DNA of 52,136 bases, filler included, from Sphacelaria rigidula (Eukaryota): the NCBI GenBank assembly GCA_964200075.2. It is 4 parts of 4 records of this genome, joined end to end, with 100 filler letters (N's around TTAATTAATTAA, not from the genome) between each part and the next. Parts side by side here need not be neighbours in the genome. Positions count along the whole stretch, not along the records: positions 26,121 to 39,078 come from CAXNAA020003266.1; 3 more parts are not named here. One strand, 5' to 3'. The position numbers were made by a program, and so were the translations under genes. The notes beneath the pieces are model-generated. The model was given only the letters and a program-made list of their open reading frames with translations, made no database searches and was not told where the DNA came from. Positions 1 through 52,136 of the stretch are shown one piece after another. Within the stretch, counting starts at the first letter, position 1; every line of letters starts with the position of its first letter.

Positions 1-787
1 GGGGGTGATGTTCACCCTGAGCTGCACGGATTCTGCCCTAACTCGTTGCATACAGCACTGTTGCCATCGCAATTCGCGAGAGGAATGGTCTGTCTATATA
101 TGAACGCACCTTAATTGTTCGTGCGTCTCCTCTCTCCTGGGCGATGCTGTCTGAGCCGCTCTTGAATGCACAGCAGGTGCGGACCGTGCTTGCGAAATCA
201 GGATATTTGCCATCATCCAACGCTTATCACCGTTTTTCGCGGAGGCGTTTAAAAGACTATTAAAAAAAAGGAAATTTCCCCCGGCGTAACAGTGCGTTCG
301 TATTATCCAAAGAATGGGGTGGAGTATAACATGAACGCACGTTGTTCTATACACAAGCAGCACAGACAGAGTCCCCAATGGTGTACAACGGTCGCATCAT
401 CAAGAGCACGAAAGTGGGATCTGGAGGGACAGGTGTTCTCACAGGTTGACCTGTGCTTGCTCTGTTGTCTGTTGCGACCATTCGCAGCATATCCAAAAGA
501 GTTCACCGTTTTAGCGCTCGCGGCCTGCTGCGACAACTTGTGCAGGATGGCGATATCTTAAACGAGGGGGACTGCAGGACGTCTGGGCGCTAGAACAGAT
601 TTCGTGCACTCTCTTTTTCGACCAATAGCATCGCAGCAGGCAGACATGGTTGAGAGGGTGGAGTGGGGCTTTTGTAGGCCGTGTCTGTCTGCCTCAGGCT
701 CAGCAGCGAACAGCGACGGACAGAGGCACGGGTTTGTGAAAAGGGCACGCTCATCGCTGAGCTTCCACGCTTGTTGCGTTTGCATAT

Positions 788-841
788 GTTGTTATTGTTG
801 TCGTCGTCGTTGTTGTTATTGTTGTTGTTGTTGTTGTTGTT
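788..841. repeat. (TTG)n/(TCG)n trinucleotide microsatellite
   Basis: Directly visible run gttgttattgttgtcgtcgtcgttgttg...; it explains the poly-N, poly-L and poly-C ORFs in the track. Confidence 0.95.
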
Positions 842-1912
842 TCTCACAATAGCCCTTTTCCAGAGGTCTAGCCCTCGTGATCACAAAGCCATGACACAAA
901 GATAAAATGCACGAAGAAAAAATGTACGCCCAAGGACAGGAGAAACACGGCGGCCCGAAGGGCGGGATTGTTGTACACACACGTCAGCGATAAAAATAAA
1001 GTAGTATGTGTCAATGTGTGTGTTTATCCTCCTCAACCGCCTGTTGGGGGTAGGTGGAAACAAATTTTCCACGAACTCTCCGCGATTCTCGGCCCTAATC
1101 ATACACCACCCCACCACACGCACACACCCCGCCTGCAGCACGTCCATCCCACATCAAATTCGCCACGCCCTTCGGCTGTTCAGCGACAAAAAAAGCAGTT
1201 CGTTTTTGTGTGTTGACCGCTTGCACGTATTTTTGTTACGGTTGTTGGCGCAATCACTGCCACTGTAGTCAGTACTCTTGAGAATTGTGGATCTGCAGCA
1301 GTGCAGCTAGCTGACCCTGGCTTACGCACGAATATCTTGAGACTGTATAGTACTGTTCGGTAACGAGCGGTTCGAGCTCGGTCGTGTGTGTTGACCACAT
1401 GCATATGCGGCTGCAGTTGCTGTTGCGAGATCGCGGCTACTTTTGATGATCATGAGACGGCAGTGCCGATGGCCCTGCTTTGTGCACGAAAAACTGGCTG
1501 CATTTGCTATGATGTCTGTCACATGTGCGTGGCAACGGTCTACCACGCCCTTTCAATGTAGGCGTCGTGTCTAAACCAGAAACAGTTATTCTGAACCCCA
1601 GGCTGAAAAGATTGAACAAAAAGGGACCTGCTGACTCGTGGGCTCTACAGGTGTTCATTTCCCCTTGATGCGGTGCGTTCCTTCAGTCTGGTAACCGTTC
1701 CCGTTTTCTCTCATGTTCACCGGGGTGGCCGAAGCTCTGCCAGTAGACGCCGCTTCACGACACTTCCATTGCAGTACATTTTCGTGTGTCTACATCACCA
1801 TTTAACTCATTCTTCGTGTATGGCTACCCGGATGCGTTTCTGCACGCTTGTCTGTCTGTCTGCCTGCCTGCCGGCGTGCCGCTCCACCACCACTCCTCCC
1901 TCGTGGCTGTAA

Positions 1913-4900
1913 CTGCTCGGCGGGGAACCGCCTGTGGATGATGCGAAGGCGGAAATTTTGACAATGACACAGGCGCTGCTACGAGTGAGGCAGATGCCCG
2001 TGGATATCTCCAAAGTAAGTAAAGTATGGGCATGTATTCCTTGAATGTTGTAATGATTGCTGCAGTTGGCGATGCTACCCCGGGGCACCTACGGTTGCTG
2101 CCTAGATTTGATCTATTGAGGGCACTCGACGGTGGGGTTTTCCTCCAGGTTCGGGGGCGCAGGATAGCTCAAAGGAGACGTTCATTATGTGTTTTTACGA
2201 AAAAAATAAGCATCATCAGGTGAAAAACGCGCCAACATGCACAAGCCTGGACGCTCAGTGCCGCGCTGCCGTATCTCGTCAACGTGCGGAACCCAGGCAC
2301 ACCAATAACCTGCTTTGTGCTGAAGGGTTGGCGAGTTGATGCAATATCACGTTTTTGCCTCACAGGGAATCGTCCCGGTGCTCGTGTTGAAACGCGTGTC
2401 TTTGACGCAGTTTGTTTCCGTATGTGATTGGCCACTCGATAGCGCATACTCACAGCGCAACGCTTCAGCATCGTGTGGTTTAGCATCTCTCCCTCTACTC
2501 CCCTTGCTATCCAGCACCTGTGTCTACAGCTTACGTACAACGAAATATATTCCCCGAGCCAGCACGCGTGGTCGTCCGTATTTACAACGATCCTGCAGTT
2601 ATGGTAAATGATCCGTATGCCTTACTACCTCGGACCGCCTCGCATTATTCAATCAGCTATGTGAGGGGGACGGAATGAAAGGGAAGTGGAAGCTGGAGTT
2701 CTCGACGGAGGAGCGCTACAAGGTACGAATATCTCACTTCTCTCGATTTCTGTAGCTTCCTACGTAAGATTTTGCCTACAACTCTGCCGCGCTCTTGCCA
2801 TGCACATGTCGTTCTGCTCGACGGCGTGCCACAACCCACATGTTTGATGTCAAGTGTCATCTTGTGGGAGCTGTCGAGGCTTCCGATGTTGCTCTCCACC
2901 AAACCCCGAACTATGCCCGTGTCCGCCAAGGTTTGCAAGTGCCCAATTGGTGGACGGTTTCGATCATCATCCCGTCCCCTTCTCCCTCTCATCGTATGCC
3001 GCGCCTCATAGTTGCTGCCCGTGACAACTGACATCTACAACTACATCTACGACGGTAACGGTGGTGGACGGATGGACAACATCATTCGGTTCTACAAGTC
3101 CGCGATCGTGAAGAGTGTGCGAGCAGTGACCAAGTACACGGTGGGTGAAAAAACGGAACACGCCTGACGACTGCATTGGAGGGGGGCGCGGGGGGGCATA
3201 CCATGCTCGTTCGCTTCAGCTGTATGACTATCGACCATGAGTCCTTGAAAAGGCGGAGAATTCTCCTCAGCGTTGCGGTCGCTCTGGACAACCCATCCTG
3301 CCCTCCCGACGACGGTCCGAAGTGCTATGCCGACCAAAAATTATATATCGCTTTCTCATTCGCTGTCCTGGGGGGTTCAGGAAAGGGGAGGGGCAGGATG
3401 TATCAGTTCATTTATCCCGATTCGTAGCACACGGTACTGCTACCCGAGATCGATCACACGAATGAAAGACGCGCAAGAGGCACAACGTAAAAATGTAGCT
3501 ACTCTTGAACAGAGTATCGCAGAAGGTTATGCCGTACGCTATGCGGAGGGAGCACATTTTGACCCGTGGTCGGGAGGTTTCCAAACGATCTGCGGATCCA
3601 TGTCACCGTTGAGAGAAAATCACACAGTGTGACAGCAAGCCACTCGTACAAGTCCGGAAACTTCCGCGTACCTCTCACACTGCCGCTACGACAGTTTATC
3701 GTGAAGGTACTCATTCCAAGACCGGGCCTCTACTTCCATGTTTAAATTGCTGCGCGGAGCAGATGGACAGACGGGGGAGACTGGTGTTCGATTTTGAAAG
3801 GATAGAATCCGACCTCTTTGGGTTCAAGATACCACTGCCGAGGTTTGGGCAAGATACCGCTTTTGTGGAGATGCAGGTATTGTTGAGCGGAGGAGGGCGC
3901 GCGCGCGGGGAGGGGGGGGCGTGCTCATCTGTTGCTTGTCTCAGTCTTTTGACCATTGACCACGCATCCCTTTCGAAACGGAAGACCGTTCCTACTCCCA
4001 ATAGAGACACCTCCAACATCTGGGCGCTCATTACGTTCCTGGAGCGGGGGGAAGTGGTGTGTGAAAACTTCGTTCGGCGTTCACGTAATTTATATTAATG
4101 CTGCGTATGGAGTGAAAGCAGCAATTTATTATAGTTGGCAGCAATTTATTAAAGTTGGCAGCAATTTATTATAGTTGGCAGCTATTAAAAGCATACGTCC
4201 AGAACACGAGTGTAGGGTTTCCGACTCATGTAAACATCGTGCAAATGCGCCACGAGATTGTGCTGATATACCTTACGTTTCGATAAAAGATGTCGTGTCA
4301 TTTTTTACCACTTTTTGGGATTGAGATGTGTGAAACATGTTCGAAGCTGTGTGTGAAACACCTTGAGGGGCGTCAGCTGCCACGCTCCAGCGGGTGACAT
4401 CGGGTTTCCTCGACCCCTTCGCTGCTGTTACAACTCGTGTGCACCGCAGTACTTCGACGGTGATCTGTGGATAGAGGCGTTCGAGGCCCCGCTAGAGTCG
4501 AACAAGGACGAGATGGGGAGCGTGATAAATATTTACAGGTTAGACGGTCTGGCAGTCACTGCCCATCGGATGTTGTCGTTGCCCCAATGGCGTGTGCCGG
4601 AGCTGCGCAAGTGGCCGATGTGGTGATGAGCGCACCCATGTCGTCAGTGGTCGCTGTTTTGCCTGCTTGGCCACGTATTTTACCAATGGTTGTAGCCTTT
4701 TGCAAGCGATGCAGGGAGAAGACAAACTTGGTTGTCCTGTACGAAACAGAAATATGGGCGTCAGTTTTTGCTTGGCGACCAGAGGTCGATACTCCGTGTC
4801 GAAATACTGGACACACGCAGGCAGTATTTCTCACAAACGCGTACACAGCTAGACCGCTTTTGTCCCGGGTTGCGACACTGGAGCGTCACTGTTGCTTGAA

Positions 4901-5191
4901 AGCATAGCCGTAGCTGTGTTGCTCATACATGTATTTCGAAGTGCTCCATGTGCCCTGCGGCTCCCACGCAGCGGTGCGCGCTCCTTTTCAAGCGGATGGG
5001 TTTGATATGTGTCCCTAAATCGGATCAATATCGACATCTAAATACACCCAACCCTACCTCCTTTCCCGACACGATTACGACCGCTCGTGTACAATAATTT
5101 TCTTCCGAACAGGCGGGTTGGTGACGTCACGGAGGAGGACAAAACAAGTATCCCGGAGCGAAAAGGCGGCATAGGCCAGGCGCAGCGGTGA
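1913..5191 (+). CDS. PAP/fibrillin-like (plastid lipid-associated) protein, spliced, 5' end not identified
   Basis: Phase-compatible exons ~1913-2014, 2657-2722, 3012-3140, 3763-3876, 4450-4538 and 5113-5191 with GT-AG introns give ...VDISK|LCEGDGMKGKWKLEFSTEERYK|LLPVTTDIYNYIYDGNGGGRMDNIIRF...|MDRRGRLVFDFERIESDLFGFKIPLP...EMQ|YFDGDLWIE...NIYR|RVGD...QR*. The GxWxLxF/YST and YxDxDLxI motifs match PAP/fibrillin. Confidence 0.75.
4118..4184. repeat. ~20-bp tandem repeat, 3 copies (gcagcaatttattatagttg)
   Basis: Directly visible, intronic. Confidence 0.9.
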
Positions 5192-5790
5192 CGGGGAATC
5201 GATCTCCTCTTTTTTCAGCAGCAATGGCGTACTGTACACTAGGACATATGGCGCGCGCGCAGCTTGAGATCACGGTACCATGGCCCGCACCCTCGGCCTA
5301 CAATATGTTGACGTTTTCAGTACCGGGGAGAGATGGATTGATCCCTTAAGACCACGAACTCGCCACGAGGAAGGGGAAGGGTTGAAAGTGCAACAAATAA
5401 AGTAATAATGAAATAAATACTAGTTATTATTTTCAGTGCAGAACCACTCTTATTAGGTTGAGTAGTGAGTTGGACGTCGATTTGTGTGTATGTTGCGACT
5501 GTAAATGCAAGGTTAGGATAGCAGAGACCAGGATTGTTGCCCGGAGGATGCAAAGCTCTGTTATCCAACGCACGCTATCGCGTAAAATGCGATTGAAAGT
5601 ATTGGGAACATGTTTTGGCTTCACGAAAATGTACGGTTGACAATCCCGCATTTTTCAACACTATCTAGCTCTAACTCTATCAGGTATGTATCATCCGGCC
5701 AGACTCCACACTGAGATCAGCATTGCTCTCCCAGCAAACAATGCTGAACAGCAAGAGCTTCTTGCTCATCCGGGAATCGTCGCTTTCTTC

Positions 5791-8700
5791 TCATGACACG
5801 GTGCAGGCCTTCGAAATTGTCGTGGTCACCTAACGAACATCAGCAAAAAGATGGAGAGAGAAGGAATCCTGTCACGGGCGCTGCACCGCTGCAAATGTCC
5901 CTTTTACCGTGAAGCGTCATTCGGGGCCGACTCGACGGCAGCTGAGACTGTCGAGAGAACTGCAGTTGTTTGCTGAAGCGCCCTTTACTAGGAAACACGT
6001 CCATTAGCGTACATGTGTGACCGTGGCAACGGAGACTAGCGTTAGCGCTGAGTTTATTGGAACCTTCCAGAGCTTTTCAAAGTGCCAAGATACCTGGAAA
6101 CAGTGTGGTCGGTCTTTATGGATAATGAAAAGTAGCCGCAAACATTGACGGCGCGCAGTGAGACACAGATGGGAGAACCCTCAACAGAAAGTATAACACC
6201 CGTTCCATGTGAGAGCATCGCGCAGCAACATTTTTGCGCCAGACTGACCCGGGTGTAGGGCACGGGCGTTACCTGTCGTTTCGCAGCAAGGTACGCCCCT
6301 GGTCGTTCTTTTAGCAGAGCTCGTCGTTGATCTTGTAAAATTCGGATTTCGTCCTGAAATCAACGGCGACGTAAGATAAAGCATCGAATTTCAGATTTCG
6401 CTGCAGCAAAAATAAGGTATGCCTTATGATGTTACTACGACATGAGATAGATTCAAACCCCTACCTATCGGTAAGGTTGGTGCTCCACTTCCAGGACCGG
6501 CAACTTCACTCCTCACACTTCGAGGGAAAAGAAACGTTTCCACGCGGAACCAAGGGTCTGCAAGAGAAAAAAACGGACACGAAGTCCCCCCCCCCCCGCC
6601 CCGCCCCTCCCTGAGGCCAGTTTTTTTTAATTGTCATGATTTTTCATACTTTTATGTTGATACTGTTGAAAGAAAGTGGTCAACAAACACGAACAAAAAC
6701 CGAAAAGTCTGGCGGACTTTGCGAGGTTCGTATGTTCGCTTCTGCTCCTTGCCCGCCCTGTCCCGATGACGTCGGATGGCGGCAACGCTGACACACATCT
6801 ATGTACAATACACGAGCGCCCGGTAGCGACAGCCTGTAGCCAAAGTAGCAGGAGTATCTCACGCCTCGCCAATTTTGCGCGGACTAGTGGTAGATGGTCG
6901 AGGCACACGACACGGAACATGATGCCATAATTGTAGTCATGGTAGCTGATGGGCTTGGAGGAGCCGTGTGTCCGTCATCTCAGCGATCTTCATGCCAAGG
7001 ATCTCCGTACACGGCAGCTGACGGCATCCGCCAACGCCTCGGCAATAAACTAGCGGACAGCAGGCTGCAAAAACTCGAATTTTCGATCTTGGGGCGTACG
7101 TGTCCCGAAATAGTTTTCGACAGACCATTGGCGAAACTGAAAAACAAACAGCATAGCGCCTCCAGTTCCAGTGCCGACGAGCGCTGGGAGCGATGCAACA
7201 GTCGCGTGATATTGCAACGTAGGCGCTGCGGCATTACGCTTTCAGCCGCCAGACCCCCGGGTTCTGTGACGGGAAGTTAGTGAAAAAAAATAAACAGTGC
7301 TAGGCAGAATTATTCACCGTTCTGTTGGTACGCACATGCCACTTGAAAGAAAGGATCTTTAGCAACAGGTTTTTCACCCGTAGATATAGGGTATGCCCCG
7401 CCAGTTTCAGGCGATCACACCGGCCAACATCGGTGTTCATGCAAATCACGCCGGTGTTTATCCACGCCCCAACGATTAACGGTGGTCCTGCTCTTCGGTC
7501 CAAGGAAAAATTTTGTCTCCGAAGAGTTGATATATGCGGCCCCAGGAGTGATGCTACGGTAGGGACGCACAAATATCTTCTGAGGTTTAAGTTGTTAGGA
7601 ACCCTTCATTTAATCTAAGAGACGACTTATGAAAATGTGAGAGAGTACGCCAGGATCACTATTTCAATGTGCCGGGGATTCCCGAATGAATTTGCAAACG
7701 GGGATGCCCTGACAAATATTCTTGTGCATCTAGGATCGTTAGGAGTCCCTGAACCAGACAAAATTTTGCGCAAAAAGTGCACCCCTACCGTAGAATTACT
7801 CCTGGGCTGTCTTCCTCCTTGATAGTCACACCAGACTAGAGTAAGCGTGCTGACATAATCATCAGAGTCGGACACGAGAGAACGTTAACGTCGTCGGTGT
7901 CAGTGAAGTAAGAACACCGGGCGTACCTTTAACCGGAGCTTGGTCTCCTCTATCTTCTGCGTCTTGACTTCGAGGGTGTCGTTGAGATTTCTCAATTCTT
8001 CCAATTCCCACGCGTGATCTGAAACCACCCGCAAGTATACACGAGCCCACGACAAAGACAGCGGCAACCAGCCAAAGTCAAATATAGCACAGGAACGAAC
8101 GTCAAGAGATTCAGGGCAGCGATGACTTCGCCTTTTGAGCGCTGGGTGTCATGCCGAAATCGTCTCATCTGTTCATAACAGAAGTAAACACACTTTGTGC
8201 CTTCTGGTAAACTGGAAACTCCTCTTTTCTCATCTTATACCCATGCTTGCTACTGGGATCTTCCCATAGCGCTCGGTGAAGCAACTGCCCCTTCACTCGC
8301 TGAGCCACCAAAAATCCAGACATGTTTTCAACAAACTTTACCTGTATGTAAACGGCAAATCCACAGTATCATCGTTGTGTCGCTGTGCAGAGCCGCAGGA
8401 ACGACATCTAGGTCGACGTTGCCTGCGCAATCTAGATCCTCCAGGGTTATCACCTCTCCGATCTTGTGGGGGAGTGTCTTGAGCTTGTTGTTTTGAATCC
8501 GCAAAGTCCGCAACCCCTTGAGAGTTGCTAACGTCTCTGGTATCTCCTCCAGCTTGTTCTCCGAAAGTATTAGCTCCTGTCAGGCGTGACAGGGTGGTGA
8601 TTGACAAAAAAAACGAGGGCCTTTGTTATCGTTGGATCTCGCTACGCTCTACCTACGGTTGTGCTGTGCAGCCTTGATCTTGATCGTATTTGCAGGTGTG

Positions 8701-11334
8701 TACACTGAGTTTGATCGCGAGTGTTTTACGCGTTTACAACCAAGATATCCTGTCGTGGACTCGAGCTGTGACTGGTCACTTCTTCTAGTCAATCTTTGCC
8801 AGCGCAGCGTCGACAGCACATGACGGGGGATGCGCTGTTTTCACAGATATGTATATTCCTCTCTGGGTCCACGACACGACCAATCGTCCAAATATAGTAT
8901 CTCTTCAGTCGTGACCGTTGCATTGTGGGGCACCTATAATCCCGTCCCATTGTCATTGAAACATTTTTTGTCAAACCTTGTTCAGATTGTACTCGACACC
9001 CGCAAGGACTTCTACACGCTGCGCGCCCAAAGGTGGTCAACGTTGTATAATAAATTCGATGCTATATACAAGTACTCAACATTCCAGCACTGAACCCGTT
9101 TGGTGGTGCTGGGCGAACAAATTAAAAAAAAAAACGCATCTTCTTGATAATTCTGTTAGTCCACATTACCATTTTTCTCCGATATTTTTGCTTCATCAAG
9201 TCGTTTATACCTCGAGCAGAGCGCAGTGACCAACCTCCGCCGGGATAGACTCCAGGTAGTTTCCGTTTGCCCGTATTCTTCGTAACCTGCTGCATTTCCC
9301 AATCTCTGGCGGTAAACCCTCCAGTTTGTTGCAAGATACGTCCAACTCCCTATTCGCAGTATCAGCAGCGCCAAAGAACAGAATATAAACACAGAATAAT
9401 GCAGTAAGATAATGTCTCACGCAATACCACCTGACTCAACGGGCAATGCTGTTTCTTCTCTGCTATGCCACACACCAGCGTACAATTCGTTTCTACTCGA
9501 GCAATCATAATTACATGGACATACGGATGAATGCCTTACCCCTGAATACAGGAGAAACACTGGTTTGGAACTCGTACCGTGGTGCACTGAATATTGCCCG
9601 TGTGTGTCACACGCTTCATTACGCATGTTGAATCCCCGCAGCGAGGGCGCCCGTAGACTCGAAATTCGGACACCGGGAACCCCCCCCTCCCCTGACCATG
9701 AGTACACCCCCTCCCCCCGCGCGCCCGCGGTGGAAAATACCAACTTTTGGGCACACTAAAGTTGAATATCTTAAGAACTGACCACACAATTTCTCAATAG
9801 ATGTATGTGCTTCTTGATTCTCTTTGCATAGCGCCATGCGCCTTCTGCTTCCGCGGTGTGACACGAGCTACCCTGGCTGGGCCAAGGATACCACTACATT
9901 AGAAGTTCAGATAACACCGCCGCGGAGCAGAAATTTCGTTTTCTTTCGAAACAAGAATGAATGGAGCACCAACGACGGTCAGGTGGTCCAGCATAGCGTG
10001 ATCGGGGGTTCGCAAATCGGGAACGCATAATACGGTGTGTACCTTATACAGCTAAATGAATCGCATCGGATCAAGAACCGGATAATCAAGCGCAACCATC
10101 TGTTTATGTCTCGCTCCTGTGGAGCTCGTGGGTCGGGTCTCCTTCTCAATTCTTGTGGTCCCCGTATAGCTGCTTCGCTAGACAGGCGACAGGGTCTTTC
10201 TTGACGAGACTACTTGATAAGCCGCCTCGTCCTCCAACAATGCAGCTTCCGACGATGAAGTGGCACACTCGGACATCCGCAACTCACTCGGACCAACAAC
10301 TTCAGGACGGGGGTTGGTATCCAGTTGGATGCTGGAGAATATATTTGTAATTTAGACCCTTTAAGGTTCGAAACGTTCGCTGGATATCACCCCCTCCCTC
10401 ACCCGCCCCCCTAGTTCGGCGAAAACCCGGCGTGCTCCGTCCCGGCTTTGTAGGGGCGAACCCTCCTATGGGGTTGGCGTCGGTTGGCCATGACGCTGTA
10501 AAACAAGCCAATCACTGCGTAAGCTAGACCACCAGGTTACCGTTTTTTTTCGCGCTCTTGCGTTTTTTTTCCGGTAACCATGATGGTAGTCGAGCTAGAT
10601 CATATTGTGCGGGGTGGGAGAACCTCGACTCCACGCAAAGAAGATTGTCGTACTATGTAGTGTGTAAATGATGAGACACCCACGAGGCAGTGTGGAAACC
10701 GTGGCTGTCTTTACAAGTGGCGATACCAGAAGGTGAAGCAACTTATTGTAGGCTGTCATCCAAATGCAAGATAATCAGAACGGTTCGGGCGGAACAATAG
10801 CAGGATGCAGCTCACCCTTTATGCGACTCGCCGGTCACACAACGGCGCTTCGCGCTTGGTCATTGATTGGGAACCTGGTCCGGCGAAATCCCGGCGTACT
10901 CCGTCCCGGCTTTGAAGGGGTGCGAGGTCGATGATCTTATGACTGTGGCATGCAAGATCGTTAGTATACCCCTCACCCGCCCCACCCCCATAAGCCCTCC
11001 TGCCCCTCCACCCCCCCCATAACTAGCAAACACCAATTTCGCCGCGGTGTGTCGGTTTTATTTTGCGGGCACCGTCGCTCGTAGCAAACTATTCACGTTC
11101 TTGGACTTCAGCAAAAGGGTACACACAACACGCACGTCGTGGTCGTCCCGGTGGTGACGAAAAGTAGATGACAGCAATAACAAAGTGCTCCAGCCAATCA
11201 TCGTCTGCGTGGCGCCGCCCGCATGTGATGGGTTGTGTTTCATATCTCACCTTAGAAGTAAGAGGTCGCCGAGCTCTGGGGGCAGATACTCGATGTTGTT
11301 GAACGACACATTCAGACACACAAGCTCTCGCTTC
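5791..11334 (-). CDS. Leucine-rich repeat protein with C-terminal coiled coil and CaaX motif, spliced, 5' exons missing
   Basis: Minus-strand exons 11334-11251, 9349-9211, 8576-8342, 8018-7927, 6353-6273 and 5829-5791 are all GT-AG and phase-compatible. They encode LxxLxLSxNxL repeats (LNVSFNNIEYLPPELG, LDVSCNKLEGLPPEIG, LILSENKLEEIPETLA), then WELEELRNLNDTLEVKTQKIEETKLRLK|DEIRILQDQRR...|VTTTISKACTVS*. Confidence 0.88.
10410..10969 (-). mobile_element. ~560-bp non-coding dispersed repeat with internal direct repeat and 14-bp flanking duplication
   Basis: Reverse-complement homolog of 38395-38970; flanked by ccctcacccgcccc at 10396-10409 and 10970-10983. Confidence 0.75.
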
Positions 11335-11553
11335 CTGTCGACCATGAGTAGAGGTTGGGAGGTTGCACGGGGGTCTAAGATAGATATGAAAGTGCAGGTA
11401 TGTGTGAGTTTTTTTTTTTTTTACAACAGATGAAAATTAGATGAGAATTGCCTCGAAGTCGAACGCGTCTCATTTTCCGAATTTGTGACAAATTTACGCC
11501 ACAGGTGCACCACCTACGCCTCCTGCAGGTCCAACCCAATCCATGTAACTTGT

Positions 11554-12915
11554 CACGCCGGACAACTCAACTCGGGTCAACACTTGTCAACTCTTTTCCG
11601 CATAAGTCATCAGCGAGTTATAGCTACATAACGCAGTGATGCGCATTCTGGCTAGGTGAGTTATACTGCATAACTCAACGGTGCACAATCTGGCCGGGTG
11701 AGTTCCAGAAGAAAACTCAGCGGTGTATATTCTGGTTGGATGAGTTCTAGAAGATGCTGTAACTCCGCGGTATACATTCTGGCCGGGTGAGTTCTAGAAG
11801 ATAACTCAGCGGTGCATATTCTGGCCAGGCGATTCACAGAAGATAACTCAGCGGTGTGGAAGTCTTGGTCAGGTGAGTTATTCAGCATAACTTAGTGGTG
11901 CATATTCTGGCTGGGTGAGTTATAGGGGATAACTCATCAGTGCATATCTTGTTCAAATGGGTCATTAAAGATAAGTCAGTGGTGCAAATTTTGACCGGGC
12001 AAGTTAACCTTTTGGAAACCATTGACGATTTTTATTGTGTGAATCGGCATCATTTTGACTTGAAAATGACCGAAAATGATGCAGATTCACAAAACAAAAA
12101 TCGGCGATGGGTCCCCAACGGGTTAATAGAAGAATATGCAGTGGTGCATAGTCTAGTCAGGTGAGGTATAGACCGCAATAACTTATCGCTGCAAAATCTG
12201 GCCGGATGAGTTTTGCTATACAAAATAACTGATTGGTTAAAATGAGATAGAGGGGGGGGTCATGTGTTGTGAGTTCTGTACACAGAGATGAGATGTGCGC
12301 CCCTATCATTACGGTCCTGTTTGATCTGCTCGACGTGCATCAGTACAGTACCAGTATACATATATATATATATATGTGTGTGTTTTCATAGTAATATTAC
12401 ACCTTCGGCAGTAGTAGTACTGATTTATAGCTATTATACTTGTAGTGTGAATTACCTCAAGGTTTCTCACGCTAAATGTACCGGCAGACGTGTCACGTGA
12501 TCACGTACGTGTTTCCACTTACACAAGTGACTTCTACCACTAGTATTGACCACTATGTTACACATATTGCCCGTCGGGTGAGTTTTGCTGCATGCCTCAT
12601 TCCCACAACTCAGCTGTGAGTTATAGCAACATTACTCAGCGGTGCATATTCTGGTAAGGTGAATTATAGAATACTACAGTAGAATAGTAACTCAGCGGTG
12701 CACATGCTGGCTAGGTAAGTTATCAAAGATAACTCAGCGGTGCATATTCTGACCGGGTGAGTTATATTGTAGAAGATAACTCAACGGTGCGCACATTCTG
12801 GTCGGATGAGTTATAGAAGATAACTTAGCGGTGCATACTCGTAGAGTCTATTTTCGGCCGGTGAGATATACGGCATGACTGAGATACATATAACTCATGA
12901 GTTGTCCGGCGGTTG
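11554..12915. mobile_element. Non-autonomous TIR element carrying a ~41-bp tandem repeat array
   Basis: Inverted repeats cgccggacaactca (11556-11569) and tgagttgtccggcg (12898-12911). Flanking duplication aacttgt (11547-11553, 12916-12922). Internal units resemble gataactcagcggtgcatattctggccgggtgagttatagaa. Confidence 0.75.
12008..12122. mobile_element. piggyBac-like MITE (TTAA target duplication)
   Basis: TTAA at 12004-12007 and 12123-12126, with imperfect TIRs ccttttggaaaccat / atgggtccccaacggg. Removing it restores a satellite unit. Confidence 0.65.
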
Positions 12916-12960
12916 AACTTGTCCTCGCTATAGTTGAGAGTCATCCTACGATAGGGGGAG

Positions 12961-13060
12961 NNNNNNNNNNNNNNNNNNNNNNNNNNNNNNNNNNNNNNNN
13001 NNNNTTAATTAATTAANNNNNNNNNNNNNNNNNNNNNNNNNNNNNNNNNNNNNNNNNNNN
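12961..13060. other. Assembly gap with artificial TTAATTAATTAA linker
   Basis: 100-bp N block with a central six-frame-stop linker, identical to the other two gaps. Confidence 0.98.
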
Positions 13061-13899
13061 ACCGTAGTACTAGCCTGGCCCGACGCCGCTTGACTTCACA
13101 GAGCGGATGGGATGTGGTACTATCGACGCGGTATGGCCGCTCCTTCAATCTTTTTGCTTTTCCTTTTTTTGGCCGTCACACAGTGTGCCATTAGACAGAC
13201 CACCAGAGGGAGGCGGCACTGTGTAACATGCAACACAGCGTCCGAAGATGTCATCTATTTCGTCGCAAATTCACCCCCCCCACCCTGCCTCGGTGCGAGT
13301 CCGTATTCTCACGGGAACAAACATCTCTCTCTTCGTTGCTCCCGGTGCGGTACCTGTCTGGCACCATGGTATCCAGGATTGTACCGGCACCACCGCACCT
13401 CGCCAACTCTCGTCGTCGAGTGATTCTCTGTCACTCATGTCCTGACGCTTTCCACGATGAAAAAAACAGATTCCGCTGAAAAGGGTCGTATCTGTCGGCA
13501 TTCGAATCTGCAACCTTCCCGCCGTGACTGGGCGTATTTTTATTTTTTTGTACGCACGAATGATCCACCACGAGTCATATTCCAGCCGCGACGGTCATAA
13601 GATAGACGTACGTAACGAAAGTTAGAAATAAGCGGGAAATCAAGGCAGGTATGTAACTCGAAAAAAAGGGGGCAGGGGGAAGATGAAGAAGGGAAGACAA
13701 AAACAACAAAAAACGAAAAAAAAAAACGCCACGGCAATCAATCTACAATGTTATAGTACCAGCCCCGAAGAAAAACAAAGGTAGGCCTCTGTCGCATGGC
13801 TTCTCAGCTACACGAAGAAGAAAAACACACGCAGCACAGTACAATATAATAAGAAGAGTACAACACAATACAAAACAAGGCAGCGAAAAGCATGTTGCG

Positions 13900-14035
13900 A
13901 CTCAGATATTCAAGGACCATATGAATCAGATATCCAATGATATCCAAGGGCCACACGATCAAATATGCAAGGGCCACACGACTCAGATGCCAAATGTCCA
14001 AGGAACACACGACGCAGATGTCCAAGAGCCACACA
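13900..14035. repeat. Degenerate ~24-bp tandem repeat (cagatatccaagggccacacga-like)
   Basis: Recurrent cagat-tccaagg-ccacacga units visible. Confidence 0.65.
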
Positions 14036-14444
14036 CATTTTGGGGCAGGCACTTTCACCCATGAGGTTAGCAGGAGTAACACTGCATAAACCACGTATTC
14101 CTTGTTCGCTACTTTTCTTGCCCGTACCAATTTCAAATGCACGCGCAAAAGAGCATCAGACGGAAGGGCACGCGCAGGACAACATGTTCAATATACTTGA
14201 TCTACAAACAGAAGCCAGAAGCAGGAGAGAGTAAATTGCGGGGTATTCGCATATTCTGGAAAGGTTACTGAGAACGTTCCTCGTGATTGAACAAAGGCAA
14301 ATTGTTCCGAGTTCCCATATCTTGGGAAATGAATTGCGGATCTTGCGATGCTGTAGTTTTTGGATTGTAGGCTGTCGTGACAGGGTAGTGCTCTACGCTC
14401 TACTCTTTCACTCATCTCCTTCACCTCTCTTCACCCAATTTCCT

Positions 14445-14798
14445 ACGTGTGTATGTGTGTTGTCGTCCCATCTATTCTGGACGCCGGTCTACACCTTTCG
14501 GTGTATGTGGGCGCACCAGCCGGGGTTATACAGGAGGCGGTCAACACTGGAGCTTTCTTCTTTTTATTCGTTTTTCGTATGCCACCTTCCTTCTGCGGTG
14601 CTTGCCTTTCATTTTAATCGCGAGAGGGGTTCAGCACTCCCTTTCCCTCGTCGACCGTTCAGTCGAATTTTGTGTACCCACGACATGGTCGCTCCCACTA
14701 CTGTTGGGCATGATGTGGGGAAAAAATCAAGATCGTTCCGAGATTCGAACCCCACAACCCAACCGTCAGAATGTGTCGAGGTTACCAACTGAGCCATC
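14445..14798 (-). mobile_element. tRNA-derived SINE
   Basis: Minus strand starts with an A-box (tggctcagttggta) and a B-box (ggttcgaatct), has no intact cloverleaf, continues through a ~280-bp body and ends in an AC-rich microsatellite tail (gacaacacacatacacac). Confidence 0.7.
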
Positions 14799-14943
14799 AA
14801 GACTTACAACGCATCGCCTTCCGTCTTCCCAGTTACTGCAAGCGGGCAGCAAGCTGTTTGAGCACACATCAAGGGGCTGTTGTTGCTGCAAGATCATCTG
14901 ATCAACATCATCATTCGAATACAACATGCGTCCATGATCTCAC

Positions 14944-17900
14944 CAGAGCCAAGGGCCAGGTCAAGGCCGTCATGAGGGTAGCCAGGGTAGTATATTTGAG
15001 GCTCTCCTGGATCGCGCTCGAGCTGATGCTCTTCACCACAGACTGGCGAGGGGTGAGTGAGGCACGGAGTATTCGAGGGACAAAAAATTGAAGGCAAGGA
15101 GAAAACAGGGTTAGAAACAAAACTCAAAACAAAAAAAGATTTGCACAAGTCGGGTCAAACAGGGTTGTTGCCCGTGCCGTGTCACTAGTGCGGACCATTC
15201 AACGTGAAAGGGGCTCGAATGACTAAGGCCAGTTCTCAGACCTCGAAGTTTTTTGGGGTGACTGAAAAAAATCAGGATCCGGTCAAAAGCGAAACTGGGC
15301 GTACAAACAATCGGAAAAGTGCGCTAGAATCCTCGTGAAACATATAGCAAATATTTCCGAGGAGGCCAAATCCGCCGAGGCCCGTATTCCGCCAATAATC
15401 CGTGATGAAAGGTTCAAAAGGGCAGTTCTCAGACAAAAAAAAATCAGTCTGTAAGAAGCGGCCTAACAATTCGTCTAAAAGTATATGCATGTTAGTGTGA
15501 ATGATTCGTGCCATTTTATAGTGTAACTGATTTGTGCCGCGTTTTAGTGTAACTAATTCGTACGGTATCATACAAGCTGGACCAGCTGACAGTGATTTTT
15601 TAATGAAGAGTGGAGATGCGATTGGTGATTCGAAGAGTTAAGCGCTGAAATCTTGACTCGAAATTTTCATCATCAGACTGCTTCACGCTATGAGAAGTGC
15701 AGAGGAAGAAAAAAAAGGAAGTTAGAGCAAGTTGAAGTTTCAGCAGAAACAGGGAAAATGCTGTAACTTCGTGAAAAAATGATGATGAAAAAAAACGGCT
15801 GCAATCACCAGTGGGTTGTGGGCACTCGCGTCAAGGACATCCTGGTAAACTTTCGGCCAGAAATACCTCAAATCGAGCATCGAAACTTCGCACTTTTCGT
15901 GCGACACGGCTGCTGCGCCTCGCTGGTCAAACTGATACAACACCTTCCAATTACGCAGGTCACGAGTTCGAATCCATGACCTCTTTTTTTGTGCACAATA
16001 TAATCGTGCATAATCTCTCGTACCTCCCGGGTTGCAAAGGGTCTCGATATTTTAGCGGCAGTCTTGCTTTTCGGGGGGTATATATAGCGCAGTTTCAATT
16101 AGGACTTCTCTCTCGTGCGGTGATATACGACAGTCCGCTCGGAGGTTCTCTCCCATGATGGAGCTCTTGACGAGCTTGATGCCATCTTGCAGCACTACCA
16201 GTGTGCTGTTGCCAGCGCATATCAGGTGTGCGTGTGCCTCTGCGGCGACTGTCTATCGTCATTCCACGCAACGACAAGAGACGTACCCGGTACTCAATGC
16301 AGTACAATAACATCACCGCCAACACTGCGCCAATCGACCAGCGGCGGTGCCGTGTGATAACGGGTTGGTCTACAATTCACAGCGATATGCTCAAGCCGCG
16401 CTGATTTGGGAAACTTGAGAAGTTGTGGTGGGGGAAGCGAGTGCGGGATTTGCTGCCGGCCCAGCTCGTACTGAAACTGATTCATGCCGTATTTAAGTAT
16501 AACTGGTTCGTGCCGTATTTTAGTGTAACTGATTCGTGCCGTATTATAGTGTAACTGATTCGTGCCGTATTATAATGTGACTGATTCGTGCCGTACAGAT
16601 CAATTCGTAGGCTTTTGGTGTCAGCGTTGCACCCCAGCTACGCGCACCCCAGGTAGGCACGTGGAATCGCGCAAAATATGCGTTCTGTAGATACATACTT
16701 GTTTTTCCTCGTGGTCAGCTCTTTTCTTCTCTTCGGAGCAACCAGACCTCCAAAACCGCATATTTGTATATCTGGTGCTTCGAACCACCGATAGCTAATT
16801 CGGTCAACCCTTGCGAGCTATTGATGGACTTTATGGGATGCACATACCATATTCTCCCCTGGTACACTTCTGACTGATTTGATACGATACGATACGATGC
16901 GATATGATATGATGTGATATGATATGACTTGATTGATCGTCGTACATCAGTGATCCGCTGCAAATCCAGCCGTGGTCATTAGATGAAAGATACACCTACG
17001 CACTCAAGGTAAGGTAAGCGTATACTACTCTATGACCATGGGTTCGAGAGACCGGGCTACTGTGCAGAAATAATAACTAATAACGAAAACAACTGGTCCT
17101 CTCGAGAAAGGCGGGAGAAAGTTATTTATATAAATGAGAGACGATGAGGAGATTGAAAACGAAAAACGATTGACTGAGACTAGGCTACCCAGAATTTCAA
17201 AGCGTGGGGAAAACGAGATACTCCGACCGCAGAATATAACAACAAACGGGAGGTACAACGACAAAAAAAAAAGCGATAAATATGTGCTTGGACCGCACCA
17301 GGTACAGCACAAGTACCACGGCGCGTACGAGCATGTATCGTGTCACACGCGCCTTCATGCACACGTAGGGAATTTCCAAATATTCCAAAGATGGACAGGT
17401 TACGGTACAGGGGAGAGACCCTGGATTTCTAGAGTTTCTCAGGTACCAAAAGCTGACGATATCATCGAATATCAGGGTTTTGGGCGTACCGAGACCCCGA
17501 AATTCGAAATTCCGATTAGTTCGGGGTACCCAGGAAGTGTCGAGACCCCAAAATATCCCTACGCGCACCTACACTCTACCAAAATGGCCTTTAGGAAACT
17601 TCAACACACAACCCATACTTGACCAACACAATAGTCTGCCTCAGGGCTCGCGGATAGCAGCAAGGGCGGATGAGACGGATGAGTGAACGACACAAAAAGA
17701 ATGAATACATATTTTTGTGTGTGTGGGGGGGGGGGGGGGGGGTGATTCAATGCACAAAAAACAAACAAAAACTTCATGGGCGGCGTATTTAATTTTTGCA
17801 AGCCTACACCCTCATCATAGGCATGTTCATCGATTTTTTTTTTTTAATTCTCGTGATTTTAACTCCTCCCTTCCTCGGGACGAATCCGTGGTCTCAAGGG

Positions 17901-20900
17901 ATTAATTCACTACCACATCTCCCTCCCACCAACGGTAGTTTGTTTGGGGCGAAATCATTGTCAAGCGGTGCCGGCACATGTGCCATGTCTATCCCAACAG
18001 CCTCCGAAGCAAAAAAAAACGTTGCTTGCTGGATTACGTACAGAAAAGCGATGCTCCGCACGTTTTTTTGCTCTTTCCTTCAAAAAAAGTGGCTCGAATC
18101 ACTCCCCGCACTACCGTAGCACCGCTCAACACACCTCGATGCTCTTGCCCAGCGCCAGCTGCATGTCCGACTCCCAGCGCAGCACGTACTGGTCCGTGTG
18201 AGGCATTTTGTCCTGCCCCAGTCGACACAAATCACGGAATAGAACGAAGCATGCATTCAGAATTTTTTTCCACCAACCAACGACCCTCCTCACTGGAGGC
18301 GAGGACGGATGAAGCCGGTGACATCTAGACACAAATGTAAGCCAGCGAAAATCTTTGCTGAGTTTCGGTTGCCTAGGCGGTTCGTTCCATCGTCGCTGTC
18401 TATCGCGCAAAGGGAAGATTAAATACGACTCCAGTTATGCGATTCGCTTGAACCCCAACCGCGACAATGGGAATACCCAAGGCCCAGCTTCTCTTTGTTC
18501 ACAGCGAAAACATGTATTTGCGTGTTGTGTTGCTCACGCCCCGAAGCGTTATGGTACGAAACGTACGTTGGTCTTTGCGCATGTGTCGCCGTTGCCCCTA
18601 ACAAAGTAGAGAGCACAACTGCGCGCGGGTACCCTGGGGATGAAATTCAGTGCCCGGGTCGCGGTTCTGGCCCTGTGCGGAGCGAACGCACAGGGGGGTG
18701 GACTGAAACAGAGAGCAAGAATCAAGTGATTGCTAACGATTTCTGCAAAGCGTTCGGAGCGAACGCATGGGGATGCGATAATCCCAGGAAAACCCTGGTA
18801 TCGGGGTATTTACTGGGCTGCAACGCTTTGTTGTAGCCCTGTTGCATCGCGGCATATCGTCGAGGTTACCCTGTCGTATATATGGGGCCGTGGCGGTGCA
18901 ACCCTCTGTGATCGATTCAGTACCGTACGTGACGGAGTTATTGCAAGCGGGGTGTGCTAAAAAAGCAAGAACCAACTGATTGGATTCAATTTCCGCACAG
19001 CGGTCGGAGTGAACGCACAGTGCGGAGCAAACGCACAGTGCGGAGCGAATGCGCAGGGGTGCGTAAAATAGACAAGAGCCACATTGTTATATGATTGCGT
19101 TTGTTGTTACGTATTTGGACTGGAGTCTCAAAAAAGAAAATGATGGAGGACTCTCATGTCTTGTGAGGAATAGCATGGGCGGTATTGGAAAGACGAGCCT
19201 ACGTCTGTGACCACGGGTTTAAGAGATCGGACGAATGTGCGGGAACAAAATAATAATAATAATAATATCCGCATCCTTAAGGTACTTCACACACATATCA
19301 GGGAGACACACGTTTACTCAAACGGAGACGTGACGACACACACCGTAGACACGTATTTTCGATCATAACGGGCCTGAGGCGATATTGATGCATCCCAGTA
19401 TCGACGATACTATCGCTGATGGAATCGAGCATCACCCCCTAAAACCTATTTTTGACAAAAAGCACACCCTTTGAGAAATAATGTGATGATATGTTGATTG
19501 GTCGATAGTCTGGTTGGTTGTCGCAGATTGACTGATCTGCTAGGAAATCCAGCAGGTTCACACGATAGACATTTCGCCAAGGGTAAATAATGCGGAAACG
19601 CCCCCCGATCAAACTTCCATGAAGAGGAAATATGGAAAGTGAGGGGGGAAATGAACACAGTGAACTGAGAAGAGGAAAAAAAAAAAAACTGAACAATAGG
19701 GCATGCCTGTACCTCTACCTGACCAGAGATGTTTCTCGGTTGTTGAAAGTGGTCACTCTCACACAGTCCTTCACGGCCAATGGTACATTATACTAACTGT
19801 ACTATACTAAAGTTATGTCGGTATGAGTAGACGGCCAAGTTTGTCTACCTTGGTTGTTGATTTTATTCTTGGTCGGTGGTTCGGCGGTGCCCCCTCGTGC
19901 ATGTTTATACCTGCTCTACTGCATTTTGTCCTTCGGGTTTCATGACTTTGTAGTTACTTACCTTCTCCTCTGTTCTCTCTTTCTCTCCCCATTTATCTAT
20001 TTGTGTATTCTTTCCTCCCGGTGTACGCAAGTACCAGTTTGGTGCCTCGCTTCCATAGACTTCATGGGTGAGAGCTCCATACCCAAATATTGCGGTCGAA
20101 AATAGATGAGCCGAAATATTTTCCCACAGCTTTTCGTTCTTGACGATTGGGTACGAGTATGGTTTCTGCGCGAGATCTTCCCCGCCGAAGCCGTGTGGCG
20201 GCGGCCGGCCATTTCTAGTTTGATCTTGTCAGTAAAAGTGCGACAGTCAATCAATCTAATATAAAATAAAATATTTTTCTCTTTCCTTTGTTTCGTTCTT
20301 TCCTTTTTTTTTTATAGTCGATTCTGTTTGCTGCACCTTTTTCAGTCTATTCTTCACTTTTCTTCAGCGAGTATTTCCATATTTTTTTTCTCGGGTGCGC
20401 CTAACATGTGAGCACGGCTGGATCCCTGGGGTATCACTTAGAGTGCGACAATCAACCAATCAGTCGATGATATACCCCTTACTGTTGTTGCGCTTTGCGT
20501 AAATAGTTGCACTTCCGCTACAAAAAAATACGATTTGGGAGGGAAGGGGGGGGGACGAGGTCAAGCTTACTCTAAAAGTTGAGAGGAAAACTGTTCCGAA
20601 GAATAAATACATGACGACATTACTCAATGAGGATATTTATCCGACAAGGACTCTCTGAAACATCACGCAGCACCCTGGAGTATGACACAGTCATGTATAA
20701 CACATTGGAGCATAACAAATACGCTGAAGCATGACCCACACACACACACCTGCCAAAACCAAACACGATATCGCTCCTTCTCCTCTTTCTCCGTCAATGA
20801 ATTTTGCTCGGCGGTGTCCCCCGACACAAAAGCTTCCATCTCCTTCGGCGTCCGAATCTCCACGAACTCCACCGCCAATTTCTCGTCTCCGCCACACCGC

Positions 20901-22632
20901 CGCAATGCCGCCTCCGCCCACAAAATGGGCCCACGTTCGCCGCCCGCACCCGCTGCCGCCGCTGCTTTAGTCTTTTCCCCGAACCTCTCCACCACTCTTT
21001 CCGCCGCGCCGGTTGCCTCGTATGTTAGGACTTCATCGATGGCTGCCTTAGCTGCTGCCGATACGTCTACGGCTATTTCCGAGGGGGTTTCTTCGTTGCT
21101 GCCGGCTGATGCTGCGGTCCTGCGCGAATTCGATGTTCGTGAGCGGAGCTTGGTCAGGGGTCTGCCTATCGCCGTTGACTTGGCTTCCGCTGCTGCTGCT
21201 CCCGAGGATGATTCTGTGGGATCGTCTGCGTCATTGCTGCCCCACCCGCGCAGCATACCCCCGCCAGTGGTGTCCGGTGCAACCACTGGAACCGATACGG
21301 GGATGACTGTGCTGGCCGCCGATGATGCTTCTGAGTTTCCATCTGTTGTAGCCCGGCGTGTTGTTGCAGCTGCTGCTGCTGCTGCTGCTTCTGCCGCTGC
21401 TGCTGCTGCCTCTGCTGCTGCTGCAGCTTCTGCTGCTGTATCGGAAACATGGGTGTCCGTGCGTGCCGCAGCTACTGTTTGAGTGTCCCGCCCAACCTCT
21501 GGTACACCAGACGTGGCATCTGCTGGAGTATGACCACTGGCAGTAGAATTTGCGACTGCTGCAGCGTCACCCTCAAGAACCGGCATGGTAGATCCTTGGG
21601 AGTCACCGGAACTACTAGCCGTTGTGGGCACGGCAGGAGCCGCAGCAGTACCCCTACCGGTACCCGGGGGGGTGCCGGAAAAAATATCCAAAAAGTCGGC
21701 GTTGAGCTTCACACCACCGCTAGGCTTGTCGCTCCGCGCTTCCTCCTGATCATCAGACAGTATCTCCAGCAGATCTTCCGATGGAGCCGGCTTCTGGCTT
21801 CGCTTCTGTTGCTGAGTCGTATCAGGGTTGGATTCAGCGGCTTCGACTTCCGAGGCCACAGTGAAATGCGCGCGCGTGTTGACGCGTGAGGAGGATGGTT
21901 GGGCCACGCTTGCCGCCGCTGCGTTGTCTCGGTGTTTTTTGCCTGCTGTCGTGAACTTGGCCGCAACCTTCGAGGCCTTCTGCTGTTCCGAAGACCCAGG
22001 ACCGCAAGAATCATGAAATCGGGCCCGGGAGATAGGGGGGGGGGGGTGTAGTCATTCGTTGCTTGCCTTCATAATTTGAATAAGTCGTTCGTTGCATGCC
22101 TTCATAATTTGACCATTGGCCACGCATGCCTTTCGAGACGAAGCAGCATCCCTACTCCTCGTAGAGACACCTCCAACATTTGGGCACTCATTACGTTGTT
22201 TCCATACAGTGCCCATGAATCCTTTACATGGGGGCCGAAGGATATTTCTTCGCGGAGAATGACACAGCAGAGCACGTCAAACACGTGGAGTCTGAACCAC
22301 AAGAGAGCACGGCAGACTCGAGAGTTACTGGAAAACATAATAGAATATGACAAGCGTGGAGTATGATCCGCAGCGGAGTACGACAATCGTAGAGTACGGC
22401 ACGTGAGGTACACGGCGAAGGTGGAGCATGACACCCACGAGGGCGCGACGAACGTGGAGTATGACCACACACCTTGATTTGCTGCTTCTCCACGCTCAAG
22501 ACTGCCTCCATCAAGCGCCCGATGGCTTCTGCATCCCGAGCCACATCTTCCTGGGAAATCCCTTCAACATCACGTCCTTCCGCCAGGGCTAGCGCCGCGC
22601 GCGTCGGGGGATCTCGAGGATCGGCCCCATAC
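14944..22632 (-). CDS. DUF726/TMCO4-like protein, internal exons only
   Basis: Phase-compatible GT-AG exons 22632-22473, 21982-20750, 18212-18135 and 15042-14944 join to ...RVWFWQ|DKMPHTDQYVLRWESDMQLALGKSIE|SVVKSISSSAIQESLKYTTLATLMTALTWPLAL. The LxWExxxxxxLG and QxxLxxTxLAxLxxALxWP motifs are characteristic of DUF726. Confidence 0.78.
15495..16600. repeat. Region bracketed by 26-bp tandem repeats (gtaactgattcgtgccgtattatagt)
   Basis: About 3 units at ~15495-15565 and about 5 units at ~16470-16600, in the same orientation. Confidence 0.8.
16878..16930. repeat. (GATAC/GATAT)n pentanucleotide microsatellite
   Basis: Directly visible. Confidence 0.9.
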
Positions 22633-23431
22633 CTACGAATATACACATGGGAGAAGTAAACGTATTCAAAGACGAACCTTCTTAGATGCCCATCTTTGAT
22701 GGTTGGCGGTATTTTTTGGAAATGTCCCATCGGCCTTTTCGATTCATGTACGGGAAAAAATGGGCAAGGGAACGACGGTTTTAAAAACATTTCGACTGGT
22801 GGTGCGATGATCGCTCAGGACTGTACCCCCCGTCTTGTACTTAAAGAAGTCCGAGAGAAAACGACTGTTTGTAATGCTTTCTTCGAATTCCGCATATTTG
22901 GTGAAAAAAATGTACCGGTTATTGGCAAATTCAAAATCACGAGGGTACACCTTTTCTACACCAACGTCGCCTCGTGTGGGCATGATCAATTTTGCGATTG
23001 GAAAATTGAGTCCTGGGAAATATTTGACACCGTTTTTGACCTCCCAAATACAGAAAATATTGCCACCAAGTGTCTCTTGGACAGCATGCATCACCTCACT
23101 GAGAGGAGCCAACGCCCACTCTTCCAATTCTCTAGGCTCGCAGTTTTCGTAAACGATCACTTCGCAACATTTCAAACTGGACATAGATATACGTGGTATC
23201 TGTGGCGATATTTGTAAAAATTAAAATTGCCGCATCCTCTGGTATTGTTCCATGTCGCAGTTGGATTTTGGCGAAGTGACCGTTTGCAAAAGCGAGGACT
23301 CCAGCGAATCGCACAAGTGGGCTAGGGTCCTCTTAGTGACTTTGGTGCATGGCGTCCAAGACACTTGGTGAGGACATTTATTTTCTGTTTTGGTCAAGAA
23401 TGATTTCAATGTCTTCAAAGGAGGCTAGTTC

Positions 23432-23734
23432 ACCGGCGTTGGGCTACAAATGTCCATGGTTAAAACACAATTCTACAAGTATCGCTACCCCTAACCCTAA
23501 TCCCAACCCAATGCATACCGAGAATCCTCGGGCAAGGGCGGTACATGCATTCTCTAGGCACAGTGCAGCCTTTGTAGACCCCAAATCCGCGCCTGTGGCG
23601 CCGACTTCAACGAAAACGCGTTTTGCGCACGCGAGGAGCACACGGGACTGTCAGCCCTACTAAAATTCCGATTCTAGTTGTACACGCTCAAATCAAGTAA
23701 TATCAACTACGGACATTTGTAGCCCAACGCCGGT
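23432..23734. mobile_element. MITE-like element with perfect 24-bp inverted repeats and a short CCCTAA tract
   Basis: accggcgttgggctacaaatgtcc (23432-23455) pairs with ggacatttgtagcccaacgccggt (23711-23734); ccctaaccctaatcccaaccc lies at ~23489-23509. Confidence 0.8.
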
Positions 23735-26020
23735 AAACTCTACTGCTTCAAAATACTCAATTTTCCGATGTTTGTGTTCTGTCGGGTATACCGAGAAGTG
23801 AGGGATTTTGGTGGCATACTAACTACCCATACAAAGGTGTGTAGCGGACATTCCGGTATGATCCGGTAGGGCATCGAGGCTTGTCCCGAACAACTTCTTA
23901 TGGTTACGGAGGGTACTTACCGATAAACTACGAAGTACCTCTTGATACTTGCGCGAATACTCGAACTCCAGCTGGCACACCCTACAGATCACAACCTTGC
24001 AATTTTCTAGTCGCAACATCTTGCCATCCCTATCAGAAGCGGCCTTAGGCCCTCATTTCCTAATGTATCCCCTCTCTCGACTTTCAGTTTCTTTAGAAAG
24101 TGCTCATATTCTTGTTCGCCGTGGGTATGCATGTTGTCGTCGTCACCACAGCTGGACACCTCGGAGATCAGTTAGACGTACAACAAACAGCAGTAAATCA
24201 CTTAGCTTATCAAGGGTTGGAAAGAATCATCGCTGCGGTCGAATCACCGAAAACTACGATTTTCTGAGGACTGATGGCTCGAAAGAGAGCACACATTGGA
24301 CAATGACAATATATGATCATAAATAGTTGCGATAGACAAGGAATGTACTGGGTTTAGCCTAGGCCTATTGCAACTGTTGTCGGTCGACAATAATCGCAAT
24401 AGGTCTATACTTTACGCAGTACATTTATCTTGCACTGCATCAACTGACTATTTTGTACTCCCGTTTTCGAAAAAATAATAAATCAACCCCTAATCCACCC
24501 AACCCCGAGTACCCTAATTGTCTTAGTCCCAAACCCGTTTTTTCCTATTTTCTCCATTCATTTTCTTACCGTGTGCAATTGTTTATTACTTTAGTTTATT
24601 CTCTTTTCGTCATCTTTTTTTTTCTCCCTCTCATTTCGTTTCGTTTTCCAAATGTTGATGATACTTTGTTCATTTTTTATTCCATTCATTTTTTCAATAG
24701 TGTCCAAGGTGTGAAAAAAAAAAGAGAGAAGGAAAGATGACCGCGGGTCAAGAAGGTCTCTACAGTAGGCACACATCGTGCCATTCCACGCGCCTACCTG
24801 GGGTGCGCGTACCTGAAGTGTATACAGCACTGAAATCAAAGCCCAGGGGTTGATTCGTACGGTACGATTCAACTACACTAACATCAAGTAGATTTCAGAA
24901 GAATCAATATTCGCCCCGACCCTTGAACCTTCTCCTCAAGAGACAGGAAAGTGAGCAGCCCAGTTACTACCATCATATTTTTGCCCTCAAGTCAACTTGC
25001 GGTAGTTCATGCGCCCCAGGTAGTCCACTTGGAACATCTGAAACCTGCCTATCAGGGCGAACGAGCGCGACTTCGACTTCCCGCAAATGCACTGGTCACT
25101 TTTTGATTTCGGTTTGATTGAGTTGATTGTCGCACTTTAATTGAAACCCCAGGGATCCAGCCGCGGTCGCACAATAGAGGTACCCAAGACACAACATAAC
25201 CAAGACACTCGTTCAAGAAAAACAACAAAAGAAAAAAAGTATAACAGAACGACACTTTTCTCTGGACTTGACTGTTTTTTACAGTCCTTGCACGAAAATT
25301 CTTGTCGGGCCAAAATATAAACTGCGGCCACCCAAAAACAGGAAGATGTCCTGGAACCGCCTCAACTAGTAGGGCAAGTCAATCCAAGGTGTCAAACTCC
25401 GTTTAGCTCTCTTTCTTGGGGCGTAAAACGACGTAAAAGCTCCCAAAAGGCACTTTTCCAGATTTTAATTGCTGTCTATTATAAGGAGCGGCCCAAGACG
25501 TACAAAAAAACAACAGGAAACAAATGAATAAATACAGGGAAAAGAAAGCACAGAAACAACTGTAACATTTTATAGTTATAAAGGTATCTGATTTCCCACC
25601 GTCAACAACGCGAGTCGCAGAAATGAAGAAAAAATGACGAGATCCAACGAGGTGCGAAAGTGATGTCATGATCCAAATCCGCGACACCACAACTTAAGGC
25701 GTGCACTGGTACAGGGGAGGAGACGGGTTGATCCTTGAGACCGCGGACTCGTCCCGAAGAATGGTAGGGGTCAACAGTAAGAACGAGCACAAGAGAAACA
25801 AATTACGCACCTCTCTGCGAGTTCAGATGGCAAAGCAGACCGATCTGATTGGCCTAAATAATTTTCCTTGGCAAATTCAAGATACCCCTCCCATCCCACC
25901 ATATAGTGGCTCTCCGCAATTATTTGCGCGATTCAATCTTTTACAAAAGATTGCACGGTTAGGACAAATAATGATTCGTCAGGAAATTACTTGGTTTTAG
26001 TATAATAAGTTGACTCGTGA

Positions 26021-26120
26021 NNNNNNNNNNNNNNNNNNNNNNNNNNNNNNNNNNNNNNNNNNNNTTAATTAATTAANNNNNNNNNNNNNNNNNNNNNNNN
26101 NNNNNNNNNNNNNNNNNNNN
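26021..26120. other. Assembly gap with artificial TTAATTAATTAA linker
   Basis: 100-bp N block with central linker. Confidence 0.98.
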
Positions 26121-26313
26121 TCTCGAAAGGGATGCGTGGTCAATGGTCAAATGACTAAGGCAAGCAACAAATGAGTACGCCCCCCCCCCTATGAACCTCT
26201 TCGTGCGTTATTCTTACGACAAGAGGTATGTGGGGGCAGGCTTTCTCGCTGGCTACCGGTAGGGATGTTTGGCGAATTGTTGTGCATCTCTCTTGCACGC
26301 TCTGGGTGACCAT

Positions 26314-29300
26314 TCAGTGCGTGAGGTTCTCGTGTTGCCAACTTTGTCGGAAGCTGGGGGGCAGTGGGGAGAGGGTCTAATGGTGCACTTACCAGCGTTT
26401 TTTTTTCCTTCCTTGAGGGAAGGAGGAAACCTCACCCGACACCTACCCCGCAAACAAGTTCATGTGCCGATTATCCGGAGGCTCGGCTAGACCGCCTCGC
26501 AGCAGTCACGTGGGGTAGGCGCCTCAAGCGTTCGGAGAGCTTTGCTCAAGGCTGTACTTGTTTACCAGCGTGTGCACGCATCCCGCGCATCACTTACATG
26601 AGCATGAGGAATACGACTGAGGTGTGTCACGCACATATGGTGACGCTTGTCTCGTCCCCGCAGAAGACTTGTTCGTGAGTTTGTCAACCTTGTTTGGCTC
26701 GTTCCCCAACATTTCTACGACTCTTTAGTTTCCCGCCAAACGTTTTTGCGTATGTTATGAAATATAGAATGCGGTGAGGGCGCTGCGATTCGAATCCGAG
26801 AGCTTCTTTGTGTTCACGAGGCAAATCAAAATATGTTGGTGCCGCCAGGAAAAAAAAGGAGATGAGCTCTCGATAAATGCTTCCGGTAATGTACCTCTCC
26901 AATCTAGCCACCGGACCCTCGTGGTCTGAATGAAATTGGTACATTTTGAACGCGGTTAGGGCGGAGCTTCAGAGTTCGAATCCCAGCATGCATATTTTTT
27001 CTTTCTCTTTTTTTATTTGATGAGGAGAACCTGATTTCCGCCGCTGAAAACGCGAGGACCTGAGTAGCAAAGAAATTTTTATGCAAGCCTACGTGGTGCA
27101 GGAGTGTTGATCCAACCCGCGGTATAAAGTGTCAGGCGTGTACTAGAGGATAGATGAGCTGAGATCCCTGGAGACTATGGACTCGTCTCGAGGAAGGGGA
27201 AAAGTTAAAATATACGTACGATAAGAAGAAAAAAAAAACAGATCGGGTGGTATCAAATGGTACCCGTTCGCTCACCAAAACAGCGGGTTCCACGGGGGCA
27301 CCGTCGCGCTGGACCGGATGCCGGAGGCCTTTCGCAGCTCATTTCCCATGTAGCTGTGGTTAGTGTAGGGAAGAAAACACAGGCAGCGTTGTATCGGCGG
27401 CGTGGGGAAGCAGAGCATCCTATGGGTCAGCCGAGAGAGATGCAGGACTGCAAAGATAGCACGTGGTTTCGCTCGGGATGGCTAGGATGCTGCTCTCTCG
27501 ACACCTCAGGGAGGCAGGCCACTTGCTGTATCCAAAAAACAGGCAGATTTCTGTGAGGTATTGCTTGGAGGGTACATTCGTGACTCGTCGAAAAAAACAC
27601 TCAGATTGTCCGCCATGTCCGGGCGAAACTTGTTTCACTGCCAAACCGAGCGTTTGAAGCAAAAAATAAAAATGCGAGGGGTTCCCCGTCGTTTTTGTTG
27701 CGTGAAAGAAGCGCCAGCAGCAAAAGGTGATCGCATGGTACATGAAAGCCGCCGCGCCCCGGAGATGTAATCGTCCGACTGTCGCCATTAGGGTGGAGAG
27801 AACGAGGGTTCGATATTTGATGCGTTTTTTTTCTTCGTAATGTCTGATTTCCACCGTGGAAAGCGTGAGAGCGTGAGTGAACAATGTAGTCGACTGAGTT
27901 CGCTTTACGTGAGTTGACGCGGTGAGGGTGTGCTGACCCAATCCGCGAGACCAAAATGGAAGGCGTGCACCGGGGGAGAGATGGGTCGATCCCTTGAGAC
28001 CATGGACTCATCCCGAGGAAGGGGAGGAGGGGTTCCAAGTGCGACAAATAAATAACAATACTAAAATAAAATAAAAAAGCAATATATTTTCAGCACGTAT
28101 GACGCATTTTTTTTCTAATAAGCGGTGAACAACGTTTATTGGTAAACTTCTCGGAAAATTGCGGGTGCGCCAATATGACTCTGAGTTCGCAAGGTCGATC
28201 ATTTGACATGGAGGACGATAAACGTATTTGAAGAACCGAACACAAAATGGAGGATACACTTACAAGAACGCGAGGCTGAAGGATATTATGTCCACCCCCA
28301 GGAGAGCCACTCTACCCGCCGGTCTTCCGTACGACATGGCCTGATCATGAGCATCGGCCGCGATAATCTCGCGAGACTCCGCATCCCTGGGCACAACGCC
28401 TTCGAAACTGACGAAGCAAAGCATGGATCGACAGGAAGGACTTTTAGGGTAAATTTAAATCGCAGAACAGTAGACAGGTATTTTGAACCGTATACATGAC
28501 ACGTGCTAGTATGCGTCTGCTTGTGGATCTGATTTTGCAGTATGCGCACATCTACAGGACACATGCAGATCAAGCTCTTGACATCCCCTCTCCGTCCGCA
28601 TCAAGCTAAGCACTCACCATCCCCCATCCACAAAAGTACGGTGTGTGCCTGGGCATTTTTCATTTTTTTTCTTTACGTGGCGATGAACGCCTCCCTATAA
28701 TTGCAGAAGAACGTCAAGATTTTTGCCTCGCATCCTTGTTCTTGATTCGATACCTCGGAATACCAAATCGTGTCATCTAAGACAAGCAACCGTGGAAAAA
28801 TACTAGTGCGTGTTGCCTAGATGAACAGCGATGTGTCATGGTTTGAATGAAGAATGAGAAAAAATGACTTAAAAATGGCAAGAATATCAGGAAGTTGTTG
28901 TCGCTGCAGCCTATGCCACCTCCTGCAGAAAGCCCATGTGACAGTGTTTTGGAGTACCACCCCCGCTCATGCAATGCAAGGCATCACATCGCCGAAAAGG
29001 CCGCATGTGCTGGCGTGGTTATACCATTCATGTCGCAAGACGTTGGACGTCATGTGATCAGCGACATGACATGATCATCTGTAAACCAGTTCTTTTTCGA
29101 GAACTCTGACCCCTGGCACACTCTCGCGGTCTGTCTAACTGTATGCGGAGTGATGGTATCGATATGCGTCGACTAGAAGAGCGGGATGGCGTAACCCACA
29201 ACAACGTGAGCGGGTTTCATCTATTCTAGAGACCGCAGAGTATCTACCGCCGAAAACCTCGACGGTATAGACCATGGCCTAGTGTGAGTTCAAATGAACC

Positions 29301-31391
29301 TAATCGATTAATTTCGCGCTGGTCCACGCGCGGGGTTCTCAGAACACCAGTCCGGGGTTCTTCCTGTCTGAACTTGTAGCCACATGCGTCTTGACCATAC
29401 TTACCGCGCGCCGTTATTGCACCACAAAATCATGTCGGGGACATCTGTACTCGAAGGAAGCAGGGTTTCATCACGAAAGATCGCTATCGTTGCATCAACG
29501 GAGACAATGGAGCGACGCAGTCAAGGTTCAAAATCTTGAGGACTTCGCTCGAAAACGCGGTCCAAAGTGTCTCTCATGAGCGTCTCCAAGGAACAGCAAG
29601 TGCCAAACTTAGCAGATTGTCGAGTGGTCATATTCGCCTTGCATACTTCGTGCTTTCTCCAGCTAATGTATAGGACCCGCACTACCATAGTTTTCTTCGA
29701 AGGGACGAGAAAACCTCACCCAGGACTTAAGTTTGACGAGCTACTGTATCTACTACTACAACATGCGATTCTGCGCAAGAGTAACGCAACCAGTGCCGGT
29801 GGCCGAAGGATCATCCGTCCCAAAGTAGACATCAATTTTGGTATGAGTAGCCCCAGCTTGCTTCGCAATACAACTTTTCCCAGCGCGAACAGCTGTCGAT
29901 AATAGGGGTGCAGCGAGTTCATCAACACGTTTACTCACCACGACTTTTGGTCGTCATTGTGGAGATTCATCGAAAGTTTGAAAACTACATTATGAAGAAG
30001 GATCCAGAAACACTCTCGCGAGTTCACATCGATCGCTCTGTGCGCAATGGATGGTGGAATGGGACCAAATACTCCTACATCACGTAGCTACTCAAATGTT
30101 TTATCGATGCACACAGCCGAGGCCGTAGTAACCTTCCTAGTCGGGCTTACTCACTCCATTTCATCGCTTCTCCGGAACGAAGGGGGGTGGTATAAAGTGT
30201 GACACTAAGCAAAGTGCAGCTAGGCTTTTGCTTCTTATGCTTTCGCATAATTCGCGAAAATGATACGTTCTTGTTTTTCAGTCTTGCACACTGAAGTCAA
30301 GTAAATGTAACGCCTCGGCGGGGTTTCCGCTTTAAAATGACCCCCTTTAGAACAAGACCCATAATTGTCTTGGAAAAAAACGCGGAAGAAGCAAAAGTCA
30401 AAGAGCAACAAGCCGTAAAATATCCCGAAACTCAACCACATGGATCACGACTACCGTAGCGTACTAACTGTGTCACAACGTCGTGACACAGCTGGTATTC
30501 ACATCATCCTTGTGCAGCCGCAGCGCAGCCCTGGGTAGGCGAAAACTCGGCAAATTGCTCTGTCCAGGGATCGTAGCGGTACTAGATCATGTGCAGCCGA
30601 CAAAAACAACACCGTACACAGGGTCATGTTTGCATCACGAGGAACAGCGTTCACGAGCAACAGCGACTCTCTTTATTTGAACCCCATCCAGTGCGACAGG
30701 AAAACCCTCACCGGTTCCGCTTCTTAATGTTCTTGTTGCTGAGGTAGTACAGGCACATAATCGTGCCAAATCTCAACGCCATCGAGTGTTGCTTGTGATA
30801 GTTTGGGTTCATCCTTCCCACGGCCTTTCCCGAACCGGGTATGCGAGTCGCCGCTTCGGCTGCGACGGCGAGAGCAGACGAGGTAACATACCACCCCAAT
30901 GCAACAAGGGCAGGCTTCAGCGCTTTGTGGCCTCGAAAAACTTTCATTGCTCCTCCGAGGATTTTTCGACCTATTGCCAGGTCGACAGAATGTCCTTGTA
31001 GCTGTCGTTGTTGAGGTGATGGTGGTTGCAGAGATGGTGATGCGGTCGAGATGGCCGTTGTTGTCGCTGTCGGATGGCATGTTGACGCCGTCAGCTGCTG
31101 CAACGGGATAGTCGCTTCGCTGGTTTCGAGCTGGTCGCTGTTGTCGTTGTTGAAGGCGGAAGTTTGGGCAGACACGGCATACCGCGACGAGTGCTGCTGT
31201 CTCAGAAGAACGTTAGCTTTTCGCGAACCTGTTGATGTCCTACCGGATGGAATGGCCACATTCAGCGAGAAGGCCTGCGCAACACCTTGTTGATGATGCC
31301 GCCAGTGTTGGCAGGGCGGAGCTAGCAGCAGGCCGACAAGCAGCAGCATCATGTTCATCTTGGGCAGCAGTTGCGTGTCCGATGCAGACAA
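26314..31391 (-). CDS. Probable plastid-targeted membrane protein of unknown function, spliced
   Basis: Exon 1 (31391-30712) has a hydrophobic signal (MMLLLVGLLLA), an AQAFS cleavage-like motif, an S/T-rich transit region, two hydrophobic segments and a phase-2 donor CG|gtgagg. Tentative phase-2 exons are 28386-28333, 27353-27276 and 26353-26314 (…WQHENLTH*); these are less certain than exon 1. Confidence 0.6.
27965..28035. repeat. Dispersed repeat family (gatcccttgagaccatggactcatcccgaggaagggg)
   Basis: Related copies at ~27160-27200, ~25725-25770 and, inverted, ~17865-17905. Confidence 0.7.
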
Positions 31392-32525
31392 TATGCTGTC
31401 ACGGAAATCAGAGGCTGAAAATTATACCCACGCACCAGAAGCGTGTCTTTTTCAACGCGTACACAGAGCCAAAGGTCACCCACGACTTCTGAGAATCCGC
31501 GGGTTACCGAGGGTCAGGTTCATTTACAAGAAGTCGCATCCTGCAACCCGGACCATATATTTAGTTTTTCTTTACCACCCCTCCCCACCTACTCCAATAT
31601 AATTGGAACATGACAAAGTGTTGCTCTATCGAGCTGTCGAGATAGGTCCGCTTGGATAAGTTCTGCAAACGCAAACAATACCGGTACTGTACGTTACAGC
31701 ACACAGAGAGTGGTTCAGACTCCCGTCACGCGCGAGATATTGATTTGTATAATCAATCATCGACCCTAACAAAAATGTTGGGCGGGGATGGAGATATTCT
31801 TGGGGGCGGGACTCGCCGACCTGCCGAGTCTACACCCCAACCACCATCAGCAGCGGCAGCGGCAGCGGCAGCGGCAGCGGCGGCGGGCGCAGCGGCTGGG
31901 GTGAAACCGGCATTGGCCTCCACCACTGGCGGTTCGATCTTGTCACCGGTTAAAAGGGAGGGTCTAGGATCAATTGCATCTGGTGTTGTGAGTCCGTTGA
32001 AGAGGCAGCGGTCCTTGGCGGGGGTGCCAATGAGACCAGAGACGGAGGTCAGTTTAAAAGTTGAGAAAAGAATACGGTGTTGTACGAGTATATATGGTTT
32101 AAAACTAAGAGTTACTGAGGCATCTTGAATCGTTTGGATCCTCCAAGAATGCGGTAAGGGTAGCTGTTGTTGCACTGTCCTTTGAAGGCGAGCGCCTGCA
32201 TACCAAGCCACGGCACTGGACTGGACTGCATGGCACTGTGACTTGGGTGCTGTCGCTGAAGCGAGTGCTGTGCAACGCCTGTCCGCGTGCTTGTACAGGC
32301 TGGGCCAGCCTAAATACGGACTTGAGCTGTCACAGCCATATCTCATCAACGGAGACGAATTAGGCCATCAACCGCATATCAAATTAATCGTCTCATCAAG
32401 GAGCAGATGCCCATATGCCCTACAGCGTGGGCCCATGCCTTCTCTTAGATTCCCGCCATCCCACACTAAAGTTACGTCGCTTGCAAGTTGCGTTCAAGAA
32501 GAAAAAACGGGTCTGAAACCGTCAG

Positions 32526-32930
32526 ATGTTGTGTCTTGCCGACAAAAAATGCGGTGGAATTAGACAAATGAGGCACAAGTGGCCACGTTCGCCAGACAAG
32601 CTGGTGGTACCGATGGACGTGGACAACGAAAACACGCCGCCCAACTCTTCCGCGGGCGGATACCTATGGCCGAAGACTTCTGCACCCACTGTACATGTAG
32701 AGAGAAAGTCTAAAAAGTATCGTCTCTCGCTGCGGTTCACGCCAGCAAAGGGCGAGAGGCCCCAGCGGAAGAAGTCACCCCGATTCCAAACACGTCAACA
32801 CGCGGAAGCAGCTGCCGCGGAGTGGAGATTAAACTAAACTGGGAGGAAGGGAGGAGGGGTCGGCCCAAGCATGATAGCTTGCCGGAAGCGATCATGAGCT
32901 CAGATCATGAGCAATCAGTCGTTCCCTTAG
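32526..32930 (+). other. Exon encoding AP2-like DNA-binding module 1 + AT-hook
   Basis: KYRLSLRFTPAKGERPQRKKSPRFQTRQHAEAAAAEWRLN/WEEGRRGRPK: three-strand-plus-helix pattern with FxTxxxA..A..EW, followed by RGRP. Confidence 0.65.
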
Positions 32931-33463
32931 GTACGTCATTGGAGGCTGCGGGTATGTTGTTACTGTTGTGGTTGCTGCAACGTTACGAACTATGCACATG
33001 GCGTTAGAAACCACCCTCTCCATCGAAGCAGTTCGGTCGGATCAAATCTTGTGGCCTGAGGTGTTGCTCTGCAGGGAATATCCATCGTTCTTGGCGAGAG
33101 ATTCATTGTCTCATAATCAGTGCGCAACGACTGCAACTTCACTGCCGTTTTCACTCAGACATGAGATTTTGTCCGTCAGCACGTCATGTACAGATATTTG
33201 CACACCGAAAGCGTGCTGCTGCGGCTGCTCCTTCCGGCCGCTGAAATATGACGCAAGACATCACCGTTCCCATGATAGCATATGGGGTAGCCTCAAACAT
33301 CTACCAAAGGTAGTCTGTATATGATGCGGTTCGTTATGCGAGGATCGTTTGTCACGCCGAAGGACGGGTCGTGGGCTGGGCAAAATGACTGCTGCTCTCC
33401 TGCATTTTCAACTGACGGTACTGTACCCCACGACAAAATCCAATTCGCCGTCAAATTCCACAG

Positions 33464-33817
33464 GGGAATCGCTCAACAGCAACAACGTCCCTCGAGTAAA
33501 CACGATGGACACGAACAAGGAAAATAGGCAACCCAGTTCTCATGGGAGTGAAAGGCTATGGACGAAGACTTCTGCACCTCATGTAGTAGAAGATGAGACC
33601 GAAGGAGTGTATCGTTTAGGTCTCACGTTCACGTCATCGAAAGGGAAGAAGCCCGAACGGAAGAGATCGCCGGCGTTCGATACACGTGAGGAGGCCGAGG
33701 CAGCTGCTGAGGAGTGGAGGTTAAGCTGGGAAAAGAGAGGGAGGGGTCGGCCCCGTGATGGTCACTCGCCAGGGGTGGCGACGACCTCACGTTATAACGA
33801 ACCTGAGGTTCCCAGCG
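33464..33817 (+). other. Exon encoding AP2-like DNA-binding module 2 + AT-hook
   Basis: VYRLGLTFTSSKGKKPERKRSPAFDTREEAEAAAEEWRLSWEKRGRGRPR; clear paralog of the previous exon. Confidence 0.7.
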
Positions 33818-34008
33818 GTGAGTCTTTGAACGACAGTCTGTGACTCTGTCATGGATGGTGTCTCCTGTTTATAATCCTCACCATAGACCCGGCTTTACAT
33901 CCTCGTTTCGATGTTTCCAGTGCGCGCGATTGTATGCTGCTGTCACAGGCGGTGTTCACTGTTGTGCGTGTGCTCACGGCTATGTATGCCGTCGGCGCAT
34001 CAGTGTAA

Positions 34009-34848
34009 GACCCACTTTTATGGCAACGAATGTCAATATTTTCGGGACCCCGATTTTGAACAAACCGGGGGGACTCAAATACGTAGACTCAAAATAAGGG
34101 TGACCGTTTTATGGTACAGACAGTACAGTATCACAGATTTGTGAAACGGTTCTGTACACAGACGGTAATTTTCTGCATGCGTGTGGTACTGCGTAGTCGT
34201 GCATGAAGCCGAGGAGAAGGCAGGTGTTAGCCAATCCTTCGAGTACAGTGTCGTACCTTGGTATCCTGGGGTAATTCAGTGGAGGAAACTACATCAGTAC
34301 AGCACATGATGATGCCGTGTGGTAGTGCATGATGGCACAGACGGTAGTGCGAGAACAGAGAACAAAAAGTGCGCGAGCAAAGATCAGTGGTGCGGTGCTG
34401 TACATCACCCGTCAAGTACAGCGACAACAGCTAGGAGAGTGCAGTAGCGTTTGTTATAGTGATCCATGTGGCAGCGCAGCGAGGCATGAGATATTACCAT
34501 GGTTGCAGGGTACGGCGTCAGCACTTATTATCCGGTTGCCGAAGCCCGTGCGAAGTTGCTTCAGCACCTTGGGCGGGCAGTAGACACACCCTGTGCTGTC
34601 ACGAGACTGTCTGCTGTCGCCGTTGCAAATATATCAAATCCCTCGTACTAAGGCATTTTACGTCAATGCACGTACATCACCTAAAAAAAGTCAGGGGGAC
34701 TCACGATCTCGGTACGATTCCCCCCGATTTCTTCGAAAAATCGGGGGAAGGAGTTCCGAGATCGTGAGTCTCCGATTTGGTCCAAGTCCGTGTCCACGAA
34801 TGCGTTCCCCGCCCCCCCTCAGACCCGTGCTTGCCATAAGAGTGGGTC
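34009..34848. mobile_element. PIF/Harbinger-like (Tourist-type) MITE with TAA target duplication
   Basis: TIRs gacccacttttatggcaa / ttgccataagagtgggtc (17 of 18 match), with TAA at 34006-34008 and 34849-34851. No coding capacity recognised. Confidence 0.8.
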
Positions 34849-37800
34849 TAACCCGCCGCGGCAAAATTCCTTCGCTCGCCACATTCCACAGGGAAATCGC
34901 TCAACAGCCTCGCCAAACTCGCTAGCGGGGAGCAAAGACTTGAGCGGCTACGCGTGGAAGAACACAAAATGAACCGCACGGATTCCGCTGCATCGGCGGC
35001 CCTTTCCAGCCGAGAACGAAGATGTCTGGAACGGGGGTGGCGGAGGAGGGATGCAAGGATGAGCGGGAGGTTCAGCTGGCGCGCTTCGTAGCTGGGGCCA
35101 CAAATCGTAGGGCTGAAGACGCAGGATGAAAAGCTGGACTCATTATTCGACCGCCTCGGGGCGAACATGTTCGGAGATGCAGACGCGCTACTCCTGCCCG
35201 ACGAGGACGTGTCCCCAGAAGCTCCAAATGCAGCAGAGGTGGGATCCACTGTGCTTTTGCATGTGTCGGAAATGCAGTCGTATCGTGTGGCCAGACAAGC
35301 GTATACAACGATGGAAATTCTCAAGGCAGAACGTGAGCGCAACGGAAAAGTCTTGGAATACTTGGAGCAAGCGAAAGCTATTTGTGAAGGAGGCGCACCC
35401 GCAACGAAAACTGCCGTGAGGATCGCCGATCGCCGCGTGTACGAGTTCATGTCAGGTGCGTTCGCGCTACGCCATGAATGTTCTCTCTTGAAGATCGCGG
35501 TGAACATGGTGATGCGTTCTAAACTGGGCGGCGCGAAGCCTCGGACAATTTTGAAGTGGGCGCACGACTTTAAGACCCTCAACGGGTATTTCAAGCGCGA
35601 CGGAAGGGGGATGTACGAGAGGGAGTGAATACTGTCCGAGGGGGATCTGAAGCTGAAGCTCTTACGGTGGCTCAAGTCCCAGAAGCGGGTGACCATCAAG
35701 TCGGTCTGTCTATATGTCCATGACGGCTTCTTTGAGGGAGAAGGAGGGATGAAACAGCTGAACAAGTATCATCTGACACTCCCTATCTCGGATTCCACGG
35801 TGCATTCATGGGTGACAAAGCTCGGGTGTACGTACGAGAGGCACAGTCAATCGTATTACGCTGACGGCCACGAGAGGCCTGATGTAGTGGCCAGCCGCAA
35901 CATGTACATCAAACAGAAGCGGGAAATCGCATTGCGCCAACCGCTGTGGGTTCGTGTGGAAAAGTCGTCTCTGAAGACCAAGGAGCTAGAAAAGTTGGAT
36001 GCTCTGAAGGAGACCGGCGACGACTATTTTTACGCGGAGGTCTACAACTGCACCATTAATGGCGAGGCGTGCATCGAGTTTCACGTTGACCTGTTGAATG
36101 ATGGCGGAGTGATCGAAACGTTTGATGCTCTGGGCAATGCTCTCGGGCCAAATGGTGGGCAGTATAGCGTCCGCTTCGAAGCAGCTGCTGGTGCTTCCTG
36201 CAAGGCGCATCATTCCGAGGAGGTGTGCAAGTGCCGTCGCAAGGTGTACTATATGCAGGACGAAAGCATTTATAAAGCGTACGGGCGTGAGGGTAATGAG
36301 TGGGTGATTCAGGTTGTGCGTGGCCTGCGGAAGAAAACGGAGGGGCCGGGAGAGATGATTTCGGCTTTCCAGGATGAGAGGCGCGGCTTCGGTTTGCCTG
36401 TATCAACGGATGAGCTACAGAGGGTGAACCACTTTCGACACGAACGGGGCCGTCCGGCGCTGAAAAGAACCCCGGGCACGCGACATCTTGTTTTCGGGAA
36501 AAACAAAGGTGGCTACTAGGATTTCGATCGATTTGAGCGACAGATAGTGGACGTCATGGATGTTCTAGAGGTCATCGAAGAGAACAAGCAAATAATGTTT
36601 GAGGTGGATCACTCTCCGGGACACGCAAAAATGCGCGAGGATGGGTTGCATACATCCTTTCTGAACGTGAAATACGGGGGCAAGCAGAGGGTGCTACGGG
36701 ATACGAAAATTACGGAGGGGTGTTTGGGTGAGTCGGAGGCGACCATGTATAAATTAGGAGAAAAGTGGAGCACAAAAAATAGCCCAAGAGCCACACCGTA
36801 CCCGAGTAAGCTCGCGGTAGGTGACACGCAACGCATGACATTTCAGTCAGGTGACCCCCCCTCCTTTCTACGACGTGGATGCGCCCACTGTAGACACGAC
36901 ATACACACGAGAGAAAACATCTAAGCAGAAGGACAGCGCTGTCGTTTCCAAGGGCGGGAGCACGGAGGGAGCAACTAGCACAAGTGGGGAAACGGAGGAA
37001 TACATGAAAGAGGGCTATGTCGGTAAACCGAAAGGTATGAGGCAGGTGTTGTGGAAGCGCGGATTGTGGGTAGACAAGATGGGGACGGGAGATAACGCAG
37101 AGCCGAACAAGAGCATCGTAACCGTCCTGGGAAAGTTGCCGGACTTTCGTGAGGAGAGGACGGCACTGCAGCACACCGTCGAGAGTCGTGGGCACATTCT
37201 GGTGCTATCGCCCAAATGCCACCCGGAGGTTGCAGGGGTCGGAATCGAATACTCCTGGGGGGATATCGAAGAAGCACTTTCGGCGGGTGATTAATGACGA
37301 AGTGCCAAAAAACCTACACGCTAATATCGTCAAGTCTCTGTGCCGTGCCACAATTTTGACGCTCGGCCGAGTGCGACGCTTTGCGCGACGCACTCGAGAC
37401 CTCTGCCGGGCGTACCGTGAGGTGGTGCAAATGTAAGGCGCCGGCGACGACGTACCGGAGGGGAAGCGCGGAATAGAGGCGATGCGCAAGAAGTACACGG
37501 CACACCGCAACATCCTGGACATCGAGCCCGGTTTCATCAACACGCAATTACAAGGCGAGGTTGCAGTGGCGCCGGAGACAAGGCGGAAGTGCGCCGTGAG
37601 AGCGGGAGTGGGGGAGGAGGGGGGTATAAGGCCGGTCTCTGATCGATGGCGGGTGGTGCCATACTTACTCGTACGTTCGTAGTAAGAGCATTTGTGTTTT
37701 TTTCAATAAGAAATGCATACGCTGTTGAAGGAAGAGGTATGCTTATTTTGCACCCGTACATGATAGCCAGTGAGGAAGTGGCGATGTGTGCTGTTGTTGG

Positions 37801-38394
37801 ATTCGGAGCCGTTTGCAGTGGGTGCAAAGATAGATCCTCATGCAATGCAATGGTCGTTGGGTACCTTACCTGATTGGAGTGCACATGCCGAACTCAACCC
37901 TTTTTCACACACGTCTCACTTCTGCAAAATGATCCACGTTTTCGCCGCTTGCTCTTCCAAGCTTTCCGGCAGCTGCGGGATGACAACATGTTTACTCAAG
38001 AACCGGTTACAGCCTTTGAGGATTCCGGCTCTGGAAAAATAAATATGATTCAATTTTTCGCCGTCCGCGGGTTCCATAGGGATATGTGGCGTTTTCTCGG
38101 CGGTTGAACATCCGCAATTATTCTGTGTGTACATGGTGCCATCGTCGCAGGGGTTCTTGGCTCGTGGGCTGGTGGGTGACCTGCAAGGTACTGCTCCGAA
38201 CATGAACCAGCCCGGGTTCTAAACGGCCCATTTTCACATCAATTTCAGGAGCTAGTCTTGAGAAATTGTTATCGTAAACACCTACGTAGCGGATCAATCG
38301 CGGACTGTTGGAAAAAGCTATTTGTGTTCCATCCGCCTAGGGAAACAGTCAAAATCTAGCGGAGTGAATATAACGCCACAACATATATTTGTAG

Positions 38395-38970
38395 GGGGGT
38401 GTAGTCATGATAATGCATGCCGTAGTCATACTCGTAAGACCATTGACCTCGCATCCCTGCAAAGCCCAGACGGACCACGCCGGGTTTTCGCCGGACCAGG
38501 CTCGCACTCAATCACCAAGCGCGAAGCGTCGTGGTGTGTTCGGCGAGTCGCATGAATGGTGAGCTGCACCCTCCGAAGATTGTCCGGCCGGAAGCCTACT
38601 GACTATCTCGCATTTGGATTACAGCATACAATGGGCTGCTTGATTTCCTGGTATCGTCACCTCCAGAGACAGCCACGGCTTATACACTACCTCATGGGTG
38701 TCTCACCATTTGAACACTACGTGGTACGATCATCCCCATTGTGCGGATTTCAGGTTCTACCACGCCGCACAATATGATGTTGCTCGACTGCCATCATGGT
38801 TAACGCAAAAAAAAAACGCAAGCGCGCAAAAAAACTCGGTAACGTGGTTGTCTGGCTTACGCAGTGAGTGGTGTGTTTTTTAGCGCCATCACCAACCGAC
38901 CCCGACCCCGTCGGGGGCCCGTCCCTACAAGGCCGGGACACAGCACGCCGGGTTTTCTCCGGACCAGGCT
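38395..38970 (+). mobile_element. Second copy of the ~560-bp dispersed repeat
   Basis: Colinear with the reverse complement of 10410-10969; motif cacgccgggttttc(g/t)ccggaccagg occurs near both ends (~38476 and ~38944). Confidence 0.75.
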
Positions 38971-39078
38971 GTACATACATTTAACAACGTTTTCGTGAAA
39001 TTGAGAGTTGAAGGTACGATTGAGAGTGAAAAGCGATCAACTAGTGAATAAGCCGTTTCAGTTCCGAAATGCACCTCC

Positions 39079-39178
39079 NNNNNNNNNNNNNNNNNNNNNN
39101 NNNNNNNNNNNNNNNNNNNNNNTTAATTAATTAANNNNNNNNNNNNNNNNNNNNNNNNNNNNNNNNNNNNNNNNNNNN
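39079..39178. other. Assembly gap with artificial TTAATTAATTAA linker
   Basis: 100-bp N block with central linker. Confidence 0.98.
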
Positions 39179-39234
39179 TGCAAGAGAGATATGCCACTTC
39201 AGCCCCATATTTTGTATGAATCGCAAAATATAAA

Positions 39235-40040
39235 ATCGGCTGTTATTTCATGTCTATATCCGGTCTGTGATGTGGTAGTCAAAGAAAAAGTGGCGAATTT
39301 CTGTATTCCATGGCTATGTCCGGTCTGCGTTCTGCTAGTGCATAAAACAATGACCACCTTCTGTATTGCATGTCCATGTCCAGGCTGTGTTCTGGTTTAT
39401 GCAAAGATGAAATGGTCAGTTTCCGTATTTCATGTTCATGTCTCGGCTGTGTTCTGCTAATGCAAAGGAAAATGGTTCGCTTCTGTATCCCACGTCCATG
39501 TCCGGGCTGTGTTCTGGTTAATACAAAAAATAAATCATGGTCATTTTCCGTATTTCATATAAATATCCGGGCTGTGTCCTGGTAGTGCAAAAAAGAAAGG
39601 CAAGCTTCTGTATTCCATGCTTAACAATGGTTTTTTGAGGTTGAGAGTAGAGGACACGACTGAGAGTTAGAAGCGATCAACTGATGAACGAATAGTTGCA
39701 GTCCCGAAATGCCCCTCCACGAGGCCCTGAACGCTTTCTGTAGTAGCTTGCCACTGAAGCCCTTGATATCCCTGAGAAGGATATCGACGTGTATCTGTAA
39801 GCACACGCCAGTGTTACAGACGAAGAAAGGCACACATGGAAAAAAAAATGGTCAAGTTAAAGCAAAAGATAAACCCACTCTCAATCAACGCTCTACGCTC
39901 AATCTCATGAAAACATTGTTGTCTATGTCCGGGCTGTGTTCTGATAATAATGCAAATAAAATTGGTTTTTATCTGCATTCTATATCTATATCCGGGCTGT
40001 GTTCTGGTTGTACTGCGAACAAAATGTGATCTTCTGTATG
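39235..40040. repeat. Degenerate ~60-bp satellite (ttctgtattccatgtctatgtccgggctgtgttctggt...), interrupted by a MITE
   Basis: About 6-7 units at 39235-39620 and about 2 units at 39921-40040. Confidence 0.85.
39623..39920. mobile_element. MITE with ~45-bp imperfect TIRs
   Basis: aacaatggttttttgaggttgagagtagag... pairs with ...ctctacgctcaatctcatgaaaacattgtt. A second partial copy lies at ~38982-39078. Confidence 0.7.
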
Positions 40041-40585
40041 AATCCAGGAGAGGGGAGGGGAAGGGGGCATCGCTGGAACAACAAACGATGTATTTGGCTT
40101 GGGAACGAATTAATCTAGCCAGCGGACATAGATCGAAGAGGTGGGAAAGAGTGGGGGACGAAAGGTGGGGACGGGAGGTACTAACTCGTTGCTTGCTTGA
40201 GTCGTTTGATCATTAACTGCGCGCCCCTTTCTTTCGAGACGTAGCTGCTGTTCATTGTTGATATCCGTGCTGCTTGCTGGTGTTTGCTTCTCCTCTTCTC
40301 TTCGTTGGTGCTTTTCCATTAATCGATTACGTAAAATATGCGCCCATACATAAAAAATACGTACATGGTTCCTTCTGGATGAATCCTCTTACCCTCACTG
40401 GTGAACTGTACCTGACTATATTCATCACCAAGGCCAGAGAACTTGTATGGTGACGCACCGCAACCCCAAAAAACAGCCTTGCTTGCGTAACGTCCGCCCT
40501 GTGACGAAAATACACCGTTACGTTGAGTTGGTAGTGATGATATGGATAATGACCGTTGGTAGTGATGATCTGGATCATGACCGGG

Positions 40586-41053
40586 TGTTCGTGATAGCGG
40601 CCGTAGTGTCGATTGATTTGCGCAAAACATCTGATTGGACGATTTGAATAACGGAACTGTCGATCTGTAGGTTGCTGAGCTGCCACATATTTGAGAGTTG
40701 CGAGGAACGTTTGCGGTCCTTTCTGTAGCTTATTTAGGAGTGCTCTTTGTGGATCCTGCATTAGTCCGAGCATGGTATTTGTGGTGGGGGGAACAACCCG
40801 AGGTTTTGTGGTACGTAAGGAAGTGCGTTGGTCCGAGTTCCGTTGCTGGAATCATGTAGATCGTTGCTGAGGTTCCGGAACGTTTCTGGAACGTTTCTGG
40901 AACCTGTCTTTGGTTCTTTGACTTCTAGAGTTTCTGGGATGTAGATGACACGAGCTCGCCTACCGTGCTCACTCCACTTTCCCGATCTGTCTCTCCGGGC
41001 CAAGGTCTCAATAATACAACATCTTTTCTCCAGAAGTCACGAGCTTACCAAGA
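40586..41053 (+). repeat. Copia 5' LTR (468 bp)
   Basis: Near-identical to 46374-46848; begins TG and ends GA (CA in the 3' copy). Confidence 0.95.
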
Positions 41054-41139
41054 CGCTATAGCGCATCAGTCGACTGTTACTTCGTCCCCCTGGACTGTGC
41101 ACGAGACTGTCGAAGGAGGCTTGATCAACCTGCCTCATC

Positions 41140-44100
41140 ATGGCTGAACTGGGGGACGAGGATCCCGCGGTTGACCTAGCTGAGGGTGGATCGCAGGAGG
41201 TTGGTGAGAGAATGGGTTCCATAGAGACACAGTTGTCTCAGCTCACGACTCTAGTTTCGTCGCTAGTTCAGAACCAGAGAGAGCTAGTCTCGTCGCTAGC
41301 TGAGCTACAGGGAGAGAAAGTGGAGTCCTCTGGTTCTGTAGGTGCTGCGCCAGGCAGCAACGGACCAGAGGCTAGTACGCATCCTTCTGACGATGCTACT
41401 GGTGGGACCGCGGGAGGTACGGGCGGCGATGCCCAAGGCTTAGGCGTGTCCAGCATGCGGGTTGGGACTAGTAGTCTTGCAGACTCAGGCTTGAACCCTC
41501 ATGTATCTGCTGTAAACCTTTCCTCTGTCGCTGCAGTAAAATTTGGTTCGATCAGGACTGTAGGTGGAGCTTTGTGTCAATCCTCTGTTCCGCCCGCTCC
41601 TACTCTGCCGAGTAAGTGGTGGGAAAACGTCGCCAGTGAAAACACACTGATTCCTGGGGCTGACATTTCTGGCACAGGAGAGAAGTTGGGTAGGGGTCCT
41701 TTCAAAGTTCCCAAAGTGTTTTTTGACGGTAACGGCGTGTCGTATCCCTCATGGTCGCAGAACTTTCTGTTGAAGGCCCGACACAACAACCTGTATGAGG
41801 CGTTTGTTGCTGAAGCTGAGATTCCGATTGCAGACATTGGTTTCGACTTGATCCTCTGGGTAGAGAAATGATTCAGTGTGGGTGTGATGTGTCAGGCTGA
41901 GATGGCTTGGTGGTTTCTGTTCGACTGCTTGGAAGAAGATTGTCTGAAAACCGTGGCTAGGCATGCTGGTTCCCCTAGCAAGGCGTTCCGAGTGCTCAAG
42001 GATCACTTCCTACCTTTGAGCCAGAGTCAGATTCGCGTGCAGGAGGGGAAACTGAAGTCACTACGCATGCGTTCGAACGAGAATTCCGCGACCTTCTTTG
42101 CATCCATGAGAGAGACGCTTGGTGTTCTACAAATGCTTGAAGTCAAGAAAGATGACAGAGAGGTGTGCAACCTGATGCTTGAGGGACTGTCGCTCGAGTT
42201 CAAGACTTTGCGTGAAACTCTTGTGGTGTTCTGTCCGAATGACCCATCGTTCATAGAGACTAAAGTGCGTGAGCGGTATCTAGACTTGCAGTCACAAGGT
42301 GGTCCGAAGAAGCACAGTGGTGTTGCTCTTGTGTCTAGGGCAGAGAGGAAGAGTACCAAGAAGCCGAACAAGAAGTCGAAGTCTAGCTCCGAATCGATTC
42401 GTCCAAGAAAAAGACGTTTCAGGGAAAGTGTTTCAAGTGTGGGGAGAAGGGTCACTTGAGGTAGGACTGCCTGGCTCGCGTGATCGCTCATCCTACCTAG
42501 ACGGGGAAATTCGAGGACGACGAGGATGAAAATGATGAGAAGTCTAGCTTGGTGTTGCTCTCTGAAACCAGCTTGAATAACTCGAGTGATCTGATGTGTC
42601 TGGTAGCATTTTACGATGCCATACTGTGTGAGTGCTTGTTCAATGATGATGCTGTTCGTGAATAATCTTCTCTTGTAAGGAAGGATATGTGTGTCGAAGG
42701 TTGGTATGCAGACACAGGTACTGCTTTCTACATGACTGATTCTCTCTCTTGTATGAAGCATGTAAAGCCTTGCCACAAAAACGTAAAAGGGATTGGTGGC
42801 GTGACTTGTGAGGTAGCACTCTCTGGAACACTGGAGTTGGTGTTTGTGACTGCTGACAGCGAATTTTCCGTAGAGTTGGAGAACGTGTTGTACCCTCCCA
42901 ACTCAGGGTGTAACCTCTTTTCTCCCAGCGCAGAGTTTGATGGCAAGTCATGGAATGGTCTTGGTGATCCTGATGGTGTCATGACTGCCTACGACGGACA
43001 TATTTCTTTTCAGGACTTCGATGGCATGCTAATTGCGACTGCGTATCGTCTGGGAGATGACTCTGTCGGTTCGGTGTTGGATGCCCTCACTCCTTCAAAC
43101 CCCAAGCATGAGAAGAAGATGGATGTGCACGAGTTCCATAACAACAGTTATGCTCATTTACACGAGGGATTGCTTCGTATTACTGCAAAGCGACTAGGTA
43201 CCGAGTTGACCGGTGACATGCATGCTTGAACGGGATGTTTGATGTCGAAGGCTATTAGGAAAGGAATTACTCTTGAAACTAAATGTAGATCGGATAAAAA
43301 GTTGGGCAGAGTTTTTGTTGACCTGGGAGGGAGGAAGGACGTTGCGTGCGTAGGGGGTAAACATTACCCCATGATTGTGAAGGATGATATCACAAGGCGT
43401 GCATGGATGTGTTTACTAAGAAGTAAGTCAGACGCTGGGAGTGCTTTCCGAAGTTTTTTTGCTAGTGTACGTGCTGATGGATTCCCATCATTGGTTGAGA
43501 TTATTAGATCTGACAATGGAGGGGAGTTTTTTGGGGGGGAGTTTGCATCCGTCTGCAATGAGCTTTTGATCAAACAAGATTTCACTCCGGCTTACAGTCC
43601 CCACTATAACGGTGTTGCAGAGCGTGGATCGGGGTGGATTGAGGAGGCCGCTATGGCGGCTTGTATTCAGGCGAAAGTTCTGTTTGGACATGTGGCAGTT
43701 ACCTAAGACTGACAGACTGTGGGCTGAGGTAATGCACTGGGCTTACGAAGCATTTAATCACACAGCGTACTCTGCTAACCCTGACTCTAAGTCGATGTAT
43801 GAGATGTGGTATGGAGAATCTCGTCCTGCTAGACCGTATCCGTTTTTGAAGCCGGCGTACCGCAGGTGGCAGCGACCGTCTAAGCTGCTACCGCAGGGTG
43901 AGAGTTGCTTTTATGTCGGTCCTTCGAATAGACCACCCGCGTGATTGTCACAGAGTACTTACGAGGGCTGGGACTATTCAGGAAACGAGGGATGTGACGT
44001 GGGAGGCGTTGTCGTCGCAGCTCCCTCCACCGCAACCTCCTCTGCCGATTGAGATCGCGGAAGAGGGAGGGGAGGAAAGTGACGACGATGTAGAAGCTAA

Positions 44101-46299
44101 AGTGTGGCCACTTGCAGGGAGGGCAATTCAACACACTCGCATTCGTGTAAATCGTGATGCAGTGTTACCCTATGGTGCAGGACTCGATGAGAATCGTGAG
44201 CCCTATGTTGCAGGGATCGATGGGGTTGGCAGTGTTGATGCAGGCAGTGTAGGCCAGTCCCTTTCTGTTCCATTTTCCCCCTCTGTACCGTCTTCGCCCG
44301 TGGACAACTCCTCTAGTAGAGCGGCTCCCTCTGTGTCTTCTCCAGCACTTGAGATAGATGGGAAGGGGCAGGGAGGGCAGGAGACAGGGAAAGTTGAGAT
44401 GGCGGATCCGGGAGGGGATGGGGAGGTAGAGTCGATTGGGCCGGGAGCACATGGTGATGTAGAGTCGATTGGGCCGGGAGGGCAGGAAGTAGAGGCGGAG
44501 GCACCTCCTCCAACCGCTCGTCGTCCGCGGCATGTCGCTGAGCTTGCTGGTATTAATACTGCTGCGCGTGAGAATGATGAAGTAAGAGAAGGTAGAACGT
44601 TTGCGCAAAGCCGTGCAGTTAATCAACAGACCGTGTCTGGCCTTGTGGCCACCATAGGGCCCATCTCCGCATCAGAGAAAATGTATGCACTCTTAGCGGA
44701 ACAAAGAGCAGGTGACGCCGTGGAATTGCCGAAATAACTCGTTCAGGATGTTGAGCCAGAGCCTGGTACCTATCAAGAAGCCCGGCAATCAAAGCACGCA
44801 AATATTTGGGATGGAGCCATGTCTGCAAAAGTTGAAGGTTTGATAAGAGCAGGAACGTTCACGTTAGCAGTAAAGATCCCAGTAAGCTGTAATGTGATTG
44901 ATGCTAGATGGGTTTTCAAATGGAAAACAGACGAAACAGGGAAGGTAGTGAAGGCCAAGACTAGGCTTGTAGCGAAGGGACTCAAGCAGGAGTATGGTGT
45001 GGACTATCTTGAGACTTTCTCGCCTACTGCAAATGCTGCATCGGTGCGATTGTTAGTAGCGTTGGCGTGCAAGTACAACTGGGAATCACTGGGATATTGA
45101 GCAAGCGTTTGTTCAGTCGGAATTGGATCACGAGGTGTTCATGAAGTTGACTCCTGGCTGCGGTTCGATGTCAGGAAAGGTCGTCCGTTTGAACAAGAGG
45201 TTGGACGGATTGAAGCAGGCATCTAGAATATTTTATAAGAGGCTAGTGTCGAACCTGAAAAGGATTGGTTTCGAGCAGTCTCTTTCTGACCCCTGTGTCC
45301 TGCGTTTCATGATGGGAGACGAGGTGGTGGGTATGGTCGCGATTCACGTGGATGGCATTCTGTATGCAGGAACTAAGACTCTTGCCAAGGTGGTAGTGAA
45401 AGCGCTAGGTGACTCTCTTCCTACGAAGTTTGGGTGAGGTCAAGTTCTTTCTTGGTTGCGCATTTATTCGCAACCGCGAGGCTGGCACGATTGGGATTTC
45501 TCAAGAGAGTTGCAGCAGGAGTGCTCTGGAGAGATTCAATATTTGTCGCACCAGCTCGATCCCTGCTTCCCTTGCCAACGATAACAGGTCCTTGATGGAG
45601 GATGAAGGGGCAGGAGATGTGCCGTTCCGAGAGGTGGTGGGGAGCCTGATGTGGATTGCCAACCAGACAAGGCCCGACACCTCAAATGCTGTGCGGGAGG
45701 TGGCGAGGCACTCTCACGAGCCAAAGAAGAGCCACTGGAAGGCAGCCCAGAAGATTCTGAATTATCTTCTGGAAACGGCGCATTTAATTCTGAAGTTCAA
45801 GCAGGACAGTACGGTGGACGTAGGCGCGTTGGTGTACGTAGATGCCGACTTTGCAAGCAAGGCCACTGATCGTAGATCAGTTTCGGGAGCGTTGGTTTTT
45901 GTGGCTGCCATGCTTGTAGTTTGGATTCCTAGGACGCAGAAATGCGTTTCACAGTCGACTTCTGAAGCAGAGTATCTTGCGATGGGTGATGGTGTAAAGG
46001 AGGCCCTGTTCGTGAACGGGATGCTTCAGTTCTTGAGGCCTAGCGTGAAGCCTCGTAATATTGAGGTACTTGAGGACAACGAAGGTGCGATTGCGCTTGC
46101 AGAGAACCCGCTTAGCTCGTGCAGGAGTAAGCACATTTACGTGAGGCACCACTTTCTCATGAATTTGACCGAGGAGGATGTGATCGAGATCACGCATGTT
46201 CTCAGCGAAGAACAGATGCGGACATCCTCACGAAGGCTCTGCCGAGAGATCTTTTGGAGAGTCACCGTGACTTTGTCCTTGGCTCGAGATGACAAGTAG
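41140..46299 (+). pseudogene. gag-pol: Copia gag-pol polyprotein, multiple stops and frameshifts
   Basis: Zinc knuckle CFKCGEKGHLRxDC (~42430); protease WYADTG; integrase VFVDLGG, IRSDNGGEF, TPAYSPHYNGVAER; RT RWVFKWK, RLVAKG, GVDYLETFSP, GLKQA, HVDG; RNase H YVDADFA, STSEAEY, EDNEGAI, RSKHI. Confidence 0.95.
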
Positions 46300-46373
46300 A
46301 AATCTGAGTCGTAATTTGGTTTCGTAATATATGATGTATTTGGTCTGGTAGATACAACAGCCCCAAGGGAGGG

Positions 46374-46848
46374 TGTTCGTGATAGCGGCCGGCCGCCGTC
46401 GTATCGACTGATTTGCGCAAAACATCTGATTGGACGATTTGAATAACGGAACTGTCGATCTGTAGGTTGCTGAGCTGCCACATATTTGAGAGATGCGAGG
46501 AACGTTTGCGGTCCTTTCTGTAGCTTATGTAGGAGTGCTCTTTGTGGATCCTGCATTAGTCCGAGCATGGTATTTGTGGTGGGGGGAACAACCCGAGGTT
46601 TTGTGGTACGTAAGGAAGTGCGTTGGTCCGAGTTCCGTTGCTGGAATCATGTAGAACGTTGCTGAGGTTCCGGAACGTTTCTGGAACGTTTCTGGAACCT
46701 GTCTTTGGTTCTTTGACTTCTAGAGTTTCTGGGATGTAGATGACACGAGCTCGCCTACCGTGCTCACTCCACTTTCCCGATCTGTCTCTCCGGACCAGGG
46801 TCTCAATAATACAACATCTTTTCTCCAGAAGTCACGAGCTTACCAACA
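46374..46848 (+). repeat. Copia 3' LTR (475 bp)
   Basis: TG...CA, preceded by the PPT and followed by TSD ccggg. Confidence 0.95.
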
Positions 46849-47388
46849 CCGGGGACACTAGGTTGATACTCTGGCGTTCTAGGTGGGTGCCCTGGAATGT
46901 CACTCCTGAATAATGAGAATGTTGAAAAAGCTGACAACTGAAACTGAGGCAAAGGCTGACAACTGAAACTGAGGCCAGTAAGACTGGGGAGTCCCTCAAC
47001 AACAGTGATTCACAGTGCTTCCACTGGTTGGCGTCAAAATATCGATATTAAGGCTAGTGCTAGTGTGTTGCTAGATATCTTCTGGAAATAATTTCTGTAG
47101 GAGTCTGGGAGCTGTGGAAACCTGATACACCACGGACGTGTGGAGAGGGTTCCAGCTAAGGCAGCTGCAGAAAGGCGGCTGGCCTGTGATTGATCCAGAC
47201 TGGAGACTTGCTGAAGCTGCGTGCAGCGGGAGTTTGGAGGCTCCTACGACTGTGTGGTGCGGCGACGAAGCAAGAAAAATGCAATTCGCGAAGGTCCACT
47301 GGCCTGCAGAGGTTCGCAGGCAGCCGGTTACAGCTATACAGTTATGGCTATCGGCTTACGAGGTACGTCCACCGTGACACTCGTGGTC

Positions 47389-50300
47389 ATGCGGGAAGAA
47401 TTGCGACCTCCCCAATACGGGGATAGGCACCCAGAGAGTGCATCTCGCACTTTCTACACGAGGTATTTGGAATACAAGAAGCGTGTGGAGCACGCTAATG
47501 CAGGGGGTGCCGTGCGGCATCAGGTGGTGACAATGACTCAACAAGAGCCAACTCACGCACAGAGAGTGTTCGCTCGTTTGGAACATAAGGAGAGCACTCT
47601 CACCTCGCCGCAGTTGATTGCGGCGATCAAAAAGCATGCGGGGGTGCGGCAGGCGCCGAGGTAGATCTGACCCAAGCGTCCGCGGCCGTGGCGAAATTTG
47701 TCGCAATGGATTCTCGGGGGAAAACGATCTTGGAGCGTGTGGAGCCCATCTTGGCCAATTTTGAGAAGTACTTCACGGCAAATCCGAACGTAGAAGTAAT
47801 ATACCGTTCCCCCGATGGTGAGTTCATTCCCGACCCGGCAGCAGTAATCACTGAGGCTTTGGTGGAGGGGTTGGCACCGGAATTTTTCAACCAAGCCGTG
47901 CTTGTCAAGCTGCAGCACCAAACAGATTGAAAGGCCGACCCGTGCCTGGTGATGAGCACCGTCGTGGCCGAGGCCAAGGAGTGGCGGGAAATAGAGGTGT
48001 TCGACAAGTCGTCAACCTCTTTGCCGAAATCTTTGCGCAACCATGGCTCGAAATCGGCTGGTCGCACCGCGAGTATTACTTGCCACCGCTGTGGCCAGGT
48101 CGGCCACTACGCGCGCGATTGTCCAACGTCTTCCGGTGGAGAGTCTGGGCAGTCTAGTGCCGCGCGCCATCAACATCGACAGCACAAGGGCAAAAGACGA
48201 GGTAATCGTGGTGGCGGCGGATTCTCCGGCGATGGAGGGTCACAGGCGAGCCCTCAGCAGCAGCCGCAGCAGCAGTAGAATCAGCAGCAGCAGGGTGGCG
48301 GTGTCAGCATGGGCCTGGCTCTGGGTCCGGCGCCGCCGTAGGTGCTGCTGCTGCTACGCAGCGGGCGGTGCAGGTGGGCCCGACTTCTACAGAGTCACAC
48401 ACTGCGGCGGCGACACCGGCAGCAACGCCAGGCACGACGCGTGTCGACGCGCTGGTCGGAGGGTCGCCAAATTCTTGGTTTGCTGGTTGGGGGGCGTATC
48501 CGCCGGCGGTGCCGTTTGAAACTGCCGGGGCGTCTTCGCCTGCGCAGCGTGCGCAGCCGTGGCGTCAAGTGGGATTAGCGGCGCATAGGTCAGCGGAAGA
48601 AGTTCACGTGGAGCTTGCCGACAGATTCATTCCGGCGGAGTTATTTCTTCCGAATCAACGGCAGCGCGGAGCCATTGTGGTTCGGTCTGTGTCGGATTCT
48701 GGCGCCCATTTCACTAGTCAGCCGGTGCAGATGGTTGAGATGCTGGAGCGTCAACTCCCGGGTGTGCTGCTGCGCATCCCATTTTCGCTCGGGGAGCGGC
48801 AGGCAATCACGGCGTCGGCTCAGCATGTTTCAGTCACGGAGCGTACTGTTCCGTTGCAGCTATCCTTCCAGACTGCTTGGGGGCTGGCGCCGTTGCCTCC
48901 GATCTCGTTTGCGATTATGCCAAGGTCGGATGGCGTTGTTCTTCTGGGGCTGCCGACGCTACAGAATCTAGGAGTCGACCCGTAAGGGCGGTTGAAGGAC
49001 TCCATCAAGACGCGGATGTCTCCGCCTGGTCCGCACGTGGAGACGCCCGCCTTCTTGGGCAGTCGTCGCGTGAGCTTGTGGGTGGATGCTTTTCAGGAGG
49101 CTGGGGGGCAGGTGACCGAGGAGCGGGATGCGGCGGTGGAACGCTTAGTAGAGCGCGGCCCGGGGATGTTAATGATTCGGGCGGAAGAGGAGTCCGCTCG
49201 GAAGGTTGCGCTGGAGGAGAGCGTGACAGATGCTGGGGCGACAGGCCTCAGCGTCTCAAAAGCGGAGCGCCTGCACGGCATATTGCATTGCCGCGTCACC
49301 GCGTTTCGTCGTGCGCTGCAGGGTAATCCCCCTGCGCGCGTGGAGCCCATGCGTGTTCAGCTAAAACCTGGGGCGTGCGGCGGCACGGTCCAGTGAAGTC
49401 GAGTTGGTTGGCGTTGTGCATGGCGTCTCTTTTGGCGCTTGGGTTTGGTGTTACAGAATTTGCAGGCGGGGTGGTCCAGTCCGGATATGGCGTTTCCGAA
49501 GAAGCCAGCATCGCGGACAGAGGGCAGGCTGCAGGCGCGGGCGGCAGCGAAGGATCTAGTGGCTCATGCCGTGACGCTGCTCCGTCGTCGTCCTGATTGT
49601 CAGGTGTCAATGTTTCCGGATGCATTTGAGTGCCACTGGGGTAGTTTGGTCATGCAGGTGCCTACAGTTGAAATTCAAATGCCTGTGCGCGCTGTGGCTG
49701 TGTATGGTCCGTGTGAACGTGATGACTCGATGCCGTCCAAATCTGTTGTCCGCCAAGCGCAACGAAAAAACCTCGGGGCCGAAGATGCGGATGTGCAATC
49801 TTTCGAATCGGACGTTGGTACTGCAATCTTGGACAATGAAGGTCTGTTTCGTGTGCATATGGGTGGCCGAAACGTTTTGTGGATTCCGAGTCCTGACAAG
49901 CAGTTGCAGGTACGCCTGATGATTTGCGCGCACATGCACGACGCCGGGCATCGTGGTGTGGCTACGACGCTCGTGCGCTTGCAAGAATATTTTGTTTGGC
50001 AGGAGATAGAAACTCATGTTAGCGAATTTGTCCGCCAGTGTCTTCACTGTGCTGACTCGAGGGCGGGCGATGTTGTTCCCCGCCCGCTCGGCGACACGGT
50101 CCATGGGACCACGCCGAATGAAGGCGTTCATTTTGACTTCTTGTACGTGGGCGAGAGTGGCCCGCTAACTTCCCAAGGTTTGTCGGAGGATGCGGGGTTT
50201 CGATACATTTTGGTAATCATGGATGATGTGAGCCACTCTGTGGCTCTGGAACCAGTAGCAGTGTGTACTGCTGAATCGACCGCTGCATCTTTGCTGAATT

Positions 50301-51271
50301 GGTGCAAAACTTTGGTGTGTGGGTGAGTGATACCGCCACGCATTTCAAGAATGCGATCTTGGCCCGATTGCGGGAGGCTTTGCGCGTTGATCACCAGTTT
50401 GCGGTAGCGTATTCTCCTTGGTCTAACGGTACGTGCGAACGCATGGTCAAGGAAGTAGTTCGTGCTCTTCACTCTATTCTTCTCGAGCAGCGTAGAGCGG
50501 TTTCCGAGTGGGTAGGCGTGTTGCCGGCGGTGCAATGGGCGCTTAATACAGCGTATCGTCGTCGTTACGATAGTACGCCGTACCACATGATGTTTGATCG
50601 TGCCCCTCGGACGTCTTTCTCGGTGCTGGCGTCTTCGTCGGCGGGGGAATGGAATTGTGATGTTTTGGGCGATGTTCAAATTAAGACTGCATTGCAAGGA
50701 GTCTTGGACTTGCAGGAACGTTGCCACGTTCAAGTGCAGGAACGTGTTGCCGCTGAACGTGCGCGTAGACGTGAGATGGGTCCTCCTCGGGGCTGTAACT
50801 GCCGAATTTTGAGGTAGGCGACTATGTCTTGTATAGACGCGTGCATCGTCCGGGTATTACGCCCAAGTTGATGGCGACGTGGACTGGTTCGTGGAGAGTG
50901 GTTGGAGCTCACCACCCGCACGTGTTTGAGATTCATAACATTGATTCGGGTCGTGTTCAGACCGCCCATGTAGCTCGTTTGCGTTTTTATGCAGAACGCA
51001 GCTTAATGTTACGGCTAACGATATAAGGACGTGTTCCAGCATGCCTTCAATCGGGGCAATTTCAAATTGCTGGTATTGTCCGAGTGGCAGAAGCAGATGA
51101 TCGTTCGTTGATCGTGTTGGTCGACTGGATTGGTTTCGAAGTTGAGGAGTGGGAGCCTTTCAAGGATATTGTTTAGGCCGCTCCGGAATTTCTCACGAAG
51201 GAGTTGCGTAAATTGCGCGTGATTCGTGCCGTTGCTGCTCGCATTACGAGTGAGTTTGGTATTAAATTGTG
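47389..51271 (+). pseudogene. gag-pol: Gypsy gag-pol remnant: Gag, protease, truncated RT/RNase H, integrase, chromodomain
   Basis: CHRCGQVGHYARDC knuckle; DSGA protease; integrase HHCC (HDAGHRG...CLHC), VHFDF, WVSDTATHF, YSPWSNGTCERM; chromodomain-like IAGIVRV...VLVDWIGFE..EWEP at ~51060-51200. The start coordinate is approximate. Confidence 0.9.
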
Positions 51272-51345
51272 ACTTACTCATCGTTTTGGCGTTTTCCATT
51301 GTCAAGTTTGTTGATCGATTTTCGTCCAACGCGCTTTGGGGGTGC

Positions 51346-51593
51346 TGTGACGAAAATACGCCGTTACGTTGAGTTGGTAGTGGTGATATGGATAATGACC
51401 GCTGGTAGTGATGATCTGGATAATGACCGGGAACACTAGGTTGATACTCTGGCGTGTCTAGGTGGGTGCCCTGGAAGGTCAATCCTGAAAAATGAGAATG
51501 TTGTTAAGGCTGACAACTGAAACCGAGGCCAGAAAGACTGGGGAGTCCCTCAACAGCAGTGATCCCACAGTGCTTCCACTGGCCGGAGTCACA
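51346..51593 (+). repeat. Gypsy 3' LTR (248 bp)
   Basis: Uninterrupted copy of the split 5' LTR; carries a single ccggg at the site where the copia inserted in the 5' copy. Confidence 0.93.
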
Positions 51594-52136
51594 GCCCCCC
51601 TACCCCTCCCCGGCCCCGTTTTCCCCTATCGTCTAGTTGGCTCATGCATCAGACCGGCATTAAAAAAAACATATAATTCCAAAACAATCACGTGTCAAAG
51701 ACACCATCCTCGGGGGGATAGCGGGCTACAGATGGTACCATCACATTTTTTTCACACTCCGCGCGGGGCAGGGGGGCAGCAGTGTAAAAAAAAAACATGA
51801 ATCTTGTGTGTGAGGAGTCGTACCAGCGCACACCTAACGTACAATCAATATTGTTTTTTTCACGTGTATATATACATATTTCATTTCTAGACCCCTAGGA
51901 CGCGCTAGGAGGAGAGGTGGCAGCCATGTCAAGACCAAACATTACATTTGTGGGTAATGAACCGTGCGAACGCACACCTAACGTCAGATGTCATTTTTTA
52001 TACCTACAATCGTATATTTATTTCAATTTTTCATTGCCCCATAATCTGGGCGCCGGAGGCGGAAGGGGGAGGGGTGTACTCATGATCATGCATGCCATAG
52101 TCATATGACCATTGACCTCGCATCCCTACAAAGCCG

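Follow-up and report, generated by a model that had tools for sequence, protein, structure and literature searches.

A probable mariner-type transposase gene of unusual size, broken but still transcribed, in Sphacelaria rigidula

The plus strand between 32.5 and 37.7 kb of the window (52,136 nt of Sphacelaria rigidula DNA from assembly GCA_964200075.2, four parts joined by filler, of which positions 26,121 to 39,078 come from CAXNAA020003266.1) probably holds a pseudogenised, still transcribed and correctly spliced transposase gene. By structure, the large DNA-transposon family from which it comes would be of IS630/Tc1/mariner type, and the element is unusually large for that type. The ancestral protein would have begun with two tandem modules of ~80 aa, each of strand-strand-strand-helix order, each in its own exon and each with an RGRP AT-hook core behind it; after them would have come a long stretch of helix, coiled-coil-like, then an HTH-like region and the DDE core. 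The features of the locus are as follows, with splice sites and catalytic residues read from the sequence.

31775-32047, plus strand: Ala-rich leader, taken earlier for exon 1; outside the element, its donor used and joined to sequence absent from the window
32047/32048, plus strand: donor GAG/gtcagt
32525/32526, plus strand: acceptor cag/ATG
32526-32930, plus strand: exon A, module 1, RGRP core at 32855-32866 (from the sequence and X2 record 2, which starts at 32534 and puts the exon end at 32928/32930)
32930/32931, plus strand: donor TTAG/gtacgt
32931-33463, plus strand: intron gtacgt...cacag, absent from RNA-type contig X2 record 2
33463/33464, plus strand: acceptor cag/GG
33464-33817, plus strand: exon B, intact module 2, RGRP AT-hook core at 33742-33753 (from the sequence and predicted fold)
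33817/33818, plus strand: donor AGCG/gtgagt
33818-34891, plus strand: intron gtgagt...cacag, absent from RNA-type contigs of two samples
34009-34848, strand not assigned: nested non-autonomous element within that intron (from direct reading and contig depth)
34891/34892, plus strand: acceptor cag/GG
34892-37682, plus strand: exon C, transposase body, with a helical/coiled-coil and HTH-like N-terminal part and then the DDE core (from the sequence, phmmer and contigs)
36259-36261, 36607-36609 and 37247-37249, plus strand: catalytic D1, D2 and E
37680, plus strand: terminal stop of exon C

A reading of the sequence alone had proposed four exons joined through three introns, and all the splice strings it quoted are present in the window by direct reading. 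Splicing was assessed with contigs from public runs of the same organism aligned to the window; runs X2, X6 and X7 were taken as RNA by guess, and such contigs could also come from processed DNA that matches the locus exactly. Record 2 of X2 (1532 nt, 0 other letters, 0 gaps) consists of 32534-32928, 33462-33816 and 34891-35672, with its positions 395/396 joining 32928/33462, and record 17 of X6 consists of 33468-33816 and 34891-35678; both match the window with 0 mismatches. Both sides of the junctions carry AG and G, which accounts for the offsets of 1-2 nt as ambiguity of the aligner. The contigs thus join 32930 to 33464 and 33817 to 34892, the latter in two samples (X2 and X6), and therefore place two exons, each a module with its RGRP core, and the transposase exon in one transcript. 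Two of the three introns, and with them the fusion of tandem modules to the transposase, are borne out in this way, and the join of the Ala-rich exon to exon A is not. RNA-type contigs are collinear with the genome and contiguous across 34891-37579, and exon C therefore has no further introns there. Exon B is in phase 1 at either end. Positions 34856-34908, the last ~35 nt of an intron and the first 17 nt of an exon, repeat 33428-33480 at 77%, and the two modules share ~71% DNA identity over 83 nt and 54% identity as protein. Exon A offers candidate start codons at 32526, 32568 and 32613; since homolog modules lie within residues 1-117, the Met at 32613 is favoured as the ancestral start. Without the Ala-rich exon, coordinate arithmetic gives an ancestral product of ~1150-1180 aa in place of the ~1250 aa first proposed.

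The copy in the window is a pseudogene and cannot make this protein. Exon C contains four in-frame stops (35089, 35626, 36517 and 37434) and +1 frameshifts in two homopolymers (the C7 run at 36855-36861 and the G6 run at 37257-37262), and in module 1 a 5-bp duplication of TAAAC at 32830-32839 introduces a stop and a frameshift. The sequence-only reading had implied a broken frame in calling for repair of lesions; those listed here recur in the RNA-type contigs with 0 differences. Several diverged copies, 90-95% identical, are present within the one organism; a contig of run X4 leaves out the 36855 frameshift, so that less damaged copies exist there too.

The window retains the three catalytic motifs (QDES, VDHSPGH and GIEYSWG), and D, D and E are also kept in distant family members. 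A phmmer search returned 1457 homolog clusters (representatives at 50% identity) at E<=1e-3, many of them fragments, and 103 at E<=1e-30; the best match is an S. rigidula protein (75% identity), and the homologs include one of 1170 aa from the Pelagophyceae. The family is common in marine protists. Of 52 long homologs, none was hit by a Pfam transposase catalytic model at E<=0.3. In the AlphaFold model of homolog P0058, pLDDT exceeds 90 for most of residues 400-970, and VIA-align superposes its core on Metnase (3k9j_A) with Z 15.2 and rmsd 2.4 over 187 of 201 residues, followed by SETMAR (Z 15.0), the Mos1 catalytic domain (Z 14.9) and Sleeping Beauty (Z 13.3). Retroviral integrases form the next class, at Z 9.6 or less, and the core is therefore mariner-type. 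Foldseek likewise placed Mos1 at ranks 1-6 and 8 (best E 1.6e-3). The 3' exon is accordingly a DDE transposase, as first proposed, and by the predicted fold of P0058 one of the Tc1/mariner structural type. Its D-to-E spacer (~213 aa in the window, 158-329 aa in homologs) is outside all described ITm classes.

The nature of the N-terminal module is less clear-cut. For module 2 (33532-33777) the predicted fold has strands at residues 17-21, 26-34 and 42-45 and a helix at 52-69, a beta-beta-beta-alpha topology, with pLDDT 74.1; the model of P0058 over its full length leaves the module unfolded (pLDDT about 30). Pfam AP2 matched 2 of 13 module members at E 0.055-0.057 (exon B at 0.057), with 14.2 bits against a cut-off of 33.3, and structural Z scores to WRINKLED1 (4.8), AtERF1 (4.5), TEM1 (4.3) and PfSIP2 (4.2) are level with those of PH, dsRBD, PX and other small folds; a P4-like integrase arm domain scores 4.3. 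An AP2-like assignment is therefore plausible as a predicted fold, below significance by every measure, rather than a demonstrated membership. The modules could instead be an unrelated small alpha/beta domain that shares the three-strand and helix arrangement, such as a nucleic-acid binder resembling dsRBD or WGR domains, or one that mediates protein interactions, a reading we regard as somewhat unlikely. It draws on the top structural matches (T7 Gp1.2 at Z 5.2, a PH domain at 5.1 and dsRBDs at 4.7), which tie with AP2, on the TARBP2 dsRBD at Foldseek rank 1 (E 0.079), on a module profile search of all PDB sequences that returned no AP2 protein at E<=10, and on an hhalign probability of 0.18% against the lambda Int N-terminal domain. 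However, a dsRBD starts with a helix, and the order of elements here is that of AP2; the AP2 entries align over nearly the full domain (51 of 63 residues), and their identities of 16-18% exceed those of all other listed entries; and three independent weak pointers name one class, namely Pfam AP2, Arm-DNA-bind_4 (2 of 13 members, best E 0.0084) and the Atlas neighbours of the module, Arm DNA-binding and Tn916 Integrase_DNA (0.94). The K/R-rich loop and the adjoining AT-hook would also suit DNA binding. As for the proposal that the family is a mobile source of AP2-like domains in stramenopiles, the remoteness of the module from Pfam AP2 speaks against a direct origin of this kind.

An iterative HMM search with only the two window modules as seed recovered 12 of 171 stored homologs (10 distinct), with a best E of 4.7 for reversed sequences as control. 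Each of the 12 has one module, always N-terminal, and in P0131 module and transposase share an uninterrupted 1359-aa ORF (1297-5376 of metagenome contig L001), a case of the two together outside this locus. Among 54 stored homologs of at least 550 aa there is a single [RK]GRP, which P0091 carries at residue 424 and not in the N-terminal module. Judged by these sequences, the AT-hooks and the tandem arrangement belong to the window and are not family features.

The intron at 33818-34891 contains a nested element whose ends are inverted repeats of ~18 nt (GACCCACTTTTATGGCAA / TTGCCATAAGAGTGGGTC), with TAA on either side, at 34006-34008 and 34849-34851. Its summed depth reaches at most 331,464 (run X4, 34112-34312) against about 55-107 for single-copy contigs, so it is present in very high copy in the organism. 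The surroundings in the window are rich in mobile elements. A search around the transposase copy in the window gave neither terminal inverted repeats nor a target-site duplication (the best inverted match scores 10; shuffled sequences average 9.5 and span 8-13), and the flanks of the intact L001 ORF gave none either; the case for mobility therefore rests on homology, copy number and decay. That absence at both loci, together with a locus that is transcribed and spliced, exons with more coverage by near-copies than introns in public-run contigs, and chromatin-reader domains in relatives (by Pfam, Chromo in 6, SAP in 4 and Bromodomain in 2 of 52 long homologs), would suit a host gene family derived from a domesticated mariner-type transposase, as with SETMAR, which uses the N-terminal module and, in relatives, the chromo, bromo and SAP domains for chromatin work and of which the window holds a dead paralogue. 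We consider this improbable in view of the several diverged copies in one organism, the decay by stops and frameshifts, the large number of clusters, many of them fragments, the catalytic residues kept in distant members and the mobile neighbourhood; moreover, in the available parts of the sources, transposons are known to have acquired chromodomains and similar readers themselves (PMC12477816; bioRxiv 10.1101/2021.11.30.470311).

The Ala-rich exon is part of a different transcript. Two contigs (X2 record 1 and X6 record 15) hold 31897-32048 and then run on into letters for which the window gives 0 matches, even with up to 3 mismatches allowed. That this exon is nevertheless the true first exon of the transposase, spliced to 32526, is very improbable: the donor and acceptor are present, join in frame, and the donor is truly used, but in two samples it leads to non-window sequence, X2 record 2 begins at 32534 with nothing upstream, X7 record 22 (32164-32605) is unspliced through the 32525 acceptor, contig depths are unequal (47-64 for the Ala-rich exon against 8.5-18 for the transposase), 11 of 12 module-bearing homologs have the module in their first 117 residues with no such leader, and a protein search with the exon gave no match. 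The transposase copy may sit within an intron of the Ala-rich exon's gene.

With the transposase reading as the preferred one, the HTH region and N-terminal modules would bind element ends or subterminal sites, the module sheet entering the major groove in the manner of AP2 and integrase arm-binding domains and the AT-hooks contacting neighbouring AT-rich minor groove. Pairing of two protomers would fall to the coiled coil, and cut-and-paste transposition to the DDE core.

The family resembles Tc1/mariner elements (Mos1, Hsmar1/SETMAR-Metnase, Sleeping Beauty) in its core, which superposes over 187-198 of about 200-224 residues at rmsd 2.4-3.5, and in the helical, HTH-like DNA-binding part upstream of it. 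DNaxxH and NPIExxW are the Tc1/mariner motifs around the second D and the E, and the family's D-x-S-x-G-H and HPE...GIEYxWG recall them. It differs in length (about 1000-1450 aa, two to three times the usual ~340-360 aa), in its spacer (against 34-41 aa), in the added N-terminal module and long coiled coil, in that 0 of 52 long homologs match Pfam Tc1/mariner models, and in that the loci examined showed neither terminal repeats nor a TA duplication. The RGRP core adjoins a DNA-binding domain, like the GRPR or AT-hook motif of Tc1-type transposases, which goes with an HTH pair; the window's hook instead follows each N-terminal module and is not in the N-terminal modules of the long homologs examined.

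AP2/ERF and integrase arm-binding domains share with the module a predicted three-stranded sheet on a C-terminal helix of about 55-60 residues in all; AP2 ends in F-x-T-x-EEAA-x-AYD, to which the conserved pattern of the module, a hydrophobic strand ... G-[YF]-x-[ST]-x-x-E-A ... [FW]-R, is similar, and as in lambda and Tn916 integrases the module is N-terminal on a recombination enzyme, although it stays below every threshold (14.2 against 33.3 bits; Z 4.2-4.8). The available parts of earlier work already hold the general idea of AP2-type domains in transposases (PMC1702500) and name as enzyme partners lambdoid phage integrases and unspecified 'transposases of different elements' (PMC1702500, PMC3537659); in these portions of the literature no mariner-type DDE partner was found, nor did a literature search find a paper on an AP2-like module with a mariner-type transposase. 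The family seems uncatalogued, and no Pfam model covers it. As far as the consulted part of PMC8533490 goes, Sailor (DD82E) and other long-spacer ITm elements likewise lengthen the spacer by core insertions and occur in stramenopiles, with Sailor spacers of 78-111 aa, transposases of 323-676 aa and HTH as the sole described DNA-binding domain, unlike the 158-329-aa spacers, proteins of >1000 aa and extra domains here. The main text of PMC12477816, where the word 'AP2' is absent, reports that Ectocarpus transposase genes often contain introns and describes TcMar-2_Ec32, a 4.4-kb Mariner-Tc1 element whose transposase acquired a further putative DNA-binding domain at its N-terminus, the cysteine-rich EsV-1-7; by comparison with that main text only, the family may be identical to one of its 17 Mariner-Tc1 or 51 'DNA/Unknown' families. 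Like TcMar-2_Ec32, the element in the window is brown-algal and unusually long and has an extra N-terminal domain, which here is a strand-strand-strand-helix module in place of EsV-1-7.

The locus at 32.5-37.7 kb (plus strand) holds a copy of an oversized mariner-type transposase that is dead yet still transcribed, the sequencing runs that show the transcript being RNA by guess. The transposase carried an extra N-terminal module, probably an AP2-integrase-like DNA binder, which was duplicated and furnished with AT-hooks in the window lineage. A sequence-only reading had proposed here an intron-containing DDE transposase fused to tandem AP2-like/AT-hook modules; the observation was largely real, and its interpretation half right. 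Between 31.7 and 37.7 kb on the plus strand, open pieces across three frames follow one another in an order resembling one long protein, and the composition and context of the stretch are eukaryotic. The features of the locus and its neighbourhood are as follows.

Features of the locus and its neighbourhood
31775-32047, plus strand: Ala-rich exon, with a GT donor at 32047/32048 used in two samples
32102-32503: high-copy repeat directly upstream of exon A, summed contig depth 2,100-12,200 in sequencing run X4
32526-32930, plus strand: exon A (module 1)
32830-32839: TAAAC 5-bp duplication in module 1, giving a stop and a frameshift
33464-33817, plus strand: exon B (module 2)
34009-34848: nested element (840 bp) making up most of intron 3 (1074 nt), with ~18-nt inverted ends GACCCACTTTTATGGCAA... 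and TAA on both sides (34006-34851)
34892-37682, plus strand: exon C, the last exon (transposase)
35089, 35626, 36517, 37434: in-frame stops in the last exon
36855-61: +1 frameshift in a C7 run, last exon
37257-62: +1 frameshift in a G6 run, last exon
39079-39178: 100 N
39220-40000: direct-repeat array of ~60-62-bp units, 4-6 copies per reported family, 60-86% identity
41872-43703, plus strand: degraded Copia-type pieces, namely gag (weak, E 0.001), a Pol beta-barrel domain and an integrase core
49397-50323, plus strand: degraded Gypsy-type integrase zinc-binding domain

The six splice strings from which three introns had been proposed are all present at their quoted positions. Contigs of four public runs from the same organism (X2, X4, X6 and X7) were aligned to the window, with uncovered parts and exon/intron depth differences left out of the evidence. 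A 1532-nt contig of X2 aligned as a single piece, with 0 mismatches and 0 gaps, on 32534-32928, 33462-33816 and 34891-35672, and a 1137-nt contig of X6, another sample of the same study, on 33468-33816 and 34891-35678. Junctions 32930/33464 and 33817/34892 are exact once the AG and the G common to both sides are allowed for. Two of the three introns are therefore real, with both module exons spliced to that of the transposase; the 33817/34892 junction, which the sequence-only reading had singled out, is crossed by spliced contigs in both X2 and X6, but the proposed join from 32047 to 32526 is unsupported. No run is on record as RNA, and X2, X6 and X7 are RNA by guess; the precise GT-AG removal argues for it. 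Over 34891-37579 other contigs follow the genome without a break, and the last exon therefore holds no further introns. The ancestral start was likely the Met at 32613, since the module sits at the very N-terminus in homologs; this Met is kept in both modules (MDVDNEN and MDTNKEN).

The Ala-rich exon had been taken as the leader of the transposase gene, a view that the contigs do not support. Those of X2 and X6 that contain 31897-32048 continue for hundreds of letters foreign to the window: the sequence spliced to donor 32047/32048 amounts to at least 900 nt, and the letters past 32048 gave 0 matches in the window at up to 3 mismatches. Nothing lies upstream of 32534 in the transposase contig, and an X7 contig (32164-32605) passes the proposed acceptor unspliced. 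The donor is thus real but serves another transcript. The contig depth of the Ala-rich exon (47-64) exceeds that of the transposase contigs, and a protein search with this exon returned 0 matches. Probably it opens a host gene that continues with an exon outside the window or within the 100 N at 39079-39178, and the element may sit inside an intron of that gene.

The closest database protein to the transposase comes from Sphacelaria rigidula (brown alga) itself, at 75% identity, and another relative from a pelagophyte. A HMMER search of 1.84 billion representatives, for which the query was the read-through of 35092-36924 with X at its two stops, retrieved 1457 homolog clusters at E<=1e-3, 506 at <=1e-10 and 103 at <=1e-30, and many homologs measure 1000-1450 aa. 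Pfam recognized nothing relevant in nine window ORF fragments, nothing in 25 long homologs at E<=0.01, and accessory domains plus a few HTH models only in 52 long homologs at E<=0.3. The catalytic models for Tc1/mariner/pogo/IS630 (DDE_3, Transposase_1 and DDE_1) were matched by 0/9, 0/25 and 0/52 of these sequences, at the same thresholds for the two homolog sets.

The fold was predicted on P0058, an intact homolog of 1047 aa used in place of the broken window copy, from a 105-row alignment (mean pLDDT 74.8, above 90 across most of residues 400-970). Foldseek placed the Mos1 mariner transposase in rows 1-6 and at rank 8 (best E 1.6e-3). With VIA-align, the core matched Metnase with a Z of 15.2 (rmsd 2.4, 187/201 residues), SETMAR with 15.0, the Mos1 catalytic domain with 14.9 and Sleeping Beauty with 13.3, while retroviral integrases reached 9.6 or less and Tn5 7.8. 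By these rankings the modelled core is a Tc1/mariner-type RNase-H-like DDE/D domain, which bears out what had been guessed from motifs. Sola elements encode DDD transposases and Zator elements are relatives of Pfam PF07592; both were set aside, as the core resembles mariner, ends its triad in an E and matched no Pfam model, and this absence of Pfam matches was the reason for setting aside KDZ and EnSpm too.

The window keeps the triad within the family motifs (D 36259, D 36607 and E 37247), with 116 aa between the first and second D and ~213 aa from D to E. All three motif patterns were matched in 14 of the 171 homologs, where the two spacers span 92-170 aa and 158-329 aa. In the P0058 model the first D lies on strand 602-613, the second follows strand 718-723 and the E stands at the start of a helix, positions in the fold that point to a catalytic role for the triad; the long D-to-E spacer is modelled as ordered structure. 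Upstream of the core, the model has short helices (397-457), and full-length Mos1 aligns from residue 281 with an rmsd of about 15. Pfam HTH_23 or HTH_28 was found in 2/52 homologs (P0060 strongly, P0146 weakly), and four others gave weak matches to HTH_33, HTH_21 or HTH_Tnp_4. Upstream of these HTH-like helices, two predicted helices of ~50 residues (203-260 and 280-325) resemble coiled coils such as p85 iSH2 (Z about 8) and may act as a pairing device.

The window copy is a dead element, with no functional consequence besides being transcribed. Its stops and frameshifts cannot be put down to misassembly of the window alone, since RNA-type contigs show the same lesion letters. Further copies, at ~94-95% identity, occur in run X4, in which a contig (depth 79 of 233) has one base fewer in the C7 run at 36855, so that at least one other copy is free of that frameshift. 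We infer that the family is mobile, on the strength of the fold, the conserved triad, the several decaying copies in one genome and the wide, patchy spread. By a minority reading this would be a domesticated gene family instead of a transposon, a reading favoured by the lack of terminal repeats in the window and on L001, the metagenome contig that encodes the homolog P0131. For the window copy, which is old, comparing 32050-32620 with 37560-38600 gave a top inverted-match score of 10, as against 8-13 in 50 shuffles, other inverted-repeat searches (seed 10, and score 13 or more) gave none above chance, and no TA or other target duplication was found around the copy; on L001, no terminal repeats flank the ORF within its flanks of only 1.3-1.5 kb.

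Independent of any splicing model, the fusion of module and transposase is seen in P0131 (1359 aa), which is encoded by one uninterrupted ORF at 1297-5376 of the 6856-bp contig L001, the one locus returned when metagenomes were scanned with a single protein. The two modules of the window share 54% protein identity, and an HMM built from them alone and iterated at E<0.05 converges on 12 of the 171 homologs (10 distinct), with a best E of 4.7 in a reversed-database control. Each bearer has exactly one match, within residues 1-117, or at 163-237 in P0013. A stricter iteration (E<0.01) stops after two proteins, P0079 and P0009: the remote members depend on the lenient 0.05 threshold, and P0014 was added by eye, not recovered automatically. 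The automatic search found the module in 8 of the 52 Pfam-scanned homologs of 550 aa or more; many of the module-less homologs begin within the transposase, or else gene prediction may have dropped their N-terminal exons. A search with module 2 for proteins of near its length gave 0 matches, and searching longer proteins with the profile brought back no more than the 7 it already contained. On a poorly resolved tree, built by quick search from 60 cores (278 columns), 26 of the 57 inner branches are open and the bearers are scattered, needing 3 changes, a count that 56/500 shuffles equal. Such scatter is compatible with the module being an old feature, short of proof or of a firm statement on ancestry.

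The last ~35 nt of intron 3 and the first 17 nt of the next exon repeat the preceding intron/exon boundary, from which it follows that the second module arose through tandem duplication of an exon plus intron. Each window module is followed by an RGRP core, by sequence a canonical AT-hook with basic flanks (EEGRRGRPKHD at 32855-66 and EKRGRGRPRDG at 33742-53). Among 54 homologs of 550 aa or more, [RK]GRP occurs only in P0091, at residue 424, far from any N-terminal module. The hooks, like the duplication, are therefore seen in the window only: the tandem arrangement of module plus RGRP put forward earlier is present here, but the module-bearing homologs have one module and no N-terminal RGRP.

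Whether the module is AP2-like was addressed with an AlphaFold model of window positions 33532-33777, built from a 13-row alignment partly assembled by eye (mean pLDDT 74.1, core blocks 74-93). The predicted module runs through three strands (17-21, 26-34 and 42-45) into a helix (52-69), forming a three-stranded antiparallel sheet followed by a packed helix, the same element order as in AP2 and integrase arm-binding domains. In structure comparisons it matched WRINKLED1 (Z 4.8), AtERF1 (Z 4.5, 51/63 residues, 18% identity), TEM1 (4.3), PfSIP2 (4.2) and a P4-like integrase arm domain (4.3); the best match, T7 Gp1.2, reached a Z of only 5.2, and PH, dsRBD and PX folds tie with the AP2 entries. 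Pfam AP2 (PF00847) scored 14.2 bits on window module 2 (E 0.057; cut-off 33.3), and across 13 modules AP2 was hit in 2 and Arm-DNA-bind_4 in 2 (best E 0.0084), all below cut-offs. Language-model neighbours, taken as leads only, included the clusters 'Arm DNA-binding domain' and 'Tn916 integrase DNA-binding domain' (0.94) and, in the case of a distant module, a cluster in which 10% of the members carry AP2 (0.83). The module profile run against all PDB sequences retrieved no AP2 protein at E<=10, only GW182 at E 1.7, and hhalign against the N-terminal 80 residues of lambda integrase gave a probability of 0.18%. Support being repeated but weak, with evidence against, we hold it somewhat probable that the module has an AP2-integrase-like fold and would bind DNA, without assigning it to the Pfam AP2 family.

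Other parts have been added elsewhere in the family, which looks like a scaffold repeatedly gaining DNA- or chromatin-targeting parts. Pfam found chromodomains in 6, SAP domains in 4 and bromodomains in 2 of the 52 long homologs. The chromodomain insert, with or without SAP, lies directly upstream of the first D, and in P0112 a SAP domain lies within the D-to-E spacer. Chromodomain and/or SAP carriers are P0023, P0028, P0034, P0042, P0043, P0091 and P0112, of which P0023, P0028, P0034 and P0043 group together as a clade in the tree of cores (SH-aLRT 91). In P0131 and P0090 the bromodomain is downstream of the second D, in the region of the long D-to-E spacer, and the E motif was not located in these two proteins. 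Transposon-bromodomain fusions are very few and none has been validated by RNA-seq, according to a chromatin-evolution preprint (10.1101/2021.11.30.470311); given that rarity, the two fusions are perhaps of separate interest, P0131 being an uninterrupted ORF.

The neighbourhood of the locus is rich in mobile elements, including pieces of LTR retrotransposons. The nested 840-bp element shows, in its ends and flanks, the pattern of a putative Harbinger/PIF-type MITE. In X4 its contigs add up to a depth of as much as about 330,000, where single-copy contigs have about 55-107, which places it among the most abundant repeats of the organism. The repeat at 32102-32503, whose contigs break at 32327-32366, may represent one small inserted element or two.

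In the literature searched, we found no description of a mariner-type transposase with an AP2-like module. The idea of AP2-type domains in transposases is not new, being already in print (PMC1702500). The main text of a 2025 paper on the Ectocarpus mobilome (PMC12477816) reports 17 Mariner-Tc1 families, one of them of 4.4 kb with an N-terminal EsV-1-7 domain, 51 unclassified DNA families and intron-rich transposase genes, and 'AP2' does not occur in it. The present family may already stand in the Ectocarpus library, Repbase or Dfam under another label. As the family is unseen by Pfam and its N-terminal exons are split by introns, copies in algal genomes are likely annotated as 'hypothetical proteins' or split genes, and a family profile would improve annotation in brown algae, pelagophytes and marine metagenomes.

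Altogether, we offer as a tentative and rather doubtful joint reading that the family is an unnamed, superfamily-rank ITm (IS630/Tc1/mariner) branch of stramenopiles and other marine protists with lineage-specific add-ons (AT-hooks and module duplication in the window lineage; chromodomain, SAP and bromodomain elsewhere), the first DDE cut-and-paste family shown to employ a domain of AP2 type and, in eukaryotes, a mobile reservoir of these domains. Should the family prove to be what its features suggest, it would extend mariner-type DNA targeting by a non-HTH N-terminal module and, in relatives, by inserted chromatin readers, and would bear on site choice by cut-and-paste elements as well as on the old idea that the AP2-type domains of eukaryotic transcription factors derive from mobile elements. 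It would likewise extend mariner-type architecture by a D-to-E spacer three- to nine-fold larger: PMC8533490 gives 34-41 aa for described ITm classes and 78-111 aa in Sailor, limits outside which the spacers of both the window (~213 aa) and the homologs (158-329 aa) fall.
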